64,000 nucleotides of DNA from Candidatus Heimdallarchaeota archaeon. Lineage in GTDB: Archaea; Asgardarchaeota; Heimdallarchaeia; Hodarchaeales; Hodarchaeaceae. The stretch spans positions 3,710,277-3,774,276 of the forward strand of contig CP070695.1 of assembly GCA_020353515.1 (NCBI GenBank), read 5' to 3'. The notes beneath the pieces are model-generated. The model worked only from the letters and a program-made list of their open reading frames with translations, searched no databases and was not told the origin of the DNA. The translations under genes were made by a program, and so were the position numbers. Of this stretch, positions 1 to 64,000 are shown in pieces. How positions within the stretch are numbered: the first letter of the stretch is position 1; every line of letters begins with the position of its first letter.

Positions 1-379
1 ACACATTTATTGAAGCCCAGATTGTTTCTGAGATACTTGTGCCAATGAGAATGTCAACACGACTTGTAGGTGTGGTCCATAAGACTTCTAGTGTTCCAGA
101 CTCTTGTTCCCAACGAATTGCGTTTCCTGCACCCCAAACAGCGGAGGAAACGAACATGAATAGTATTGTACCTATAACAAGAAAACTAAGAAAATCTTCA
201 CTTCCAGTAAGTTCTGCAAAGTATTTGCTTGAGGTTCCACCAACAAATGCAATACCTTGAAAGATAAGCGGTGTTACCCACATAACTGGCATTATTGCCC
301 AGAACAACAAGTCAAATTTATAGCGCGACATGTGGATAATGTTTTTGTAGATTATCGCTCGAATTGTGGAAAAATCCAT
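1..379 (-). CDS. ABC-2 type transporter permease (runs off left edge of window)
   Basis: Manual translation from ATG at 379: MDFSTIRAIIYKNIIHMSRYKFDLLFWAIMPVMWVTPLIFQGIAF...AIRWEQESGTLEVLWTTPTSR (ABC-2 permease E..GTLE motif); starts 1 bp after the ATPase stop. Confidence 0.85.
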   Translation of the reverse strand, partial: MDFSTIRAIIYKNIIHMSRYKFDLLFWAIMPVMWVTPLIFQGIAFVGGTSSKYFAELTGSEDFLSFLVIGTILFMFVSSAVWGAGNAIRWEQESGTLEVLWTTPTSRVDILIGTSISETIWASINV

Positions 380-380
380 G

Positions 381-1385
381 TTATACCTCCTCCTTACTAT
401 CAGTCAATCCACGTCCAGTAAGTTGAATGAAAGCATCTTCTAATGTGGGGGTTTCTACATCGATACTTTGAATTCTAATATCCTTTTCTTTCAATTTTTC
501 TAAGACAGAGAGCATTATCTGCGAGCTATCAGGTGTGTGTATACGAATATAATCATCATGATGATGTACTTCAAGAATTCCAGATATATCTTCTAAAGTT
601 CCATATGAAAAAGAATCAGAGGTCTTTATCTTGATTACTTCCTGTTCTTTGACCCGTAATTTAAGCTGTTCTGGAGTGGATAAATCAATAATTTTTCCAT
701 TGTCAATTAATGCTACACGATCTGATAATTGATCAGCTTCAGCCATATAATGAGTAGTCAGAAGAATAGTCTTACCTTCTTCCTTTTGTAGAACATTTTT
801 GATATATAACCTCAAATCCCGAGCAAAGGAAGGATCCAAACCTAAAGTTGGTTCATCAAAGATTAAAATGGGTGCGTTTGATATTAATGACCGTGCAAAG
901 TTTACTTTCATTTTCATTCCAGTACTATAATTTTCCACACGCTCAGTAGCCTTGTCTGTGAGCTGCATTTGTTCAAGTAAATGTATGGCTCGTTTTTTTG
1001 CTTCTTTTTTATTTAGACCATACATTCGGCCAAAAAATATTAAGTTCTCTAACCCAGTCATTTTCCAGTAAGTACTACGCTCTCCACCCCCAATTGTAGC
1101 TCCGAAACTAGCACGAGCTTGGCGACTTTCTTTAACAACATCAAACCCATTAATTCTTGCTATGCCATGATCGGGAATAACGATTGTAGTGAGAATTTTC
1201 ACCAACGTAGTCTTACCAGCACCATTAGGACCTAATAATCCAAAAATTTCACCTTTATGTACCTGAAGATCTACTTTATCAAGAGCTTGAACTGTTTTTT
1301 TCTCACGACTACGTTTGAATCGTGAACCTCTTGTTTTTACGAATTTCTTACTTATTTTTGATACATAAATTGGAAATTCTTGCAT
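381..1385 (-). CDS. ABC transporter ATP-binding protein (DrrA/NodI-like exporter)
   Basis: Walker A GPNGAGKT, signature YSTGM, Walker B ILIFDEPT, H-loop TTHYM, C-terminal TLEDAFIQLTG. Confidence 0.93.
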   Translation of the reverse strand: MQEFPIYVSKISKKFVKTRGSRFKRSREKKTVQALDKVDLQVHKGEIFGLLGPNGAGKTTLVKILTTIVIPDHGIARINGFDVVKESRQARASFGATIGGGERSTYWKMTGLENLIFFGRMYGLNKKEAKKRAIHLLEQMQLTDKATERVENYSTGMKMKVNFARSLISNAPILIFDEPTLGLDPSFARDLRLYIKNVLQKEEGKTILLTTHYMAEADQLSDRVALIDNGKIIDLSTPEQLKLRVKEQEVIKIKTSDSFSYGTLEDISGILEVHHHDDYIRIHTPDSSQIMLSVLEKLKEKDIRIQSIDVETPTLEDAFIQLTGRGLTDSKEEV

Positions 1386-1514
1386 TAAATAACTTCCATT
1401 GATGTACTAATAACGCTCATCATCATAACGGCAATTTCATCCTAATTTTCATACTCTAGATATATTTTTTTAAAACGACGATTGGTAACCACACAATAGG
1501 AAGCAGATCCCGCA

Positions 1515-2966
1515 ATGACTCCAACTGATGCAGAAAAACGAATTTCTAGTGTAGGTATTGACGTAGGAACTAGTACTTCTCATTTAATTTTCTCAGAATT
1601 AGTTTTAAGGAAAGATCCAAATTCTAGAACAGAAAAGTACCATGTTGCAGAGAGAAATATCCAGTATCGAGGAAATATCTTTTTCACTCCACTCACAGAG
1701 AAAAATGAAATTAATTTAGAAGAACTAACCCAGTTTCTCCTAAAAGAATACCAAAAAGCGGGAAAGAACACCTCTGAAATCGACACAGGCGCAGTCATAA
1801 TTACTGGAGAGTCAGCCAAGAAAGAAAATGCAGAAAAAATTATAGAAATTCTAGCGCGAGAGACAGGTAAATTTGTAGCCGCCAGTGCAGGGCCTAATTT
1901 TGAAGCGATTATATCTGCATACGGATCAGGTGCTGTGAAATATTCTAAAGAGCAATCTTGTAAAGTTATTCATACAGATGTCGGAGGGGGAACTTCAAAT
2001 ATTGCAGTAATTCAAAATGGGGAGATACATGCAACTGCTTGCATTAATGTAGGAGGACGATTAATTGTTTTTAATGACAAAGAGGAAATTATACGTTTAG
2101 AGCCTGCTGGGAAAATCGCACTGGATCATTGTAAACTAGATCTAGGTCTAGGAGATACTGTTACACTTTCCCAGAAAAGCCATATTGCTTATGAGTTAAC
2201 ATCTGCTTTGTTTGAGGTTATCAGAGGTCAAAAATTATCGTTATTTGCTAAAAAGCTAATGATGACATCAGTAATACCTATTGAATCTGCTAAAGGAATC
2301 TCATATTGGAGTTTTTCTGGCGGAGTAGCAGAATATATCTACAAAAATAATATTCAATATTTTAATGATCTTGGTTTACAATTAGGTCAGGAAATTCGGT
2401 CACGAATCGAAAAAGAATGCAGTAATATCTGGATAGAAGTACCAGAGAAAATTAGGGCGACTGTGATAGGTGCAAGTGAATACACATTACAAGTAAGTGG
2501 ATCCACGACATTTATGTCACCTGATACAAAAGAGTCTTCATTCCCTATTAGAAATTTACCCATTGTCACCCCATTAATTCAACGAGAGATGCTATCAGAA
2601 GAGTACATTGCTAGTCAAATTTCAGCTGCTTTACAGAGACTCGATCTTCTTGAAGGAAACGAACCTATCGCTTTAGCGTTTCACGATCCAGTCAGAACTG
2701 TTTATGAAAAATTAACAACATTTTCAAAAGGAGTTGTAAAAGCTCTTCCCAAGACAATCAGCAACAATAGACCCATTATTTTAATTTTTGATACAGATAT
2801 CGGGAATTCAGTAGGAAATGTTCTTCAACGCGAAACAGGCGTAAAAAATGATATTCTTTCAATTGATGAGATCTTTTTGAAGGAAGGAGATTTCATTGAT
2901 ATTGGTCAGCCTATTGTGAATAATAGAGTGTTTCCAGTTGTTGTAAAGTCTTTGATTTTTGAATGA
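1515..2966 (+). CDS. eutA: Ethanolamine ammonia-lyase reactivating factor EutA (ASKHA ATPase)
   Basis: SVGIDVGTSTSHLIFS, GAVIITGESAKKENA, FVAASAGPNFEAIISAYGSGA, DVGGGTSN, IRATVIGAS, C-terminal GDFIDIG...PVVVKSLIF. Confidence 0.88.
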   Translation: MTPTDAEKRISSVGIDVGTSTSHLIFSELVLRKDPNSRTEKYHVAERNIQYRGNIFFTPLTEKNEINLEELTQFLLKEYQKAGKNTSEIDTGAVIITGESAKKENAEKIIEILARETGKFVAASAGPNFEAIISAYGSGAVKYSKEQSCKVIHTDVGGGTSNIAVIQNGEIHATACINVGGRLIVFNDKEEIIRLEPAGKIALDHCKLDLGLGDTVTLSQKSHIAYELTSALFEVIRGQKLSLFAKKLMMTSVIPIESAKGISYWSFSGGVAEYIYKNNIQYFNDLGLQLGQEIRSRIEKECSNIWIEVPEKIRATVIGASEYTLQVSGSTTFMSPDTKESSFPIRNLPIVTPLIQREMLSEEYIASQISAALQRLDLLEGNEPIALAFHDPVRTVYEKLTTFSKGVVKALPKTISNNRPIILIFDTDIGNSVGNVLQRETGVKNDILSIDEIFLKEGDFIDIGQPIVNNRVFPVVVKSLIFE

Positions 2967-3147
2967 AATGTAAGTCTTAAAATTAATCTCTGGGATTATT
3001 CACTCTGGTGATTTTAAGGAATTATCAGTTACTTTTACTTATATTTTTGGCTTTCTCATCGCAGTTCAAGGGAACTTGTGTCTTCATTCAGTGAAAAAAC
3101 GATTCAATAAGAGAATAATCATACAAATGGAAGAAAATTGATTAGTG

Positions 3148-4431
3148 TCACCCCTCAGAAAAAAGGATGTCGTAAATCAATTTACCATAATGTTGTTCGA
3201 TTTCAATGATGATTATTTGAAAAAGATCCATAGTAACTTTTTTCCCTGAAATTTTAGCTAAGTTACGAATAATATTATCCATAAAAGGAAAAAAAGCGTG
3301 TTGGAATAAGGGAGCTATTATTTGAGAGCGGGATTTCATTAATGCATGAAATTTTTCAAAATGAAAACCCTTTTCATAATTCTCAACTAGTTTCGCCACA
3401 CAGATTATTCTTCCCTTGTCATTGGCGTATACTAAATCCTGATGAAATATAATCTCAAATAAATCGAATGTAATGAAATCTCCAAGCATTCTTATTAAAT
3501 GTTGACGGAGTACATTGAGGAATTCTGTAAAAATTATTAATAATAGTCTATCATCAGTTAATGGCTTAATATAACCAGCTAGAGATAAGTAGCGAAATAG
3601 CTGAGTCATTCGCATCTCTCCTTTTTCGGTTAATGATAATTTAGCGGAAAGAGATGATATTGTATGCTTACCATCAATTTTTTGGGTGATTTTAACCCCC
3701 CAATCTCCCCAATATTGTTTGATTGCGTGAAAAGCTCCCCCTTGTTCTAAAAGAATACCAAGGTGGGCATCTTCTATTTGAAAAATATCTGTTCCTCTTA
3801 TAGAGATATCAATAGACTTAATATATCCTAATTCTTGGAGCATAGCTGTTCTTGTAATAACATATGGTAAAGGCCAATTTAGATTTCGACTAATTTCAGT
3901 TAATGATTTTTTTCCATCGAAATTCTTTAGCAAAGGGATAAATTTTGGTGAAATTTGGAAACTTTTGTTGGTCGTATCTTTTAGGCGTTTATACACTAAA
4001 TTTTCGTCAACATGCACCAGTATGAATTGATTTACAAGATTACGAAATGGCGTGTACTTTTGTGGAACGATATCATGTTTAAGTTCTTCTAAATAGTTGT
4101 GTTCGAACAGATCAATTATTACTCGTATTTTTTCCATTAAAATATGGCTTTCTACATCAACTAGTAAAATGGCAGTTACTTGTTTTCCTCTTTCAAACAT
4201 AATTTTCATGTTTTCCCTCTCAATAACGTTTAAGGAGCCACTCTCACCAGATATGTTGTCCATTATATTATCGGAAAAGGTCGAAATAGCACTAGCAAGC
4301 CCCCCAATGATAAGTCCGTCCGTATTGGGGGCAAAAACACTGAATCGAATATCAAATAACGATAACCCTTCAATGTGTAATAAAAAATATATTGGCCTTC
4401 CTTTGATTTTGGCAATAGATTTTTCACTCAT
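3148..4431 (-). CDS. Longin-like N-terminal domain plus two winged-helix repeats (NPRL2-like architecture)
   Basis: N-terminal GL..F.....LIIGGLASAISTF...LNVIERENMKIMFERG..VTAILLVD longin-like pattern; two repeats (F/I)DGK(K/H)(S/T)..(E/S)(I/L)S..L...L...GYIK. Confidence 0.55.
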   Translation of the reverse strand: MSEKSIAKIKGRPIYFLLHIEGLSLFDIRFSVFAPNTDGLIIGGLASAISTFSDNIMDNISGESGSLNVIERENMKIMFERGKQVTAILLVDVESHILMEKIRVIIDLFEHNYLEELKHDIVPQKYTPFRNLVNQFILVHVDENLVYKRLKDTTNKSFQISPKFIPLLKNFDGKKSLTEISRNLNWPLPYVITRTAMLQELGYIKSIDISIRGTDIFQIEDAHLGILLEQGGAFHAIKQYWGDWGVKITQKIDGKHTISSLSAKLSLTEKGEMRMTQLFRYLSLAGYIKPLTDDRLLLIIFTEFLNVLRQHLIRMLGDFITFDLFEIIFHQDLVYANDKGRIICVAKLVENYEKGFHFEKFHALMKSRSQIIAPLFQHAFFPFMDNIIRNLAKISGKKVTMDLFQIIIIEIEQHYGKLIYDILFSEG

Positions 4432-4437
4432 TCCGAA

Positions 4438-4809
4438 TCACTCATTTTGATCCTTTATAGCTGAAAGAGTATGCTTTTGCGCCTGGTTATGAATTTCATC
4501 AAAAAATAAGGATATTTTCCATAAACCAAAAAGAATTAGTCCAATTCCTAAAACTAAAACCATGGTTGAACCTATATCTAATATGGGTTCCCATATGGGG
4601 TCTTGGATCTGCTCTTCCATCATAACTAAGAGTGTTTGAAATAGTAAACTGCTCACGCTAAAAAAAAATCCTAAACTAATAATTTTAATACTTGTACCTA
4701 TCGTTCCTTTCAGTTTAAACTGTTTAGCTATCGTTACAAGGCCAATCATCATACTAAAAATGTAAATCATTACTCTAAGAGCATTAAACTCTTCCATGCT
4801 TAACACCAA
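4438..4809 (-). CDS. Small 3-TM membrane protein, probably co-transcribed with the longin-wHTH gene
   Basis: Three hydrophobic segments; 6-bp gap to downstream gene. Confidence 0.7.
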   Translation of the reverse strand: MVLSMEEFNALRVMIYIFSMMIGLVTIAKQFKLKGTIGTSIKIISLGFFFSVSSLLFQTLLVMMEEQIQDPIWEPILDIGSTMVLVLGIGLILFGLWKISLFFDEIHNQAQKHTLSAIKDQNE

Positions 4810-5001
4810 CTAAGGATTATAGAATATTATTAAAAATAAGAATTGTGTTAAATATTATATCCTTTAATTTTTGGGTAAAGATTAACCCTTTTTTCTTTCA
4901 TCCTCGTTTTAACTATTCTTCGATTTTTTTAGAGGTAATTACATTAAGTTAACATAATTTGTTTTATTTGAATCCATTCTCATGTACCTTATTTATATCC
5001 G

Positions 5002-5886
5002 GTGTATTTGTTGTCTAGACATTATTTTTTTCTTAAAGTGATTGTAGTTTTTTTACTTGCTGGACTAATTAGTAGTTTCATAATCAATCCTGTGTCAGGT
5101 TTATATTATGAAACTAAAGTGAAAAAGGGAGAGAGGATAGTTTACAAAAGACACGATTATAATTATAGTTCTCAATCATGGGAATCTTGGTCTTACCTGA
5201 TGTATGAGATCGTTTCATTCAAGGATCATTCCTTTAATGGAATGACTGAGACTACTATTGAAGCTAAGCGTTGGACAAGTAAAGATTCTACCCACTGGAT
5301 CCAAATTCCTTTTCAAAATTACGACATAGATGTGAATTCTCCAGAAAAATCATCACCAATTGGGGTTATAGCACATTTAACCAAAATACCAATTAAATTT
5401 TCTGTAACAATCGATAGCGAGGATCTTATCATCCGCTCTGGTATTAAGATAGAAGATTTCTTAGATGAAATAGAATCTATGATAGAAACACTATCAGAAG
5501 GAGACGACGAATTAAGAATTAATCCCATAAATGACGGTTATGGTATAAATCTGATAGTAGTCCGATGTGGATGTGCCATAGAAGGAGGAGTGGGGAAGAG
5601 TGTTCGTAATATCACGTATAATTCACGTGGTGTATTACAAAGCTTTTATTTCGACGATAAAACGAATTTTGGGCCTGATTCAGAAGCAGTAGAGACGAAA
5701 TATGAGCAATTCTTAGTCGAAGACATTGAATTTAACAAAACAACATTTGAAAATCTGAGTATCAGTGGGGGAGACGTCTCTCTTACAACGTTATCTGATC
5801 CAGAAGTGACTCCTTATAGCGCAGTATTCACCCTCTTCAGCCTATTAATTATCATAATCTCTCGAAGACGACTTTATTCAACCTAA
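5002..5886 (+). CDS. Secreted/surface protein with C-terminal TM+basic anchor
   Basis: N-terminal signal peptide; ends ...VTPYSAVFTLFSLLIIIISRRRLYST. Confidence 0.75.
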   Translation: MYLLSRHYFFLKVIVVFLLAGLISSFIINPVSGLYYETKVKKGERIVYKRHDYNYSSQSWESWSYLMYEIVSFKDHSFNGMTETTIEAKRWTSKDSTHWIQIPFQNYDIDVNSPEKSSPIGVIAHLTKIPIKFSVTIDSEDLIIRSGIKIEDFLDEIESMIETLSEGDDELRINPINDGYGINLIVVRCGCAIEGGVGKSVRNITYNSRGVLQSFYFDDKTNFGPDSEAVETKYEQFLVEDIEFNKTTFENLSISGGDVSLTTLSDPEVTPYSAVFTLFSLLIIIISRRRLYST

Positions 5887-6366
5887 TTGGTTTCTGGCTT
5901 TCAATAACTCCTTTGCAAGAATGGCTGCATCAATAATTGGTTCGTAACCTGTACAACGACATAAGTGCCCTTCAAGTTTAGATTTAATTTCCTCTTCTGA
6001 AACATTGGGATTTTTCTCATAAAGACCATAAAGCTCCATAATGTACCCTGGAGTACAGAACCCACATTGGATGGCAGTCGTTTTAATGAAAGCTTGCTGG
6101 ATAGGATGTAATTCGTCATCAGGCAATCTAGGAGATATTCCTTCTATTGTAATAATATTGGTCCCATTTAACAGTTTAGCCCGTATATGACAGGATCTAA
6201 CTGCATCACCGTCCATGATCACAGTACATGCACCACAGTGGTTCTGGCTGCATCCATTCTTAGTTCCTGTTAATCCAAGTTTTTCTCGTAAAATAAATAA
6301 CAAAGAATCTTTGGGATCGACTTCTAATGTGTATTTTTGACCATTCACGGTGATAATAATTTCCAA
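5878..6366 (-). CDS. Xanthine dehydrogenase/CoxS-family (2Fe-2S) subunit
   Basis: GTKNGCSQNHCGACTV and QCGFCTPG...LCRCTGY. Confidence 0.93.
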   Translation of the reverse strand: MEIIITVNGQKYTLEVDPKDSLLFILREKLGLTGTKNGCSQNHCGACTVIMDGDAVRSCHIRAKLLNGTNIITIEGISPRLPDDELHPIQQAFIKTTAIQCGFCTPGYIMELYGLYEKNPNVSEEEIKSKLEGHLCRCTGYEPIIDAAILAKELLKARNQLG

Positions 6367-6370
6367 ACCA

Positions 6371-8695
6371 TCAACTCCTCTGTTTCAACGCTTCCAATAC
6401 CCTTTCAGGGGACGCTGGAAGCTTTGTTAACGATATTCCAGTTGCGTGCTGGAAAGCATTGAGAATAGCGGGAGGTACTCCAATTATGGAATGCTCTGCC
6501 ATTGGTCTAGCTCCAAAAGGGCCGTTTGGTTGGGGATTCTCTATTAAAATGCAAGTGGATTTTTTGGGCATATCAGATAATGTCGGGATTTGATACTTCC
6601 TCAAACTTTTAGTTCTCATGATTCCTTTTTCATCAAATAAGATTCTCTCTTTCAATGCAGCTCCTATTCCCATCATAACTCCCCCTGTAATTTGACCACG
6701 TGATGTTTCAGGATTGATCACTCTTCCGATATCTAGAGCTGTAACGAAGTGGAGAACTTTTATTTTTCCAGTGGCCTTTTCAATACTTATATCACATCCT
6801 TGTGCTCCAAAAGTCCACTCGTAGGGTTGATATTGGCCTGTTTCGAGATCAGGAAAGGTTACGTCTCTCACAACAGAAGATCCAACGGATAGAATGGGAT
6901 CACCTACTGTATGACCATCCTCGTATTGGTATCCAAGAACTAGTTCTTTGAGTGGAATTGATTTACCCAAATATGAAACTGTTCTCCCATCATACACCAA
7001 ATCTTGTGAATTACAATTGAAGACTAATGCAGCGTTGTTTTTAAATTGGGTAATTGCCTTATCACAAGCATTGAGTATTGCATTTCCAACCCTCATTGTC
7101 GTCATACTTGCAACAGTTTGCCACTCATAAGGAGTGATTTGTGTGTTAATTTCATGGTTTATTCTAATATTTTCAACAGGAATTCTCAATTTCTCTGCAG
7201 CTATTTGAGCCAAAACCGTTAAACATCCTTGGCCCATTTCAACCCCCCCTATCGAAATATTGACGGTTAAATCCTCATTAAACTTTAAGAAAACGTTAGA
7301 GGAAGCATTTGTAGTTTGTACAGGTGACTTAATTAACGCAGCAACTCCTCGGCCATAGATGAAATTATTATCCTCTTCAGGTAACTGATCGAATGACAAA
7401 GCTTCATTCATTTTTTCAAAACATTCTCTAATATCGCCATTATGTTCAGTTATCGTTTGATTAAGGGAATTTGTGTCACCAGGTTTTAGGAAATTCTTCA
7501 TCCGTAGTTTCTTTGAATCTATTCCAAGCAGATTCGCTACTTGTTCGATCAACCTTTCTAGACAAAACTGCCCTTCAGGATGTCCATAACCCCTCATTGC
7601 TCCTACTGGGGGAGTATTTGTATATACTCCATACGATTTAAGATTACAGTTCGGAAAATTATACGGCCCCGCGCAATTATGACCTGCAGCTAACACAACA
7701 TTACAACTTGTGTCTCCATAGGCCCCATCTGAAAAATATAATTGAGCTTCAAGTCCCATAAAGGTACCATCTTTTTTCGCTCCAATTTTCATTGTTCCTT
7801 TCAAACCTCGGCCTAGAACTGTGCCAATAAACACCTCTTTTCGGGTGAGAACGAATTTAACATGGTGCCCTGGAACATATCGGGCGCAAGCAGCTAAAAG
7901 TGGCTCAATTGTGTAATCAGATTTCCCACCGAAACCACCTCCAAGAAAAGGAACATTTATGTGGATTTTATTCATAGGGAGCTCAAAAATATCTGATAAT
8001 ACTTCCCGTACAACAAAGGGGGCTTGGGAACTGCTCCAGATATGCAAATCTCCAGTTTGAGTCCAATAAGCTACCGCTCCATGAGGTTCGATTGTGGCAT
8101 GATTCAATAAGGGATATTCAAATTCATTTTCTACTGTTATATCGGCCTCAAGAAATACATTCTCATGATTACCCTTTTTCAATTGATATTTGTAGAATAT
8201 GTTCGTCTTGGGTATTGGGACAAACGTTGGGACATGCTTGTATTCACCATTCTGTTTATGAATCAGAGGAGCTTCTGGAGAAGAAGCCTCAATCGGATCC
8301 AAGACAAAAGGTAATTCTTCAAGTTCTACTTTAATTTTTTTGATCGCATCAAGCGCATTCTTCTCACTTTCCGCTATAACAGCCGCAACAACTTCACCTG
8401 GATGTCTAACCTTTTCAAATGCCATTATAGGTTGATCAAATATGCAAGTTCCGTATAATACGTTTTTATAAATTCCCTCTGTATTTCTACTAATAATTTT
8501 ATATACTCCCTCAAGGGATTCAGCCTCAGATGTATCAATTGATTTTATCTGAGCATGAGGAACACCAGCACGTAAAACCTTCAGGTATAATGTTCGGGGA
8601 AATCGTAAATCGTCGATATAAAGAGCAGAACCAGTTACTTTAGCTTTTGCATCTGTTCGGGATATTGATTTCCCAATTATATTGTAAGGCGACAA
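6371..8695 (-). CDS. Xanthine dehydrogenase/aldehyde oxidoreductase family molybdopterin-binding subunit
   Basis: AKVTGSALYIDD, GGGFGGK, AMRGYG, GVEMGQG, GQITGGVMMGIG, GPFGARPMAE; TTG start with GAGGGT SD. Confidence 0.92.
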   Translation of the reverse strand: MSPYNIIGKSISRTDAKAKVTGSALYIDDLRFPRTLYLKVLRAGVPHAQIKSIDTSEAESLEGVYKIISRNTEGIYKNVLYGTCIFDQPIMAFEKVRHPGEVVAAVIAESEKNALDAIKKIKVELEELPFVLDPIEASSPEAPLIHKQNGEYKHVPTFVPIPKTNIFYKYQLKKGNHENVFLEADITVENEFEYPLLNHATIEPHGAVAYWTQTGDLHIWSSSQAPFVVREVLSDIFELPMNKIHINVPFLGGGFGGKSDYTIEPLLAACARYVPGHHVKFVLTRKEVFIGTVLGRGLKGTMKIGAKKDGTFMGLEAQLYFSDGAYGDTSCNVVLAAGHNCAGPYNFPNCNLKSYGVYTNTPPVGAMRGYGHPEGQFCLERLIEQVANLLGIDSKKLRMKNFLKPGDTNSLNQTITEHNGDIRECFEKMNEALSFDQLPEEDNNFIYGRGVAALIKSPVQTTNASSNVFLKFNEDLTVNISIGGVEMGQGCLTVLAQIAAEKLRIPVENIRINHEINTQITPYEWQTVASMTTMRVGNAILNACDKAITQFKNNAALVFNCNSQDLVYDGRTVSYLGKSIPLKELVLGYQYEDGHTVGDPILSVGSSVVRDVTFPDLETGQYQPYEWTFGAQGCDISIEKATGKIKVLHFVTALDIGRVINPETSRGQITGGVMMGIGAALKERILFDEKGIMRTKSLRKYQIPTLSDMPKKSTCILIENPQPNGPFGARPMAEHSIIGVPPAILNAFQHATGISLTKLPASPERVLEALKQRS

Positions 8696-8719
8696 TATGA
8701 ACCCTCAATTGTGTTCTTC

Positions 8720-8741
8720 CATTTACCATTAATGTTAAATG
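8720..8741. promoter_or_regulatory. 22-bp near-perfect palindrome (candidate operator) between divergent Mo-hydroxylase and ACAD-fdrA operons
   Basis: CATTTACCATT|AATGTTAAATG, 10 of 11 positions self-complementary; TTTTTAAA TATA-like box at ~8755. Confidence 0.5.
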
Positions 8742-8804
8742 TTCTATCAAGACCTTTTTAAAAGGCTAATGCCCACCATGTTATTCTGATGAACCTAATG
8801 GTAG

Positions 8805-10061
8805 ATGAATATGTTTGACGTTTTACTTAATGAAAAAGAAACTGAATTGAAATATCAAACCAGAGAATTTGTTAAAAGCATTCCCTCATCTTGGCTCCGA
8901 AAAATGGATCGTGAGGAAATTCAGTACCCCACAGATTATGTAAAGAAGTTGGGAAAAGAAGAATTACTGGGAGTACGATTTCCCTCTAAATATGGAGGTA
9001 AAAACCTTGGATGGGTTGCGGAAACAGCAGCTATAGAAGAAATTGGTGTATTGGGCCCAAGTTTGGGGTGTTTATACTCTCTAGTTAGTATTGTTGGGGA
9101 AGCTATTCATCATTATGGAAATGAAGACCAAAAGAAGAAATACTTAGAACCAATAATAAAAGGAAAATTATTTTGTGCTGAAGCTCTGACAGAACCGAGA
9201 GGAGGTTCTGACTTCTTTGGCGCTACTTGTATTGCTGAAAAACAGGGTGATGATTTCATTCTTAATGGCCAGAAACGTTTTGTAGTGGGGTCAGAGGGAG
9301 CTGATTTCTTCCTTGTATATGCAAAGACCGATTTAAAAGCAATAGATCCCAAGAAATCAATAAGTACCTTTATTGTTCAACGAGATAAAGGAGTAGAGGT
9401 AAAACACGTTTACGGCCTGATGGGAAGCCGCGGAGGAGGCACGGGAAGAATAAACTTCAATAATGTGGAGGTTCCAGGCGAAAATTTGGTTGGAGAGATC
9501 AATCAAGGTGGAGAGATCTTCAATCAGATGATGATTCCTGAACGAATGACTAGTGCTTCAGGTGCCATTGGATCAGCAAGAGCTGGATTAGAGGTCGCAG
9601 CAAAATATAGTAATCGTCGAAAAGCATTTGGACAAGTAATTAGGAAATTTCAAGCGGTCAGTTTTAAACTTGCAGATAGTGTCACTCTTCTTGATGCAGC
9701 AAGATCATTGATCTATAGCACGGCAAGTACAATCGACGCCAATCAGGGAATAACTTCTGGGAATATTCGCCGTATGGTTTCCGAAAGTAAAAAATTTGCT
9801 ACTGATGCTGCTTGGGAGGTTATTAATCATGCCATGCAAATAATGGGAGGAATCGGGTATACCAATGTGTATCCAGTAGAAAGATTACTGAGAGACATTA
9901 GACTGATGAGCATTTGGACTGGAACAAATGAAATAATGAATCTCTTAATCCAACATGAATATTATCGTGAGCTTCTTGGACAACCTGAGAATTTAATTCC
10001 TCGAAATGTCGAGGAAGATGCTGTTGGAGCTGAATATGCGGAAGAAAAGGTCTTTGAGTGA
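8805..10061 (+). CDS. Acyl-CoA dehydrogenase (IVD/LCAD-type catalytic Glu placement)
   Basis: [40 protein letters not shown]; IWTGTNEI lacks the MCAD Glu while PERM supplies the IVD-type Glu. Confidence 0.92.
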
Positions 10062-10086
10062 CTCAATCTGTGAATGGTGAATTCCA

Positions 10087-11667
10087 ATGGCTGTTGTGAA
10101 GACACACATCATTCACCAACAATATCGTGATTCAGTTCAATTAATGCGTGCTTCTTCAGTTGCTAGTAAATTGGAAGGAATTAGAATAGCTTCGGTATTA
10201 ATGGGAACTCCAAAGAATAAACCTTTGCTAGAAGAGGTTGGTCTCCTTACTTCTGAAGCAATGGATGCTGGTGCAAATGACATTATTATATCAATCAAAG
10301 CATCCACGGAAGTATTTGCAAATGAAGCTATTAAATTCATTATTGAGTACATGAATCAACAAGAGATAGATAAGGAAGACACTCTCAAAACTTACCGTTC
10401 AATAAGAGGTGCAATCACAGGAATCCCTGAAGCCAATTTAACTGTTATTTCTGTACCAGGTGAATATGCAGCCCGTGAAACTCGTCTTGCATTAGAACAA
10501 AATCTCAATGTTATGCTATTCTCGGACAATGTATCGTTAGAAGATGAGATCGCGTTAAAGAAGTATGCTCATGAAAAAGGACTCATTGTAATGGGGCCTG
10601 ATTGTGGAACAGCAATGATCAAGAACATTGGGTTAGGATTTGCAAATGTAGTTTCCCCAGGGCCAATTGGGATTGTTGCAGCATCAGGGACAGGTACACA
10701 AGAAGTAATGGTTCTATGTCATCGTATAGGTGTTGGGGTTACCCATGCAATTGGAACAGGTTCACGGGATGTGAAGGAAGCCATTGGAGGCATCTCAATG
10801 ATCGATGGGCTAAACGCCCTTGATCGAGATGAAAATGTTGAATTAATTCTTATTATTTCTAAACCACCAGACGAGAAAATCCTCCGTCGCGTGTTAGATG
10901 AAGTTAAAAGATGTCAGAAACCTATAATTATTAATTTCCTCGGAAAAAAAGCAGGTTATTGTGATCTTACTAGAAAAATTCTAACAGTTGACACTTTAGA
11001 AGAAGTTGCTTATTCTGCTAGTCATTTTATACAATCAAATGAATTAAAACGAGTTTCTGTAACCTTTGAAGATAAAGAACATGTAAAAAAGATTCTATAT
11101 GAAACACGTTCTATCTTGGTTCCTGAACAGAAATATATTCGGGGTTTATTTGCTGGAGGTACTTTTACATTTGAAGCTGCCATGATAATTTCAAATATTT
11201 TACCATCAACAGACAATTTATGGACGAATGTGAAGCTAGAGAGCACTAATCTTATTGATAACCCGTTTAGAAGTAAAGAACACACACTGATTGATATGGG
11301 ATCTGATGAATTCACTGTTGGAAAACCTCATCCTATGATTGATCAGACAGAACGTACAAGGAGATTTCTAGAAGAAATAAATGATCCTCAGACAGCAGTC
11401 ATTTTAATGGATTTCATATTGGGTTGGGGTTCGCATGAGGATCCAGTGATTGATATGCGAAAAGCATTTTCCCAATGGAATTCTTTAAATCGAAAGATCC
11501 CGATAGTTTCCCATATCTGTGGAACTGAACTCGACCCTCAAGATTTAAATAAGTCAATATCAGAATTAACTGCCAACGGGGTATATATTATGCCTACTAA
11601 TGCTCAAGCAGCTAGATTGGCAGCATTAATTGCAATCCGGAACGAAGGAACAAAAGGGGTTTATTGA
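10087..11667 (+). CDS. fdrA: FdrA/AllF-family acyl-CoA synthetase (SucD-like)
   Basis: YRDSVQLM, ISVPGEYAA, MLFSDNV, MGPDCGT, ASGTGTQE, GLFAGGT, DEFTVGKPHPMID. Confidence 0.9.
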   Translation: MAVVKTHIIHQQYRDSVQLMRASSVASKLEGIRIASVLMGTPKNKPLLEEVGLLTSEAMDAGANDIIISIKASTEVFANEAIKFIIEYMNQQEIDKEDTLKTYRSIRGAITGIPEANLTVISVPGEYAARETRLALEQNLNVMLFSDNVSLEDEIALKKYAHEKGLIVMGPDCGTAMIKNIGLGFANVVSPGPIGIVAASGTGTQEVMVLCHRIGVGVTHAIGTGSRDVKEAIGGISMIDGLNALDRDENVELILIISKPPDEKILRRVLDEVKRCQKPIIINFLGKKAGYCDLTRKILTVDTLEEVAYSASHFIQSNELKRVSVTFEDKEHVKKILYETRSILVPEQKYIRGLFAGGTFTFEAAMIISNILPSTDNLWTNVKLESTNLIDNPFRSKEHTLIDMGSDEFTVGKPHPMIDQTERTRRFLEEINDPQTAVILMDFILGWGSHEDPVIDMRKAFSQWNSLNRKIPIVSHICGTELDPQDLNKSISELTANGVYIMPTNAQAARLAALIAIRNEGTKGVY

Positions 11668-11837
11668 TGAATAAGATTGATGAATTATTATCTACTGGAC
11701 CAATAGTTCTGAACATTGGTTTGAAATCGTTTTTCGAATCATGTGAGTCTCAAGGGATTCCTACTGTTCATATTCGTTGGGAACCTCCTGCCCATGGCGA
11801 TCCTGAACTTCTAAAAATTTTAGATAAATTACTCTAA
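11667..11837 (+). CDS. Stand-alone FdrA C-terminal-domain peptide (56 aa; not in ORF track)
   Basis: MNKIDELLSTGPIVLNIGLKSFFESCESQGIPTVHIRWEPPAHGDPELLKILDKLL; ATG overlaps fdrA TGA (TGATG); matches the V.N.GL..F......QG....H..W.PPA.G motif. Confidence 0.85.
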   Translation: MNKIDELLSTGPIVLNIGLKSFFESCESQGIPTVHIRWEPPAHGDPELLKILDKLL

Positions 11838-11871
11838 GCAGACACCTTATTGATAAAAGGAAAAGATTGCA

Positions 11872-13125
11872 ATGGATATCAAAGAGAAGATTGAAACTGC
11901 AAATAAGCTAGCATTAAACAAAATGGCTTCTATTCAACCAATTTTGGTGGATATAAAGTTAGAGGCAATGAGTATAATCCCAAGAATGGATAACCAAACT
12001 ATTCTTCACGCAGGGCCTCCAATTGAATGGGGACGTATGTGTGGTCCAATGCAGGGAGCTATAGCAGGTATTCTTGTGTATGAAGAATTAGCTAATGATA
12101 CTGAGGAAGCTTACAAGTTAGCTGCTTCAGGGGATATAAAGTTTAATTGTAACCATGATCATGATGCAGTAGGACCCATGACTGGAGTGACATCTCCCCA
12201 TCAACCAGTTTTTGTACTTGAGGATAAAGAAAGCAAAAAGCAAGCATATTGTACGCTTAATGAAGGAAGGGGAAAGGTATTACGCTTCGGTGGGTGGGAT
12301 TCAGAGGTACTGGAAAGATTGAACTGGATGAAGGAAGTTTTAGCACCTACATTGAAAAAAGCAATTCATCATGCCAATGGAATCGATATCAAAGCCATAA
12401 TTTCTGAATCATTACATATGGGAGATGAAGCTCATAATAGAAATAGATCAGGAACATATCTTTTCATTAGTGAGATTGTCCCCCATCTAATAGATACTAC
12501 AGACAACGCTACAGCGAAAGAAGTATTTTTGTTCTTAAAAGAAAATGCAGATATCTTTAATTTGAACCTTTCAATGCCACACTCAAAATTGATTGCAGAT
12601 GCTGCAAGAGACATTGAATATTGTCCATTAGTTGTTGCTATGGCTCGTAATGGAACCGATATTGGAATTCAAGTTTCTGCTTTAGGTAGAAGGTGGTTCA
12701 CAGCACCAGCTTCAAAAGTAGAGGGATTATACTTCCCAGGGTATTCTGAAAAGGATGCCTGCCCCGATTTAGGTGATTCAACAATATCTGAAGTGATTGG
12801 AATCGGTGGATTCGCAATGGCTGCTTCCCCAGCTATCGTATCATTTGTAGGTGGCTCCGCTGTAGAAGCAGTTCAACGAACTGAACGAATGTATGAAATA
12901 ACTGCTGGAAGAAGTAATATGTTTACAATACCTAGTTTGAATTTTCGTGGGTCACCTACTGGTATTGATGTTCGAAAAGTAGTTGAACTTAATGAAACAC
13001 CATTAATCAATACAGGAATTGCTCACAAAGAAGCAGGAATTGGCCAAATTGGCGCTGGACTTACATCTGCACCTCTGGAGATGTTTCATGAAGCTTTAAG
13101 ATCTTTTGGCAAAAAATACCTATAA
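11872..13125 (+). CDS. ylbE: YlbE/AllG family (DUF1116) protein
   Basis: ILHAGPPI, MCGPMQGA, AVGPMTG, MGDEAHNRN, MARNGTDIG, DLGDSTISE, INTGIAHKEAGIGQIGAG. Confidence 0.9.
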   Translation: MDIKEKIETANKLALNKMASIQPILVDIKLEAMSIIPRMDNQTILHAGPPIEWGRMCGPMQGAIAGILVYEELANDTEEAYKLAASGDIKFNCNHDHDAVGPMTGVTSPHQPVFVLEDKESKKQAYCTLNEGRGKVLRFGGWDSEVLERLNWMKEVLAPTLKKAIHHANGIDIKAIISESLHMGDEAHNRNRSGTYLFISEIVPHLIDTTDNATAKEVFLFLKENADIFNLNLSMPHSKLIADAARDIEYCPLVVAMARNGTDIGIQVSALGRRWFTAPASKVEGLYFPGYSEKDACPDLGDSTISEVIGIGGFAMAASPAIVSFVGGSAVEAVQRTERMYEITAGRSNMFTIPSLNFRGSPTGIDVRKVVELNETPLINTGIAHKEAGIGQIGAGLTSAPLEMFHEALRSFGKKYL

Positions 13126-13157
13126 TTACTGTAATTACTTAAAATCCAGGAGTTAAT

Positions 13158-13691
13158 TTGATGGATTCTCACATATTGGATCATTCTCATAAACCAGATC
13201 AATTAAGACAAGAATTAGTAACACTACTTACTAATTATAATCTTAAAACTGACCATATATCAGTTGCTGCAACCCCATTAGCCACGATTGCAACTTCTGC
13301 TACTATTCTTACTTTTCTATCAATTCAATTATTCATGAATAGTTTAAATTCAATGTCTCGGTTACTCGCTGGGATAAACGTTATCATTCTTCTTATAATG
13401 GTTTTTATTTCACTTCTCTTACAAATGATGATTTATAGGGCAAAATTACGTCTTGCTTGGGTGAATCATGATATAAAAGCACAGGGAATTCTTGAGTGCA
13501 AAGAATTCACTCCTGAACAACATACATATCTTGTTAAAATGAGCCACATAGCTCAAAAAGGATCAAAGATGATCGACCGTATTCAATGGCTTTATTTTCA
13601 TGGTCTTTGGCGTATCCTTTATGCATTCTTAATTATCTGTGTATCCATTCTTATTCTACTAATTCTTACTGAAATTCCACTTAGAATTTAA
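13158..13691 (+). CDS. Hypothetical membrane protein (3 TM)
   Basis: Hydrophobic segments; 177-aa ORF following ylbE. Confidence 0.6.
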   Translation: MMDSHILDHSHKPDQLRQELVTLLTNYNLKTDHISVAATPLATIATSATILTFLSIQLFMNSLNSMSRLLAGINVIILLIMVFISLLLQMMIYRAKLRLAWVNHDIKAQGILECKEFTPEQHTYLVKMSHIAQKGSKMIDRIQWLYFHGLWRILYAFLIICVSILILLILTEIPLRI

Positions 13692-13779
13692 TCTCATTTT
13701 GAAACAATCGAAATCAATTAATAGTCTATTTTACACTGACTATTATTATTCTGCAAAATCAGACATTGGAGATGCTGAG

Positions 13780-13962
13780 ATGCTATTAGGAAGTAAAGAG
13801 CACTTACTTGAAATCCAAAAACGAGTAAATGAAAATGAGGAATACTTGGAAATGACAAAGGGAGAAGGAAAAAAGGCTTGGAGAACAATAATTCAAAATC
13901 TCATTGTAAGTCCTCCTCCAATAATAGTATCGAAAAAAATTAAAAAAAATTATCAGAGCTAA
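13780..13962 (+). pseudogene. Probable truncated SCP2 (sterol-carrier)-like N-terminal remnant
   Basis: GGAG SD then MLLGSKEHLLEIQKRVNENEEYLEMTKGE resembles the SCP2-like N-terminus, then degrades into unrelated-looking sequence. Confidence 0.35.
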
Positions 13963-14091
13963 ACGTCCAAAAGCTCACTATAAAGTAGGTAACCGCTTAC
14001 AGACCTATGGAACAATTTTAATGAAAAGAATGCTCTCTGAGAATTTGACTCTAAGAATAACTGAAATGTTTTACGGATTATAAATCATTTA

Positions 14092-14535
14092 ATGAAGGGA
14101 TTAATTGTGAAAAAGGATTATACAAAATATGATATTTATATTGCTTATCTTGAAATAATTGGAGCCTTAGTAATGATCGGATTTTGGATCGGATGGTTTC
14201 TCGATATTTTGAAGTCTTCTCTTCCTGATCCATTATTCGACACCTACTTAGCTTTCGAATCAGCCTTCCCTGTTGCTGATGCTTGGATTGTTATTTTATT
14301 GTTGATTTCTGCGTATGGTATTTTAACAGAAAAATCATATGGATCATTTTTCGCATCCGCAGCGGGCGGGACGCTTGTCTTTCTAGGATTAATTGATATT
14401 TCTTTTAATTTACAACAAGGAATTTACGACCATGATCTATTGGCTATTCCTATTAACCTGGCTGCAACAATAGGTGGAGGAGCTTTATTAACGTGGTTTG
14501 CACGGTACCACTTTCAACCTAATAATGATGTGTGA
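14092..14535 (+). CDS. Conserved 4-TM membrane protein
   Basis: Four TM segments with YLAFESAFPVADAW and LVFLGLIDISFNLQQG motifs; 3 bp upstream of the GTPase-like gene. Confidence 0.75.
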   Translation: MKGLIVKKDYTKYDIYIAYLEIIGALVMIGFWIGWFLDILKSSLPDPLFDTYLAFESAFPVADAWIVILLLISAYGILTEKSYGSFFASAAGGTLVFLGLIDISFNLQQGIYDHDLLAIPINLAATIGGGALLTWFARYHFQPNNDV

Positions 14536-14538
14536 AAA

Positions 14539-15081
14539 ATGTCGTTCCCTATGAAAATTATTATGATAGGTGAGGTCAGGAAAGCGGAAATCCTGAAATT
14601 CTATGGAGAGGTCTATAAGAGTGATTTTACGTTAATAGAGGGGGATTTCGCCTTTAAAATTATGAATATAGGCGGTAACACCTTTCAATTCCAAGTCTGG
14701 CAATTATCCCTTGACCCCTCGTTTAGAATTGAAAGAAGAAGATACTATTACGGAGCACTTGGTGCGATTATGGTGCTTGATGTTCTTAATTTGGAAAGCT
14801 TTCATAATTTGCCCTCATGGATAAATGAAATTTGGCATTATAATGGCTTAGAAAAATCAATTCCAATAGTTATTGTGGGTATTAATATCCATGAAAGGGT
14901 GAACACTAGTAAATATATTACTGATGAAGAAATTCATAATTTTTCAAACGAAATGAATCGGAAACATCAAGCAAATATCAACTATATCGCTGTCGATGAA
15001 CGTACAGGTGAAAATGTTGCTCAAATTTGGGATACACTTGGAAGATGGTACATTAGATATTTACAGCAGTTGGAATCATAG
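14539..15081 (+). CDS. Rab/Ras-like small GTPase homolog with degenerate G motifs (pseudo-GTPase)
   Basis: Retains KIIMIG, GDFAFK, FQFQVW, YYYGALGAIMVLD, ESFHNLPSWINE, IPIVIVG, TGENV; G1/G3/G4/G5 all substituted. Confidence 0.8.
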   Translation: MSFPMKIIMIGEVRKAEILKFYGEVYKSDFTLIEGDFAFKIMNIGGNTFQFQVWQLSLDPSFRIERRRYYYGALGAIMVLDVLNLESFHNLPSWINEIWHYNGLEKSIPIVIVGINIHERVNTSKYITDEEIHNFSNEMNRKHQANINYIAVDERTGENVAQIWDTLGRWYIRYLQQLES

Positions 15082-15093
15082 AGTCTATTTTGT

Positions 15094-16218
15094 TTGAAAT
15101 ATCAAGAGTGGCCAGTTATGATCCAGCAAATACCACAGAATCAATTAATGAACTTTTGGCATTATTTTAAGAACCATAAAATGAAGAACCCATTAGCACA
15201 GAATTTAGCTTGGTCGAAAGTGAAAGGATTTTCAGATAATTTAGATAATCCAGATATAGTGATGTTTCTGTTTAATCATTGGGCCTGTTATTTGGCTGGA
15301 AACAACGAATCAGAGAAGCTCAAAGAATTTTTAGCGAAAATTCCAGAGAAAGCAATTATCTATGTTCCCTCCCTAGAGTGGGAACCAAGACTCAAACCTT
15401 ATTGGACTTATTTTGGATATTTATCTCGCACAGAGCTCTCCGCACAGAACTTATCATTAGAGAAGATTCGACGACTATCAACTGCATTACCTGAAGGATT
15501 TCAGATTAAAAGGGTTGACTTAGAAGTAGCAAAACGAATTTTAAGTCAAAATTTAGCTGATCATTGGGTTAACGTAATTAACTATCTTGGAGGGCCCGAG
15601 AAATTTATTGAGGAAGGAGTAGGATTCTGTATTCAGGAAGGTGAGAAAGTTGTTTCTATAGTGATGGGATATAAGGCGTCTATGCCTATTACTCAAAGTA
15701 TTGAATTGGATATTGTAACTCACCCAGATTATCGTGGAAGAGGTTTCGCGACATTAGTAAGTGCTAAACTGATTGAGTATTTATTAAAAGAGGGAATTGA
15801 ACCACATTGGGATGCTGCAAACCCCCTATCTTCAAAATTAGCCACTAAGTTGGGATTTACAGATCCTGAACCATATAAATGTTATTATTGGCGGAATAAA
15901 CCATGGACCATTTCAGAACTTAAAGAAGCTTATGATTCACAATTTAAGAAAGGCTTGGAAAATTTTGAACTTCTCAAATCAGAGATGGGCTCATTTTCTG
16001 CGAAAGGACAGGAAAATGTAGTTAAATATTCCCTCTTGTCCCGCTTGAACAAAATTTATGAATCCATAAATGGAATTCTCTTGAATATCAATCGTTTTCT
16101 TGAATCTAGAATTGTAGCTGACTCTGATATACCTCAATTCAAAGAATATGCTAAGAAGATTAACCTACAACTCAACACTATAGATAAACTTAAACATGAA
16201 ATTCTAAGTCTAGATTGA
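15094..16218 (+). CDS. GNAT family acetyltransferase with C-terminal helical extension
   Basis: IELDIVTHPDYRGRGFAT, PHWDAANPLSSKLATKLGF; real start may be ATG 15118. Confidence 0.85.
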   Translation: MKYQEWPVMIQQIPQNQLMNFWHYFKNHKMKNPLAQNLAWSKVKGFSDNLDNPDIVMFLFNHWACYLAGNNESEKLKEFLAKIPEKAIIYVPSLEWEPRLKPYWTYFGYLSRTELSAQNLSLEKIRRLSTALPEGFQIKRVDLEVAKRILSQNLADHWVNVINYLGGPEKFIEEGVGFCIQEGEKVVSIVMGYKASMPITQSIELDIVTHPDYRGRGFATLVSAKLIEYLLKEGIEPHWDAANPLSSKLATKLGFTDPEPYKCYYWRNKPWTISELKEAYDSQFKKGLENFELLKSEMGSFSAKGQENVVKYSLLSRLNKIYESINGILLNINRFLESRIVADSDIPQFKEYAKKINLQLNTIDKLKHEILSLD

Positions 16219-16226
16219 AACCTATC

Positions 16227-17270
16227 TCACTTTCGAAATGTATTTTGTATTTCTTTACCATTTTCTATGATTAACTGGCAAAATTGTACGACAGAGTAAC
16301 AATCATCAATACAGGCCATCTCAATCGGAGTGTGATTATTTTTAGTAGCCGTAAGAACGGGGATAGTTGGTATACCAGCGCCAATCACTCGTACAGGCCC
16401 TGCATCGGTACCTCCGATATTCCAAACCTCTGTTTGAATAGGAACTTTGTTATTTCTAGCTAATTCCAACAGGTAATCACGAACATGGGTGGATAATAGG
16501 GAAGATCTATCTGATAAAGTAATCACTGGTCCTTGACCCATGGCGACTGGGTGTTCGTCATAAGTTATATCCAAAATAAGAGCCATATCTGGTTGAATTT
16601 TCTGAGCTGCCGTTTTCGCTCCACGAGCACCAGCTTCTTCTTCAACTGTTGTTACTAAAAAGACATCATCTAACGGAGGATTCTCCTTCAGATGTTTTGC
16701 TAGGAGAATCAACTCAAAAACTCCTATTCTATTGTCTAATCGGGGAGAACATAATATTCTCTGTGAGGGATCGCCAACAAGAAAAGGATCAATGGAAAAA
16801 TGAACTGGATCTCCGGCTTGAATCCCTAATTTTGTTACCTCTTTTGAGGAACCAGTCCCAACATCTATTTTAAAAGTTAATTTATTTTTATCTTCCTGTT
16901 TAGCATGCATTAAGCCTTTGATATATCTATTTTTGCTTGAGATAACCACGGGCTGGAGGTGACATGCTTGAACGTCTTGATATCCAAAATTGAGACATTT
17001 TATTTGTCCATTTGCGATGCTATGTACTATAAATCCACAAGTATCCATATGGGCTCCAATAAACCATTTAAGCTTCTGGTCACCCTTACCTTGAATTTTA
17101 CAAATCACGGAACCTAGATTATCTCGAGAAATTTCACCATATTTCGCGAGTTCTTTCGTTAGAAATGTTCGAATAGGTGTTTCAAAACCTGATTGTCCTG
17201 GAATTGTAAGACAATTTATCAAAGTCTCATCAATCTGATTATTCAACACAAACACCAATAATTTAACCAT
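16227..17270 (-). CDS. M42 family metallopeptidase (TET-like aminopeptidase)
   Basis: GAHMD, LDNR, TVEEE, LDIT, GGTDAG, HTPIE metal ligands. Confidence 0.9.
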   Translation of the reverse strand: MVKLLVFVLNNQIDETLINCLTIPGQSGFETPIRTFLTKELAKYGEISRDNLGSVICKIQGKGDQKLKWFIGAHMDTCGFIVHSIANGQIKCLNFGYQDVQACHLQPVVISSKNRYIKGLMHAKQEDKNKLTFKIDVGTGSSKEVTKLGIQAGDPVHFSIDPFLVGDPSQRILCSPRLDNRIGVFELILLAKHLKENPPLDDVFLVTTVEEEAGARGAKTAAQKIQPDMALILDITYDEHPVAMGQGPVITLSDRSSLLSTHVRDYLLELARNNKVPIQTEVWNIGGTDAGPVRVIGAGIPTIPVLTATKNNHTPIEMACIDDCYSVVQFCQLIIENGKEIQNTFRK

Positions 17271-17445
17271 AAATTAATTTTTGATAGACTTCTTCATGTG
17301 GAATAGGAACTTTTTGGAATAGGCTTAGAAATGATATTATGACAAAGATACCTGTAATAATTAATATCTTAAAATTCAGTTTTCATGACTTCCTACCTTA
17401 GAAATAAAGATAGCTTCTTAACTTTGAATTGTGATTACTCAGTAG

Positions 17446-18765
17446 GTGATAAACGTGGTTCAGTTTACAAGTATTCAACTTGCAAAAAAGCTGTGTTTTT
17501 GTGCTTTAATTGGTGTGCTTCTCTTATTTAGCACAATTAATATTATCAAATCTTATCCTGGAAGGATTCCTTATTCAGTTCAACAAGAAGGGCCTGAAGA
17601 GGGTGTAGCAAACACAAATGTGAATGTGACACTTAATAGTGACGAAACCACATATCAACGTAACACATTTCTACCAAAAGCGGAAGATATTGGTATCGAA
17701 ATTCTTCACTATTCTGCTATAGCAAAATTAACAACTCATGGGGATCTTTACTTTGAGATTATTGCTGAATTCTCAACTGATAATGATACATCGTGGCAGA
17801 GTAATTATACGGACTTTAAAAATTCTCCAGAAGTAAGGCATTTCCGAGATTTATATGCTCTCCAGGATATTGTTCCAGTAAATATCTCACTCCTTGAAAA
17901 TACTACCAGTTCATTTTCAACTTGGGAAGAGCCTGAGCATCCAGAGTTTGGTCGTCTTTTTGGGATCGAGCAAAGAGTTGTTCTTCGGCAGACAACAGTT
18001 TTTCTTTTGTCACTCCCAGAACCTTTCCAATTTGATCGTAATAAACTTGAATTGTCTCAGCTGTCAGATTTCCATTTTGAATCGGTATATCATTATGATA
18101 AAGAACGTGATGAGCGTGAAATATTCGAATTAGTCCGAATAAAGGCTCCTGGTTCTGTTCTAGAATACCTACCTGCCGTTAAAGGATATTCTGGTATTAT
18201 TTACATGACAGGTTGGGAACCAGAAGCGGTACCGAGATTTCAACGTCAATTTGCTGATGCTCGCCAGCATATTACTTTAAAAATCAAGCTCCCTATTCAA
18301 CAGGATGTTGATTTCTCATTTGACTCACAGTACACAAAAAATCCTCTAACAACAAAGAATGGGAATATCGTGACTTTTGAATTTCCTCCTGATGGAAAAA
18401 TTCCTTATTATGTTAAGATCGACTCTCAAATTCCCTTCCTCGAACAGTTCACTATTACTGACTATGTGGGAATGGCTTTTGGTGCGTTGGCTGCATTAGT
18501 AACATCTGTAAAAGGAATCCCTTATTTTTGGAACCGAAGATCCTATAATAAGTATATCAAAGGACTACGTTCTGCAGTCGACAAAGGTAATATGTCAGAG
18601 TTCAAATTACTCCAAGAGAAAGCAGTGGACAAATATGTTGGTGGTAAATTTTCTACAAACCAATTCGAAGAAGTCCGAAAAGAAATTCAAATGCTAAAAC
18701 GATTAAAAGAAACAACCCCCAAAGAAGAAACTAAATCTCCCTTGGAAGAGCTTCTAGGAACGTGA
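17446..18765 (+). CDS. Type I membrane protein: signal peptide, beta-rich ectodomain, single TM, helical cytoplasmic tail
   Basis: Hydrophobic N-terminus; TM YVGMAFGALAALVTSVKGIPYFW; charged helical C-terminus. Confidence 0.7.
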   Translation: MINVVQFTSIQLAKKLCFCALIGVLLLFSTINIIKSYPGRIPYSVQQEGPEEGVANTNVNVTLNSDETTYQRNTFLPKAEDIGIEILHYSAIAKLTTHGDLYFEIIAEFSTDNDTSWQSNYTDFKNSPEVRHFRDLYALQDIVPVNISLLENTTSSFSTWEEPEHPEFGRLFGIEQRVVLRQTTVFLLSLPEPFQFDRNKLELSQLSDFHFESVYHYDKERDEREIFELVRIKAPGSVLEYLPAVKGYSGIIYMTGWEPEAVPRFQRQFADARQHITLKIKLPIQQDVDFSFDSQYTKNPLTTKNGNIVTFEFPPDGKIPYYVKIDSQIPFLEQFTITDYVGMAFGALAALVTSVKGIPYFWNRRSYNKYIKGLRSAVDKGNMSEFKLLQEKAVDKYVGGKFSTNQFEEVRKEIQMLKRLKETTPKEETKSPLEELLGT

Positions 18766-18782
18766 CCCTATACTCTTTTTTT

Positions 18783-20639
18783 TTATGGTGGAGGAGCTGT
18801 ACTAACAGCTGCTTGTTGGGGTATCTCCCCAAGAGCATATGCCACCTCTTGATGTTTGAAATAGGTGTTGTACAAGGTTGCATATTCCCCGCCTTGAGCT
18901 AATAACCCATCATGTGTTCCTTCCTCAATAATTTTCCCCTGATCTAGAACAATGATCCGATCTGCGTTTTTAACGGTACTCAACCTATGAGCAATAACAA
19001 TGGAGGTTCGCCCTTTCATCAGCTCCTCTAATGATTCTTGAATCATTGATTCTGTATAAGCATCAACAGAGGAAGTTGCCTCATCCAAAATGAGAATTCT
19101 TGGATCTGCGAGAAGAGCACGTGCGAAACTGACAAGTTGTCTTTGTCCAGTGCTTAATAAGCAACCACCTTCACCCACTTGGGTTTGTAGCCCGTCTTTC
19201 AGATATTCTAGAATCTCATTAACCCTTGAAATCTTTAGAGCTCGTTGCAAGTCTTCCTCACTGGCATCTTTACGGCCATATGTTATATTTTCGAGAATTG
19301 TGCCATTGAAGAGAAAAGGAGTCTGCAAAACAATACCGAGATGCTTACGGTAGGATTTTAATTTAATGTCTCGAATATGAAGGTCGTCAACAAGGATTTT
19401 TCCTTCTTGAAACTCGTAAAATCGCGCAAGTAATGAAATTATTGAAGTTTTACCAGCACCAGTATGACCGACTATTGCTAATTTTTCTCCTGGGGGGATT
19501 GTTAAAGAAAAGTCTCTCAATACTGGCGCATCAGCAACATATTCAAAGTCCACATTTTGAAACTCTATTTTTCCCTCTATTTGATCTACCTCAATATCAC
19601 CTAAATCTTTTACATCTGGTTCCGAATCAAGAACCTGAAGTATGCGTTCATATCCTGCAAATCCAGCTTGTAGCTGTGAATAAAAGTTTACTAACTGAGT
19701 GATAGGGAAGAAAAATCTCGTTAAGTAAGTTAAGAACACATATAAGATTCCTGCCGTTATAAAACCTAGATTCGATATAGCTGCTTGCCCTCCAATCGCT
19801 AGAATAGCCACTGTACCAATAGCTGATAATAAATCCACAAAAGGAAAGAACATTCCCATAGAACAACTTCTTCTAAAACCTGCAACAAAATGTCGCCTGT
19901 TAATGTCCTTAAACTCTCCTAAAATCTCAGTTTCTACTCCAAATGACTTACTAACCTGAATACCATTTACAGATTCAGCCATAGCAGAGTTTACTGCAGC
20001 GTGAGCCCTACGGAAGCTCATACTAGTTATTCTCGCGACTCTACGAAACAAATAACTCATGATCAATAGAATTGGAATAACCAATGCAGACATTAGTGCC
20101 AATGGTAAGTTGATAAATGCTAGCACAATAAAAATCAGAATCAAGATAAGAAATTGTCCTGCAATAGTCATCACAATGGAAATGGCTACCCCATAATCTG
20201 ATGCATCACTTGAAACACGTGAATTTAATCGGCCACTCCGATGCTGATCAAAGAACTTCATATCTTGCTTTTGAAGAGCAGCAAAAATATCCGCCCTTAG
20301 ATTGACCATAAAATCAGGTACAAACTTTGCAGATTGAATATTAATGATATAATCAGCTACCCATGAAAATATAAACAATAAAAGGTAGCTAACACCACCA
20401 CTTAATAAGACCAAGAACATTAAATCAGTGATATGAGGATTTTGAAGTGTATCGATCATATTTGCAAAAATCAAAGGAGTCAGTAAGCCCGTGACAGTCA
20501 CAATAACCATAGTAATAGTAGAAATAATCACTGGTCGCTTAAATGGCGCAACTCTCTCAATGCTTCGTCGTATTAATTCTCTATCTGAATATTTTCTTTC
20601 CTGATCCCTCCGATCTATCCCTTCAAAAATCCAACCCAT
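18783..20639 (-). CDS. Heterodimeric ABC exporter subunit (TM288/TmrA-like)
   Basis: TMD+NBD; GHTGAGKT, LSTGQRQ, LDEATSS, IAHRLST. Confidence 0.93.
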   Translation of the reverse strand: MGWIFEGIDRRDQERKYSDRELIRRSIERVAPFKRPVIISTITMVIVTVTGLLTPLIFANMIDTLQNPHITDLMFLVLLSGGVSYLLLFIFSWVADYIINIQSAKFVPDFMVNLRADIFAALQKQDMKFFDQHRSGRLNSRVSSDASDYGVAISIVMTIAGQFLILILIFIVLAFINLPLALMSALVIPILLIMSYLFRRVARITSMSFRRAHAAVNSAMAESVNGIQVSKSFGVETEILGEFKDINRRHFVAGFRRSCSMGMFFPFVDLLSAIGTVAILAIGGQAAISNLGFITAGILYVFLTYLTRFFFPITQLVNFYSQLQAGFAGYERILQVLDSEPDVKDLGDIEVDQIEGKIEFQNVDFEYVADAPVLRDFSLTIPPGEKLAIVGHTGAGKTSIISLLARFYEFQEGKILVDDLHIRDIKLKSYRKHLGIVLQTPFLFNGTILENITYGRKDASEEDLQRALKISRVNEILEYLKDGLQTQVGEGGCLLSTGQRQLVSFARALLADPRILILDEATSSVDAYTESMIQESLEELMKGRTSIVIAHRLSTVKNADRIIVLDQGKIIEEGTHDGLLAQGGEYATLYNTYFKHQEVAYALGEIPQQAAVSTAPPP

Positions 20640-22472
20640 CTAGGAACCTCCAAATGCGGGTAATGCTGGTTGACTCACTTCTAAGGGAGGAAGTTCAACA
20701 TTTTTGCCGAAAATCCGACGATAATCTGGTGATGTGAGAATTAAGTTGGAATGATGCCCTTTAGCAACAATCTTCCCGCCTTTAATGACAATAATGCAAT
20801 CAGCTTGTCGGATTGTAGATAATCTGTGTGTAATAACAAAGGTTGTTCTGCCTAGTATTACGGAATTTATTGCTTTTACTATCCTTTCTTCAGTCTTCGA
20901 GTCTACAGAACTCGTTGAATCATCAAAAATTAAGATACTAGGATTTGTAAGAAAGGTTCTAGCTAAAGCGATTCTCTGTCTCTGGCCCCCAGATAGTTGG
21001 CTCCCCCCCTCTCCTACATAAGTATCGTAATCCTTTGGTAATTTCATGATAAAGTCATGAGCTTGGGCTAGTCGAGCAGCTTTCTCAATATCTTCCTGAC
21101 TTGCGTCTCGCGCACCAAATACGATATTTTCCTTAATTGATCGTGGAAAGAGATAGATGTCTTGTTCTATTCGTCCAAAACTCTTTCGTAATGATTCTAA
21201 AGAGTATTCTTTGATATTGACCCCATCTATCGTTATTTCTCCGTCGTAATCATAAAGTCTGAGTAATAGGTTTGTTAAAGAAGATTTTCCTGATCCAGTA
21301 GGACCAACAATGGCAACTGTTTGCCCTGGTGCTACAGCAAAGCTGATATTATCCAAAACGGGCTTCTTTGATGTAGGATACTTGAATGATACATTCTTGA
21401 ACCTGATAACACCTGTAATATGGGAGGGAAACTCTTTTTCTCCCTTACCATTCTCCTCGCTTTCCTCTCGAACTTCCATCGCATGAATTCTACGTGCCCC
21501 TGCCATTCCACCATTGAAAAGTCGGATGGCAAAACCTATAACGTATGTAGGAACTAATAAACTGATTAACAAACCATTAAAAGCAATGAGACCTCCGATT
21601 GTTAGCTTTCCGAGTACTACTAAGTACGATCCTGCTAACACAGAGAACCCAATGGCCGCAAATAAGATAAGAGTGGGAAAATAGCGAGCTTGAAGTATTT
21701 GTTGACGGTACCAAGCTCGTTTAAAGTCAAGAACATATTTCATAAACTTCTGACGTTCATAAGATTCCTCTGCGAATGCTCGAACAACTTCAGCTCCAGT
21801 TATGTTATCCTGAACTGCAGTGGCGATGGCACTCCATTTCCTCATAAAAGTTGCACTAATAGGCCCCATTTTACGATTAAAGGTGAAAACCGCCCATAGA
21901 TATACGATTAGAAATGGAATTGATATGATTAACAGTTCAGGTGAGTTTAATACCCCTAATACTAAGATAGCAGAGAGTAATATCGAGATAAATACGTCAG
22001 ATATCATCGAAATACCAGGACTAATTAAACCGCCGACTTGTCCCATATCGTTTGTGGCAAGAGCCATTAATTCTCCAGTTCTAACTGAATCATGAAATTT
22101 AAGAGGTTTGTTCTGCATCAAATGAAAGAATTCCTCTCGAATTCGACGTTGGGCACTCCAAGCAAGCCAATCATTAGTAAGGGTTGTCACAACTCCAATA
22201 ACAAAACGAAAGATTCCTAGGAATATTAGAAAAAGGACAAAATCGTTTAATAGAGATAGTTGTGCTTCAGAGGACAACACATCCCCTTTGTCAATAATTG
22301 CAAGATCGATAGCTTGCCCTAAAATAATAGGAATCAGTAATCGACTGAAAATTCCAATCGCTGTTCCTACGATTACACCGATAATGATCAGAGGATTGTG
22401 CGTCAAATGACCCAGTAACCAGCGAGTAAATGATTTTTTAAATTTTTGGGGAGAACTCATACTTTTCGACAC
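20640..22472 (-). CDS. Heterodimeric ABC exporter subunit (TM287/TmrB-like, Walker B Glu replaced by Asp)
   Basis: TMD+NBD; GPTGSGKS, LSGGQRQ, FDDSTSS; abuts partner gene. Confidence 0.93.
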   Translation of the reverse strand: MSKSMSSPQKFKKSFTRWLLGHLTHNPLIIIGVIVGTAIGIFSRLLIPIILGQAIDLAIIDKGDVLSSEAQLSLLNDFVLFLIFLGIFRFVIGVVTTLTNDWLAWSAQRRIREEFFHLMQNKPLKFHDSVRTGELMALATNDMGQVGGLISPGISMISDVFISILLSAILVLGVLNSPELLIISIPFLIVYLWAVFTFNRKMGPISATFMRKWSAIATAVQDNITGAEVVRAFAEESYERQKFMKYVLDFKRAWYRQQILQARYFPTLILFAAIGFSVLAGSYLVVLGKLTIGGLIAFNGLLISLLVPTYVIGFAIRLFNGGMAGARRIHAMEVREESEENGKGEKEFPSHITGVIRFKNVSFKYPTSKKPVLDNISFAVAPGQTVAIVGPTGSGKSSLTNLLLRLYDYDGEITIDGVNIKEYSLESLRKSFGRIEQDIYLFPRSIKENIVFGARDASQEDIEKAARLAQAHDFIMKLPKDYDTYVGEGGSQLSGGQRQRIALARTFLTNPSILIFDDSTSSVDSKTEERIVKAINSVILGRTTFVITHRLSTIRQADCIIVIKGGKIVAKGHHSNLILTSPDYRRIFGKNVELPPLEVSQPALPAFGGS

Positions 22473-22571
22473 AATAAATATAGTGAGTTTGTGATTTAAA
22501 AGTAAAGAGTTTGTGGCAAAATGAGCTGAATGCTATAGAACATAATTTTTCAAATCTAGAGAGATCAAAAT

Positions 22572-22614
22572 AAAAAAAGGGGAGAAATGGAAAAATTATT
22601 TCTTATTTTTCCAT
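22572..22614 (-). terminator. 10-bp hairpin followed by pyrimidine/T tract on minus strand
   Basis: ATGGAAAAAT (22587-22596) / ATTTTTCCAT (22605-22614); the minus strand continues TTCTCCCCTTTTTTT. Confidence 0.4.
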
Positions 22615-22839
22615 AGATTTAAGTGTCGGTCTCCACAACTATACTATACTTTGAATTCAGTTAATCCTGGTAATATCACTGCTTGTAGGTAAAGAATGCC
22701 AATCGCAATAGATCATAAGTGAGTATTGATGAAATACCAAGAGGTTATTTAATTAGTCTATCTTATAAGGGATTTTTTCTTTGATTTTGGTGTAACTATG
22801 TTTTATAACCCCTGATGTTGAAGTTACTTATATCAAAGT

Positions 22840-22859
22840 AGGACTGAATTGTCAGTCCT
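22840..22859. promoter_or_regulatory. Perfect 8-bp inverted repeat upstream of uvrA
   Basis: AGGACTGA-ATTG-TCAGTCCT. Confidence 0.4.
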
Positions 22860-22978
22860 TCAAAGGAACATAGGAAAAGGAAAGACTAGTTTAGTGGGCA
22901 GTAGGCCTTTTTTCTTTCTATAATACTTTACCAGCTTCTGTATATTTATAACCTCACAGTGAGTAGGACTATCCTGTC

Positions 22979-25867
22979 ATGACAGACGAGGAAAAAGAAT
23001 ATATTTATGTTCAAAACGCTCAGGTTCATAATCTTCGGAATCTGACAGTATCTATTCCTCGTAATCAACTGGTAGTCATTACTGGGGTGAGCGGGTCAGG
23101 GAAATCAAGTCTTGCATTTGATGTGATTTTTGCAGAAGGACAACGACGATATGTGGAATCATTAAGTGCATATGCCCGCCAATTTCTAGGGAGGATGCAA
23201 AAACCAGACGTTGAGCTAATTGAAGGATTATCACCAGCTGTTTCTATTGAACAGAAAACAACAAGTAAAAATCCGAGATCGACAGTTGGGACTCAAACAG
23301 AAATTTTTGATTATCTACGATTATTATTCGCCAATATTGGTATTCCTCATTGTGTCTCTTGCGGAAAGGAACTACGGATCCAAACACCTCAATCTATTGT
23401 CAGATCATTACTTACATGGGAAGAGGGAACACGTATTAAGATTCTAGCTCCAATCATTAGAGGAAAAAAGGGTACTCACCATACTCAATGGGATAGATTA
23501 ATGGAAATGGGATTTATTCGAGTTAGAGTGAATGGTGTTGAATATGAACTAGCTGATCCTCCCACACTTGACCGTTACAAACTCCATTCCATTGAAGCAG
23601 TAGTCGATCGACTCATCATTAAACCCAATATTCGAACCCGATTGGTTGAATCAATAGAGCAAGCTCTTAATCTTGGGGAAGGGGTTACAATAATATCAAA
23701 GGTGAATGCAGATACGGAGGAGGACTTTTTCTTCAGTGAAAACTATGCTTGTCCTGATTGTGAGCTCTCCTATGAAGAATTAAAACCTAGGAATTTCAGC
23801 TTTAACTCACCCTGGGGGTCATGTTCTGAATGTCAGGGATTGGGTACTACTTTACGCGTTGATCCTGACTTGATCATTACAAATCCAAGTCTTTCCTATC
23901 GTGAAGGAGGAGTTATGGATAAACCACTTACCCCAGGAACATGGCGTTTCTCTTATTATACTTCTCTTGCGAAATCTTGGGATGATTTCTCTGTTGATAC
24001 ACCTCTGCGGGATTTACCACCAGATGTAATAAATAGATTACTTTATGGATCAAAAACAAGCATGAGTGTTGTTTTTGAATCCGAAAATAGCCGTTGGGAA
24101 TCTAAAAGACATCGTCACGAAGGTCTTGTTAATACAATACGACGGAGATATAATGAAACAAAAAGTGAGTCAGCTCGTTCTTATTATGAACGATTTATGC
24201 GAAGAGATGCCTGTACTAGCTGCAGGGGGAAACGTTTAAAACCAGAATCTCTTGCTGTTACGATCCAAGATAAGAATATCATCGAAATTACAGAAATGAC
24301 TGTAGATAAATGTCTAGATTGGATAAGGGAACTTCGTTCTCATCTAACAGAGACTCATCTTAAAATTGCTACAAATATACTACGGGAAATTGGGTCCCGA
24401 TTAGATTTTCTTATATCAGTAGGACTGCCATATTTGACAATAGACCGAACTTCTATGACTCTCTCTGGAGGAGAATCGCAGAGAATCCGTCTAGCCACAC
24501 AGATTGGATCAGCCTTGGTAGGAGTTACCTATGTTCTGGATGAACCCTCCATTGGATTACATGCTCGAGATCAACAGAAGTTATTAGACTCACTAAAAAA
24601 TCTTCGTGCGATAGGAAATACTGTATTAGCTGTCGAACACGACCACCAAACAATTTTAGCTGCTGATCATGTCATTGACTTGGGTCCAGGACCAGGAATT
24701 CATGGAGGAACGTTAGTCGTTCAAGGAACACCAGAGGATATTATGAAATGTCCTACTTCCACAACAGGGGCTTATCTTTCAGGAAAAAAGAAAATAAAAA
24801 TTCCAGAAAACCGCAAAATTGGTAATGGGGAGAAGATCACAATTATTGGAGCTTCGGAAAACAATTTGAAGAAAATCAATGTAGATTTTCAGTTGGGCCG
24901 ATTTATCTGTATCACAGGAGTCTCTGGATCAGGAAAATCTTCACTGATGAATGATACTCTTTATCCAGGTCTTAGGAAATATCTTCATGGATCCCGAAAG
25001 AAAGTGGGAAAACATGAAAAATTTAAGGGACTTGAATTTGTTGACAAAGTCATCAACATTGACCAAAGTCCGATTGGCAGAACCCCGCGGTCAAATCCTG
25101 CAACTTATACAGGTGTTTGGGATAACATTCGGGCTTTATTCGCTCAGACAAAAGAAGCCAAAGTGCGGGGGTATAAACAAGGACGTTTTAGCTTCAATGT
25201 GAAAGGAGGACGCTGTGAGACCTGTAGAGGAGGAGGCCAAATCAGAATTGAGTTGTCCTTCTTGCCGGATGTGTGGATTACCTGTGATGATTGTAAAGGA
25301 AAAAGATACAATACTGAAACACTAGAAATTAGGTATAAGGGAAAAAATATATCTGATGTCTTAAATATGACAGCTGAGGAAGCACTGGAATTTTTTGCTA
25401 ATATTCCAAAGATTAAACATAAGTTACAAACTATTGTAGACGTTGGTTTGAGTTACATTAAATTAGGCCAACCTGCAACAACTTTATCTGGTGGAGAAGC
25501 TCAACGTGTCAAATTATCTAAAGAACTATCAAAAAGGTCTACAGGAAAAACATTTTACATTTTAGATGAACCTACAACAGGGCTTTCAACCCATGATATC
25601 TCTTACCTCTTAACTGTTCTTCAGAGACTAGTCAAAGAAGGCAATACAGTCGTTATTATTGAGCATAACCTTGATGTTATCAAGACTGCTGATTGGATTA
25701 TTGAATTAGGTCCAGAAGGTGGGGATAACGGAGGAGAAATTCTTGCTACTGGAACCCCAGAGGAAATTGCACAGATTGAATGTCCTACTGGCATTTATTT
25801 ACGGGAGATATTTCAGATAACAAAATCGACTGGCCTAGTAAAGTCCTCAATTGAGACTATCAACTAG
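22979..25867 (+). CDS. uvrA: Excinuclease ABC subunit A
   Basis: GVSGSGKSSLAFD, EGQRRYVESLSAYARQFL, two NBDs, Zn fingers, LSGGESQR/LSGGEAQR, GPEGG. Confidence 0.97.
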   Translation: MTDEEKEYIYVQNAQVHNLRNLTVSIPRNQLVVITGVSGSGKSSLAFDVIFAEGQRRYVESLSAYARQFLGRMQKPDVELIEGLSPAVSIEQKTTSKNPRSTVGTQTEIFDYLRLLFANIGIPHCVSCGKELRIQTPQSIVRSLLTWEEGTRIKILAPIIRGKKGTHHTQWDRLMEMGFIRVRVNGVEYELADPPTLDRYKLHSIEAVVDRLIIKPNIRTRLVESIEQALNLGEGVTIISKVNADTEEDFFFSENYACPDCELSYEELKPRNFSFNSPWGSCSECQGLGTTLRVDPDLIITNPSLSYREGGVMDKPLTPGTWRFSYYTSLAKSWDDFSVDTPLRDLPPDVINRLLYGSKTSMSVVFESENSRWESKRHRHEGLVNTIRRRYNETKSESARSYYERFMRRDACTSCRGKRLKPESLAVTIQDKNIIEITEMTVDKCLDWIRELRSHLTETHLKIATNILREIGSRLDFLISVGLPYLTIDRTSMTLSGGESQRIRLATQIGSALVGVTYVLDEPSIGLHARDQQKLLDSLKNLRAIGNTVLAVEHDHQTILAADHVIDLGPGPGIHGGTLVVQGTPEDIMKCPTSTTGAYLSGKKKIKIPENRKIGNGEKITIIGASENNLKKINVDFQLGRFICITGVSGSGKSSLMNDTLYPGLRKYLHGSRKKVGKHEKFKGLEFVDKVINIDQSPIGRTPRSNPATYTGVWDNIRALFAQTKEAKVRGYKQGRFSFNVKGGRCETCRGGGQIRIELSFLPDVWITCDDCKGKRYNTETLEIRYKGKNISDVLNMTAEEALEFFANIPKIKHKLQTIVDVGLSYIKLGQPATTLSGGEAQRVKLSKELSKRSTGKTFYILDEPTTGLSTHDISYLLTVLQRLVKEGNTVVIIEHNLDVIKTADWIIELGPEGGDNGGEILATGTPEEIAQIECPTGIYLREIFQITKSTGLVKSSIETIN

Positions 25868-25942
25868 ACTTATTGAATAACTAATTTTCTTCTCTATTAC
25901 TTAATATCCATGTTTTTAAAGAAAAAAATCATATAGCGTTTT

Positions 25943-27373
25943 ATGCTTCATTTAGCTTTACTATCCTCAACAGAGCAGGAAATGATCCATAACGCGGCTT
26001 TAAATGTTTTAAAATCAGTTGGCTGCGAAATTCAGGATAAACGATGGCTCCAAGTACTCGCTGAAGCAGGAGCTAAAGTTGACTTCAAGAATTCACGAGT
26101 TTTTATCACTGATGAAGATCTGATTAGTTCATCACTTGAATCCTGCGGACGAAACATAAAAAAATTAGCAAGAGACCCGAAAAATGATTTCATCCTCGGT
26201 AATGGAACGCCAAAAGCTCATACTCCAGAAGGCATGACGTATATTATTGATTTAAAGACCAAAGAACGACGTAGATCACGAATATCTGATTTGAAAGAAT
26301 TAGCAACCATTTGCGACGCTTTAACAAACGTGGAAGCCATCATAAGTCCAATTGTCCCCGAAGAAGCCCCTCCATTATTTCAATCAGTCTTAACAATGAA
26401 AATTCTTTTGGAAAACTCATCAAAACCTATAATTCCTGGAGGAACCGCGTTAAATAGAGTATTACCCTATATCTTCCAGATACAACAAGCAGTAGCAGGA
26501 ACGCGTGATATCTCAGAATATAGTCTGGGTTTTGGGATCTTTTCGACAAGTCCATTGAAATTCTCACCTGATCAGTTGGATGTCTTATGGCAGAGTACTG
26601 AAATCGGTACTCCCTGTTCAATTGGATCAGCGCCACAGGCTGGTTCAACAGCACCAGCTCATTTAGCTGGGATGTTAACTCAATTTACTGCTGAAATACT
26701 TATGGGACTTTTTATGGGACAAACGAAAAGGCCAGGACTAGGTCAATATGTTTATATCCGTACTTATCTCATTAATCCAAGGATGGGGAATCTCAACGCG
26801 AGTAATCCCGAGGTTGGATTGATTCAAGCAGCAGCAACACAACTATTCAAAGAAAAATATCAACTACCAGTCAATGCAGGCTGGGCAGTAAGCGATTCAC
26901 ATTTAGCTGGACCTCAAGCTACTTACGAAAAAGCATACACCTGGTTAATGACAATATTAGCTAGGGCAGATATGATTTCTGGAGTTGGGGGACTTAGTAG
27001 CGGTCTTACCGCCTCTGTTTCTCAAGCTGTGATTGATAACGAAATAATTGGTTATTTAAAGCGGGGATTTTCAGGAATAGTAATAGATAAATTGCATTTA
27101 GGAGTAGATATGATTCAAAATATTGGAATTGATGAAACTTTTCTAACTCATCCTAAAACTGGTGAAATTTTACGTACGGAACGTTGGTTTTCAGAAATAT
27201 CTACTCATGACACTCATGAAATATGGAAAAAAGCTGGCTCACTTGGACTGGTAGAAGAAGCAGATAAATTGGCTCTAGAAATCATAGAAAATCATGAAGT
27301 CGAACCATTAGATCCTAATTTACAAGAAACTTTGAATAGAGTTGTACAGGACGCAAAAAAGCATTTAATCTAG
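25943..27373 (+). CDS. Trimethylamine methyltransferase (MttB/MtgB) family, non-pyrrolysine
   Basis: IHNAALNVLKSVG, SPLKF, AGSTAPAHLAG, PEVGLI, SDSH...Q..YEK, VIDNEI; no in-frame TAG. Confidence 0.85.
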   Translation: MLHLALLSSTEQEMIHNAALNVLKSVGCEIQDKRWLQVLAEAGAKVDFKNSRVFITDEDLISSSLESCGRNIKKLARDPKNDFILGNGTPKAHTPEGMTYIIDLKTKERRRSRISDLKELATICDALTNVEAIISPIVPEEAPPLFQSVLTMKILLENSSKPIIPGGTALNRVLPYIFQIQQAVAGTRDISEYSLGFGIFSTSPLKFSPDQLDVLWQSTEIGTPCSIGSAPQAGSTAPAHLAGMLTQFTAEILMGLFMGQTKRPGLGQYVYIRTYLINPRMGNLNASNPEVGLIQAAATQLFKEKYQLPVNAGWAVSDSHLAGPQATYEKAYTWLMTILARADMISGVGGLSSGLTASVSQAVIDNEIIGYLKRGFSGIVIDKLHLGVDMIQNIGIDETFLTHPKTGEILRTERWFSEISTHDTHEIWKKAGSLGLVEEADKLALEIIENHEVEPLDPNLQETLNRVVQDAKKHLI

Positions 27374-27825
27374 TGTTACAGTATTCAATGAAAACGAATT
27401 CTTAAGTAAAATATATTTAAGCTATTCACGATTATGTACAAACAGAAACCAGGAATAAAACACGAGTCTTAATTACTTACAATTTTCATTAGTAAGTAAA
27501 TAATTGTAAATCAAAATAATAGACGGGTGTGGAAGAAATTACTTATGATTTTATTTCAAATCATATTATTTATTTCAATTGACGCTTTTGTGATAATCTG
27601 ACAATATAGAAGGTAAATAAAATGAAAAAAATACTGTATCAAGAAAATACGATGGAGTAGTACTCTTTGGTTTGATTTTTGGATCACTGTTCATACAAAA
27701 TCAAAATGAAAATAATCCAAAATAAGAAAGGATTATTAGAAATACTCCCATTAATTTACGTAGGGCCTTACTTTTTGATTAAGTAGCCTTACTGTTCAAC
27801 CTTTTTGGATGAGGTTTAATCTCTT

Positions 27826-29226
27826 TTAATCCAAGGGACATAACTTTGCATTGAAGTGACGGAGAATACCAGGATCATATATAATTTTCATTCCTGTAAT
27901 CTCCTCTTTGTGTTCATAGAGATCTATAACAGAATCGATAACGTAATCGAGATGTTCTTGAGAATAGACTCGTCTAGGAATTGCCAATCGGACCTGTTCC
28001 AGCTCTGGAAAAATCCATTTTCCATCTTCTTGTTGACGACTAAATGCCACAGAACCTAATTCTGCTGCACGAATCCCATGATATTCATATAAAGCGACCG
28101 TAAGTGCCCAGGCTGGAAATTCTGATTGTGGGATATGTGGGAGAAACCTTTTTACATCTAGATTTATGGAGTGCCCTCCCACTGGCTTTATAAAAGGAAT
28201 CCCAGCCTTTTCTAAACCTTTTCCTAAATATTCAAGCTGCTGATGCCTATATTCAAGATAGTCTTCTTCTAAAACTTCAGTTAAACCCCTAGCAATCGCC
28301 TCTAAATCCCGTCCAGCCAGTCCACCATATGTAGGAAATCCTTCTATTACAGTCATACGTTCTTTGATCCGACGATAGATTTGTTCGTCATTAAGAGCAA
28401 TAAATCCACCAATATTTACAAGACCATCTTTTTTCGCACTCATCATGCAGCCATCAGCATAGGAAAACATCTTTTGAGCAATCTCTTTTGGAGAAAGATT
28501 CTGATACTTTTTCTCACGTAGTTTGATGAAATATGCATTCTCGGCAAAACGGGCTGCATCCAGAAAGAAAGGGATTTTGTACTTTTTCGCAATTTTTGAA
28601 ACTTCAATTATATTTGCAAGTGAAACAGGCTGCCCTCCTCCAGCATTATTTGTCACAGTGACAACTATTAGTGATACATCACCTTTATTTTGAATAAAAT
28701 CCTCTAAGGCATTTGTATCAAGATTTCCCTTAAAATCATGTAGTAATGATGGTTTATAGGCTTCAGCTATAACAAAATCATAAGCTCGTGCACCTGATAT
28801 TTTGATATTGGCACGTGTTGTGTCAAAAAATTGATTAGAAACTGTTACCTTTGATTGATCAAGATTAAGTGCATGACAAATTAGATTTTCTGCACTGCGT
28901 CCTTGATGTGTTGGTACAACGTATTTATAACCAGTAATATCCTGAATTACATTTTCAAGGTGAAAAAAGTTCTTACATTGTGCATAAGACTCATCACCCA
29001 GCATAAGTCCAGCCCATTGGTAATCAGACATTGCTGAAGTTCCTGAATCAGTCAATAAATCAATATAGATATTTTCTGCTGCAATATTGAAGAAGTTATA
29101 TCCAGCTTCTTCTAATAATTTCTTCCGTTCTTTTCGTGTGGTCTTTTTGATTGGTTCAACTACTTTAATTTTGAATGGTGGGGGTTTCAATTTTTGATCG
29201 TTATGAGTCATTTCAATCATTTCCAA
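27826..29226 (-). CDS. tnaA: Tryptophanase (beta-eliminating lyase)
   Basis: IDLLTDSGT, PTHQGR, FDTTRA, MSAKKDGLVNIGG (PLP Lys), EGFPTYGGLAGRD, RLAIPRRVY; GIRAAELG lacks the TPL-specific Arg. Confidence 0.85.
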   Translation of the reverse strand: MEMIEMTHNDQKLKPPPFKIKVVEPIKKTTRKERKKLLEEAGYNFFNIAAENIYIDLLTDSGTSAMSDYQWAGLMLGDESYAQCKNFFHLENVIQDITGYKYVVPTHQGRSAENLICHALNLDQSKVTVSNQFFDTTRANIKISGARAYDFVIAEAYKPSLLHDFKGNLDTNALEDFIQNKGDVSLIVVTVTNNAGGGQPVSLANIIEVSKIAKKYKIPFFLDAARFAENAYFIKLREKKYQNLSPKEIAQKMFSYADGCMMSAKKDGLVNIGGFIALNDEQIYRRIKERMTVIEGFPTYGGLAGRDLEAIARGLTEVLEEDYLEYRHQQLEYLGKGLEKAGIPFIKPVGGHSINLDVKRFLPHIPQSEFPAWALTVALYEYHGIRAAELGSVAFSRQQEDGKWIFPELEQVRLAIPRRVYSQEHLDYVIDSVIDLYEHKEEITGMKIIYDPGILRHFNAKLCPLD

Positions 29227-29274
29227 AATTAAATATATATTCTGAAGAAATTAGGAAGTAATATCGTTAACCAA

Positions 29275-30681
29275 CTATTTAACTCCACGAACTTCTTCCA
29301 TTTTTGTTTCAAACTGAGTTTGCCAAGCTGGGTAATCATCTGGATTGTCAGGGTATTCAGCAAAGAGCTTTTCATAGTATTGAGCTCCTTTCACAATTTT
29401 CGAAAGCTGTAAAAGGATCCCATAACGAGGAAAGGATTTTATTGCAATTTTTAAGGTTCCAAAGAATCCTAACTGCTTACCTGCATGTAAATCTATGAAT
29501 TGCTCTTTATTCAGAATTTTTCTCTTTAATAAAAATTCAACTCCAGAGACCTTGATTCGACGTAAAGCTTCAGTAAATAATTGAACCTTGGTGTGACTTA
29601 GACCAAAATGGTTCATGACATCTACATTATATTGCCATAATTGATTTTCCGAAACATCATTCGTCTCAATCGCTTCTGATGCTGCTTTCCCAGCATAATA
29701 ACCTGCTGTTAACGCTGGCCCGTGGCCTTCCGCTGATAATGGATTTACATGAAAAGCTGCATCACCTGCGGTCAAAAATCCAGACGCGACAGCATTGGTC
29801 ATCGGGTAACGAGTGGGGATAGTGTATCCTCCCTTATCTTCTACTTCGTATGAATCAGGAGGGTAATAGTACTTGTGTAAAACTTCCCAAAAGTGTTGTT
29901 TCATTCCTCTCATCCTAGGTTCAAGAAACCACCCAATACCAACGTTGAGTCGCTTTTCACCTTTAGAAAAAACCCAAAAATAACCTGGTTCGGGAATTTC
30001 CTCCCGATAAATCAAGAAAATCTTATTATGGTAAGGATGATCCTGATTTTTCAATTTAATGATCTCACGGTAAGAAACAGCGACATCTCGTTTTTCCATC
30101 TCCTTCTCAAGAAGAGGAAATTCATCTTTGGGAAGAGTACGACGAATCTGAAAGTTCCTTCCGGAACAATCGATAGTAACTAGAGCCTTTATTTCATACG
30201 TTTCCTTATTTCTCTTATCCTGAACTACTGCTCCTATCACAGTATCAGCATCAGTAATAGCCTTAATAGCTTTAGTCTCTGTCCGTACTTCGACTCCGTA
30301 TTCTTCAGCAGTCTCTAGAAGACGTTGACCATACGGATGACGATTTAAAACATAACCGTCTCCCTGTATTGGAAAATCAGCCTTTGTGGTCTTAAAAATC
30401 AAATGTTCAACATTTTCAGCCACTTCCTCACCATGAGGTTTTTCAATGCCTAATTTTTCTTCTAAAAAAGTTGCTGGTGCTAGATTCAATGCATCACCAC
30501 ATACTTTGTTTCCAATCTCTTCATAAGGCTTTGAATCGATTAAAATCACTTTTTTTCCCATTTTGGCGGCAGTCAGCGCAGAGATCACCCCTGCAGGACC
30601 ACCACCAACAACTAAAACCTCAGTTTCTACCATAATTATCGCTTCTTCCGTATGAATTGACAAAAAGCTTTCTTGAGTCAA
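29275..30681 (-). CDS. Geranylgeranyl reductase family FAD oxidoreductase
   Basis: VVGGGPAG, KVCGDA, PGYFWVFSKG...NVGIG, GDAAFHVNPLSAEG. Confidence 0.88.
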   Translation of the reverse strand: MTQESFLSIHTEEAIIMVETEVLVVGGGPAGVISALTAAKMGKKVILIDSKPYEEIGNKVCGDALNLAPATFLEEKLGIEKPHGEEVAENVEHLIFKTTKADFPIQGDGYVLNRHPYGQRLLETAEEYGVEVRTETKAIKAITDADTVIGAVVQDKRNKETYEIKALVTIDCSGRNFQIRRTLPKDEFPLLEKEMEKRDVAVSYREIIKLKNQDHPYHNKIFLIYREEIPEPGYFWVFSKGEKRLNVGIGWFLEPRMRGMKQHFWEVLHKYYYPPDSYEVEDKGGYTIPTRYPMTNAVASGFLTAGDAAFHVNPLSAEGHGPALTAGYYAGKAASEAIETNDVSENQLWQYNVDVMNHFGLSHTKVQLFTEALRRIKVSGVEFLLKRKILNKEQFIDLHAGKQLGFFGTLKIAIKSFPRYGILLQLSKIVKGAQYYEKLFAEYPDNPDDYPAWQTQFETKMEEVRGVK

Positions 30682-30820
30682 TGATTTTTTATTCTAGGTT
30701 AAACCCAAATTCTAAATAGAGCATAAATATTTTTGTTGATTATCAGTTTGAGTGGCATTAAAAAACTTGAAATCTTTTTTCTCCTCTCAAATGAATCTTT
30801 TTTAGAATGGGTCAATCTGG

Positions 30821-31735
30821 ATGTCCAAATACGATCGTCTAATAACACTGAAAGAGGCGGTGATGTTTTCTAATCATGCAGAAGAGAATATTCGACTTCA
30901 AATAGAGCGTGGGTTATTAAAAAAATATGATAAAAATGGAAAACTGCTGAATGATCCTTTAAGAGTGAAAGGCTTCTTTAAACTTTCTGAGATAATGTCA
31001 GTTTATAACATAAAAGATCCAGAAGAAGTTAGGAAAGAATTTTTTGCACGAAAAAAAAGTCCTGATAGTGCGAAAGACATTCTACCTGAAAATGTCATTG
31101 TCCTAAGTTCCTCTGAAATGAATAGAATGGATCACATTGTGGAGGGGAGTATTGATACATGGATTCTCTTTCCAAAGTACTCTTTAACTGAAAAACAAGA
31201 ACCTGTGACTTCCACTGAGGTCAATAAATCACCAGTTCTAAAAGATGTCTTGGAATATCTGAATCATTCTTTAAGAGTACTAAAAACTCAAGGAAATATC
31301 ATTATCCATGCAATTCCAAGTTATGCGCCTTATTTTGGTGTAAAATTAACTAAACTGGGCTTTTTCTTCAAATATTGGATTGTTTTCAATACAGCAATCC
31401 CTCACAAACGAAATTTTAGAAGATTTACACCCGTGGCTAATAGTATCCTTTATTATGTAAGAACTCCCAAAAACTTCAGAATTAATCGAGTTAGAATACC
31501 TTATCGTGTTTGTTCATTTTGTAATGAACCGTTAAAAGACTATGGGGGAAAAAAACACCTTAGACATATTGAGGGAATGGTTCTATCAGATATTTGGCAT
31601 TTTGAAAAAAAGCAATTAACTCCTGAAAATCACCTCCATTCTACAATTCTTAAACGTATAATTGATTTGTCGAGCACATCTTCAACCACCCTCTTACTTG
31701 CTCCTTTTGATGGAGAGAAACCTCATGAAGATTAG
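30821..31735 (+). CDS. N-terminal HTH plus degenerate beta-class DNA methyltransferase domain
   Basis: LITLKEA...IRLQIERGLLKKY HTH; motif IV reads FPKY, motif I reads APFDGEK at the very C-terminus; CSFC..KDYGGKK..LSDIW segment. Confidence 0.65.
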   Translation: MSKYDRLITLKEAVMFSNHAEENIRLQIERGLLKKYDKNGKLLNDPLRVKGFFKLSEIMSVYNIKDPEEVRKEFFARKKSPDSAKDILPENVIVLSSSEMNRMDHIVEGSIDTWILFPKYSLTEKQEPVTSTEVNKSPVLKDVLEYLNHSLRVLKTQGNIIIHAIPSYAPYFGVKLTKLGFFFKYWIVFNTAIPHKRNFRRFTPVANSILYYVRTPKNFRINRVRIPYRVCSFCNEPLKDYGGKKHLRHIEGMVLSDIWHFEKKQLTPENHLHSTILKRIIDLSSTSSTTLLLAPFDGEKPHED

Positions 31736-32522
31736 AAATAAGATAATCTGTGGGGATTGTATTAGTGAAATGATGAACCTCCCCTCTAACATCATAGATT
31801 TAGCATTTGCAGATCCTCCTTATAATTTAAATAAGGATTATGGTGTATATGCAGATTCTAATTCCCCTATTGATTATCTAGAGTGGACAGAGAAATGGTT
31901 ATCCGAAATATTACGATTATTGAAACCAGGAGGGTCATTCTACCTCTTGAATCTCCCAAAATGGGCCATTCATCATGCAGTGTTTCTAGATCAATTCTTA
32001 TATCGTCAGAACACCATTGCTTGGGATGCATTATCAACTCCACGAGGAAAGATAATGCCAGCCCATTATTCTCTACTCTATTACACTAAATCAAGGACAT
32101 ACACCTTTAACCAATTGACCTCCAAACATAATTGGACCCATTGCGCTCGTAGTAAGTGTATTCAGGAGCGAACTACTTCGAATTTGCCTGATAAACCTTT
32201 CTCTGACATTTGGACTAATATTTACAGAGTTAAACATCGAAAAAAGAGACATGTGGATCATCCCACTCAATTACCATTAAATTTCATGGAACGAATAATC
32301 CTAACATCTTCCAATAAGGGGGATCTTATTTTTGATCCATTTCTGGGAGTAGGCACTACTGCTATTGCAGCTAAACTACTAAAACGGGACTACCTTGGAA
32401 TTGAGATTAATCCTGAATATGTTCAAGAATCTCAGAAGAACTTAAAACAGATCTCTTTATTTCAGTCTCGTCTTGAATTCCAAAATCAACAACACCCATT
32501 GAATCTCGATAACTTTCTTTAA
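31725..32522 (+). CDS. Beta-class N4-C/N6-A DNA methyltransferase
   Basis: IICGDC, FADPPYN, HPTQLP, DPFLGVGTT, GIEINPEY; start ATG 31725 overlaps the upstream gene by 11 nt. Confidence 0.9.
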   Translation: MKIRNKIICGDCISEMMNLPSNIIDLAFADPPYNLNKDYGVYADSNSPIDYLEWTEKWLSEILRLLKPGGSFYLLNLPKWAIHHAVFLDQFLYRQNTIAWDALSTPRGKIMPAHYSLLYYTKSRTYTFNQLTSKHNWTHCARSKCIQERTTSNLPDKPFSDIWTNIYRVKHRKKRHVDHPTQLPLNFMERIILTSSNKGDLIFDPFLGVGTTAIAAKLLKRDYLGIEINPEYVQESQKNLKQISLFQSRLEFQNQQHPLNLDNFL

Positions 32523-32526
32523 TAAT

Positions 32527-34473
32527 ATGAGATTTAACGGACTTACTGATATATTAGCGGGAATACTTGTGAAATCCTCAGAAAGAAAAAAAACTTTGGG
32601 TATATATCATACACCTCCATCTCTGGCCCAATTTGTTGTTTGGTCTGGATTTCAACGGCTTTTTCAACAACAATTCCCTGAGCTAGGGTTAAAAGATTTG
32701 AAGCATAATTTTTTTTTGAAATCTCTCAATGAGACTTTAAACCTTTCAACCCGCAAATATATCCACGAATACATTAAAAACCTGAAAATTTTAGATTTAG
32801 GAGTCGGGAATGGCGCTTTTCTAATAGTAGCTGGTAAATTTCTTGAATCTGTATACCCTATAGAAGACGTAAATGATCTGATTGAATTAAAATTAGAATT
32901 ATTACAAAAGAATTTATTTGGAGTAGATAATAATCCTCAAGCGATTTCTTCATGTAGAAAAAATCTTATCACATGGATATTAGGAACCAATGAACCTGAT
33001 CAATATCTAAAGAAAACTAAAGAAATTCAACAATCTTTAGAGTGCAAAATCCGATTAGGAAATGTGTTACTTGGAAACATTACCCCAAATGCTCAAGAAT
33101 ATTCAAAATTTCTAAATGAAAAAGAAGTCTTCCACTGGCATGACGAGTTCCCATCGGTTTTTGATGGGAAAGGTTCAGGATTTGACTTAATCCTATGTAA
33201 TCCTCCCTATGTGACGAAAGATATCTCACCTGAAGATAACCGTCTTTATCGAAGGTTGTATCGAAAACAATTATTTATAAATCGCTTTAATCTCTATCAT
33301 CTTTTCTTTGCTCGTGTTTTTGATCTTTTATCTCCAAATGGAATAACTGTGTTTTTAACTTCAAACTCTGTACTCACAGATAGTTATAGTCAAAAAGTAC
33401 GCGATTTTCTACAAACTAGTTTTTTCATTGAAGATCTTGTAGATTTTGTGAGTCGAACGAAAATTTTTCCAAATGTCTTGCAAGGGACTTGTATCTTAGT
33501 TATACGGAAAAAAAATGGAGTACCCAAACCCGAAACAAGATTAATTAGAACATTTGATATGAAATCATTGATTCAAGGTGCATTTGTTGATGAATACATC
33601 CCGACATCACATCTATTTCACTTAAGGAAGATCATTCCTTCTCCGTTTCAAGAAACATTTCATATTTTGAAGCACTTACAAAAGACTTCTCCTCTACTGA
33701 GAAATATTTTCAGAATACAAAGTGGTGAAATTAGACCGGCTGATAAAAAAATACGACCGTATTATTACAAGGAGCTCCCTGAAAATCACAAGGTTTCTGA
33801 CTTTGATATTGTATTAAATGGAAAAAACGTGTCTCCATACTTAATTAATCTTAGAGAAAACCGTCAAAAGCCTAGGTGGTATAAAAAACCAGATTTCGCT
33901 GACGATTGGATCTTTAGAGAAGATCATGCCTTAATCCCCCGAATTGTTGTACAAAGGATTACTGCAAGAGAACAACTACGACGTATTATTGCTGGAAAGA
34001 TAACCAATCAACATCTTAAAATTAATAAGAGAATCTGGGTTGAAAACAATATCAACTACTTTCTTCTCAAACCTGATTTTCCAACTAATTGGATTTCGTC
34101 AGCTGAAGCATTATTAGGTATTCTTAACTCTCTATTGATTAACTGGTATATGCACCAGATCAATTTAACAGCTGCAGTTCCACCTTCAGACTTAGGTCTT
34201 ATTCCTCTTCCTCAGAAAAAGGCTGAAAACCATGAAAAAATGCAAATATTGCATCAAAAGGTTTTACTCATCCAAAAATTCCTTCAAACATACTCCTCAT
34301 CCTCAGAAATATTAAAACATTTATGTCCCCATTGTACATCTTCTGAGAAAATAAAACAACTTCAGTCAGAAATTGATAGCTTAGTTTTTCAGTTATATGA
34401 AATTCCACAAAATTATCAAAATGAAATAATACATCAATTATCTCAACATCACGAATATTTTGGTCATCATTAA
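32527..34473 (+). CDS. Gamma-class N6-adenine DNA methyltransferase (Eco57I/TaqI-like with TRD), no nuclease domain evident
   Basis: LGIYHTP, LDLGVGNGAFL, LFGVD, FHWHDEFP, FDLILCNPPY, LLGILNSLLINWY, IDSLVFQLY. Confidence 0.88.
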   Translation: MRFNGLTDILAGILVKSSERKKTLGIYHTPPSLAQFVVWSGFQRLFQQQFPELGLKDLKHNFFLKSLNETLNLSTRKYIHEYIKNLKILDLGVGNGAFLIVAGKFLESVYPIEDVNDLIELKLELLQKNLFGVDNNPQAISSCRKNLITWILGTNEPDQYLKKTKEIQQSLECKIRLGNVLLGNITPNAQEYSKFLNEKEVFHWHDEFPSVFDGKGSGFDLILCNPPYVTKDISPEDNRLYRRLYRKQLFINRFNLYHLFFARVFDLLSPNGITVFLTSNSVLTDSYSQKVRDFLQTSFFIEDLVDFVSRTKIFPNVLQGTCILVIRKKNGVPKPETRLIRTFDMKSLIQGAFVDEYIPTSHLFHLRKIIPSPFQETFHILKHLQKTSPLLRNIFRIQSGEIRPADKKIRPYYYKELPENHKVSDFDIVLNGKNVSPYLINLRENRQKPRWYKKPDFADDWIFREDHALIPRIVVQRITAREQLRRIIAGKITNQHLKINKRIWVENNINYFLLKPDFPTNWISSAEALLGILNSLLINWYMHQINLTAAVPPSDLGLIPLPQKKAENHEKMQILHQKVLLIQKFLQTYSSSSEILKHLCPHCTSSEKIKQLQSEIDSLVFQLYEIPQNYQNEIIHQLSQHHEYFGHH

Positions 34474-34491
34474 ATCTCGGTAATGTCCACC

Positions 34492-35961
34492 TTATTCTGA
34501 AATAAGACGCTTCCTCTTCCACAGTTTTCTCTTGAGGGGGATGAAGCTAATCGAAAATATAATTAGTAGCACTCCGAACCCCCAAGTCGCTGCACCATGA
34601 GGTATCTCACTAGAAGGATAGATAATGGATTCAAGTAAAATTAATTCTTGCACTGCTAATAGAATTTGTACTTGATCAAGAAGGTATTGCAAATTTTGAT
34701 CTTTGGAAGAAGAATAGAATCCAGAATTTGGAGCTTCTAATTTTTCAATTAACGTTCCAGTAATGTATTGACCATGACGGAGTCGTTCAAACAACACTTT
34801 ACACCGAATGATGACACTCTGATCACTTGCAAGAATTTCATCAGAATCCTTACGATTAGAACTATTATAATATGCGCTATAACTCCAATCCTCGTTGATT
34901 AAATGGTTTCCAATAAATGTATTTATTCGACTTATGAGGAGACTTACTGATGATCCAATATCAAACTCATTATTAAGCTTATTCAACGCAAGAATAAGGT
35001 TTCCTTGATGTTTTGAATAGAAGATTGGAGATACTTCAGATGAATTTATGTCAAAAAAATTAGGAATACCATTAGTTCTGTTTGTTAACTGATCGAGAGT
35101 TTCCACAGTTTGTCTAGCGTAATCAGATAACAGTGAGAGATTGAAAAGATTAGGAAAATTAACAGCATTAGAAAGAAATTCGATAAAAAGAATCTGGTCA
35201 CCCGCTAATCGAAAAGAATTATTGGGAGAATAACCTAGAGTGCTTGTTATCCTATCGATCTTCGGAAGTACTGTTTCCCAAAGGTATAAGCAAGAATTGT
35301 GAAAATTCTCAAGATTAAAAGTGTTTAATGGTATTTCTTCAGGCCTATAAACAAGAAAAGTTCTCAATAGTTTAATATGTAGCTCAGATGCATTGTCACC
35401 AGCATATGAATTATTCCATAGTGGGAATTTCTCGAAAAGAAGCTCTCTTCCAATATTCCACCATTTTGAACTAGCTTTAAATTGGTTGAAGTACCATATT
35501 AGATCTAAAACTTCAGTATCAGAAATCAGACGTGATATGTTAATAGAACCATCAATTATTATTGGATTAATTGTTGAATAAGTTGGAGAGATCATTTCTT
35601 CAATAACTATTTCCAAGTTTCTGGTTACCTGTTCTGGATCAAGTTCTTCTGGGATAGGTGTTGTAGTCTCGATTGATGGTTCAGTAATTTTAGTGTCAGT
35701 AGTTTCAGTAGTAGTATTGTTATCATTGTTATTTGAAAGTTGGTTACTCATGAGAGAAGCAAAAGAAAGAAAAGCAGTAGGAATGATTAGTAGGAAAAAA
35801 ATGCCAATGATTAACCGTGTCCTATTTTTCTTGGGTCGGAAAATAAGAGGTGATTTTCCTTTCTGCATTCGTGAAAGTGATTTTCGACTCTGCCTGATGT
35901 AATCCTCAAGTTCTTGTTCAGAAGGTCCCTCGAAACCTTTTTGACCACGAACCTCGCTCAT
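34492..35961 (-). CDS. Doubly membrane-anchored surface protein with divergent (alpha/alpha)-barrel-like ectodomain
   Basis: Basic cytoplasmic N-terminus, TM, N/T-rich linker, helical repeats (LAGDQ, LASDQ, LLDQ; GFYSS), C-terminal GAATWGF-TM-KRK tail. Confidence 0.6.
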   Translation of the reverse strand: MSEVRGQKGFEGPSEQELEDYIRQSRKSLSRMQKGKSPLIFRPKKNRTRLIIGIFFLLIIPTAFLSFASLMSNQLSNNNDNNTTTETTDTKITEPSIETTTPIPEELDPEQVTRNLEIVIEEMISPTYSTINPIIIDGSINISRLISDTEVLDLIWYFNQFKASSKWWNIGRELLFEKFPLWNNSYAGDNASELHIKLLRTFLVYRPEEIPLNTFNLENFHNSCLYLWETVLPKIDRITSTLGYSPNNSFRLAGDQILFIEFLSNAVNFPNLFNLSLLSDYARQTVETLDQLTNRTNGIPNFFDINSSEVSPIFYSKHQGNLILALNKLNNEFDIGSSVSLLISRINTFIGNHLINEDWSYSAYYNSSNRKDSDEILASDQSVIIRCKVLFERLRHGQYITGTLIEKLEAPNSGFYSSSKDQNLQYLLDQVQILLAVQELILLESIIYPSSEIPHGAATWGFGVLLIIFSISFIPLKRKLWKRKRLISE

Positions 35962-35968
35962 TTCATCT

Positions 35969-36790
35969 TCACTTCATCAAACCACACGACTCTAATAAAT
36001 TATTACAAAATTTCTCAATATCTTGTGAAAAAGAATGCTCTTTTTCTTTTAATACATAAATTCTTTCCGTTACGAAAGGGATCCGCCGAAAGGAGTAAAT
36101 AGGACGTATGGGAATTGCTTTTGGATTATTACTCAAATTCTCCCATATGATTTGAACATTCTCCTCGGCTACTTTCACATCCTCAGGATTCGGTTCAAAC
36201 GCAATATCTTCTTGATGCTCTATTTGATTCATAATTGCAAAGAATTCTACCCCCTCTAGTTTAGAGTAACATTCTGAAATTAACAAATTCAAACCCTTAA
36301 TTTCAGATTTAACTGGACGTGTAACAATCATAATTTTATCCGAAACAACTAAAGCATCAAGTGATCGAAAAGTGATACCAGGCATGCAATCTATGATCAA
36401 AAATTCATAAATCTGTGAATTGCAATAACGAATAAATTCAAATAGTTTAGCGAGAATTCTTCCTTCTCCATGTTGGGTTAGTTTTGACCGAACTTTGGGT
36501 TGTTGGAGAATCTCAATACCAGAAAAAACACAGTCAAAATTCGGTATATCCGTTGAAATTATAACATTTTCTGGTTCAATATCTCCAACTAGAAACTCAG
36601 TTAATGTTTTTTTCCCTGATTCTTCGATTAGGGAATCTGAAGGTAGATAAGATTGGAGTGAGGGAGCCCGAAGATCAAAATCGACCAGACACACCTTTTT
36701 GTCTAGAGTAGCTAATTTTACTGCGGTATTCACTGATAAAAGGGTCTTTCCGACACCTCCCCGATAGCTATGAAAGGTAATTGTCTCCAT
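35969..36790 (-). CDS. ParA/MinD family ATPase
   Basis: Deviant Walker A HSYRGGVGKT, VCLVDFDLRAPSL, FLIIDCMPG, IMNQ. Confidence 0.9.
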   Translation of the reverse strand: METITFHSYRGGVGKTLLSVNTAVKLATLDKKVCLVDFDLRAPSLQSYLPSDSLIEESGKKTLTEFLVGDIEPENVIISTDIPNFDCVFSGIEILQQPKVRSKLTQHGEGRILAKLFEFIRYCNSQIYEFLIIDCMPGITFRSLDALVVSDKIMIVTRPVKSEIKGLNLLISECYSKLEGVEFFAIMNQIEHQEDIAFEPNPEDVKVAEENVQIIWENLSNNPKAIPIRPIYSFRRIPFVTERIYVLKEKEHSFSQDIEKFCNNLLESCGLMK

Positions 36791-37210
36791 TTATTCATCG
36801 ACTCCAAGGGTTTTGTACAAGACTTCAGTAGCTTTACTATCAGGTGTCACTTTCACCCTTTTCTTCAGAATAAAGCCATTATCAGCTAAATAATTCAAGT
36901 ACCGAGATTCCAGTCCTCTACTACGTCCAGTCTCCAAAGCAATATCAGAACTTGTGACCCAATCATCCTTCCTCTGGATTGTTTTATAAGTAGTAAATAA
37001 TCCAGGCCGAGAATCTTGTAAATTTAATATTTCTAAGCTTGAAGGCATTATGGCCCTTTCCACCTCGTACGAGTGTTCAGAGCTCTCTAGCCCTGTTAAT
37101 TTTGCTAAAAAATTATTCATATTTGACAAAGAGCTTTCAATAGACATTAATTGGTGAGAAATTGATTTTATTTCCTTTAAAATGTCAATTAAGAGGTTAT
37201 TATCATTCAT
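36791..37210 (-). CDS. Coiled-coil plus winged-helix DNA-binding protein
   Basis: N-terminal heptads LLIDILKEIKSISHQLMSIESSLSNM; wHTH VTSSDIALETGRSRGLESRYLNYLADNGFILKKR; stop directly abuts the ParA ATG. Confidence 0.8.
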   Translation of the reverse strand: MNDNNLLIDILKEIKSISHQLMSIESSLSNMNNFLAKLTGLESSEHSYEVERAIMPSSLEILNLQDSRPGLFTTYKTIQRKDDWVTSSDIALETGRSRGLESRYLNYLADNGFILKKRVKVTPDSKATEVLYKTLGVDE

Positions 37211-37243
37211 TTTTACCTATTTTTCGGTTAGTTTTAACATCCT

Positions 37244-37277
37244 TATATACGTTGCGCAACATTGCGCAACGTTTATA
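37244..37277. promoter_or_regulatory. 34-bp palindrome with two TTGCGCAA boxes 10 bp apart, flanked by back-to-back TATA boxes
   Basis: TATATACGTTGCGCAA-CA-TTGCGCAACGTTTATA (15/16 arm match); TATATAA on minus at 37243-37249, TTTATATA on plus at 37272-37279. Confidence 0.8.
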
Positions 37278-37363
37278 TACCTAGATGAACTTTGATAATA
37301 AACGATGATATTTGTTGATAAAAGATAAAAATTTTGTTATTTATGTAGTCAGAGGAAGTAAAT

Positions 37364-37531
37364 ATGAAAGAAAGGTTATTCACTAAGTTAAAATCGAAGT
37401 TATGGAGTATTCTAGATGTACTGTCTATCATGGAAAAGCATTTAAGGAAAATTGTGTACTCAGATTACTTAATCGAATGCCCTTTCAACATTGAGAGTAG
37501 AGGGACTCTAGATCGATTCAATTTGAGGTGA
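37364..37531 (+). CDS. Putative 55-aa small protein (not in ORF track)
   Basis: GAGG SD, MKERLFTKLKSKLWSILDVLSIMEKHLRKIVYSDYLIECPFNIESRGTLDRFNLR; its stop lies in the GAGGTGA SD of the next gene. Confidence 0.4.
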   Translation: MKERLFTKLKSKLWSILDVLSIMEKHLRKIVYSDYLIECPFNIESRGTLDRFNLR

Positions 37532-37538
37532 AATAAGA

Positions 37539-38420
37539 ATGAAAATATGGTTGAAAAAACATCATTTGCTCATAATTACTTGTATAGGTATCCAATTTTT
37601 ACTTATACCTGCATTTGCGAATAGTAATAGTTCATTCATAAATAGTTTCTGGAATACTCTAGGTTATGGAGATTATAATGTATTAACGGATTGGTCAGAA
37701 GCAGGTAAGGTTGAATTTTCAATATTGGACTTTGCTGGATTTCTTTATATCAAAAATGATTATGAATCAATATACTTAGGAGTGAGGGTACTAGATGAAA
37801 TAGATAATCTGACTTGGAGAATAAATTTTGATGTGGATGCTGATGGAGGATGGGCTGAGGATGCAAAAGCATTAACTCTAAGAAATCAGATTTTTTCTTA
37901 TGATGATGAGTATTACCTCCAAAATAATCCAGAAGCATTTTCTGACGCTCAACAAGATGATTTCACCGCTTCTATGAGAACTTTCACCTCGGTTAATAGA
38001 GAAAATACAATCTTTGAATTGAAAATACCTCTGCAAACAAATGACCATCTACATGATCTACAAGTCCAGAATCCTGAAACAACAATCATTGGCATATCAA
38101 TGGATGTTGAATTAGACGATTCTGGAATAAATGGGACGTGGAAAGGTAGTTCATATCCCGATTATGCTAATGCTTCTAATTATGTTAATATTTTGTTTGC
38201 TGGGCCTCAAGATCGAAAGATTCCAGTCTTTGAAGAAGAGGAAGAACCACCACCAGAGGAAACAACAGAGCTTGAAGAAGAGACGACGAGTACTGGATAT
38301 GGTTACCCACCTGGTATGGAAAGAGGAGCAGCGACTTCATTTGAAGCTTGGATAGTGCTAATAAGCATTGCTTTTGTCACTATCCTAGGAAGCAAGAAAC
38401 GAAGGAGGGATATCAAGTGA
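37539..38420 (+). CDS. Secreted DOMON/CBM9-like beta-sandwich protein with C-terminal sorting tail
   Basis: Signal peptide; LYIKND..SIYLG, INFDVD.DG....D, FELKIPL; acidic Pro/Thr linker; GAATSF-TM-KKRRR. Confidence 0.6.
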   Translation: MKIWLKKHHLLIITCIGIQFLLIPAFANSNSSFINSFWNTLGYGDYNVLTDWSEAGKVEFSILDFAGFLYIKNDYESIYLGVRVLDEIDNLTWRINFDVDADGGWAEDAKALTLRNQIFSYDDEYYLQNNPEAFSDAQQDDFTASMRTFTSVNRENTIFELKIPLQTNDHLHDLQVQNPETTIIGISMDVELDDSGINGTWKGSSYPDYANASNYVNILFAGPQDRKIPVFEEEEEPPPEETTELEEETTSTGYGYPPGMERGAATSFEAWIVLISIAFVTILGSKKRRRDIK

Positions 38421-40099
38421 TAATCAAGAGAGTCACATCAATTATTGTGATATGTATCTTATTTGGCACATTTCTTCCGATAACATCAGCCAAAAGCTCT
38501 CCAGATGAAGAACATTTTTATGGTGTGATATACAAACAAGCAACTTCATTGAACACTAAATTTCTCCATAGTAAGGGAGCTCTTCAGGATCAACCTAAAT
38601 CTTCAGTTATTACTATATCGATGAACGCACTCACTGCGAGTACATTATTTGCAGAATATGATACTGGTGGATCAACAAATCTCTTGAATATTGCCCATCG
38701 AATTATTAATGCCAGCTCAAAGTATTTTAGGTTGAGTTTCCATAGCGACCGACGTGGTTGGGTTTCTTCCTATGATTTTACGAAAGAAACAGAAAGTTTT
38801 GTAAAAAGTCGAAAGTATACACATGACCAATTCTTGATGCTGGTAGGTCTAGCAAATAGCTATCTAAAATTAGCGGAAAATGACCCGAAAAGGCCTGATT
38901 ACTTGGAGGATTTTAATCAGACATACGAATTCATTGAAGAATACCTTTTAGATCCTAATGGCGGTTGGATTGACTCTCTTTTTACTTTTAATGAGACTCT
39001 ATATACTAAGAATAGATTCAAAATAGTAGAACATATTTGTTGGACCATATGGTCAGTTTTAAATTTACCAGAAAGCTTTAGCTCCCCTCTAACACTCCAA
39101 GAGCTTATCCAAATGGTTGACTTTTTAGATGCAAATGGGACACTTAATGGAGTAATATACAATGTAATAACTCCTGATGGTGAATCAACTGATAATGTGT
39201 TCAAATTGCGTACAAACGCGCTTTACGGAGTAATAAACTTACTTTTATACGAAAAGACTCAAAATAGCAGGTTTCTAAATCGGGGAAAAGTAGTTTACGA
39301 CTTTCTTGTAAACAATCTTTGGGACAGAGGCTTTAAGCTGTTTTTCGATGTGGTTGATGAAAGTGGACTATTACTAGTTCAAGGAAAAAGTTTAATTGGA
39401 AATGCACTAGCGTGCCTGTTATCAAGCCGCTTATGCAGGTATTTCCCTGAGAATTCAACTATAAAAAGCATTTTTGTACTTTCAAATGTTTATATGGAGC
39501 AGTATCTTAAACAAGCAGGAGTGTTCACCTATTATATCTCCTGCAGCACCGATGGTAATCCATTAACGAATCCTTTTACTCTTGAAAGTAATTTAATTCG
39601 ATTATGGCAGCGAATTAATACAATTCACGTAATTAATGGGTCATATTCTTCTTCGGTCTCAATTGGAGAAAAAATACAAATCGATCTAAATCTTGCGAAC
39701 CCAGACAACATTACATATGAAGTGATAGTCACGGGAGAGGAAATAGAACCTTACAATCTAACAACAACAGACTCTAATCCAACTTTATTGGTATCTCTGA
39801 GAAAGAATGCAAAAATTGGAAAAACAGAAATTAAGATCAAAGTTCAAGTATTAAATAAAAATATTGACAAAACTGACTCTCTTCCCCTGGTGATTGGTTC
39901 AGATCGAAAATTACCTCAAGGATTGGTCTACTTAGTGGCACTAGGCATATTAGCTTGCATGGTAATTATAGCACGTTACCCACCCCGAAATCTTGAGGAT
40001 CTTTTTACACGTTTGACTTCGATTGGTATAGCTGAAGAGCAACAAACTGCAGATGAATCCACTTCAGAAGAGGTAGATACTCCTCAAGGTGAGGATTAA
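38417..40099 (+). CDS. Secreted (alpha/alpha)6-barrel (AGE/GH76-like) protein with Ig-like domain, TM and acidic tail
   Basis: Probable GTG start at 38417 (GTGA overlap, GGAGGG SD) giving signal peptide MIIKRVTSIIVICILF; KYTHDQ, LDPNGGW, LLLYEKT.N..FL..G..VYDFL...LWD....FFD repeats. Confidence 0.6.
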   Translation: MIIKRVTSIIVICILFGTFLPITSAKSSPDEEHFYGVIYKQATSLNTKFLHSKGALQDQPKSSVITISMNALTASTLFAEYDTGGSTNLLNIAHRIINASSKYFRLSFHSDRRGWVSSYDFTKETESFVKSRKYTHDQFLMLVGLANSYLKLAENDPKRPDYLEDFNQTYEFIEEYLLDPNGGWIDSLFTFNETLYTKNRFKIVEHICWTIWSVLNLPESFSSPLTLQELIQMVDFLDANGTLNGVIYNVITPDGESTDNVFKLRTNALYGVINLLLYEKTQNSRFLNRGKVVYDFLVNNLWDRGFKLFFDVVDESGLLLVQGKSLIGNALACLLSSRLCRYFPENSTIKSIFVLSNVYMEQYLKQAGVFTYYISCSTDGNPLTNPFTLESNLIRLWQRINTIHVINGSYSSSVSIGEKIQIDLNLANPDNITYEVIVTGEEIEPYNLTTTDSNPTLLVSLRKNAKIGKTEIKIKVQVLNKNIDKTDSLPLVIGSDRKLPQGLVYLVALGILACMVIIARYPPRNLEDLFTRLTSIGIAEEQQTADESTSEEVDTPQGED

Positions 40100-40103
40100 C
40101 TGA

Positions 40104-43100
40104 ATGGTCAGCAAAGAATCTCCCCACAAATGTTCAAGCTGTGGGAATCCATTACTACCTCATGCAAAATTTTGCACTCAATGTGGACACAAAATACAGA
40201 TCGATCCTATTACTCCTTCGGTTCATAAGGAACCTGATGTAGAACAACCACCAGTTAAAGAATCTTTACCAAAAGAAGACATTATATCAGATGTCGAACC
40301 CTCTGTATCAATCTCTCGTGAATTAAAAACTACATTTGATCAGGGATTCGAACTTTTGGCCTCTCTTAGAGAGAATTTATCTAGTGTCATTGTCATCCTT
40401 GGGATTTTCAGTATCCTTGCTGCAGTCGCTTTTACTGTTATTGTGCTCCTACCAAGAGAAATTATTTCAGATATCGAAATACCACCCCTTGAAGGTTTTA
40501 TCTTTGATTTGTTTGTAATTTTCGGACTGATAGGCCTATTAGCAAAAGAAACATTGGTCTATCTTGGATATATCCCAAAGAAAGAGACTCTAGATAGATG
40601 GTTCTCATTTGTATTACTTCTTCTCTTTTGGACGAATATGATCACATTCAGTATTGGATTGGTAATAACTAGCTTGTTTTTTCAGATAGGGCTTGATCTT
40701 CCAGCAGTTTTTGTATTTCTTTCATTAATAATCTTCGTTATTGCCTTCCTTTACTTTAGACGATATCAAGAATCTCTATTTTCTTGTACCTTTATTATAT
40801 CTGTAATGAGTATTGTATATCTAGTACAATGGATAGCTCCTGTTGATCCCATGATATATACTACAGTAGTTTTCTTGGTAGTCGCTGGTGTTGTCATTAT
40901 CTCGTACCAAGCTAAAGATTTAATCATTTTTACTGGTTTATCTGTTTTACTTCCTTTAATGTTTCTTTCACCTTATCTACTAAGCAATTCTATTGTAATA
41001 GCTATAATCCTTCTATTGGTCTTATTTCCATTTGTAGAAATAACAATACAAAAATTAATATTGGATAAGGAGGAATTAAATTGGATTAAACCTCTCGGGG
41101 AGTTATCAAGCACCTTTGGAATGTTTAATGTTAGTTTTTCCGTCTTTTATGGCCATCTACTTCCAGAATTATCAATTTTGATACTAATGATCCCGGTATT
41201 AGGTTCTATTTCCTTGAAAGTTTTCTACTCGGATTTTCGGAGATTACCTCTAAGAGATGGAGCTACTATAATCTTTTTAGTATTCACATTAGTCTTTTTC
41301 GACTTTATACTTGAAAATTTATTGATATTATTTGGAGTCGCTGTACTTTTAGTTATATACTCTACATTTACTGTATTTGAATATGTAAATGTCCGACAAG
41401 AAAAGCTTCTACGTTATGTTGAACTCTTACTAATAGCATCTTTAGTTGTTGTCTCAATGACAAGACTACTTTTTATCTGGAAAATTTGCTTAGTACTCAT
41501 TCCTCTTTTCTCGTTATTAGTTTTAATTCAACAAAAGAAACCCATAAACTATCAAACTGCTCGCGGTTTTGTATTCGGATCGGAAGTCCTAATCTTATTG
41601 GCTTTCATACAATCTCCAGCTTTTGATTTACTCATCATTCCAATATTTTCCTTCATTGCCATAATAGGAATTATTATTTTATTTATTTTGAACAAAGAAG
41701 AAAGCAGAATTAGATATTCATTAGACCTGACGATTTTCTCATTGATTTTTGAAGCAACCTTACTTGTGATGATGCTTTGGACCGAAAGTAGTGTTGAAAT
41801 GCTTTATCCTGTAGTCATTCTTATTTTTCTAACAATTATGATTTCAATAACACAAATTCGACAAAGAATTACACCAAATTTCCTCTGGATTAACTCCAGT
41901 TTTATAATTTGTTTTGGATTAATGAGTTATTGGAACGAATTTGAAGTTATTTGGACGGTTTTTACAGTTTTTCTGACCGTCCTACCAATGTTATTTGAAG
42001 GATTTCTAATTAAAAACAAGGAAAACAATTCAATAACAGAAAGTACCATTAAAAGCAGAAATCTAAATATTTCAATATCTGCAATTGGTTTGGCCTTAAT
42101 AGTTTTTTTTGAAGAATTAGATCCAATAAGCCATAGTGTTATTTTCATAACAATTCCTATTATTTGGGTGGTTTTGTATTTTCTCGATAAACAATATTTT
42201 AATTCCTTGTCTGAGCTATTAATGATTATATCGCCAGGATTAATCTTTTCTTTTGAAATGTTACTAAAACAAACCATATTTACTCCAATTACAGACATTA
42301 AATATCTTTATCTGACATTACTGGCATTTTCTATTCCTGTTATATCATTACAAGTGAATCATTTCCTGAAAAGAAAAACGAAGGCACCTATTAATCCAAT
42401 TATCATTGGTACAACCCTATCTTCATTGATTATAATGATTGCTTTGTGGACTTACACACTCCATTCTACTGAATACTTATTCTTAATTTCTGGATTATTA
42501 TTGGCATTAATTGTTTCTACATTCCTAGTCAAATGGCAATATGAATCTATTCTTCTACTTCTAGTATCTTTCTTTCCCTCTACAATATATGCAGGTTTTT
42601 TCGATCTTCCTTCATCACTTCTTTTATATCTAATTCCAATCTTTCCTCTCCTATTAAACTTCGTAATGGGTCTCAAATATTTAAAGACTGACCTTTCAGT
42701 ATATTCACATGAATTTATTATGCTAGCTTATTTCGGAATATTAATCCTCTTTAGTCCAATAAAGCTGATTGAATACACGACATTCTTATTCGCTCTATTC
42801 CAGACCAGTTGGCTTTTTCTCGGATTGTTAAAACGAGTACTCAATCAAAAAATTCTAGTTCTAACGAATTTAGTAAACTCAGCTTTTGTACTTGTTCTGA
42901 TGGCCTTTATTGAACCTTTGATAACTGAATCTTTCCTCATAGAGCTTGGAATCAGATTTCCTCTTAGAACAACATTAATAGGTCTGATTTTAATTGTTGT
43001 CACCATAGTTATGCTCATTCACCTAGTAAGCTGGCAAATCAGAGAGCTAGAAACCGATCTTTCATATTTGATGGCTTTAATCCTGATTTTTAATAGCTCT

Positions 43101-43589
43101 GCATTAATTTTGTCAGCAATTCAGTTGACTCTTCGAACAACAGACATCTCTTTGACCTCTATTCTCTTTGGTATATTAATACTCTTCACAATTTTACTAA
43201 TTTCTTCAATAATATCATATATAGGCATTAAAAGACTTAAAAACGAGATTTCACTTGCCTGTATATATACTACAACGGCATGGGTGGTTTTATCATCATT
43301 TTTCTTCACAAATATTGAACTAGTTTTTCTCTGGCTGTTCTTTGGTCCTTTAATGGTGATTGTATTTCTAGCGAAACAGGAGAGAACTATTATTCTAATG
43401 GCTATTATATTCTATTTTATAGCGGGATTGAGATTAATAGAATATACTCTCGAGTTTTTAGTATCGGGAATAGCAGATTGGGTAACAATTCTTGGATTGA
43501 TAGTCTTTGGAATAGAATTAGTTTCATTAGGAATATATTCATCCATATCTGGGAAAAATAAAAAAACCACTTTGGTTCATGAAGTTTGA
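40104..43589 (+). CDS. Zinc-ribbon domain plus very large polytopic membrane protein (1161 aa)
   Basis: CSSCG...AKFCTQCG zinc ribbon, Pro/acidic linker, then ~1070 aa of almost continuous TM hairpins. Confidence 0.8.
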   Translation: MVSKESPHKCSSCGNPLLPHAKFCTQCGHKIQIDPITPSVHKEPDVEQPPVKESLPKEDIISDVEPSVSISRELKTTFDQGFELLASLRENLSSVIVILGIFSILAAVAFTVIVLLPREIISDIEIPPLEGFIFDLFVIFGLIGLLAKETLVYLGYIPKKETLDRWFSFVLLLLFWTNMITFSIGLVITSLFFQIGLDLPAVFVFLSLIIFVIAFLYFRRYQESLFSCTFIISVMSIVYLVQWIAPVDPMIYTTVVFLVVAGVVIISYQAKDLIIFTGLSVLLPLMFLSPYLLSNSIVIAIILLLVLFPFVEITIQKLILDKEELNWIKPLGELSSTFGMFNVSFSVFYGHLLPELSILILMIPVLGSISLKVFYSDFRRLPLRDGATIIFLVFTLVFFDFILENLLILFGVAVLLVIYSTFTVFEYVNVRQEKLLRYVELLLIASLVVVSMTRLLFIWKICLVLIPLFSLLVLIQQKKPINYQTARGFVFGSEVLILLAFIQSPAFDLLIIPIFSFIAIIGIIILFILNKEESRIRYSLDLTIFSLIFEATLLVMMLWTESSVEMLYPVVILIFLTIMISITQIRQRITPNFLWINSSFIICFGLMSYWNEFEVIWTVFTVFLTVLPMLFEGFLIKNKENNSITESTIKSRNLNISISAIGLALIVFFEELDPISHSVIFITIPIIWVVLYFLDKQYFNSLSELLMIISPGLIFSFEMLLKQTIFTPITDIKYLYLTLLAFSIPVISLQVNHFLKRKTKAPINPIIIGTTLSSLIIMIALWTYTLHSTEYLFLISGLLLALIVSTFLVKWQYESILLLLVSFFPSTIYAGFFDLPSSLLLYLIPIFPLLLNFVMGLKYLKTDLSVYSHEFIMLAYFGILILFSPIKLIEYTTFLFALFQTSWLFLGLLKRVLNQKILVLTNLVNSAFVLVLMAFIEPLITESFLIELGIRFPLRTTLIGLILIVVTIVMLIHLVSWQIRELETDLSYLMALILIFNSSALILSAIQLTLRTTDISLTSILFGILILFTILLISSIISYIGIKRLKNEISLACIYTTTAWVVLSSFFFTNIELVFLWLFFGPLMVIVFLAKQERTIILMAIIFYFIAGLRLIEYTLEFLVSGIADWVTILGLIVFGIELVSLGIYSSISGKNKKTTLVHEV

Positions 43590-43679
43590 GAATAAGTAAA
43601 GCCTTTTTAGATTGTTAGTTTATAATTAACTAGGTAACAATACTAACAGCAGAAAACAAGGTCAATAGGAAATTTCTCA

Positions 43680-44711
43680 ATGAACACGGATCAACGACGT
43701 TTATATCTGAATAATTGGGCAATTCTTACTACAGAAAACGAAGTTAAATGGCATTTTGGGGATATCGATAAAGAAAAACTTGATCAAACAGTTGATTTTG
43801 TGAAATCGGTCTCTCGTCTTGGAGCTGAACTTTGGGGTCAAGGGATCGGAGTTGTGAGGTTAAGATATCCACGGCCACATCCTAGTCAGGCACGAGAAAT
43901 TATGATTGTGAACTTATCCAGTAAAATGAAAAGTTTTAACATTGTAATTTCTGACCCTTTAGTCACCACGAGATTGATGAGCCGAATAGAAGTAGAAACT
44001 GCTCCATGGGATGAAATGAGAAGTATTTTGGCTGGTGGTGCATCTGTGATTTATTCCCAGTTCTATTCCCAAGAAGGTGCCTTAGATAGTAGTGTTGTAG
44101 ATGCACTGTTCCAAGAAGCAGTAAATGCAGTAACCTATAATGAATATGTTACAGTCGGAAACGGTGAGTGTTCTTTCTCTGCATTGAGTTTTGAAGAATT
44201 GTTGTTTTTTCATGCCCTACTGAGGGAGTTATTCGAATCTTATTATTCAACAATGATACCTAGCAATCCATGGGGAGTTATTCATTCAACTAATGGTGTC
44301 CCTGTTCATTTACAATACAATCCCCCTTTAGATGCTGCTCTGATCAGTGCATTCTCAGCTGTTATTGTAAATTACTGTCAACTGCTTTTTGAAGCTTATC
44401 CTGCCCGTCTTGTCTTCGGAGCTCATTCCATGCAAGGAATGGACTTTATTTCGACAGAGGAAAATGTATTCGTCGTTAATAATCCAAGGAAACTATTAGG
44501 ATTACAAAAATTTCAAAGAGAGTGGAAAAAAACCCAAAAAATCACTCCCGAGGTAATCCATGATCTCGCACCAGCCATGAAGGAGTATTTTATAGATCTT
44601 TCAATACAAGGCCAACGTGAAAAGCTTAAAAACTTGGAATTTCACCGTGTGATTAATTATTTCACACGAATGGGTATTAGACGGGCAAGGGCATATAGAT
44701 TACCTAAATAA
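43680..44711 (+). CDS. Uncharacterised protein with two longin-like domains, paralog A
   Basis: Second domain GVIHSTNGVPVHLQY...DAALISAFSAVIVNYCQLLF is longin/roadblock-like; close paralog adjacent. Confidence 0.6.
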   Translation: MNTDQRRLYLNNWAILTTENEVKWHFGDIDKEKLDQTVDFVKSVSRLGAELWGQGIGVVRLRYPRPHPSQAREIMIVNLSSKMKSFNIVISDPLVTTRLMSRIEVETAPWDEMRSILAGGASVIYSQFYSQEGALDSSVVDALFQEAVNAVTYNEYVTVGNGECSFSALSFEELLFFHALLRELFESYYSTMIPSNPWGVIHSTNGVPVHLQYNPPLDAALISAFSAVIVNYCQLLFEAYPARLVFGAHSMQGMDFISTEENVFVVNNPRKLLGLQKFQREWKKTQKITPEVIHDLAPAMKEYFIDLSIQGQREKLKNLEFHRVINYFTRMGIRRARAYRLPK

Positions 44712-44854
44712 AACGAAAAAACCTTCTAGTTCTTAGAACTCAATACAATCAGAATCCTAGTTTTATTTTCTTGTAACTCTATATACAGAACCATATTACA
44801 AAGCTTTTTAGATACTTCTTTGAGGCATTTTAGATTGAGAACATAAATAATGAA

Positions 44855-45889
44855 TTGGAACCGTATACATTGAATGAAACTTCGCATCGATTATACCTCA
44901 ATAATTGGGCTATTCTGAGTTCTGAGAACGAGGTTAAATGGCATTTTGGAGATATTGATGACGAAAGGTTAATTCAAACTCTCTACTTTGTCAAGGCACT
45001 CGGTAAACTTGGAGCTGAAATCCTAGGACAAGTTATTGGTGTAATTCGACTTCGCTACCCACGATCTCATCCAACACAAGCCAGAGAAATTATGGTTGTT
45101 TCTCTAATGGATAAATATAATATTGTAATTTCTGATCCATTAGTGACAACTAGATTGATGAGTAAAATAGAATCTGACTCAGATCCCATGCCCACATTTG
45201 ATGATATGCGCAGTATTTTAGCAGGTGGAGCGAGTGTTATTTATTCACAATTCTATTCTCAAGAAGAAGTCCTAGATAGGCAGATTGTCGATTCCCTTTT
45301 TCAAGAAGCTGTCAGCGCTGTAACTTACAAGGATGATGTATATGTCGGAAATGGCACATGTTCATTCTCAGCATTGAGCCTAGAAGAACTCCTTTTTTTC
45401 CATGCCCTTCTTAAAGAAGTTTTTGAATCATATTATTCAGTAATGGTTCCTGGCCAACCTTGGGGAATCATCAGTGCATCTTCAGGTGCAGATCTATATC
45501 TAACATATGATCCTCCTGTTGATGCGGCTTTAATAAGCTCTTTTTCCTCTGTTATCACTAATTACACGCGTTTTCTTTTTGAAGCGTTTCCTGCCAGATT
45601 AATCTTTGGTATAGCTCAGCAATCTGCAATGGACTTCATTGCTACAGATAAAAACCTCTTTGTAATTAATAATCCTAGAAAGCTGTTCCGTTTGCAAAAA
45701 TTTCAACGAAAGTGGAGAAAAGTTCCCTCTACCGTTGCGCATGATCTTGCACCTGCTATGAAGGAATATTTTACTGAACTTATCCTTCAGGAGCGCCAAG
45801 AGAGTATCAAAAAACTGAAATTTCATCAGATTATTAACCTAATGACTCATATGGGAATTCATCGCGCTCGTAAATACAAAATACCGTAA
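44855..45889 (+). CDS. Uncharacterised protein with two longin-like domains, paralog B
   Basis: Colinear with 43680-44711 (RLYLNNWAIL, ENEVKWHFGDID, NIVISDPLVTTRLMS, MRSILAGGASVIYSQFYSQE, HDLAPAMKEYF). Confidence 0.6.
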   Translation: MEPYTLNETSHRLYLNNWAILSSENEVKWHFGDIDDERLIQTLYFVKALGKLGAEILGQVIGVIRLRYPRSHPTQAREIMVVSLMDKYNIVISDPLVTTRLMSKIESDSDPMPTFDDMRSILAGGASVIYSQFYSQEEVLDRQIVDSLFQEAVSAVTYKDDVYVGNGTCSFSALSLEELLFFHALLKEVFESYYSVMVPGQPWGIISASSGADLYLTYDPPVDAALISSFSSVITNYTRFLFEAFPARLIFGIAQQSAMDFIATDKNLFVINNPRKLFRLQKFQRKWRKVPSTVAHDLAPAMKEYFTELILQERQESIKKLKFHQIINLMTHMGIHRARKYKIP

Positions 45890-45901
45890 TATTTTTCTTT
45901 T

Positions 45902-46066
45902 TTACTGATAATGTTCTTCTTGAATGATCTCTTTTCCGCAACGTTTGCATTTATATACACGAAGTTCATCGTATTCGTGTTTAGCTAACTCCTTCTTCTC
46001 AATTACTGATTTTTCACTGGAGATTATTCGATAAGCATGACCAAACATCATACACCTAAATCGCAT
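45902..46066 (-). CDS. 54-aa zinc-finger microprotein (C-x4-H...C-x2-C; DUF1660-like; not in ORF track)
   Basis: GGAGAA SD; MRFRCMMFGHAYRIISSEKSVIEKKELAKHEYDELRVYKCKRCGKEIIQEEHYQ; 15 bp after the ybaK-like stop. Confidence 0.75.
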   Translation of the reverse strand: MRFRCMMFGHAYRIISSEKSVIEKKELAKHEYDELRVYKCKRCGKEIIQEEHYQ

Positions 46067-46081
46067 CTGATTTATTCTCCT

Positions 46082-46573
46082 TTAAATCGCAATAGACACA
46101 TCAGCGATGAGGGGATGAGTACAGTCCAGAAGTTCATCGATTGATATAGCAAGAAGCTTTGAGGAAGCACCACCTCCTCCATATAATCTTGACGATTTTG
46201 AGACTTCTAGTACAAGTTCATCTAAAATAACTGGTAGAACGATACTAATAGGGGGAACATCACCCACTTTATACCCAGTTTCTTTTTCAACCTGTCCAGG
46301 AGAGGCTAGTTTAACATCTTTTACGTTCAACAACTTCTTGATCTTTTTTGTTTTTATTTTTCGATTTCCTTGAAGAATAACAAGAAAAAATTCGTTTGTA
46401 TTTGTCACTACAATGATTGATTTAATTATATCCTCAGCTCTACAACCTAATGCTTGAACACTTTCATCGACGGTCTTAGTTGAAGTTTCTAGAGAAATAA
46501 TTTTTGCCTTTAGTTGGTTTTCACTGATATATCCCTGGAGTCGTATTGAAGAATCTTTCATCAGTTTACTCAC
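46082..46573 (-). CDS. YbaK/EbsC family aminoacyl-tRNA deacylase
   Basis: IIKSII, KLASP..V...TGYKVGDVPP, LYGGGG. Confidence 0.85.
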   Translation of the reverse strand: MSKLMKDSSIRLQGYISENQLKAKIISLETSTKTVDESVQALGCRAEDIIKSIIVVTNTNEFFLVILQGNRKIKTKKIKKLLNVKDVKLASPGQVEKETGYKVGDVPPISIVLPVILDELVLEVSKSSRLYGGGGASSKLLAISIDELLDCTHPLIADVSIAI

Positions 46574-46577
46574 TATT

Positions 46578-47393
46578 TTAACGTATTAATCCCCCAATAG
46601 CAGTTATTTGAATTCCTCTTTCTTCTAATCTATCTAAAAATGGATTTATTCCTATAGAATCAGAAGCTAAATGTCCTGTAATAAGGAGCTGTCCATAGTT
46701 TAGGTTTAATATCTGGGATAATTCTACTGGTGCGATATGAATATAAATGACCGTATCCACATCATACTGATAATAACAATCAGCAATTGGAAAGCCCCCA
46801 TTGGTGAATGCTCCATGGCTAAATATCCAATTTCCCAATGAATCGCTCTCATTCCCCTTAGCAACTTCAATTTTGGTTTTAGCCTCCCTAAATTCTAAAA
46901 AAGAGGTTTCTAGATGAGTTCTTACCTCATGTAGAAGTGGATTCTCATCCTGTTCTTCTAACTTTTCAATTGATTCAGTTATTAACCTTCTTCCAAGTTC
47001 ATCAGAGGGGCAATGAATGTTGAGAAATGGCATCCTAATTAATCGTGCAAATGAAGGAATCGCATCGTAATTTCTGGCATGTGACCCGAATTTAAATCCC
47101 ATCATTTTTTTGTCAATAACCTTTTGGGCTGTTTCAATTGTTACACCCTTTGAGATTAATTGATCTAGATGTCTTTGAAAGACCTGAAAGTGGTTGACCA
47201 AGCCTACGGGGTGATGAGCTATAACGCAATCGAATCCTTGCTCTTTGGCATAAAGGAGTTCAGCTACCCCTATATCGATTCCATAAAGAATATTGTTGAT
47301 ATTTTCTCCATGAACATATACTGCAGAGTCAACGGGCAGTTCACTCATGCCCACTAGATCAAGCGCAACCTTAATAATGTCGTCTGTATGCAC
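46578..47393 (-). CDS. NIF3-like dinuclear metal-binding protein
   Basis: ILYGIDI, VIAHHP, FLNIHCPSD, GHLASDSIG. Confidence 0.75.
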   Translation of the reverse strand: MHTDDIIKVALDLVGMSELPVDSAVYVHGENINNILYGIDIGVAELLYAKEQGFDCVIAHHPVGLVNHFQVFQRHLDQLISKGVTIETAQKVIDKKMMGFKFGSHARNYDAIPSFARLIRMPFLNIHCPSDELGRRLITESIEKLEEQDENPLLHEVRTHLETSFLEFREAKTKIEVAKGNESDSLGNWIFSHGAFTNGGFPIADCYYQYDVDTVIYIHIAPVELSQILNLNYGQLLITGHLASDSIGINPFLDRLEERGIQITAIGGLIR

Positions 47394-47505
47394 GTTTCAA
47401 ACCTCAGACACCCTATGATAGTGTATTGTACTTATTTTGATCAATACATGGTATTTTCAAAAAAGATCGAATAGTTTTTGTCAAGGAAAGAGAAGTTATC
47501 TCATT

Positions 47506-49242
47506 ATGAATGATGAGCCCATTTGGTACAAAAATTACCCAGAAAACGTCCCAAAAACCTTGGATTATCCATTGAAAAGTCTAGCTGATGTTTTAATCGA
47601 AAATGCCAGAGAATTCCCAAATAATCCCGCATTACTACTTGCAGGGAAACAATTTCACACTACCAGGATTACCTATGAACAACTTAACAGGTTCTCAACT
47701 AATTTTGCTAAACATCTTCACAAACTTGGTATTCAAAAGGGTGACAGGGTCGCTCTTTTCTTGCCTAATTTTCCAGAATTCGTTATCGCTTTCTATGGGA
47801 TCCAAAAATTAGGGGCAATAGTTGCCCCGTTAAACATAATGTTTACCCTGAAAGAATTAGAGTACCATATCAAGGATTCCAGAGCCAAAATAGTAGTGAC
47901 AATTAATGTGAAGAGTGGAGAACATGCATTTCTAGATCTGATTCATACTGTCGCCCAGAATGTCGGTCAACTTGATCACATAATTGTGGCTTCTATTAAA
48001 CCGTATATTGGAAAAGTGAAGGGGTTCCTTGGAGGATTGCTTGGTAAAATAGTAAAACTAAACCCTGATGATATTCCTTTCGAAAGAATGATTCAAGATG
48101 ATGAAACTATTTCTTACCCAGAGCCAAAATTCGACCCCAAAACTGATGTTGCCATGATTCCTTACACTGGAGGCACTACGGGGTTACCTAAGGGGGTTAT
48201 GCTGACTCATTGGAATTTACTCACTAATTGTTATGCTGCACTTCATTGGATGATTCCTATTTACAATGGACTACCAGAAAAGGGTATACATCGATTCCTT
48301 GCTGCTTTACCTCTTTTTCATTTGTTTGGAGGGGCTTTAGCTATGCTTCTCCCTATTTTCTTGGCTGATGAAATAATATTAGTGCCAAATCCTAGAGAAA
48401 GGAAATTCACGGAGTTATTAGAACTTATAGACACTTATAAACCAAGTTTTCTCCCATTTGTTCCCACTGGGTTTATTGCTTTACTCAATCATCCTCAATT
48501 TAAGAATTATGACTTGAAATCTATTGACTTCTGCCTGACAGGAGCTGCTCCTCTACCTGTTGAAGTGATGAAACAATTTGAGGAAGCAAGCGGGTCTACC
48601 CTCTTAGAGGGATGGGGGTTAACAGAAACATCACCAATAGCTAGTGCTAATACGCCATTAAATCGAAAAATTGGATCAGTGGGGATACCTTTCATAGATA
48701 CGAGTGTGAAAATCTTTGATTTGGATGATAAGGAAGTGGAGTTAAAAATAGGAGAAAACGGAGAACTTGGCATTAAGGGGCCTCAAGTGATGAAAGGTTA
48801 CTGGAATAAACCAGAAGAAACTTGCAATGTCATGAATAACCAAGGATACTTTATGACGGGTGATATTGGACATATGGACGATGATGGGTTCATTTATATT
48901 GAGGATCGTAAAAAAGATATGATCATCGCTTCTGGGTTCAAAGTTTTTCCTCGTGAAGTAGAAGAATATTTTTTTGAACATCCAGAAATCGAAAATGTGG
49001 CGATTGTAGGAATACCTGATAAATATCGAGGTGAAAGACCTAAAGCTTTCATTATCTTAAAACAAGGAGCAACTTGTACTGATATTGACCTTATGGAGTA
49101 CGCTAAGAAAGGTCTATCAAAGTATAAAGTACCTAAAGAAATTGAAATACGAGATTCTCTCCCTTTAAGTGCAGTAGGAAAGGTTTTACGGCGTTTATTA
49201 AGAGAGGACGAGAAAAGTATGTTAAATAATAATCCTAACTAG
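47506..49242 (+). CDS. Long-chain fatty acid-CoA ligase
   Basis: YTGGTTGLPKGVMLTH, EGWGLTETSP, GPQVMKGYWN, TGDIG, DRKKDMI, GKVLRR; probable ATG start at 47506. Confidence 0.93.
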   Translation: MNDEPIWYKNYPENVPKTLDYPLKSLADVLIENAREFPNNPALLLAGKQFHTTRITYEQLNRFSTNFAKHLHKLGIQKGDRVALFLPNFPEFVIAFYGIQKLGAIVAPLNIMFTLKELEYHIKDSRAKIVVTINVKSGEHAFLDLIHTVAQNVGQLDHIIVASIKPYIGKVKGFLGGLLGKIVKLNPDDIPFERMIQDDETISYPEPKFDPKTDVAMIPYTGGTTGLPKGVMLTHWNLLTNCYAALHWMIPIYNGLPEKGIHRFLAALPLFHLFGGALAMLLPIFLADEIILVPNPRERKFTELLELIDTYKPSFLPFVPTGFIALLNHPQFKNYDLKSIDFCLTGAAPLPVEVMKQFEEASGSTLLEGWGLTETSPIASANTPLNRKIGSVGIPFIDTSVKIFDLDDKEVELKIGENGELGIKGPQVMKGYWNKPEETCNVMNNQGYFMTGDIGHMDDDGFIYIEDRKKDMIIASGFKVFPREVEEYFFEHPEIENVAIVGIPDKYRGERPKAFIILKQGATCTDIDLMEYAKKGLSKYKVPKEIEIRDSLPLSAVGKVLRRLLREDEKSMLNNNPN

Positions 49243-49265
49243 TGTTTTCCTTTTTTTTTGAAGAT

Positions 49266-50045
49266 TTAGTTATTATCTTCTGAATTTGGGCGATTTTCAA
49301 ATCTATTTGGGGTTTTTAGGGCATAGGTACAAGAGGTTTGTAAGAAGCACTCTAAACACATTGGATTGTTTTTTTGGCAATAATTCTGGCCATGAACCAC
49401 TACTAAGGCATGAAATCGGCCTAATACTTCAAAATTTTTCTCCAGCACTTTAATTATTTCTTCTTGAATAATCTCGTATTTTTTTCTTAAATAATCTATA
49501 TCCCCGTAGATTCGAGCTAAGAAACGTCTAGTATATGTCCCAACAATCGGTACAGGTTGCTGAAAACAATACACTAAAATCGAATCGGCTGTCTCTTTTC
49601 CAACACCTTTACATGCTAGTAATTCTTCACGAGAGGGTGTATGTTCATTAAGAATACAAGTTGAAAGTAAATTACTTAAGGATTTAAGGTAAATTGATTT
49701 TTGTATATAGAAACCAGCGGGTTTAATAAGTTCTTCAAGGTCTTCTTTTTCTATTTTCTGCAGTTCTTCAAAAGAGAACACATTAGCTCGTTTTAAATTA
49801 GCGATTGCTTTGTTTACATTTCTCCAATTAGTGTTCTGAACTAAAATTGTCCCGACTGCTACTTCATAAGTTTCTAAAGTGCTTTTTTCACCCTTAATCC
49901 AAAGCTCCCACGTTTCTGCATGGGGATCAAGTCGAATGTAATAGTCCTTTAGCTGTTCATGGACTTTGGAGATCAAATTTCGGCAGCACCTTGATAAAAC
50001 AAACTCTTTTGAATTTATTATCAATTTAATTCTAAAATTCCTCAT
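49266..50045 (-). CDS. Endonuclease III-related HhH-GPD protein with 4Fe-4S loop; catalytic Asp replaced
   Basis: ILVQNTNWRNV, IKPAGFY, KGVGKETADSIL, IVGTYTRR, CQKNNPMCLECFLQTSC. Confidence 0.85.
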   Translation of the reverse strand: MRNFRIKLIINSKEFVLSRCCRNLISKVHEQLKDYYIRLDPHAETWELWIKGEKSTLETYEVAVGTILVQNTNWRNVNKAIANLKRANVFSFEELQKIEKEDLEELIKPAGFYIQKSIYLKSLSNLLSTCILNEHTPSREELLACKGVGKETADSILVYCFQQPVPIVGTYTRRFLARIYGDIDYLRKKYEIIQEEIIKVLEKNFEVLGRFHALVVVHGQNYCQKNNPMCLECFLQTSCTYALKTPNRFENRPNSEDNN

Positions 50046-50306
50046 TCAAAAGAAAAACTTTCTTCTTCATCCATCAACATTTAGGATTCTGTTGAGACAA
50101 GATGAGATTCTAATTATTTTTTTAAAAGCTTTAGTGCCTCAGGGTATGTTGTAAGGTTTGTCTCCACTCGTAATGAAAATTATTCTAGAAAATAAAAATA
50201 CTAGGTAAAATGTTAATAATATCGGGTTGTAATTATAAATTAATGGTAATTTCGGAGGTATTCTCTAGAATATTTTTTATATCTGCCCTTTTAGAAACTA
50301 TCTTGT

Positions 50307-50720
50307 ATGAAAACTCACGGAATAGACCTTAGAATGGAAGATCTAGCATGGCAGACAATGATAGTAAGTCTATTCCGGCAAACCGAAAGACAAACCCTTA
50401 ACCTTATTCTGTCTATAGTTGGGGTTACGACTCCTGAAGACGCGACAACATTAATTAATAACATTTTTCGTTTAGTTAGAAAAAGTATTATCTATATTCC
50501 AGAAGCTAGACTTAAAATCATTCATGATGCTCCTGAAATGGTTGATGTATATTTAATCAAAGCTTTTGATGAAGCTATGAAGGAACTGGCTCAAGAATTA
50601 GATGAATTACGAGGAAAAGTGGCTCATAGCTCTAAAATGAAACAGATACCCCAGAAAGTTTTAATTGATCTTGAGAATTATGCCTCAGGTAAGTACATTG
50701 AGAGATTTCACTTCAAATGA
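50307..50720 (+). CDS. Hypothetical helical protein
   Basis: 137-aa ORF filling an intergenic space; no motif recognised. Confidence 0.6.
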   Translation: MKTHGIDLRMEDLAWQTMIVSLFRQTERQTLNLILSIVGVTTPEDATTLINNIFRLVRKSIIYIPEARLKIIHDAPEMVDVYLIKAFDEAMKELAQELDELRGKVAHSSKMKQIPQKVLIDLENYASGKYIERFHFK

Positions 50721-50829
50721 ACAAGTTTTTTGAATTACAATCCACTTTGAACAATTAACAGAAGCCTGTTTGGTTAGAGATCTTTATTAAGGATTTATAC
50801 CCATAGTCTATATCCCAAAACTGAATTGA

Positions 50830-51489
50830 ATGGATCAGGGTGAAGAAAAAATGGGTATTTTTGACCGAGATAAGTTTGGTATTCAACAAAGACACCGGCG
50901 GTTACTTTCAGCACAAGAAGCTTATCACGTGAAAGATGTAGATACGGACCAGGATCTATTATGGATAAAGCGTGACAGATTTGGTCGTAAAACACATATG
51001 CACGTGTTTCCAGGTGACCCCAAATCCGCTCCAGAGATTATGACCATAAAAGACCTCTCATCATTTGATGCTTGGGCAAGTTTTGATATTCTTGACAATG
51101 AAACAAATCAAAATCTGGGCCGAGCTAAACGGAATTTTTGGTCAAGTATTTTCAGAGAAAATTGGACAATATGGGATGGATCTGGAAAGGTAGTAGGGAA
51201 AGTAAAGGCAAGAAGTCTACTAATCAGTCTTATGAGGAATACACGGTGGTTATTTGGCTGGATTCCCATTATTGGCTGGCTAGTTGAAGGATTTGCGTGG
51301 TTAATTCGCTTACAATTTGATATTTATCTCATTCGAGACGATACAGAAGTGAAAGTAGGCGAATTCAATCGAAGAATGACTATTGGAGACAAGTATGTAC
51401 TGGACATGACTGCAGATATTGAACGAACATTTAATCGAAAATTCGCTGTTGCTTTAGCAGTCCTACTTGACTCTGCTGAACAAAGATAA
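50830..51489 (+). CDS. LURP-one/scramblase (Tubby C-like) family protein
   Basis: Repeated Y/F-x-V/I-x-D beta units, ending DKYVLDM...RKFAVALAVLLD. Confidence 0.75.
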   Translation: MDQGEEKMGIFDRDKFGIQQRHRRLLSAQEAYHVKDVDTDQDLLWIKRDRFGRKTHMHVFPGDPKSAPEIMTIKDLSSFDAWASFDILDNETNQNLGRAKRNFWSSIFRENWTIWDGSGKVVGKVKARSLLISLMRNTRWLFGWIPIIGWLVEGFAWLIRLQFDIYLIRDDTEVKVGEFNRRMTIGDKYVLDMTADIERTFNRKFAVALAVLLDSAEQR

Positions 51490-51628
51490 GCTTAACAAAA
51501 TACGATAACCGTGGAATCTTTTCTATATAGTGGGCAATCTTTTCTGACGATCAACATTTAAAGGGTGTACATTTACGAAAAAACTTAGACTTTTGTCCTT
51601 ATAAAAAACCTACGGAGACAAATGAAGA

Positions 51629-52444
51629 ATGTTGGAAGGATTAATCGTCAGTATCGGAGTTTTCATTCTATTAGGGGTTGTGACATATATTGGGGCATGG
51701 TATACGGCGAAATCAGACTCACCCCGTGCCCTAATTGGTGTATACATTTTATTTTTAACTCTAGCTCAGTTCTTTGCTGCTAAAATTGCAGAATTTGATC
51801 TAGGTCTGGATAATATACCTTTATTTGGGCCTTTATTTACAGATCTGGGAATTCTTCCTATTTATGCACCCGTAGGAGTAATTGTATTTCCATTTACCCT
51901 ACAAATTACAGATATGGTAAACGAGAGATTTGGGAGAAAAGCAGTCTATGAAATGATCTGGATTGCCCTAATTAGTCAAATAATCATGGTTATTCTGTTG
52001 ATGTTGGCTGGATACCTTCCTGCTGCTGGAGATGATCCTTTAATTCCGTTCTCGATTGTCCCCGCGATAACATTAGCTTCTTGGATCAGCTTTCTTATTA
52101 GTGAACGATTTGATGCATGGATCTATGATAGAATTCGTTCATGGATCAAAACGCGAACGGATGAAGGAAGAGAGTGGTGGAGATATCTCTGGATAAGAAA
52201 CGTCTTTAGTGACATCTTAAGTCTCGGATTAGATTCTATCCTCTTTATCCCGTTAGCTTTTCTCATTTTCCCCTCCATTCAGAAGATTTTTGATACCTCA
52301 ATTGAAGTTATTAGCATTGATTTCATGTTTACTCTCATTTCTGGACAATTGATAACTAAATGGTTCCTTGGGTTAATCGACACACCTTATATGTATTTAA
52401 CACGTTGGATTTATGAGAGAAAAGGCCCTATTAATGTCAAATAG
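51629..52444 (+). CDS. Queuosine precursor transporter (YhhQ/VUT family)
   Basis: FPFTLQITDMVNERFGRK, ASWISFLISERFDAWIY, WIRNVFS, DSILFIPLAF, DTPYMY. Confidence 0.87.
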   Translation: MLEGLIVSIGVFILLGVVTYIGAWYTAKSDSPRALIGVYILFLTLAQFFAAKIAEFDLGLDNIPLFGPLFTDLGILPIYAPVGVIVFPFTLQITDMVNERFGRKAVYEMIWIALISQIIMVILLMLAGYLPAAGDDPLIPFSIVPAITLASWISFLISERFDAWIYDRIRSWIKTRTDEGREWWRYLWIRNVFSDILSLGLDSILFIPLAFLIFPSIQKIFDTSIEVISIDFMFTLISGQLITKWFLGLIDTPYMYLTRWIYERKGPINVK

Positions 52445-52472
52445 TTAAATAATAATAAGACTGCTTTTCCCC

Positions 52473-54641
52473 TTAAATCGATACCAAACTCTCCAGAGCG
52501 TTGATAATGGGTAGAGATCTTCCTTTGTACATCACATTTGGGTAATATTGTGAATAATACTTCAGTCCCACTCCAAATGTAACAACTAAACGATCTTCAT
52601 CTGATAAAGATCCTGTCTCCCCAGTTAAAGAGCCGATTTTTCTTGTTTGGCTAGATTTTATCTTAGGGATTAGAGTGTTCCATTCAATAGTTTCTGGGTC
52701 TTTCCGACGTTTTCTACATACGAAAATAATATCAAATTCAATACTTTTTTTCCCTCGGATCTGAGTACTGGTTTCCATTTCAGCACGAACAGGATAGACC
52801 GCTGCAATATAAAATTCATTATCTAAAAGGCTTTCTATTATGGAAGACCAGGCTTTCAACTGTTTATGATGGAAAGTAAACACCAACAGTCCTTCTACTT
52901 TCAACACACGATGAATTTCTGCAAAAACGGTTTTCAGTCCGCGTTGGTAATCCTTTTCGGTTTTTCCAAGTTTAGGGTTTTTCACAATTTCTGCTTTCTT
53001 CGGAGATAATGGTGGCTTGAACCATGGATACGAATCTTCAAGACCAAGACGTAACCATATGTAATAAAAATCTGATAACTCTGCATATTGAACATTATCA
53101 TAGTAAGGAGGATCTGTTATCACTAAATCCACACTATTATCAGGTATCTGGATCTCATGGGAGGAATGACAATATAAATAAATACTTCCTGATGGTTTTT
53201 GAATTAGCTCTGAATAGGAAGAAACCACTCTTCCAGTAATTGAACGTGTCATAGATTGGCGTTTAGTTTTCCCCTCTTCAGTAATATAATATTCATATGG
53301 ATTCTGACAAAACTCCTTTATTCGTATAGTTTTAGCAAAGAAGTTCTTGAAGGTACCTGTTCCATATTTCGCTGTTCCAAAAACATTATTCTCAACTGGA
53401 TTCAGTGTAGCAGGAAAAGCATGTTTGCGAAATAAGTTGTAGATATAATGGTTCTTTCGATGATACTCACATAGGAGGTTATTGTACTCCAGAGCTGTTG
53501 AAAACGTAATAAGGAAGAATTCTCTAATGTTCTGATCTTGAATTTGTAGAATCTCTTTCAGTATTTTTCCAAGGGCTAATAGTTGTCTAGCATTAAACAT
53601 ATCTGTAAAATAGAGAATTCTATGATTTAGTAATTCCTGAGTTTTTGCTCCCAATGGAATGGGTTGATTAGGAAGAGGTAACAGCTCTCGAATTGATTCC
53701 AATTCTTGATAAGCCTTTTGGTAGAGTTCATGATCTTTGGAATCAGCTCGTTTATAATCCCGCGTTTTACAATTAGGACAAAAATACTCTAACGCATACA
53801 ACTTTTCGATAGGTCTTCCTTGTTTAGTACTAGTTTCAACAATCTTAGCTGAATACTCACATTGCGGACAATAAAATTTTCCTCGCTTAACAATATAAGA
53901 AGATGAATCAAAAGCATAACTGCACTCAGGACATTGCAGATTCTTTTTCTTTATCGGATCCTGAAAAATAGTATTACATTGAGGGCATAGAAAGTATCCT
54001 AAACTGGAATCACTACGGCCATATGCAAACAAGTAACTTCTAAAAAGAGATAAGGTATCTGAACACTGTTCACATCGAATCTCTTTCACCCAGAAAAAAT
54101 ACATGACGTCTGCATAGTGTAAACAATGTTCACACTGCGTTTTATAGTATCTAGCGAGTTCTGAACTTATTTTGGAAGAGAGTTTCTTAAATTCACCCTG
54201 AAGGTTGTTGATATTAACATCTTCTAACTCTTTTTTTACTGTAAACCAAGCAACAGGATTCAAATCCCCTCCAATTACTCCCCCAAACCCTAAACGAATA
54301 GCTTCAACAATAGTTGTACCCCCACCCATAAATGGATCCAATACAACGAGATCGTGAAAACTGTACTCTTCTAGATAAATGTCCCAAAAATCCTTCTCTG
54401 ATAGTACTCTATGATTAGGTTGAATAGATTCATCTTTCAATTTGTTTAATGAAGAAGAAAGTGATGCATAAATAAGAATGGATCTAAATACTGAACCTAA
54501 GCGGCGAGCAAACCATTTATGAAGAGTAAGAACAGGACGATAATATCTTTTTGCATTACTTTCTTTATACGCTATCTCACTAACTTTTGAGAAAGGGAAA
54601 TAAGTTTCTATAGCTCTTTCTGGTACTTTTTTTTGCTCCAT
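52473..54641 (-). CDS. DUF1156/COG1743-type adenine-specific DNA methyltransferase with Zn-ribbon insert (paralog 1)
   Basis: LHKWFARR, LDPFMGGGTT, DLNPVAW, six CxxC, ITDPPYYDNVQYAELSDF, VFTFHH. Confidence 0.88.
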   Translation of the reverse strand: MEQKKVPERAIETYFPFSKVSEIAYKESNAKRYYRPVLTLHKWFARRLGSVFRSILIYASLSSSLNKLKDESIQPNHRVLSEKDFWDIYLEEYSFHDLVVLDPFMGGGTTIVEAIRLGFGGVIGGDLNPVAWFTVKKELEDVNINNLQGEFKKLSSKISSELARYYKTQCEHCLHYADVMYFFWVKEIRCEQCSDTLSLFRSYLFAYGRSDSSLGYFLCPQCNTIFQDPIKKKNLQCPECSYAFDSSSYIVKRGKFYCPQCEYSAKIVETSTKQGRPIEKLYALEYFCPNCKTRDYKRADSKDHELYQKAYQELESIRELLPLPNQPIPLGAKTQELLNHRILYFTDMFNARQLLALGKILKEILQIQDQNIREFFLITFSTALEYNNLLCEYHRKNHYIYNLFRKHAFPATLNPVENNVFGTAKYGTGTFKNFFAKTIRIKEFCQNPYEYYITEEGKTKRQSMTRSITGRVVSSYSELIQKPSGSIYLYCHSSHEIQIPDNSVDLVITDPPYYDNVQYAELSDFYYIWLRLGLEDSYPWFKPPLSPKKAEIVKNPKLGKTEKDYQRGLKTVFAEIHRVLKVEGLLVFTFHHKQLKAWSSIIESLLDNEFYIAAVYPVRAEMETSTQIRGKKSIEFDIIFVCRKRRKDPETIEWNTLIPKIKSSQTRKIGSLTGETGSLSDEDRLVVTFGVGLKYYSQYYPNVMYKGRSLPIINALESLVSI

Positions 54642-54669
54642 ACTTTTATTCCATCAATCATAATTGTTC

Positions 54670-55689
54670 TTATAGATAAAGCGCGATGAAAAAATCACCC
54701 AATAATGTGAATATTATAAAAATAACAGCCGAGAAGATCGCTGATATTGGTGTTGTGATTACCCAACTTATCCCTATTTCTTTGAGGCTATCTTTGTCCA
54801 TTTTCTCTTTATTGACGAAACCCACACCAATGAATGCTGCAACTAGGATATGGGATCCAGACAATGGCATCCCCATTAGTGTTCCGAAAAACATAATTAA
54901 GGATACAGAGACACTCGCAGCTAGCGCAGATGTAGGACTAAGGGCAACAATGTCACTAGATAGCTTTTTGACTACTCTTCTCCCAAGTAGGATAACACCA
55001 ATACACATTCCTAAACCCCCCGCGACAAGAGCGTAGATCAGCCCCATTCCACTAGAAAATTCATCAAGGGCCATCAATGGGCCAATCGCTTTTGCTACGT
55101 CATTTCCACTACGAGAAAATACTGAAAATAGCAAAAAGAGAGCCAATGCATAAGAGGCGATCTTTTCTTGCCGTTCATAATCAGAATAGCCAGTGGTTTT
55201 TATAGATTGACGAAATCTCATTATTAACCAGTAAAAGAAATATCCTCCAATCAAACCAATAACAGGACTAACTACCCAACTGGCAACGACTTCGAATAAC
55301 GTATTAAAATTTATTTGGTTCAGAAAATCCCAGCCATATCGCACTATAATAACTCCTAATACGCTACCAATAACTGATTGGGTGGAGCTAATTGGAACTC
55401 CTTTTATTGATACAATAAAAAGCCAAAGGGCCATTGAGATTAAGATTACAAATATCATATCTAATTCTAATGGCGCGGTGGATATTCCTTTTCCTACGGT
55501 CTTAGACACGGACTCTCCTAGAAAGAAAACGCCAATGAAATTAAAAATACCACCAATAATGACAGCAACACTCAGCGAAAGTAACCCAGCACCAACCGCT
55601 GGAGTCATAGTTTCATCATTAGCCCCAATAGTGAATGCGACGACAAAACCAAGGAGAAGAGCAGCACCTAATATAATGGGCTCGGCCAA
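54670..55689 (-). CDS. Inorganic phosphate transporter, PiT family
   Basis: GAND, PISSTQ, SGNDVAKAIGP, GMPLSGSH. Confidence 0.9.
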   Translation of the reverse strand: MAEPIILGAALLLGFVVAFTIGANDETMTPAVGAGLLSLSVAVIIGGIFNFIGVFFLGESVSKTVGKGISTAPLELDMIFVILISMALWLFIVSIKGVPISSTQSVIGSVLGVIIVRYGWDFLNQINFNTLFEVVASWVVSPVIGLIGGYFFYWLIMRFRQSIKTTGYSDYERQEKIASYALALFLLFSVFSRSGNDVAKAIGPLMALDEFSSGMGLIYALVAGGLGMCIGVILLGRRVVKKLSSDIVALSPTSALAASVSVSLIMFFGTLMGMPLSGSHILVAAFIGVGFVNKEKMDKDSLKEIGISWVITTPISAIFSAVIFIIFTLLGDFFIALYL

Positions 55690-55710
55690 TGTTTTTCACC
55701 CATGATCAAT

Positions 55711-56373
55711 CTAACTATGTTTTGCTATGAGCACCTTTAAGTAATCAGTGCCTTGCTCTGCTTCAATACTAATGCGAGTAGTAGCGTTGAGGACTCGACT
55801 CGTACCTCTCGGAAGTTCGTCATTCACTATCTTTTCTGAGATAATATAAAATAGGTCTCTAACTTCATCCCTTTTCTCTTCTACTTTGCGCGCAAGCTTT
55901 GATGCTTTTTCAAAATCTTCGAAAAAGAACTTATTAGCTTCCACAAAGTCTTCTATAACATCTTCAGTCAAATCTATTATCCGATCCATTTCGGGTGGAA
56001 AATAACTCGCATCAATTTTCTTTATGCAGACTACGCGAACAGCTCTTTCAATACGATCTAATAGGTGATCCGCGTTCAACATCATAGTGTAACGTTCCTC
56101 AGTGATTTGGGGGAGATAGGTCTTCTTTCTAAAAATCGTTTCAAAGAAAACATCTTTTACTTTGTCCGCATCCCGTTCTAATTTAATTATTTCGTCTCTT
56201 AACGCAAGGCCTCGTTCATAATCTCCTCCTCTCCAAGCTTTTAACGCTTTTTCGAATTTATCATAAGCTTCTTCTATAGACTCAACAAGCTTGATAAACA
56301 GTTCTGTTCCTTTTTTATGGATATCTTTATCCCTTAATAACTGTCCAAAGTATTCTCCAGTCATGGAATTCAC
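55711..56373 (-). CDS. DUF47/PhoU-like phosphate transport regulator
   Basis: LERDADKVK and VEEKRDEVR repeats; directly upstream of PiT. Confidence 0.8.
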   Translation of the reverse strand: MNSMTGEYFGQLLRDKDIHKKGTELFIKLVESIEEAYDKFEKALKAWRGGDYERGLALRDEIIKLERDADKVKDVFFETIFRKKTYLPQITEERYTMMLNADHLLDRIERAVRVVCIKKIDASYFPPEMDRIIDLTEDVIEDFVEANKFFFEDFEKASKLARKVEEKRDEVRDLFYIISEKIVNDELPRGTSRVLNATTRISIEAEQGTDYLKVLIAKHS

Positions 56374-56433
56374 TTCTATAGATTTTATATCCTTCTTGTA
56401 AAAAATATTCTTTTAATATAGGTATAAACTCTC

Positions 56434-58542
56434 TTAATTAGAAACAATATTTATATTTTTTAGATGATTGAAGAACTTTGATAAGATTTTTTCTAAATCA
56501 ATCGGGGGTTTTTGAGAATAGATTATTGAGATCTTGGGTAGAAAATCTGCAAAAATTTCTTCCCAAGCTGCTACATTCAAATCTTTTCTTGTAGAAGTCG
56601 AATAAGTTTCAATACTCTTTTCTATCTGCGACTCTAGGGACTCCCAACTCATTAATTTCTTTGTTGAGATTACTTCAGATGTTTTTCGACAAACCAGAAT
56701 GATGTCAAAATTTCTTCCTTTAACAGGTCTAGCACCGAATTCACTCCTTACAGGAAACGCTGCTGTTATCAAAAATTGACTATTTTGTAGTGCGTCGAGA
56801 ATCATCACCCACGCGGTTACGTTAGAATGGTGAAATGTAAAAACCAGAGGAGCATGTGATTTTAATACCGTATAGCATTCTTGAAATACTTTGGTAATTT
56901 TATTGAGGAAATTCTCCTTTTCTTGAGATGTACTTACTTCTTGATCTATATGAATTAGATCTGATCGAAATGCAGGATATTGAGAGGCTAAGGCTTGTTT
57001 TAACCAAACAAAAAAGAAATTTGCTAGTTCATTATACTGTATAAAATCAAAATACGGTGGATCTGTCACCACAATATCAACAGACTCTGGTGGAATACCA
57101 AAAGCTTGAAGATCCTCTGATGTGTCGTTTATGAGTAATGTATCAGCGTTTTCTTTTGCTATTAATGTTTGAAAACTATCAACAGAATTGGCTTCGATAC
57201 GATCTCCTTTGATAGGAATCCTGACTATCTGATCTTTTTTAATAGCAATTTCAAACGGGGATTTGCAATAGTATTTTGCTTTTTTTATCCTTTCAAGGTA
57301 AGTGATGAAGGTTCCATTCCCTTTTCTGCTTCCCCAAACGTTATTTTCCACATACATGGTTGGTACTAAAAATGATTGATAATTAAAGACATTAACGATT
57401 TGTTTCATCGTATAATTATAAGGACAGATCACAGTGTGAAATTCCAAGCTACTAGAAAACGCTGCTAAAAGGAATTCTTTTATATTTGAGTCTGAAACTT
57501 GTGCTATTTCCCCTAATAACAGACTTAGACTCAATAGTTGTCTTTTGTTAAAGAGGTCAGAAAAGCGTTTAAACCCATAATTTCGAAGATTTGAAATATT
57601 CTTCCCCCCTAGGGGTAATAATTCACGGGGAAATAGTAAATCATGTTTCTTTTTAGTAAATTCTTCTTTTATTTTCTCAAACTGATCTTTATCCTGTTTA
57701 TTAACTGTTTTATAATCACGCACGCCACATTTTTCACAATAGAATTCTATAGCTATTTGTCTTGAGGACAAAGAACTAGTAGGTTGTTGAAGCAGCTCTA
57801 TCAATTTGTATTCTTTCTGGCAACTGGTACAACTGAATTGTTTTAAACGACAATTCCCCAATTTTGGAATAAAGTCTTGAGAACACATGGGACATTTTGA
57901 TATCTCATCAAGCTTCTCCCATGTATGAAATAAATGGTCACATTGAGGACATATCACCATGGTAGCTGGACTTTTGCGTTGTTTCTTGCCAATGATGTAA
58001 TACTTGAATAGATCTTCCTGTGAATTACATGAAGGGCAAAGAATTGTACGAACCCAAAACACGTACATAATATCTGCATTTGGGGAGTTACATTCTGGAC
58101 ATACAGTATTATAATAGGATTTAATTTTTCTTCCAACGCTTTGAAAGATATTTTCAACCTCTTGATCAAAAACATTTTCATTGAATGGATCAAATTCTTT
58201 CTTTGTTGTAAACCACGCGATTGGATTTACATCAATTCCTACAGTTTTTATTCCAAGGCGATGAAACTCAATCAAGCTAGTTCCTCCGCCACAAAAGGGA
58301 TCTAAAGCGATTTTTCCCCGAAAATCATGGTTTTGATAGAAAGCTCCCTCTCCTGAATGGTTTGGATCGAATAGCTCATCTTGATAAAAATGTGCAAGGC
58401 CTATTGCCCGAAATGTTGTTCCAGGTCTTCGTGCCCATGATTTGTGTACTGAATAAATTGGCCGATAGAATTGTCGTCTCTGACTTTCCACTTTTGCCAG
58501 TGGTTGAATAGCAACAAGAGGAAATCGTTCTTCAATTGTCAA
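56434..58542 (-). CDS. DUF1156/COG1743-type adenine-specific DNA methyltransferase with Zn-ribbon insert (paralog 2)
   Basis: VHKSWARR, LDPFCGGGTS, DVNPIAW, six CxxC, VTDPPYFDFIQYNELA, VFTFHH. Confidence 0.88.
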   Translation of the reverse strand: MTIEERFPLVAIQPLAKVESQRRQFYRPIYSVHKSWARRPGTTFRAIGLAHFYQDELFDPNHSGEGAFYQNHDFRGKIALDPFCGGGTSLIEFHRLGIKTVGIDVNPIAWFTTKKEFDPFNENVFDQEVENIFQSVGRKIKSYYNTVCPECNSPNADIMYVFWVRTILCPSCNSQEDLFKYYIIGKKQRKSPATMVICPQCDHLFHTWEKLDEISKCPMCSQDFIPKLGNCRLKQFSCTSCQKEYKLIELLQQPTSSLSSRQIAIEFYCEKCGVRDYKTVNKQDKDQFEKIKEEFTKKKHDLLFPRELLPLGGKNISNLRNYGFKRFSDLFNKRQLLSLSLLLGEIAQVSDSNIKEFLLAAFSSSLEFHTVICPYNYTMKQIVNVFNYQSFLVPTMYVENNVWGSRKGNGTFITYLERIKKAKYYCKSPFEIAIKKDQIVRIPIKGDRIEANSVDSFQTLIAKENADTLLINDTSEDLQAFGIPPESVDIVVTDPPYFDFIQYNELANFFFVWLKQALASQYPAFRSDLIHIDQEVSTSQEKENFLNKITKVFQECYTVLKSHAPLVFTFHHSNVTAWVMILDALQNSQFLITAAFPVRSEFGARPVKGRNFDIILVCRKTSEVISTKKLMSWESLESQIEKSIETYSTSTRKDLNVAAWEEIFADFLPKISIIYSQKPPIDLEKILSKFFNHLKNINIVSN

Positions 58543-58575
58543 AAAGACAACATCCTATTATCGTAACAAGAGTAT

Positions 58576-60885
58576 TTAGTGAAACTTATAGAGCTCCTCA
58601 TTCAATATTTCATAAACTTGTTTCATAAAGATTGGTACATCAGGTACCCCAAGTATTTCACAGATTTTTCTGTCTAATAAATGCCGAATATGATTTTTAT
58701 TGTTCATTGCATCTTTGATTTGATAATAAAAGGACTTGAAGTGGCTTGATTCAAGAATAAACTGGTCAAAAATCTGAAATAAATCTCTTCGATCGACATC
58801 AATCACCTTTTTGGGATCCAAACAGAAGAAATTTCGAACATCGGTCCCGAAAATTTGTCCAAGAGCTCCTGTCTTTTCTCTACGTAACACAAAGTACGTC
58901 AAGAGAAAAATAGAGCTATTTAAGTAAGCTGCAATGATTTTGTCATGAAATTCTTCGTATGTTCTAATAAATATAAAATTATCAGAAAGGATAACAGGAT
59001 TTGGAGAATAATAAGCAATGATTTTGTTACTTAGTAAACTCAGCTCATGCGTAATAGCTATTCTGGCTATTTTCCGCCCTTTTTCTATATGTTTGAAAGC
59101 AAGTGTTTCAAATCCTGTTTTTCGGAATTTTTGAACCCCCCAGTTAACATAATGCTTAATAGCTTCATCCAAATCATTCCAGGGAGGAATTACAACAACA
59201 AAATCTGATATTTTTGGCATAATTCGTTCATAGAGAGAAGATTTCCTTAACACAGGAGACAGATATTGGATTGATAATTTCATTGTAGTATTAGTTTCTA
59301 TATTCTGAATTTTTATCCATAGTTTCGACTGCTCAGTGATTTTCCAATATTTATTAGGAAGATAGAAGAAATTTGAGATCCCTGCGCGAAAACCACGATC
59401 AACATCATACCGTGGTGTCTTCACCAATTGAGCTATAGGAGAAGTCAGATTTAAATTTCTTATCTGTTCAAATAAATTAAAGAAACGTTGATTAAATAGG
59501 TATACAACCCAATTCAAGTCAATATTTTCTTTCAAAGTTTGAAAAGGGATAAGATTTATTCGAATATTTAGATCTTCATAAGTTTCATTAGTAGCTTCTT
59601 CTATTATTTTACCTATTCTACGATAGTTCTTTCTTGTTAATTCTGTCTTTAAAACGATAAATTTAGTCTTTGACTCCCTTATCTGGCCTCTTTGTGCAAT
59701 GAAGAGAATTTCCTTGAATGTACATTGTTCTGAAAAAGCAGTCTGAACTTCTGAGGTAATAATATACTTAAAATGGAATCTTGAAAAAAGAAATTTTAGC
59801 ACTGGTCTCATCGTAGAAGAGTTAATTAGAGAAAGAGGGAGAATAAAAGCGAGAATACCATTCTTTTTCAAAAATCTCAATGAATCTAGAAGAAAATAAG
59901 CATATAACCCTAAATATTTTTTGTTATAATTAATGGAAATCCCCTCATGACGAAGATGAGCCTCTAGAAAATCTTTATACTCACTATCTAAACGATCTCC
60001 ACGTGTAAACGGAGGATTACCAAGTAGGATGTCAAATTTTCCTAATTGCGTCTTATTTCCTTTCATTCTACTTGAGTATTCAAAAAAATCAATAATTTCG
60101 ATTTGACAATTACTCCAGAGGTCTGTTGGATTCTGGATAGCAAGATTAATTTCAGCTAAATGGGCAGCAAATACTGAAACATCGATACCAAAGAGCTTCT
60201 GTAAAATCTGATCATGTTCCAAGGCTCCATTGAGCTCATTGATTCGCTTATATGCACTTACTAATAGAGTTCCAGAACCACAAGCAGGATCCATGAGATT
60301 AATCTGGTCTTTTTTTATGACTAAGTATGATAAGAATTCACCAACGATATTTGATGTATAGTAAGCCGCCAGAAACTTACGGAGGTCAAATGGAATTAAT
60401 CCATGGAATATTTTTCCTAAAATATCAGTTGAATATTGTAAGTAGCGAAACTGAAGTATTTTTTTGAACACACGATTTAAAGTTGAAACCGATTCATTGG
60501 GAAGTAGTTCTACAACTTGTGCATTGAAGATTACTCCATAATTCTGTTTTGTTACCATTTTATCAAATAGTTTCTGCAGATCTTTCCCATTTTTAAATGA
60601 AAGGGAATCTAATCCATTGTCATCATGTTTTTTCAGTAGAACAATATAAATGAATATCTGGGTAACAATAACAAAAGCTGCAGAACGAACGATTGCTGAT
60701 TCATACTCCTTTTTTCTTTTCACCGTACGTGTTATTTTGTTATCTAAAACTCGGGCAAAAAAGAATCCAAGTGTTCTGTCAAACTTATTAAATCCCACTT
60801 TTTTTGTGTAGGACTCTACTTCGTTTACAGCATCAACTAGAACGTTAAGAACCTCTTCTTCAGTATGAAGGTCTGATTTATTCAA
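58576..60885 (-). CDS. Gamma-class N6-adenine DNA methyltransferase (Type IIG-like MTase+TRD), no nuclease motif evident
   Basis: RKFLAAYYT, MDPACGSGTLL, LFGID, LGNPPFTR, AYLNSS. Confidence 0.85.
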   Translation of the reverse strand: MNKSDLHTEEEVLNVLVDAVNEVESYTKKVGFNKFDRTLGFFFARVLDNKITRTVKRKKEYESAIVRSAAFVIVTQIFIYIVLLKKHDDNGLDSLSFKNGKDLQKLFDKMVTKQNYGVIFNAQVVELLPNESVSTLNRVFKKILQFRYLQYSTDILGKIFHGLIPFDLRKFLAAYYTSNIVGEFLSYLVIKKDQINLMDPACGSGTLLVSAYKRINELNGALEHDQILQKLFGIDVSVFAAHLAEINLAIQNPTDLWSNCQIEIIDFFEYSSRMKGNKTQLGKFDILLGNPPFTRGDRLDSEYKDFLEAHLRHEGISINYNKKYLGLYAYFLLDSLRFLKKNGILAFILPLSLINSSTMRPVLKFLFSRFHFKYIITSEVQTAFSEQCTFKEILFIAQRGQIRESKTKFIVLKTELTRKNYRRIGKIIEEATNETYEDLNIRINLIPFQTLKENIDLNWVVYLFNQRFFNLFEQIRNLNLTSPIAQLVKTPRYDVDRGFRAGISNFFYLPNKYWKITEQSKLWIKIQNIETNTTMKLSIQYLSPVLRKSSLYERIMPKISDFVVVIPPWNDLDEAIKHYVNWGVQKFRKTGFETLAFKHIEKGRKIARIAITHELSLLSNKIIAYYSPNPVILSDNFIFIRTYEEFHDKIIAAYLNSSIFLLTYFVLRREKTGALGQIFGTDVRNFFCLDPKKVIDVDRRDLFQIFDQFILESSHFKSFYYQIKDAMNNKNHIRHLLDRKICEILGVPDVPIFMKQVYEILNEELYKFH

Positions 60886-61036
60886 ATATGGTCACTTGTT
60901 TTCATGAAATTAAGTCGTAATAGAAAATTTTTTCAGAATTATGTGAGCTTAATTCATATCAATCTAAAATGCTTTAATACTTCCTGTAGTAAAGAAAACT
61001 CTCCTAGTTCATGAAATTAGATTAGGAAGAAAATTA

Positions 61037-61909
61037 ATGGGTATAAGAATCCTTTCAATTACAGAGAAATACTACAAAAACTTGGAAGAAATGTATACCA
61101 ATGTGTTTGGTGAATTTGATAGTTCTACTGACCAAACTAACTTCCGCAGATATATTAGGTTCAGATCAAATCTAATCAAGATCGCTGCCCATTCTTCGAA
61201 AGTGGTCGGGTGTATCATTGGGAGTCGAGATAATTTTCACAAAGCAAGAGTTTATTTTCTTTATGTTCTTCCAAATTTTCAACGACGCTTAATTGGCAGT
61301 GATCTCTTACAGAAATTAGAAATGGAGTTCCGTACCAATCAGTCTAACCTCCGATATATATCGGTACGTATTCCAGAGAAATTCTTTGATTCAAAGGGCT
61401 TTTTTATGAAGCATAGATATGAGATTATTACTAAAATTAACTGCTATGTAAAAAAGGATCTACACTTTCCATTTCAAGCAAACCCAAATCTAGAAATTAG
61501 ATTAGCTACTGAAAATGACCTAAAAAATCTTATCAAACTAGAACATGCCTGTTTTTCAGAATATTGGAGGAAAACAAAGGAAGACTTCAAGGGGGAGATT
61601 GAATCAAAAGTAAATATTCTTTTGATAGCTCTTCTAGATGGAATACTCGTCGGTTACAACTCTAGTTCGATTTCTGCTAATGGAACCAATGGACACTATG
61701 CTCGTATTGCTACACTTCCAGAATTTCGCAAGCAGCATATTGCAACCAGTCTTACAGCTCAAGCTTTTCATTGGTTCCAAGATCAGAAAGTAAGAAACGT
61801 TTTGTTGACAACATTTGCAGAAAGTGAGGCCCATAATTTAATGTACAAAAAGTGGGGGTTTGAATTTGAGGAACAGGAGTTGATTTTAGCTAAAAAAATA
61901 ATAACCTAG
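61037..61909 (+). CDS. Tandem-domain GNAT acetyltransferase
   Basis: VLPNFQRRLIG and TLPEFRKQHIA acetyl-CoA motifs; MYKKWGF. Confidence 0.85.
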   Translation: MGIRILSITEKYYKNLEEMYTNVFGEFDSSTDQTNFRRYIRFRSNLIKIAAHSSKVVGCIIGSRDNFHKARVYFLYVLPNFQRRLIGSDLLQKLEMEFRTNQSNLRYISVRIPEKFFDSKGFFMKHRYEIITKINCYVKKDLHFPFQANPNLEIRLATENDLKNLIKLEHACFSEYWRKTKEDFKGEIESKVNILLIALLDGILVGYNSSSISANGTNGHYARIATLPEFRKQHIATSLTAQAFHWFQDQKVRNVLLTTFAESEAHNLMYKKWGFEFEEQELILAKKIIT

Positions 61910-62517
61910 CTATCTATTTTCTTTTCATTAAAAGAGAGAAGCCTCCAAGTTTGTCTTTGTAACCATTCTATTTCGGTCATTTTACAATTTTCGAACCATT
62001 CATCTGTTTCTGGAAGTAAATCCAATATTGTTCTTAATAAATGGTTTAATGGCCCCCCATGCGTGATTACTAATACGAGCGATGGTGGAGGTTCTAGGTT
62101 ACCAACTTCATTTAGAAATTGTTGAAGACGTTTGACTAAAGAGTTAATACTTTCACCATTAGGTATTTGCTTTGAGTGATCATTGCTAATACTTTCAAAA
62201 AATAGTCTTTCTTTCGGTTGTAACTGATCCCATTTACGTCCAACATATATTCCTAAATCCATCTCTCTTAATAAAGGTGTATAATTAATATCATTTATCT
62301 TTAGTTTTTTTCCAATAATTGTCGCAGTTTCAGCTGCTCTAACTAGATCTGACGAATAAATGCGATCAAATGAAATATATCCCATTAATATCATTCTTTG
62401 CGCGAGTTCGATTGCTTGAAGTCTTCCTTGACTTGTGAGAGGGGAATCCATATGCCCTTGGAGTACCCCCATAGAATTCGCTTCACTTTGTCCGTGTCGA
62501 ACCAGTACAATCTTCAT
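61906..62517 (-). CDS. Histidine phosphatase (phosphoglycerate mutase-like)
   Basis: LVRHGQS, YSSDLVRA, LREMDLG, ITHGG. Confidence 0.92.
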   Translation of the reverse strand: MKIVLVRHGQSEANSMGVLQGHMDSPLTSQGRLQAIELAQRMILMGYISFDRIYSSDLVRAAETATIIGKKLKINDINYTPLLREMDLGIYVGRKWDQLQPKERLFFESISNDHSKQIPNGESINSLVKRLQQFLNEVGNLEPPPSLVLVITHGGPLNHLLRTILDLLPETDEWFENCKMTEIEWLQRQTWRLLSFNEKKIDS

Positions 62518-62718
62518 TTAACTCTTTTTATGATAATATGTGAAAAATTGATTATGTTTTCCTTCAACTTCTTTCCAATCGATAAACGCAATATAGAAGA
62601 GCTAAAAGAACAATATTGAAGAATCTTCTAAGGTCTATCTAATCCATTTTAAAGGTTTTCAAAAAATACGAGCAACTAATGGTGAAAAATTACAGAATAT
62701 TAAGTTGAGGTTTTCGTT

Positions 62719-63324
62719 TTGGCAATAAAAAAAGATCAAGCTATCACAGCAGGTGAATTTTTTCCTCCTTCTAATAAGAACGTGATTTATCACTGTTATC
62801 TAAATAACACGGCTGGATTCCTAAAAGATTTCGTTATTTTCTCCTTCCTCATTGGCATATTTGCTTTTTTGATTATACAATTCATGGGGCTAGTAGTAGT
62901 GTTACTTTCGTGGATTATCATTGTCCCGTGGCTCCTCCCCAAGCACTATAAGTTCATACAGATAAATAAACATATTTTAGCTTTCGGAACAGGTTCAATT
63001 CCTGCCCTAATAAAATCAAATTTTAAAATCATCTATCAAATAGAAAAAACCCGATATATTGATCTTCACTATATAAAACTTGATCGATGGCATACAAAGA
63101 AGCGAGGGGGAAAGATCGATAGTTTTGGTCGAATTGAAGTTAAGACTGATGATATTGAACCAATATTCCAGATTCTTATTCATCCATCGGATCTATCTCG
63201 TCTCTTAAAAACTTTAGAGTCCCATCGACTCCATTCAAAAGTCCAGAAATCACGGTCTCGTGATGAGTTACTTTTATTATTCCCTTCATCCCCTTATTAT
63301 TCCAATCCAGGGAGAGATCCATAG
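62719..63324 (+). CDS. Hypothetical 2-TM protein with beta-rich (PH-like) C-terminal domain
   Basis: Two TM segments followed by short beta strands and a terminal helix. Confidence 0.55.
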   Translation: MAIKKDQAITAGEFFPPSNKNVIYHCYLNNTAGFLKDFVIFSFLIGIFAFLIIQFMGLVVVLLSWIIIVPWLLPKHYKFIQINKHILAFGTGSIPALIKSNFKIIYQIEKTRYIDLHYIKLDRWHTKKRGGKIDSFGRIEVKTDDIEPIFQILIHPSDLSRLLKTLESHRLHSKVQKSRSRDELLLLFPSSPYYSNPGRDP

Positions 63325-63360
63325 CTTTTATGTTATTTCTTCTTATGAATAGACCTGAAA

Positions 63361-63831
63361 TTATTCCCTGTTATTTACTTTGGAGATATGTTCGATATCA
63401 TGCTTGGAAAGATCATCAATTTGAGTTGCGAATGGGTGTTGGAGACCATTTGTGTCAGACCATAGTTTACCGAATTCATTGAAGACTTTTTCACGAGTTC
63501 GAATGAACTGTTCTTTTAAAGATTCTAATGAAATTGTTTTTCTCTCATTGATTACTTGATCATTCCAGAGATTAATAAAAACCATTTGGTCCTCTCGTTT
63601 ATAATCTGGAAAATGACAAAACTTTGGAAGATAAGATTCTCCAGATAAACAACTTTTCAAGATACTTAAATATTCTTCATCCCATACTTGAAGATGTATG
63701 AATAATTCCTTTAACCCCCATCCGTTTGAGGCTTGCCAATTGAGTGGAAGACTTAGAATCTTATTTGTGGACGTCCTTAAAGTATTTATTTTTAATAACC
63801 ACTCTTCTTTGTTAATAATCTTCTGATTCAT
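63361..63831 (-). CDS. DinB/ClbS-DfsB-like four-helix bundle protein
   Basis: WGLKELFIHLQVWD, WN......R, HDIEH; probable ATG start at 63831. Confidence 0.7.
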   Translation of the reverse strand: MNQKIINKEEWLLKINTLRTSTNKILSLPLNWQASNGWGLKELFIHLQVWDEEYLSILKSCLSGESYLPKFCHFPDYKREDQMVFINLWNDQVINERKTISLESLKEQFIRTREKVFNEFGKLWSDTNGLQHPFATQIDDLSKHDIEHISKVNNRE

Positions 63832-64000
63832 ATAAGAGATCTCTCTGTTCTCTAATCGCTTATGGTACGTTAGGTGTTCTGTATAATCCAAGCAGATGAC
63901 GAGTAGCACTGTGGATTTCTACTTCTTCGATGTGAAGAACGCCACTCTCATAAATAGTAATAACATTAAATGTATTCATTCTTTTTGATCTAATTTTTTT

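Follow-up and report, generated by a model that had tools for sequence, protein, structure and literature searches.

One of the genes in the window (the whole stretch of 64,000 nucleotides analysed here) encodes a small Rab-like protein in which, judging from its sequence, all five of the motifs that bind nucleotide are lost. We consider it very likely that this protein is a pseudoGTPase. Two marks of the class-i pseudoGTPases were found, namely a GTPase fold from which the nucleotide motifs have gone, and maintenance by selection, as seen in 8 species and 18 clusters of orthologues. The fuller reading, that this is a stand-alone, Rab-derived class-i pseudoGTPase that acts as a constitutive, nucleotide-independent binding module, is in our view probable, and is consistent with the sequence and the predicted structure. 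The coordinates of the gene, the remnants of its motifs and its two neighbours are given in Table 1.

Table 1. The pseudoGTPase gene, its motif remnants and the flanking genes, in positions of the window.
Feature	Position	Strand	Basis and remarks
Rab-fold pseudoGTPase CDS	14539..15081	+	180 aa, stop included; Pfam Ras, AF2 fold, orthologues, dN/dS
G1 P-loop remnant, residues 11-17, GEVRKAE	14569..14589	+	Alignments to Rab1 and to canonical paralogues from the same genome
G3/switch II start remnant, residues 54-59, WQLSLD	14698..14715	+	Alignment
G4 remnant, residues 114-118, GINIH, at the NKxD site	14878..14892	+	Alignment
G5 remnant, residues 152-159, with DER at 153-155 for SAK	14992..15015	+	Alignment
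Upstream 4-TM membrane protein gene, 142-147 aa	14092..14535	+	No Pfam family; candidate partner only
Downstream GNAT acetyltransferase gene	15094..16218	+	PF12746, E 1.7e-40; starts 12 nt past the pseudoGTPase stop

Fold and nucleotide-binding motifs

The relationship of the protein to the Rabs is evident at several levels. It matches the Pfam family PF00071 (Ras) with an E-value of 1.3e-13 and 51 bits, where the cut-off is 21.6 bits, and the match runs over residues 6-168 and profile positions 1-157 of 162; there is no NCBIfam match. When PDB sequences are searched with phmmer, the best matches come from Rab1, with an E-value of 2e-13, and from the Thorarchaeota Rab 7EZB, with one of 5e-13. 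A structure prediction had been proposed as a check by an earlier note on this DNA, and it returned a confident Rab fold. The AF2 model, built from the orthologue alignment, has a mean pLDDT of 83, a pTM of 0.84 and the complete strand and helix order of a G domain, with the six-stranded sheet and five helices of the Ras superfamily small-GTPase fold predicted to be in place. Foldseek gives TM scores of 0.75-0.80 to Rab8, Rab11 and Rab1. In an exhaustive structural comparison (VIA) the top match is Rab23, with a Z of 20.5 and an rmsd of 1.8 A over 158 residues; true Rabs lie at Z 18-20.5, and Rabs rank ahead of Rho, Ras and Arf. Segments that align with RabF1, F2, F4 and F5 are recognisable and conserved in the alignments. 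None of the orthologues has a C-terminal cysteine that could be prenylated, and this cysteine is also absent from the canonical Asgard Rab-like proteins (PMC4915359).

To map the state of the motifs, all sequences were aligned to a profile of 22 Rab-like paralogues, all canonical and all from this genome. This profile, together with the phmmer alignments, upholds the assignments that the earlier note had made for G1, G3, G4 and G5. The strings that it quoted (GEVRKAE, WQLSLD, INIH and DER) are all found where it placed them, the Rab scaffold segments that it named are present in the translation, and the reading frame is uninterrupted over its full length, as it had claimed.

At G1 the pattern GxxxxGK[ST] is absent, with three residues fewer, both loop glycines gone and an alanine in the place of the Ser/Thr. 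Counting between two anchors, from the first glycine of the P-loop to the glycine that ends helix 1, there are 13 residues, versus 16 in the closest canonical paralogue. The shortening, which the earlier note had also reported, appears in the phmmer alignments as a 3-residue gap relative to both Rab1 and the Thorarchaeota Rab. In the AF2 model strand 1 stops at residue 10 and helix 1 starts from residue 13, and the two-residue turn between them is so short that it would leave no room for an anion hole; the confidence of the model is just moderate here (pLDDT 57-68 at residues 11-40, i.e. the P-loop, helix 1 and switch I). At G2 the switch-I threonine is replaced by Ile33 in the profile alignment. 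The DxxG(Q) pattern of G3 is lost through three substitutions, the Asp to Gln55, the Gly to Leu58 and the catalytic Gln to Asp59, and the sites that align with the guanine-recognition motifs G4 (NKxD) and G5 (SAK) read INIH and DER.

This genome has 64 Ras-family matches, 59 of them with an intact GxxxxGK[ST], and the pseudoGTPase is one of only two full-length Ras-family reading frames that are without G1, G3 and G4 together.

The same genome also holds a second, unrelated-looking set of Rab-like proteins without a P-loop (G000:C1:313759-314343 (-), 340883-341407 (-) and 2885966-2886373 (-)). These proteins, of 227, 287 and 180 aa, have a segment of the Pro-Asp-Glu/Asn-Leu type at the P-loop site; DxxGQ is retained in one of them, and one is extended at the N-terminus by a Cys-rich stretch. 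Degenerate Rab-like proteins of two or more families are thus present in this genome.

Conservation, constraint and origin

A search of 5.8 billion clustered proteins gave 18 clusters of orthologues, 58-87% identical and all 176-181 aa long, and those that are named come from Hodarchaeota, Heimdallarchaeota or 'Promethearchaeota' MAGs. The same altered motifs are found in all 18 clusters and in 8 species. The earlier note had suggested looking for orthologues with the same substitutions, and this is borne out: 39 columns of the orthologue alignment are invariant, and they include Q55, L56, D59, G114, T156, G157 and N159 of the substituted motifs.

We obtained six full-length orthologous loci, all of which translate without stops. 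The dN/dS comparison that the earlier note had also called for gives pairwise values of 0.07-0.20 (Nei-Gojobori, NG86). Most pairs are saturated, with a dS above 1, and their omega is approximate. The exception is the least saturated pair, the window and the locus L001, for which dN is 0.072, dS is 0.70 and omega is 0.10. These values, and the persistence of the altered motifs across the family, agree with the view of the earlier note that this is a selected pseudoGTPase and not the product of random decay.

A useful yardstick is the closest canonical paralogue (G000:C1:2907856-2908359 (-)), which is 34% identical to the pseudoGTPase and has a nearly identical N-terminus; it is the closest by sequence only, the true sister clade not being settled by the tree. 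Across the same six species pairs this paralogue is 95-99% identical (with saturated dS), and dN in the pseudoGTPase family is 3-8 times higher. The pseudoGTPase is thus under purifying selection, which is weaker than that on its very constrained canonical relative. The orthologues of this relative (L051-L072) share the same first 40 residues in almost every sampled species of the genus, and such extreme conservation points to a core cellular role for the canonical protein.

The faster evolution of the family is one of two observations that would suit a functionless, decaying relic of a duplicated Rab-like gene; the other is its patchy distribution. Against decay stand the intact frame of every orthologue with a complete sequence, the low dN/dS (with saturated dS), the 39 invariant columns and a conserved start-codon and ribosome-binding context. 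The 8 genomes without the gene that were searched, moreover, show a clean absence with no pseudogene remains. We consider a relic extremely improbable and have rejected it, since selection, intact frames and clean absences all contradict it.

The distribution is narrow. In a comparison of 83 genomes of the class, the true orthologues (268-349 bits) are limited to 8 of the 22 species of the GTDB genus to which the window belongs. In 13 of the other 14 species there is a match to the canonical paralogue only, at about 140-147 bits; the genome G059 gives no match at threshold, and G057 gives a partial match only, of 109 bits. Completeness reaches 90% or more in at least seven of the genomes without the family. 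That 14 of the 22 species of the genus do without it indicates that the pseudoGTPase is dispensable. In a library of 1.84 billion representatives the family falls into one 50%-identity cluster, scoring 303 bits, and below it no match exceeds 159 bits.

Some of the more distant relatives share part of the degeneration. The same P-loop deletion with altered G4 and G5 is found in P0023, from a JGI metagenome, and in P0024 and P0027, both from one MAG labelled Odinarchaeota. P0213 has the deletion and altered G4 and G5, yet it retains canonical G2 and G3 motifs. In P0025, P0026, P0028 and P0035 the P-loop is kept and G3 or other motifs are lost. In a maximum-likelihood tree of 55 rows (LG+C20+F+G4) support is 100/99 for the core family (stem length 0.55), 98/91 for the core family with P0213, and 100/98 for the 16 P-loop-deleted sequences together; this last clade takes in sequences from outside the genus, and altered G4 and G5 segments are common to it. 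The group of Asgard Rab-like proteins within which the clade lies, some canonical and others partly degenerate, is weakly resolved (a polytomy, 88/92). The G2 and G3 motifs of P0213 indicate a stepwise loss after a single deletion, and the simplest history that the sequences suggest is one P-loop deletion with loss of G4 and G5, followed by loss of G2 and G3 at least twice.

It is also informative to ask where in the protein the constraint lies. The mean column entropy over the whole protein is 0.83 bits in the family. The P-loop remnant, at 1.31 bits, is as variable as surface loops and is among the most variable segments, and the most conserved segments include the interswitch strands (0.46 bits), switch II (0.62) and the altered G5 (0.39); strand 5 is at 0.28 bits and the G4 remnant at 0.83. 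No other element of working GTPases is as conserved as the P-loop. Set against this, the variable remnant indicates that constraint has shifted to the former switch and interswitch face. The positions of the Rab hydrophobic triad, which in Rabs serves effector binding, fall on F37, W54 and Y69 in an alignment with Rab1, and they are retained in most members.

From a predicted Rab fold, a loss of nucleotide contacts and purifying selection focused on one face, we infer a constitutive binder that is free of nucleotide. The specific mechanism, on which we lean towards the following account, would be this. The protein would keep the complete small-GTPase fold and would no longer hold GTP or GDP, with a phosphate-binding loop three residues too short and devoid of its glycines. 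The ligands of Mg and of the gamma-phosphate (the Ser/Thr of the P-loop, the Thr of switch I, and the Asp and Gly of DxxG) are all replaced, as are the guanine-recognition motifs NKxD and SAK. Selection now bears on the remodelled segments of G3 and G5 as well as on the former switch and interswitch face, and the protein would constitutively show a partner one fixed conformation of a Rab-like effector or regulator face. Partners would thus dock on the switch/interswitch face of the Rab fold. The neighbouring genes provide two candidates, the co-oriented 4-TM protein and the GNAT protein; others are the proteins that the closest canonical Rab-like paralogue binds, although the genes next to that paralogue (in L069) offer no hints, being without a Pfam family. 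The partner may also be an effector or regulator common to the canonical Rab-like paralogues, which would make the pseudoGTPase a decoy or an adaptor.

A different reading of the same segments is that the pocket has been remodelled to bind a nucleotide or another small ligand in a non-canonical manner, and that the protein is still a regulated switch. A basic residue (Arg or Lys) is usually retained at the position of the P-loop lysine in the orthologue alignment, and with the conservation of the G4 and G5 remnants this would allow for such a pocket. However, the P-loop is short by three residues and has neither of its glycines, and few segments vary as much as its remnant. Gone too are the Mg ligands and the Asp that confers guanine specificity, and the conserved part of G5 (Thr-Gly-x-Asn) is structural in canonical Rabs too. 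A remodelled pocket is therefore improbable in our estimation, and a nucleotide-independent binding module is the reading that we prefer.

Genomic context and the 4-TM neighbour

The pseudoGTPase gene adjoins a gene for a membrane protein with four transmembrane segments (4-TM), for which no Pfam or NCBIfam family was found. The two are neighbours in 7 of 7 loci with full context, on the same strand in five (with gaps of 3-41 nt) and inverted in two, where a short-chain dehydrogenase gene lies between them. In the window, L001 and L002 the stop codon of the 4-TM gene is 3 nt ahead of the pseudoGTPase start, making co-translation likely in these loci. In L003, L004, L005 and L006 the pseudoGTPase has an upstream region of its own, in some cases with TATA-like and SD-like elements.

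This arrangement raises the possibility that the pseudoGTPase is a membrane-tethered subunit, which binds cytoplasmic loops of the upstream 4-TM protein in a joint membrane complex; the tethering would replace the lipid anchor that is absent from Asgard Rab-like proteins. The constant adjacency and the short gaps in five loci are in its favour, as is the overlap of the 4-TM stop with the ribosome-binding region of the pseudoGTPase in three loci. Furthermore, all genomes that have the pseudoGTPase with a readable context also carry the 4-TM gene.

The converse does not hold. The 4-TM gene is part of a conserved block that comprises AllG, small reading frames, two SDR genes, the 4-TM gene, a variable slot, an M42 peptidase gene and an ABC transporter, and in at least 8 genomes this block is found with no pseudoGTPase gene in it. 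These include L040 and L041, whose slot is filled by a 2-hydroxyacid dehydrogenase or an alpha/beta hydrolase gene, and six further species of the genus. A tblastn search of 8 genomes that are without the pseudoGTPase found no remains of it at the same slot (within 1.5 kb in six of them). The adjacency may therefore be inherited synteny, and the link that it provides is weak. In addition, two loci have the 4-TM gene inverted, with another gene between and with TATA-like and SD-like signals that belong to the pseudoGTPase itself, the distant P-loop-deleted relatives have unrelated neighbours, and the 4-TM protein is similar to a bacterial DUF that is widespread. A complex prediction for the 4-TM protein and the pseudoGTPase, made with both alignments, scored 0.00 where the mark is 0.32, a result that counts neither way. 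All told, we regard a membrane complex of this kind as unlikely, and retain the 4-TM protein as a candidate partner at long odds.

Some features of the neighbours themselves can be recorded here. The 4-TM family has 31 aligned members with the invariant polar residues Glu51, Asp58, Asp97 and Asn117, and the alignment suggests that these sites fall inside its membrane-spanning segments. By language-model features the protein is similar to clusters of the bacterial DUF8058 (PF26247), which is a lead only; one distant homologue carries the Pfam domain DUF8058. In 5 of 7 genomes the pseudoGTPase is followed by the GNAT gene, whose product in the window (15094-16218 (+)) matches PF12746 at residues 46-264 and is extended at the C-terminus by about 110 residues without a Pfam match. 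Further upstream, an 87-aa reading frame at 13699-13962 (+) looks chimeric: the front part is similar to a conserved 144-aa protein (L001 3221-3655), and the last part to the C-terminal end of a short-chain dehydrogenase (L001 4556-5545). This suggests a deletion of about 2 kb that removed two SDR genes present in L001, L040 and L041. A gene of the longin type is found at 3148-4431 of the window.

No neighbour shared by the distant P-loop-deleted relatives P0023, P0024 and P0027 was found, and the genes around them are unrelated. In L074 (5001-6799, JGI metagenome 3300041085) P0023 is followed by a canonical Ras-like GTPase of 192 aa and an Arf/RagA-like reading frame of 111 aa; the trio is flanked on either side by a protein longer than 1800 aa, and may include a pseudoGTPase-GTPase pair. 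In L073 (5001-7078, MAG GCA_048885365.1) the genes after P0024 encode a DUF4332 protein and a membrane methyltransferase of the ICMT/PEMT family. In eukaryotes the ICMT family methylates the tails of prenylated GTPases.

Known systems and implications

By structure and ancestry the closest known proteins are the Asgard Rab-like GTPases, such as Thor-Rab 7EZB (PMC10933270, PMC4915359). They have the same fold and size as the pseudoGTPase, but keep G1-G5 and bind GDP and GTP, whereas the pseudoGTPase has lost all five motifs, has a shortened P-loop and is predicted to bind no nucleotide. Degenerate or pseudo forms are not mentioned by Tran et al. 2024 (PMC10933270) or by Surkont and Pereira-Leal 2016 (PMC4915359).

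In function, the protein is by analogy most likely akin to the eukaryotic class-i pseudoGTPases. Good examples are CENP-M and the pG1 and pG2 domains of p190RhoGAP, which are conserved GTPase folds without the motifs and which serve as scaffolds for protein interaction (PMC10211241). The likeness consists in the same conserved GTPase fold without nucleotide motifs. The differences are that the pseudoGTPase has an independent origin, from an Asgard Rab-like clade, and is known here from its sequence and predicted structure, and that it is a stand-alone archaeal protein, whereas CENP-M is part of the kinetochore complex and pG1 and pG2 are part of a multidomain GAP. The atypical GTPase-like domain of FBXO4 (PDB 3L82) and ligand-free RABL3 (PDB 6VIH) are lower structural matches, with Z of 14.2 and 14.7. 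They too are small-GTPase folds used without a canonical nucleotide cycle, as we propose for the pseudoGTPase, but they are eukaryotic, have no sequence relation to it and are far less similar than true Rabs.

In the literature that we searched, which lacks most subscription journals, we came upon no report in print of a pseudoGTPase from an archaeon. Searches that combined pseudoGTPase or pseudoenzyme with Asgard gave no paper, and the reviews found for pseudoGTPase and archaea contain no archaeal example. In print, pseudoGTPases are a eukaryotic feature, of which the protein in the window is a stand-alone archaeal variant.

A broader and more tentative idea, which we think possible though doubtful, is that a clade of switch-less Rab-fold adaptors extends across several Asgard groups. 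It would have been founded by one P-loop deletion, and its members would offer a permanently 'on'-like or 'off'-like face to the effectors or regulators of their canonical sister GTPases. The protein in the window might then act at the membrane, via the co-transcribed 4-TM protein. If true, this would be a prokaryotic precedent for the reuse of dead GTPases as scaffolds in eukaryotes, and one from the closest lineage to the eukaryotes.

The family is a narrow one, confined to 8 of the 22 species of one genus and a few distant relatives. Asgard archaea have dozens of Ras-, Rab- and Arf-like GTPases, which are discussed as forerunners of the switches of eukaryotic membrane trafficking. A Rab fold that stands alone, is kept by selection and has probably lost its nucleotide site would mean that the Asgard GTPase families have already diversified into binding modules that are not switches. 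As a small, soluble protein, the pseudoGTPase may also provide a testable handle on what the faces of Asgard Rab-like proteins bind.

Follow-up and report, generated by a model that had tools for sequence, protein, structure and literature searches.

Two divergent groups of genes stand back to back in the window, the whole stretch of 64,000 nucleotides of the Candidatus Heimdallarchaeota archaeon genome that was analyzed here. The ORF calls reproduced the reading frames and gaps that had been noted earlier for both arms, with the following coordinates:

C: 34492-35961, minus strand, 489-aa bitopic membrane protein (gap B/C of 7)
B: 35969-36790, minus strand, 273-aa ParA/MinD-class ATPase (gap A/B of 0)
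A: 36791-37210, minus strand, 139-aa winged helix-turn-helix (wHTH) protein, ORF call
Palindrome (putative back-to-back promoter): 37244-37277, no strand, between A and D
Second conserved intergenic block: 37286-37318, no strand, alignment A7
D: 37364-37531, plus strand, 55-aa ORF, doubtful gene
E: 37539-38420, plus strand, 293-aa secreted protein (gap D/E of 7)
F: 38417-40099, plus strand, 560-aa type-I membrane protein (E/F overlap of 4 bases)
G: 40104-43589, plus strand, 1161-aa polytopic Zn-ribbon protein (gap F/G of 4)

The small ORF D holds up as a reading frame, but its status as a gene is doubtful. Among three close relatives an intact counterpart was found in G014 only, the frame is shortened in G008 and G011, and tblastn of related loci gave no match. 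D falls within the leader that separates E from the plus-strand promoter, and its stop codon overlaps the Shine-Dalgarno-like string GAGGTGA 5' of E. In the genome comparisons the genome of the window is numbered G000.

The ATPase trio and a predicted contact with its membrane protein

Protein A begins with a helix, which a variable linker connects to a winged helix-turn-helix at the C-terminus, TGRSRGLESRYLN (alignment A6). Its gene is invariably located directly 5' of B in the loci compared. In metagenome loci, the small protein encoded 5' of remote ParA-like genes is homologous to A (hhalign 97.7%, E 2e-12). The sole lead for A in the PDB is an Lrs14-like regulator (E 0.076).

The assignment of B to the ParA/MinD-class P-loop proteins, made in the earlier note, was borne out by Pfam, in which AAA_31 (81.7 bits, cut-off 27), ParA (39.8 bits, cut-off 27.1) and CbiA (31.5 bits, cut-off 25.4) all exceed their curated cut-offs. 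Against the PDB, the profile of B matched archaeal MinD (1ion, 5e-17) and Soj (6iub, 2e-15). The protein contains the Walker A motif YRGGVGKT (context HSYRGGVGKT), the motif DFDLRAPS and the Walker B aspartate D134. The residues D37 and D39 (Walker A') and D134 are invariant in 23 sequences. Compared with the deviant Walker A motif xKGGxGK[ST], the P-loop lysine is retained and the signature lysine is replaced by arginine. This arginine was found in 11/11 sequences of the genus and in one f3 sequence; the remaining f2 and f3 sequences have lysine. B is encoded once in the genome, where its paralogs reach 25-27% identity. The C-terminus of B, judged by eye, is acidic to neutral.

MinD proper was rejected as an identity for B by the TIGR01969/TIGR01968 pair of models (minD_arch 47.1 vs. 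a cut-off of 201.75, minD_bact 41.9 vs. 212.9). The same holds for the KGGVGR-motif variant AAA ATPase (NF047398), for which B reaches 67.8 bits vs. a cut-off of 90 and has the motif RGGVGK, and for a BY-kinase of the CapB/Wzc kind, as a C-terminal tyrosine cluster is absent from all 23 sequences.

Protein C has a basic cytoplasmic N-tail (residues 1-46) and a first transmembrane (TM) helix at 47-73. A stalk rich in Thr and Asn leads to the ectodomain, an (alpha/alpha)6 barrel (approximately 109-447), and a second TM helix and a basic tail form the C-terminus. The N-tail is the best-conserved part of the protein across the class, and its residue Y21 is invariant (alignments A1 and A5). No Pfam or NCBIfam match was obtained for C at E ≤ 0.1, and its profile found nothing below E 0.5 among PDB sequences.

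The interface between both proteins was modeled with a B dimer, two ATP and residues 1-50 of C, next to three controls. It scored 0.65 (runs: 0.71, 0.65, 0.58) and the best of the three controls 0.00; the pass mark is reached by 116/157 solved complexes and 2/215 mismatched pairs, a calibration from which our own alignments and the riding ATP depart. The runs agree in at least 66% of the contacts, and the pLDDT of the partner is at least 61. The predicted interface includes the invariant B residues L40, R41, L113, R142 and D145 and also Y21 of C. Because solved ParA/MinD-peptide complexes exist, the pass may partly reflect likeness to these. The model predicts that the ATPase dimer binds the conserved N-terminal cytoplasmic tail of C. 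The earlier note had proposed a MinD/ParA ATPase that positions a membrane complex. Its ATPase part agrees with the predicted contact, whereas a single apparatus made from both arms is unproven.

Ectodomains, candidate sorting tails and the E-F-G operon

Barrel-like ectodomains had been suspected in both arms, and the structure models together with Foldseek indeed give (alpha/alpha)6 barrels for C and F. Both models are of moderate confidence (pLDDT 72 and 64). Their top matches are GH76, AGE, cellobiose 2-epimerase, YihS and GH105 barrels with a probability of 1.00, E values of 4e-6 (C) and 2e-5 (F), target TM-scores of 0.6-0.68 and a sequence identity of 8-13%. Recent paralogy of the two proteins was tried and rejected (hhalign of C vs. 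F, probability 0.3%).

Protein F is composed of a signal peptide, the barrel, a beta-sandwich (404-495) and a TM helix (498-523; alignment A2), in line with its earlier description as an (alpha/alpha)6 plus Ig protein. It ends in a conserved cytoplasmic tail, RYPP[KR]NLEE. The profile of F matched GH76 (6u4z, 4.8e-7) and cellobiose 2-epimerase (5zig, 5.4e-7) in the PDB over approximately 50 residues, and no Pfam or NCBIfam family was found at E ≤ 0.1. Its relatives number 31, and all 21 of them that carry a name from their source are annotated as hypothetical protein. The named MAGs with F relatives belong to Hodarchaeota/Hodarchaeales, Heimdallarchaeota, Hermodarchaeota or Promethearchaeota; a metagenome scan with the F alignment gave no match. 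The catalytic residues expected of GH76/AGE enzymes are an Asp-Asp pair or a His set. Neither was seen among the invariant columns of the sequence alignments A1, A2 and A5 of C and F. For the ectodomain of C, glycan binding would be more likely than glycan cutting.

Protein E has a signal peptide, an ectodomain of approximately 200 aa, an acidic Pro/Thr linker and a tail of GAA..FE, TM helix and RRRR (alignment A3). No Pfam or PDB sequence match was found, the profile search against the PDB gave nothing below 0.11, and Pfam searches with nine E relatives at E ≤ 10 revealed no family in common. Atlas feature scores (EB_dh 0.89, 16% of the members of the cluster; CBM9 0.87) are the one source for placing E near the DOMON/CBM9/EB_dh clan, and a DOMON-like nature is only a lead.

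GAAT-type sorting tails had been proposed for both arms. For E this is borderline: its tail reaches 19.8 bits with the Loki-CTERM model, whose cut-off is 19.9, and 16.6 bits with Heimdall-CTERM (cut-off 24). The C tail matches none of the sorting-domain models. We take the GAAT tails to be divergent versions of the sorting domains known as Heimdall-CTERM and Loki-CTERM. Heimdall-CTERM proteins are clearly present in the genome, with 4/7 tails tested exceeding the cut-off; the exosortase/archaeosortase PF09721 has no match in it, and a loose literature search did not find the Heimdall-CTERM and Loki-CTERM names in papers.

The 1161-aa protein G is polytopic and carries a Zn ribbon, as the earlier reading had it. 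The N-terminal ribbon (Pfam Zn_Ribbon_1, PF13240, 1.6e-6) and an acidic linker together occupy residues 1-83 and are followed by approximately 30 TM helices with very short loops between them (34 segments by hydropathy). G is invariably located 3' of F in the loci compared. At locus L028 of the other family, the third gene codes for a polytopic protein of 1241 aa that has its Zn ribbon at the C-terminal end. Atlas leads for G are bacterial DZR/DUF7575/DUF2157/DUF2339 proteins. None of C, F and G belongs to a family described so far, and all three are confined to this lineage.

Linkage of the two arms and the shared promoter box

The genes A-B-C are adjacent in 11/11 genus loci fetched and in 16/18 loci of more distant B relatives, of which the two exceptions are one locus truncated at the end of its contig and one that has no trio. 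At E ≤ 1e-25, relatives of B were detected in 34/301 genomes of the phylum, all of them from the families f1, f2 and f3. E-F-G, or its visible part, is adjacent in 8/8 fetched right-arm loci and in two linked loci. Each arm thus persists as a trio over a range of its own, A-B-C in three families of the class and E-F-G in the order.

Both arms occur in 10 genomes, and they are adjacent in the four closest relatives among these (G000, G008, G011 and G014). In five genomes (G012, G010, G002, G020 and G018) they are located on different contigs with other neighbors, and in G021 a methylase cassette stands beside A. Locus tags of NCBI MAGs place F and C 4 or 7 genes from each other, so that in genomes of the G021 type the cassette may be all that lies between the arms. 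The earlier view of the arms as a linked unit is thereby largely contradicted by the synteny check set beforehand. F is present in 10/13 C-bearing genomes of the genus vs. 0/9 without C; A-B-C without any F match was found in G013, G004 and G019 (89-94% complete). In most lineages a gene for a surface protein of one kind or another stands divergent to the trio. In the sister family and at two loci of the same genus this is a VWA surface protein of approximately 705 aa, for which tblastn (partner c3) gave no match in G000 at E ≤ 1e-4.

An accidental juxtaposition, with no functional or regulatory tie and a motif that is a promoter feature or a recombination relic, would fit the variable surroundings of the trio. 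Within the genus, the gene divergent from A codes for E-F-G, a VWA, a ConA-like or a cytoplasmic 299-aa protein or for methylases, and the methylase cassette stands on either side of the trio depending on the genome. The distribution of the promoter motif makes this account improbable.

The palindrome at 37244-37277 reads TATATACGTTGCGCAA CA TTGCGCAACGTTTATA. It comprises two 8-bp palindromic boxes, TTGCGCAA, which are 10 bp apart and each flanked by an outward-facing TATA-like box. We interpret the element as a promoter/operator that faces both ways and serves A-B-C on the minus and (D)-E-F-G on the plus strand. Transcripts would be expected to start approximately 25 nt 3' of each TATA box, close to 37303 (plus strand) and 37218 (minus strand). 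The palindrome is invariant in 4/4 close relatives. Upstream of A, the tandem box was found in 15/20 stretches (G000 and 19 loci), which for genus g1 means G000 and 9/12 loci; the A promoter of G010 is diverged. The second block at 37286-37318, CTTTGAT.ATA..CGATGATATTTGTTGA, contains ATCAAC-type repeats and forms a run of invariant columns in alignment A7. Strings like ATCAACAAA occur 5' of the box at the E promoters of unlinked genomes. The possibility that TTGCGCAA is a dispersed centromere-type repeat was rejected, with 27 copies vs. approximately 53 expected and the tandem form present once.

In the 4.94-Mb genome the pattern TGCGCAA[CT]GT[AT]TAT occurs only at 37244-37277, once per strand, and the generic pattern is rare as well (13 sites). 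The genomes G020, G002 and G018, in which the arms are unlinked, contain exactly two copies of GCGCAAYGTTTAT each, one 5' of A and one 5' of E on the correct strand; these genomes are kin, and the three box pairs are not independent. A single copy, at A only, is present in G013 and G004, both without detected F, and G021 has no exact match. By our estimate from composition, approximately 0.26 copies of the 13-nt box+TATA string are expected per genome, and yet it stands at both promoters of the three unlinked genomes. This argues against an accident, and genomes that never joined the arms would not carry a recombination relic.

Since the E-F-G operon carries the same box at its promoter, it probably belongs to the same small regulon as A-B-C, and the two operons may be co-regulated via this rare common motif. 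The box coincides in part with the site where a TFB-recognition element would lie, and some of the resemblance of the promoters could therefore be a matter of promoter strength; the rarity of the generic pattern speaks against this. The one co-regulated system of the earlier note keeps the common box with TATA at unlinked promoters and the pairing with surface genes in its favor, while the separation of the arms and their differing ranges speak against it.

Taken as one physical surface apparatus, the model of the earlier note would have the ATPase position a complex of C, E, F and G, with contacts via the C tail, the F tail and the Zn ribbon of G. We consider this unlikely, although the bidirectional promoter common to the adjacent arms in four genomes, the box at both arms even when unlinked and the restriction of F to C-bearing genomes would suit it, and although the conserved tail of F and the cytoplasmic Zn ribbon of G could take a partner. 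The arms have different contigs and neighbors in half of the genomes with both, three nearly complete genomes hold the trio without an F match, and the f3 trio is paired with the unrelated VWA protein instead. The co-occurrence of F and C may merely mirror a subclade.

Type I DNA partition systems (ParABS/SegAB kind) combine an ATPase, a site-specific DNA-binding partner and repeated cis sites on the cargo DNA. The locus encodes an ATPase and a wHTH partner and has tandem palindromic boxes 5' of the operon; this genome has a single such site, and in relatives the box is also present at a second promoter. In a role in DNA partition or tethering, A would be the centromere-binding protein, the tandem box the centromere, B the ParA motor and C the membrane anchor. 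Pairs of a small wHTH gene and, 3' of it, a ParA-like ATPase gene are widespread: an A-like gene is located directly 5' of the ATPase in 13/16 long metagenome loci, 12 of these 13 without a C-like gene. A site 5' of the operon recalls SegAB and plasmid type-Ib systems (PMC8682754, PMC12139799), and the f3 trio lies approximately 4 kb from an Orc1/Cdc6 gene in 6/6 long loci. However, the genome of the window holds two boxes only, both in this one promoter, and the same box stands beside the TATA box of the E promoter, which resembles transcription control. The best Orc1/Cdc6 matches in G000 are elsewhere, the nearest approximately 71 kb off, and GC skew of the whole genome gave no origin signal. 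Tethering of DNA, moreover, needs no large extracellular barrel. We give this account little credence.

Proposed mechanism and relation to known systems

We lean slightly towards two operons of separate ancestry, with an autoregulated ParA/MinD module that acts on C and a surface operon that probably belongs to the same regulon. In the mechanism that we infer, dimeric A would regulate itself by binding the two TTGCGCAA boxes that adjoin the TATA box in front of its gene; another regulator could use the box instead. B would grip the N-terminal cytoplasmic tail of C, as ParA/MinD ATPases bind N-terminal peptides of their partners, and this contact would control where or when C sits in the membrane. 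On the outside, C would expose a glycosidase-fold barrel, more likely for binding glycans than for cutting them. E-F-G would form a separate envelope complex of a beta-rich secreted protein, a barrel plus Ig-like protein and a huge polytopic protein, and recombination at the common box may have joined the operons in this lineage.

Among the positioning devices known from prokaryotes, ParA/MinD ATPases are the principal ones. To our knowledge, very few cargos of archaeal ParA/MinD proteins are known, and none in Asgard archaea; a loose literature search, which does not prove absence, found no report on such a ParA/MinD module in Heimdallarchaeia or Hodarchaeales among the top-ranked papers. Positioning ATPases of the ParA/MinD (A/D) class with dedicated partners include MinD-MinE, ParA-ParB, PpfA/ParC with chemoreceptor arrays and archaeal MinD4 (PMC11407121). 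B shares with them the fold of the deviant Walker A class as well as the A' and B motifs, archaeal MinD and Soj are the solved structures nearest to it, and C is predicted to bind it through a conserved N-terminal peptide. In contrast to these systems, the partner C is bitopic with an extracellular (alpha/alpha)6 barrel, the signature lysine of B is arginine in this genus, and B stays far under the NCBIfam MinD cut-offs (47 vs. 202 bits).

AspA-ParB-ParA of pNOB8 is an archaeal ParA-based segregation set. In SegAB (PMC8682754, PMC12139799) and HpaAB (PMC13722703), a ParA-type ATPase is likewise encoded next to a small protein that binds DNA site-specifically, and a palindromic or tandem site lies immediately 5' of the operon. 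Unlike in the archaeal segregation sets, the wHTH gene comes first here, the third gene codes for a surface membrane protein and not for a cytoplasmic adaptor, and the site is also present at the promoter of an unrelated surface operon.

The split BY-kinases of Firmicutes (CapA/CapB; PDB 2ved, 3bfv, 4jlv) also comprise a MinD/ParA-class P-loop protein that is controlled by a cytoplasmic juxtamembrane peptide of a bitopic or 2-TM partner with an outside domain, and the B profile matches CapA1/CapB1 chains at approximately 1e-8 to 1e-9. B differs from them by the missing C-terminal tyrosine cluster, and C by a binding peptide that is N-terminal, not C-terminal, and an outside domain that is a barrel, not a polysaccharide co-polymerase fold. 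The ectodomain fold of C and F is that of GH76 alpha-1,6-mannanases and the AGE/cellobiose 2-epimerase/YihS superfamily; C and F, however, are membrane-anchored and have no Pfam family match. With Heimdall-CTERM (NF045529), Loki-CTERM (NF033507) and PGF-CTERM (TIGR04126) the tails share the small-residue motif, the TM helix and the C-terminal basic cluster, but the E tail remains just below the cut-offs and the C tail matches none.

The locus provides a matched conserved trio, a predicted ATPase-tail interface with named contact residues and a defined 8-bp candidate operator. The predictions for the trio are testable with purified proteins, for which no culture of the organism is needed. It is also a clean case of operons whose tie is a promoter box unique to the genome and not their position; boxes of this kind may mediate the shuffling of operons. 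A broader idea, which we hold to be doubtful, is an undescribed system of Hodarchaeales and the sister family in which the ATPase grips the tail of a glycan-binding barrel protein on the cytoplasmic side and, with the wHTH protein, sets the expression and placement of changeable surface modules, from inside to outside. Such modules would comprise E-F-G here and, in one lineage, an integrin-like VWA protein accompanied by a RING membrane protein. If this were true, the archaea most closely related to eukaryotes would possess, in this inside-to-outside control, a prokaryotic forerunner of the way in which adhesion proteins are controlled through their tails.

Gene organisation and conservation of the two arms

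The genome holding the window (G000) is closed and has a size of 4.94 Mb. Reading of the ORFs confirmed the genes and gaps of both arms as claimed by the earlier note. The left arm consists of the genes A, B and C, the right arm of E, F and G, preceded by the small ORF D.

Genes of the locus and its neighbours (window coordinates)
30821-34473, upstream neighbours: three DNA methyltransferase genes
34492-35961, minus strand: C, bitopic membrane protein, 489 aa, gap to B 7 bp
35969-36790, minus strand: B, ParA/MinD-class ATPase, 273 aa, gap to A 0 bp
36791-37210, minus strand: A, wHTH protein, 139 aa
37364-37531, plus strand: D, 55-aa ORF
37539-38420, plus strand: E, 293 aa
38417-40099, plus strand: F, 560 aa, 4-base overlap with E
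40104-43589, plus strand: G, 1161 aa, gap to F 4 bp
43680-45889, downstream neighbours: two paralogous genes of unknown function

C is present in 14 of 61 related genomes, which are G000, 12 of the 21 others of its genus and, as a weak match, one genome of another family. F was found in 12 of the 61, and G, apart from G000, is strongly matched in 8 genomes. The order A, B, C is kept without interruption in 11 of 11 fetched loci. Likewise, all 8 right-arm loci fetched have E, F and G (or what the contig holds of them) side by side. One of these (L028) belongs to another family. It encodes E and F at 26-28% identity, followed by a 1241-aa polytopic protein with its Zn ribbon at the opposite end compared to G.

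The earlier note had claimed one co-regulated cell-surface apparatus and proposed synteny as a check. Linkage of the arms across related genomes largely did not hold up. They touch only in G000, G008, G011 and G014, which are the closest relatives (C identity 63-72%), and lie on different contigs in G012, G010, G002, G020 and G018, with kilobases of other genes on the facing sides. In G021, the methylase cassette found beyond C in G000 adjoins A, and E is located at the end of another short contig. A-B-C without any F match was observed in G013, G004 and G019 (89-94% complete). In a related MAG, the NCBI locus tags of F and C are seven tags apart on one 44.8-kb contig; as a lead, the methylase cassette alone may separate the arms there. 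That both arms build a single physical apparatus, adjacent as they are in four genomes and apart in five, seems unlikely to us.

D is doubtful as a gene. The ORF itself, as described in the earlier note, is present, and its frame is intact in G014 only; it is shortened in G008 and G011, and no tblastn match was found in relatives. The D stop codon lies inside a GAGGTGA string, 8 nt before the E ATG (window 37520-37541), so that E is likely translated from a long leader of ~235 nt, compared to a distance of ~60-80 nt between TATA box and E in unlinked relatives. The tandem paralogs after G (43680-44711 and 44855-45889; 343 and 344 aa) have no Pfam family. Only one copy follows G in G008, G012 and G021, with 65-74% identity to both G000 paralogs, which points to a recent tandem duplication in G000. 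The three-gene methyltransferase cassette (30821-34473; L014 4909-8557) follows C in G000 and G008 and is on the opposite side of the trio in G021, and in G012 a geranylgeranyl-reductase-like gene directly adjoins C. The cassette thus moves around the locus.

The shared promoter box and the divergent partners of the trio

The intergenic region contains at 37244-37277 the element TATATACGTTGCGCAA CA TTGCGCAACGTTTATA. Two copies of the 8-bp palindrome TTGCGCAA start 10 bp apart with a TATA-like box outward of each, so that box plus TATA can be read in either direction, on one strand facing A (34-67 bp ahead of the A ATG) and on the other facing D and E. All four linked genomes share the element without any change; the remaining spacer toward E is poorly conserved. 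The tandem box before A was found in G000 and in 9 of the 12 genus loci read, regardless of the neighbour. Genomes of the sister family f3 carry a different repeated AT-rich palindrome at the corresponding place. In G000, TGCGCAA[CT]GT[AT]TAT occurs only at 37244-37277, once per strand, and the bare 8-mer is not enriched in this genome (27 observed, ~53 expected).

The string GCGCAAYGTTTAT occurs exactly twice per genome in G020, G002 and G018, where the arms are unlinked: once before A and once before E, each on the coding strand. By base composition, ~0.26 chance matches of the box plus TATA string are estimated per genome. Since the three genomes are kin, their box pairs count as a single conserved feature rather than as three independent events. 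The E-promoter site of G002 is a perfect 12-bp palindrome, CATTGCGCAATG. In G013 and G004, where no F was found, the string occurs once, before A; G010 has a variant before E, and G021 shows no exact match. We regard the likeness between the A and E promoters as real, and its simplest reading would be that one dimeric regulator has its operator at both. The tandem site at its own promoter makes A the obvious candidate, and we infer that it binds the box. That the two arms meet by pure coincidence, with the box recurring at both promoters, has a low probability in our view. A further copy of box plus TATA, GATCAACGATGCGCAACGTTTATAAA, is located in G012 (L068 2397-2915, G012:C265) upstream of a gene for a 132-aa secreted or membrane-anchored protein, which may be another regulon member.

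Of the 301 genomes of the phylum, 34 have relatives of B (E<=1e-25), and these all belong to the families f1, f2 and f3. The complete trio was found in 16 of 18 more distant loci; of the remaining two, one is cut by the contig end and one has no trio. In the distant trio, the wHTH protein has 116-144 aa, the ATPase ~255 aa with the motif HSYKGGTGKT, and the bitopic protein 450-480 aa. The outside part of the latter has become too different for BLAST to align; the cytoplasmic N-tail remains conserved (..YLxxSxKNxxxxKxGKxP..), Y21 being an invariant residue. Of the f3 loci, all 15 having a flank encode a secreted protein in divergent orientation to A. In 6 of 6 long f3 loci (L060 7036-12277 and L061-L065) this partner has ~705 aa and contains a VWA domain of integrin-beta-like type (5e-11); next in order come the genes for a 435-aa membrane protein whose C-terminus carries a RING finger (1.2e-6), for an Lrp/AsnC-domain protein and for Orc1/Cdc6. 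The same VWA protein is divergent from A in G012 and, with 51% identity, in a metagenome contig of the genus, and is absent from G000 by tblastn. Therefore, the divergent pairing of trio and VWA gene looks ancestral, and E-F-G look to have taken the place of the VWA gene in the G000 subclade. Other divergent partners in the genus are a ConA-like surface protein (G010) and a cytoplasmic 299-aa protein (5 genomes).

In metagenomes, the wHTH-ATPase pair is commonly found with no C-like gene; 565 stretches passed tblastn. An A-like ORF abuts the ATPase, with no C-like gene, in 12 of 16 long metagenome loci examined; a thirteenth is an f3-type trio. One small metagenome protein aligns to the A profile with 97.7% probability. 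A DNA-partition system, for which this widespread pair and the Orc1/Cdc6 neighbourhood of the trio in f3 speak, is nevertheless improbable, since the box also lies next to a TATA box at a second promoter and C has a large domain outside the cell.

The pairs on JGI metagenome contigs (L078-L130) consist of a 125-163-aa wHTH protein ending in ..KKERxGRKAYFxVD and a ~260-aa ATPase with DLDFRAPS, often with a second small wHTH gene upstream. Outside the window, G000 encodes a second small DNA-binding-like protein (181 aa) and a ParA-like ATPase (249 aa, HSYKGGTGKT) at G000:C1:130553-137360, with genes for secreted proteins on one side and for two large surface proteins, one of which has a Heimdall-CTERM-like tail, on the other. 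Such pairs beside surface proteins may be a recurring theme in this genome.

The proteins and the predicted interface of B and C

B belongs to the ParA/MinD class of P-loop proteins (Pfam AAA_31, 81.7 bits, cut-off 27; ParA and CbiA also pass). With a 23-relative profile, the nearest solved proteins are archaeal MinD (1ion, 5e-17) and Soj (6iub, 2e-15). It scores below the NCBIfam cut-offs for MinD and for KGGVGR ATPase. The aspartates of Walker A' and Walker B are invariant among relatives, and the signature lysine is replaced by Arg in the genus of G000. In A, a variable linker joins the N-terminal helix to a winged helix at the C-terminus, in which the string RxxxLESRYL is invariant; the sole PDB lead for A is an Lrs14-like regulator (E 0.076).

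C matches no Pfam or NCBIfam family. Its model (pLDDT 72, 12-row alignment) predicts a cytoplasmic helix and a TM helix, then a disordered stalk rich in Thr/Asn, the helical barrel and a second TM helix at the C-terminus. Foldseek places the barrel with GH76 mannanases, AGE and cellobiose 2-epimerases and GH105 (E ~4e-6, target TM-score up to 0.68). The model of F (pLDDT 64) retrieves the same fold set (E 1.7e-5), and its profile matches GH76 and cellobiose 2-epimerase in the PDB at ~5e-7 over a short stretch. C and F show no detectable relation to each other. F also carries a beta-sandwich (404-495), a TM helix and the conserved cytoplasmic tail RYPP[KR]NLEE. G consists of a Zn ribbon, an acidic linker and ~30 TM helices joined by very short loops; in the Atlas it neighbours polytopic Zn-ribbon proteins of bacteria that are uncharacterised. 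The models thus agree with the anchored helical-barrel protein and the (alpha/alpha)6+Ig protein of the earlier note, and its polytopic Zn-ribbon protein was recovered as well. The putative DOMON-like assignment of E comes from leads among Atlas feature neighbours, which are not matches (EB_dh, 16% of members, score 0.89; CBM9, 0.87); searches with E against Pfam and PDB sequences found nothing.

E starts with a signal peptide and ends in a tail of GAA..FE, TM and RRRR. The "GAAT" tails, which had been ascribed to both arms, are diverged versions of sorting domains known from NCBIfam. The E tail comes close to the Loki-CTERM cut-off (19.8 bits, cut-off 19.9); the C tail matches none of the NCBIfam sorting domains tested. 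The Heimdall-CTERM cut-off was passed by 4 of 7 tails tested from G000. As the exosortase/archaeosortase family PF09721 was not found in the whole genome, a processing enzyme, if any, would belong to another family or be too diverged.

A complex of the ATPase with the tail of C, also proposed as a check, is supported by interface prediction. The B dimer with 2 ATP and C residues 1-50, each entered as alignment, gave a score of 0.65 (runs 0.71, 0.65 and 0.58; best control 0.00), whereby own alignments and the riding ligand lie outside the calibration of the tool. Among solved complexes, 116 of 157 attain this mark, and among mismatched pairs 2 of 215; families with solved complexes, as is the case for ParA/MinD-peptide complexes, can pass by likeness. 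The runs share at least 66% of contacts, with a partner pLDDT of at least 61. The predicted interface comprises residues 40-41, 104-121, 136-149 and 173-179 of B, including the invariant L40, R41, L113, R142 and D145, and residues 9-43 of C, including Y21.

Proposed working of the locus

The working proposed here starts from four results: a conserved trio in each arm, the barrel folds of C and F, the genome-unique shared promoter box and the passed interface model. A would bind the boxes and set the level of both operons. ATP-cycling B would hold or release the C tail and thereby govern where C sits. C and F would bind envelope glycans rather than cut them, because no catalytic set is conserved, and G may serve as a membrane platform for E and F. 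Each component class is already known. A loose literature search gave no match for their combination, in which a ParA/MinD ATPase and a wHTH protein go together with a bitopic barrel protein whose conserved tail would bind the ATPase, and in which an operator links the set to changeable surface-protein operons.

Follow-up and report, generated by a model that had tools for sequence, protein, structure and literature searches.

A gene for a small DNA-binding protein with a palindrome upstream and a gene for a ParA/MinD-type ATPase directly downstream raises the question of whether these elements form a device that partitions or positions DNA, or an operon that governs its own expression. Such a locus is found in a Candidatus Heimdallarchaeota archaeon of the order Hodarchaeales, within a 64,000-nt stretch of contig CP070695.1 that was analysed here and is referred to as the window. 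A preliminary description of the locus advanced a new archaeal partition or positioning module in the manner of SegAB and AspA-ParB-ParA, and offered an autoregulated MinD operon as its fallback. We find that the Hodarchaeales operon is a lineage-specific variant of an archaeal gene pair that has already been named, on computational grounds, the ParA-wHTH system (Li, Burroughs and Aravind, October 2026, bioRxiv 10.64898/2026.10.19.760177). The claim of novelty thus falls for the pair of wHTH and ParA genes and holds for three features of the Hodarchaeales operon: its operator, its membrane partner and the Arg in place of the signature Lys of its ATPase. The paper makes no mention of Asgard archaea, of a promoter operator or of a membrane partner (10.64898/2026.10.19.760177), and our literature search found no description of the wHTH-ATPase pair for Asgard archaea or Bathyarchaeia.

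Operon layout and predicted operator

The genes of the unit lie on the minus strand. The first (36791-37210) encodes a coiled-coil/wHTH protein of 139 aa, and its TAA (36793-36791) immediately adjoins, as the preliminary description had it, the ATG (36790) of an ATPase gene in the same frame (35969-36790; 273 aa, MinD/ParA fold). A third co-oriented gene (34492-35961), which that description missed, starts 7 nt downstream of the ATPase gene, encodes a membrane protein of 489 aa and belongs to the unit. We put the chances at about even that the wHTH, ATPase and membrane-protein genes form one transcription unit under the control of its own first product.

The palindrome that drew attention to the locus is present as described, an inverted repeat of 34 bp (arms 37244-37259 and 37262-37277, 16 nt each and 94% complementary, with a 2-nt spacer) that begins 33 nt from the ATG of the wHTH gene. 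Its core is a near-palindromic 24-mer, ACGTTGCGCAACATTGCGCAACGT (37249-37272), the predicted operator, within which two TTGCGCAA boxes (37252-37259 and 37262-37269) are spaced 10 bp from centre to centre. A proximal TATA box, TATATAA (37243-37249, minus strand), can be read from the sequence 32 nt before the wHTH ATG, where it would function as the promoter of that gene; the operator occupies the BRE position, directly against this box. On the far side of the operator an opposed TATA-like box on the plus strand, TTTATATA (37271-37278), is possibly the promoter of divergent surface-protein genes and is TATA-like only in the closest relatives, those that share the right arm of the locus. Beyond it lies a distal AT-rich element of TGATAA/TGATAT repeats (37284-37319) that is kept in the five closest relatives and is similar to the Heimdallarchaeaceae type of operator considered below.

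Matches to the 24-mer within 3 mismatches occurred in 0 of 100 dinucleotide shuffles, and a scan of the whole 4.94-Mb genome found no second 24-mer at 5 or fewer mismatches and no other double box with 2 or fewer. The 24-mer is nearly invariant in 11 of the 14 orthologous promoters while its flanks have diverged, a phylogenetic footprint that takes in the TATA box (TATATAA or TTTATTAA at the equivalent position), even though the wHTH proteins encoded behind these promoters are only ~52-80% identical; the TTGCGCAA boxes are absent from the other three (G016, G012 and G003). Heimdallarchaeaceae carry a different inverted repeat, ATATCAA..TCGATAT, at the equivalent TATA-abutting position, and the recognition helix of their wHTH protein is also altered (RSHNLESRYLRRL against RSRGLESRYLNYL). 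A unique, conserved site that abuts the TATA box and co-varies with the recognition helix is, as far as sequence can tell, the signature of a dedicated autoregulator and not of an array-type centromere, and the fallback of an autoregulated MinD operon is well supported.

The anatomy of the 139-aa protein is in keeping with such a role. Its AlphaFold (AF2) model (pLDDT 81) places a helix at residues 2-40 and a winged helix at 58-134, with residues 41-57 disordered between them; in one register, 91% of the heptad a/d positions are hydrophobic, a coiled-coil signal, and the Foldseek matches are wHTH domains of the MarR/ArsR/TFE type. Neither the protein nor its relatives match any Pfam or NCBIfam family above threshold, the best sub-threshold match being TrmB. 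A single-sequence search returned 14 clusters only and the homologues (n=79) all belong to the Heimdall group, while a profile search extends to Bathyarchaeia (E 1e-15 to 1e-20). Conservation is concentrated in the core, with 35 invariant columns among 29 sequences, and the N-terminal helix and linker are variable. The protein is predicted to be a PwHTH-type partner and an operator-binding autoregulator.

The layout of the locus can also be read in terms of DNA partition or positioning, with the double box as a centromere, the wHTH protein as an adaptor whose N-terminal helix would stimulate a nucleoid-bound ParA-like ATPase, and the membrane protein as a potential anchor. Site, adaptor and ATPase are ordered as in pNOB8 aspA..parA and in type Ib par loci, the two genes run stop to start, and the site occurs only once, as a single centromere would. 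One site commonly serves as both operator and centromere in type Ib plasmid partition, so that autoregulation and partition are compatible. What speaks against the double box as a centromere is that there are two boxes only, at the BRE/TATA edge, with no arrays, and that the genome-wide distribution of TTGCGCAA boxes, which the preliminary description had wished to see, reveals no enrichment (27 observed vs 38-54 expected). The AspA-ParB-ParA system of pNOB8 is a Sulfolobus plasmid partition system in which ParB bridges AspA and ParA; it too has the wHTH gene first in the operon, a palindrome upstream of that gene and a Walker-type ATPase after it. Unlike pNOB8, and unlike ParABS or type I systems in general, the window's genome is without a ParB, as had been claimed: no match to ParB_N (PF02195) was found in the whole genome, while the control genomes were positive. 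A partition reading can take this absence in its favour, since no ParB_N protein is there to act as a canonical partner. Two further differences from pNOB8 are the chromosomal location and the third, membrane-protein gene. SegAB of the Sulfolobales shares with the window the two-component logic of a Walker ATPase and a small site-specific DNA binder, with a site next to the operon (10.1101/2025.04.15.649018; PMC8682754), but SegB is a ribbon-helix-helix protein that is encoded after segA and binds multiple loci (10.1101/2025.04.15.649018), whereas the wHTH protein of the window is encoded upstream of its ATPase and has one site.

The ATPase and the membrane protein

The ATPase (Pfam AAA_31, 7.8e-23) has the P-loop fold of the MinD/ParA superfamily, with Walker A, A' (DxD) and B motifs and fold matches at E 1e-13 to 1e-9; residues G11, G12, G14, K15, D37, D39 and D134 are invariant in the alignment. 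It departs from the superfamily at the signature lysine, the first Lys of KGGxGK[ST]: its Walker A reads HSYRGGVGKT, with Arg in place of that Lys and the second Lys kept. The window ATPase shares this Arg with each of the 16 orthologue rows of its alignment, and the change has arisen independently in Ca. Heimdallarchaeum aukensis, while other relatives keep the Lys (HSYKGGTGKT). Together these ATPases make up a distinct HSY[KR]GG[VT]GKT clade that is always accompanied by a wHTH partner.

No NCBIfam model is matched above its cut-off, the top match being AAA_KGGVGR (67.8 bits vs a cut-off of 90), and ParA_partition (NF041546) is matched over the P-loop region only, at 37.9 bits vs 180. Among solved structures, the AF2 model (pLDDT 86) is best matched by FlhG (4rz3; E 1.6e-13, TM 0.74), FleN and MinD, FleQ-FleN complexes are also among the matches, and pNOB8 ParA (5u1j) ranks 34th; SegA (7dut) is matched weakly, over residues 4-65 only (E 1.6e-4). 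The ATPase is thus nearest MinD/FlhG/FleN rather than ParA/Soj/SegA, which weighs against partition, as does its acidic character (pI 5.1). Archaeal MinD (Pyrococcus 1ion/1g3q, Haloferax MinD4) includes the solved structure nearest in sequence (1ion, E 4.2e-9) and is also among the top structural matches, but the ATPase falls far below the cut-off of the archaeal MinD family (TIGR01969, 47.1 bits vs 201.75) and belongs to the separate wHTH-partnered clade. FleN-FleQ and FlhG are earlier examples of a DNA-binding regulator under the influence of a MinD-like ATPase, with the differences that identity is ~17%, that there is no flagellar or archaellum context, and that the partner in the window is a small coiled-coil wHTH protein whereas FleQ is an AAA+ enhancer-binding protein.

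The third protein is anchored, according to hydropathy, by two transmembrane segments (~49-67 and ~456-476) that enclose an ectodomain (~100-447). Its N-terminal tail (1-48) is basic (pI 10.6), predicted to be cytosolic, and the best-conserved block of the protein; the C-terminal tail is basic as well. The ectodomain is an (alpha/alpha)6 barrel for which the ESM Atlas gives GH88, AGE-epimerase and pectate-lyase-like matches (TM 0.5-0.7). A BY-kinase with a transmembrane modulator, as in CapA/CapB, was considered and ruled out: matches were weak only (4jlv, E 4.7e-5; eps_fam, 40.9 bits vs a cut-off of 108), the ATPase has no C-terminal tyrosine cluster, and the ectodomain barrel is not the polysaccharide co-polymerase fold.

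The gene for the membrane protein is syntenic in every f1 locus whose flank is long enough, in 11/11 f4 loci and in 1/2 f2 loci, and has been co-inherited with the pair across Hodarchaeales and Heimdallarchaeaceae. It may be asked, then, whether the ATPase serves only to place or cluster the membrane protein as its cargo, the wHTH protein being a mere operon repressor that does not touch the ATPase. MinD4, FlhG and BcsQ position other envelope machines, FlhG and MinD are the structural neighbours of the window ATPase, surface proteins are encoded nearby, and the conserved basic N-tail bears a likeness to the N-terminal peptides that engage MinD/ParA ATPases. We nevertheless regard cargo positioning alone as unlikely, since no MinD-type C-terminal amphipathic membrane-targeting helix is evident in the ATPase alignment and the pairing of wHTH and ATPase genes much predates the membrane gene and extends well beyond it, which makes the wHTH protein the primary partner of the ATPase.

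Distribution and genomic context

Non-conservation of the pair would have undone the preliminary description; the two genes are instead adjacent in every locus examined, i.e., in 14/14 f1 orthologue loci (that of the window plus 13 in relatives), in 11/11 f4 and 2/2 f2 loci, in the clade-C paralogues, and in ~60 loci from further archaea, Bathyarchaeia and Nitrososphaerota among them, so that the synteny sought in Asgard archaea and Bathyarchaeia is present in both. With few exceptions, the orthologous wHTH genes end directly against the start of the ATPase gene or overlap it. Paralogous and Bathyarchaeia pairs occur without the membrane protein, which cannot, then, be essential to what the pair does at its core. 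An association so ancient and widespread in Archaea is what a direct physical partnership would lead one to expect, including one for partition. The right arm of the locus, p293-p583-p1161, was tried as a part of the unit and rejected: it is syntenic only in the closest relatives (G018 and G015), and it falls outside the conserved core, more distant orthologous loci having unrelated divergent genes. Genes neighbouring the module encode surface proteins.

The surroundings of the locus do little for chromosome partition. The nearest of four Orc1/Cdc6 genes is 72 kb away, the cumulative GC skew has no clear extremum, which leaves the proximity of an origin uninformative, and no plasmid or virus context was seen around the chromosomal module. 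The operon includes a conserved membrane protein, and an orthologue was not found in three relatives that are 90-94% complete (G013, G014 and G019), a patchiness within the genus-level group that would be odd for a chromosome segregation machine. The likeness to SegAB or AspA-ParB-ParA that was first proposed accordingly finds no specific support in a locus with a single promoter-edge site, a MinD/FlhG/FleN-like ATPase and a membrane partner. DNA segregation by the operon is possible and unsupported, and we consider partition or positioning as its function to be distinctly unlikely.

The same patchiness among close relatives might be expected of an immunity system, and invader-DNA interception has been proposed for the ParA-wHTH system, which is mainly archaeal and has longin/profilin-like or V4R fusions in some members (10.64898/2026.10.19.760177). 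Applied to the window, anti-mobile-element immunity would have the wHTH protein sense invader DNA, the ATPase multimerise on that DNA and the membrane protein sense envelope perturbation, as PCTM systems are proposed to do by the same authors. The locus agrees with the published description in the coupling of a ParA-like ATPase gene to a wHTH gene, in the elongated N-terminal helix of the wHTH protein, in its archaeal provenance and in a longin-type fusion pair among the paralogues in the window's genome (longin/roadblock-like plus wHTH, as assessed by visual inspection of the sequence); the Ser that opens the Walker A of the ATPase is the one given in the paper for the PriB2 (MinD/FlhG) side. 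Three DNA methyltransferase genes adjoin the module in the window and in G018, with the same three on the opposite side in G017, and the third gene, which is receptor-like, finds a parallel in the ParA-TM-ectodomain fusions of the PCTM system. The ConB2 signature, however, which combines Arg for the second Walker A Lys (KGGVGR) with a PG motif (10.64898/2026.10.19.760177), is absent: the window ATPase has a PG after Walker B (DCMPG), possibly equivalent to that motif, but its RGGVGKT replaces the first Lys and keeps the second. The conserved and unique chromosomal target at the wHTH gene's own promoter is a self site and not an invader site, the strongly conserved wHTH core sits poorly with the rapid evolution ascribed to the wHTH of the system, though the N-terminal helix and linker do vary, an effector gene is missing, and the ATPase gets no more than a P-loop-level match from PADLOC. 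In the tree, ATPases from three-gene modules group in a single clade (100/100) and branch within it in step with taxonomy, a pattern compatible with vertical descent, and the Bathyarchaeia pair has a conserved context beside a MobA-like gene. Immunity is, on this evidence, a distinctly unlikely function for the operon.

A proposed mechanism and its significance

We return to the operon as a unit that may be regulated by its own first product. From the anatomy and conservation of the locus, the joint inheritance of its three genes, the co-variation of site and helix and the unique site, which are observed, we infer the binding events and the direction of regulation as follows. The 139-aa protein, to judge by its anatomy, would dimerise via its N-terminal coiled coil, and its two flexibly linked winged helices would occupy the two TTGCGCAA boxes, which lie a helical turn from each other. 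With the site at the BRE position against the TATA box, occupancy would control the access of TFB and TBP and thereby set expression of the operon, in the simplest form by autorepression; the operator may, in the window as in its closest relatives, also govern the divergent surface-protein genes through their opposed TATA-like box. The MinD/FlhG-like ATPase, its start abutting the wHTH stop, would be produced in a fixed ratio with the wHTH protein and may act as an ATP-dependent dimer switch that binds this partner, for which the action of FleN on FleQ is a precedent. In the Heimdall lineage the ATPase may also bind the membrane protein by its basic, conserved tail in the cytosol, as N-terminal basic peptides drive other MinD/ParA ATPases, and would in this way tie DNA binding and expression to the state that a surface (alpha/alpha)6-barrel protein is in or to where it is located. 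The chain that runs from unique site through wHTH adaptor and MinD-like ATPase to transmembrane protein might even be taken for a ParB-less chromosome-envelope tether or segregation device, the operator doubling as centromere, and it is in this reading that we place the least credence of all.

Deciding between regulation, DNA positioning and immunity would bear on a gene pair that is found across many archaeal phyla, and the Hodarchaeales module is an unusually clean test case for such a decision: its regulator has a single site, unique and conserved over 24 bp, its ATPase naturally carries Arg for the signature Lys, and the cytosolic peptide of its membrane partner is short and conserved. The cell biology of Asgard archaea has hardly been explored, and the Hodarchaeales are among the archaea closest to eukaryotes; such a decision would also tell whether a MinD-like switch joins envelope and DNA in the Heimdall group.

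A reverse-strand operon and its single upstream site

The window encodes, on its reverse strand, a 139-aa winged helix-turn-helix (wHTH) protein (36791-37210), a 273-aa ATPase (35969-36790) and a 489-aa membrane protein (34492-35961). The TAA of the wHTH gene (36793-36791) directly abuts the ATPase ATG in an identical frame, 7 nt separate the ATPase stop from the start of the membrane-protein gene, and this third gene belongs to the same unit as the other two. An inverted repeat of 34 bp, with 16-nt arms (37244-37259 and 37262-37277) that are 94% complementary, lies 33 nt from the wHTH ATG; its core (37249-37272) reads ACGTTGCGCAAC-A-TTGCGCAACGT and contains two TTGCGCAA boxes at a spacing of 10 bp. 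The palindrome, the 139-aa gene and its abutment with the ATPase were all as the preliminary description had them, as was the absence of ParB, the genome being without a ParB_N protein.

The 139-aa protein has no above-threshold family in Pfam or NCBIfam. In its AlphaFold model (29 homologues, pLDDT 81) a helix at 2-40 is joined by a disordered segment (41-57) to a winged helix at 58-134, for which Foldseek returned only generic MarR, ArsR, TrmB and TFE-type winged helices (E ~1e-3). The N-helix has one heptad register with 91% hydrophobic a/d positions, as a coiled coil would, and the wHTH core is well conserved among aligned homologues.

Matches to the 24-mer core within 3 mismatches occurred in 0 of 100 shuffles, and the genome (single contig, 4,943,496 bp) has neither a second 24-mer within 5 mismatches nor another double box with ≤2 mismatches. 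The genome-wide distribution of the box, to which the preliminary description had looked, is that of a unique double site, with single TTGCGCAA boxes showing no enrichment (27 observed versus 38-54 expected). Of the 14 orthologous promoters, 11 keep the double box, together with the TATATAA or TTTATTAA next to it, nearly unchanged amid diverging sequence, and three (from genomes G016, G012 and G003) no longer have the boxes. The TATA box starts exactly at the box end, which puts the box at the BRE position, and the wHTH ATG follows 32 nt past the TATA box. The Heimdallarchaeaceae have a different inverted repeat, ATATCAA..TCGATAT, at the same promoter position, usually with a second copy ~70 nt upstream beside a divergent gene, and their recognition helix reads RSHNLESRYLRRL rather than RSRGLESRYLNYL; the site and its reader have thus co-varied at an unchanged position. 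One unique site, lying at the promoter of the operon that encodes the regulator itself, is characteristic of a dedicated autoregulator, here with predicted binding. An AT-rich element of TGATAA/TGATAT repeats at 37284-37319, kept in the five closest relatives and similar to the Heimdallarchaeaceae operator type, may be part of the divergent promoter.

Because type Ib plasmid systems combine operator and centromere roles in one site, a centromere role is compatible with the operator-type footprint, which gives no positive evidence for it. The segregation or positioning module of the preliminary description, in which site, adaptor and ATPase would partition DNA, nonetheless seems improbable to us: its support consists entirely of the general layout and the missing ParB, whereas box arrays are absent, linkage to an origin could not be demonstrated, the affinities of the ATPase are on the MinD side, and the module is missing from several near-complete relatives.

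Distribution of the module and of the wHTH-ATPase pair

The source organism is a Hodarchaeales archaeon, and the homologues bear Hodarchaeales or Hodarchaeota names. A clear wHTH-gene orthologue is found in 14 of 24 Hodarchaeales genomes, the window's included; the ATPase gene follows directly in 14/14 of these loci, almost always stop-abutting-start, and the membrane gene comes next in every locus with sufficient flank. Among 400 Asgard genomes, a profile search placed the wHTH family in 19/21 genomes of the window's Hodarchaeales group (f1), 2/2 of group f2, 23/31 of the Heimdallarchaeaceae group (f4, which includes Ca. Heimdallarchaeum aukensis) and few elsewhere. The three genes stand in identical order in each of the 11 f4 loci fetched, and the start of the membrane gene is visible in one of the two f2 loci. 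A maximum-likelihood tree, rooted at the midpoint only, unites the ATPases of the three-gene module in a single clade (100/100), within which f4 branches separately from f2 plus f1, an order such as would be expected from vertical descent. The three-gene module is real and conserved.

A scan with the ATPase alignment across 185,579 species genomes returned hundreds of loci. Among the 80 kept, mostly from Bathyarchaeia and also from Nitrososphaerota and others, an HSYKGGTGKT ATPase nearly always has a ~125-aa protein of the same build ≤~20 nt upstream, and a profile of the Heimdall proteins matches 61 of 72 upstream ORFs, typically at E 1e-15 to 1e-20. The synteny in Asgard archaea and Bathyarchaeia on which the preliminary description had hung its gene pair thus holds, and the pair is old and wide across Archaea. 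Upstream of the wHTH genes, the Bathyarchaeia loci (L081-L148) have a common promoter, TTTCGTAAGACTTAATAAA, and ~25-30 nt downstream of it a palindrome of TGTACACGTGTA type that may serve as an operator where transcription begins; if so, it would suggest autoregulation across the family. Many of these loci have a MobA-like gene ~100 nt downstream of the ATPase.

The window's genome has two further wHTH and ATPase pairs. One (~130553-131871 of its contig; L150: 926-1471, 1495-2244) joins an HSYKGGTGKT ATPase, long-branched in the tree, to a 181-aa partner that is RHH-like at its N-terminus and has a wHTH at its C-terminus. In the other (~929831-932079; L151: 726-1364, 1480-2337, 2321-2974) a MinD-like ATPase (SHKGGVGKS) lies between two paralogues, each with an N-domain that looks longin/roadblock-like (by eye) and a C-terminal wHTH. 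Paralogous cassettes of other Hodarchaeales (clade C, L022-L035), which the window's genome lacks and roughly half of its relatives carry, encode, in this order, an 85-88-aa wHTH, a 200-228-aa coiled-coil wHTH and the ATPase, with no membrane gene.

The ATPase and the published ParA-wHTH system

The ATPase has the MinD/ParA fold (AAA_31, 7.8e-23) and reaches the cut-off of no curated NCBIfam model, scoring 47 bits against archaeal MinD (cut-off 201.75) and 38 against ParA_partition (cut-off 180). Its nearest solved sequence is Pyrococcus MinD (1ion, 4.2e-9), and SegA (7dut) matches over residues 4-65 only (1.6e-4). The structures nearest to its model (pLDDT 86) are FlhG (4rz3, E 1.6e-13), FleN and MinD, with Soj and ParA further down and pNOB8 ParA 34th. 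Its Walker A motif, HSYRGGVGKT, keeps the second Lys and has Arg for the signature Lys, as do 16/16 aligned orthologue rows; paralogues and outgroups have Lys. The Ca. Heimdallarchaeum aukensis ATPase (L072, CP084166, 1097695-1104453; HSYRGGTGKT) represents an independent change of this kind in a clade that otherwise keeps the Lys.

Li, Burroughs and Aravind (bioRxiv 10.64898/2026.10.19.760177) defined a mainly archaeal "ParA-wHTH system" of a ParA and a wHTH whose N-terminal helix is elongated, with fusions to V4R or profilin/longin-like domains in some members, and proposed, solely by analogy, that it intercepts invader DNA. The gene-neighbourhood features of our module agree with theirs, and the L151 pair matches, as far as sequence can tell, their "profilin-longin-like" variant. 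Unlike their ConB2 clade, in which Arg replaces the second Walker A Lys, the window's ATPase keeps the second and has Arg for the first. In the preprint neither Asgard archaea nor a promoter site is mentioned, nor is a membrane partner. The module is a lineage-specific three-gene variant of this already described, computationally named gene pair.

Genes for three DNA methyltransferases (a dead/active pair and an Eco57I/TaqI_C-type enzyme; window 30821-34473, L062 4767-6689, L067 7208-10856) adjoin the module in the window and in the related genome G018 and lie on its other side in G017, a linkage that survives rearrangement. These neighbours, the patchy distribution and the published proposal would fit immunity against invading DNA, which we nevertheless hold to be rather unlikely, as the site is a self site, the wHTH core is well conserved, the ATPase tree fits vertical descent, an effector gene is absent and the Bathyarchaeia context beside the MobA-like gene is stable.

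The membrane protein and a possible envelope-linked circuit

The 489-aa protein has a basic N-tail (pI 10.6, predicted cytosolic), TM segments at ~49-67 and ~456-476 flanking a large ectodomain, and a basic tail; the ESM Atlas model of the exact protein resembles (alpha/alpha)6 barrels (GH88, AGE epimerase, pectate-lyase-like) over residues ~100-447 (TM 0.5-0.7). Its most conserved block in f1 and f4 is cytosolic and juxtamembrane, EL..Y[IL]..S[KR]K.[IL]..[LM][KQ].GK. The divergent arm to the right of the operator (37539-43589) encodes two surface proteins, of 293 and 583 aa, and a polytopic membrane protein of 1161 aa; the 293-aa protein shares with the 489-aa protein a GAAT-like motif, a TM segment and a basic C-terminal tail. 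With synteny limited to the closest relatives, G018 and G015, this arm was ruled out as a member of the conserved core.

Regulation is favoured by the position of the site, its uniqueness and its co-variation with the recognition helix, and by the proximity of the ATPase to FleN and FlhG, a pair of which one member is known to modulate a transcription factor. Basic N-tails are the usual kind of peptide by which partners engage MinD/ParA ATPases, and because the membrane protein has a conserved tail of this kind, we favour an envelope-linked reading, with all contacts putative, in which regulator, ATPase and membrane protein would form an autoregulatory circuit gated by the ATPase and tied to the envelope.
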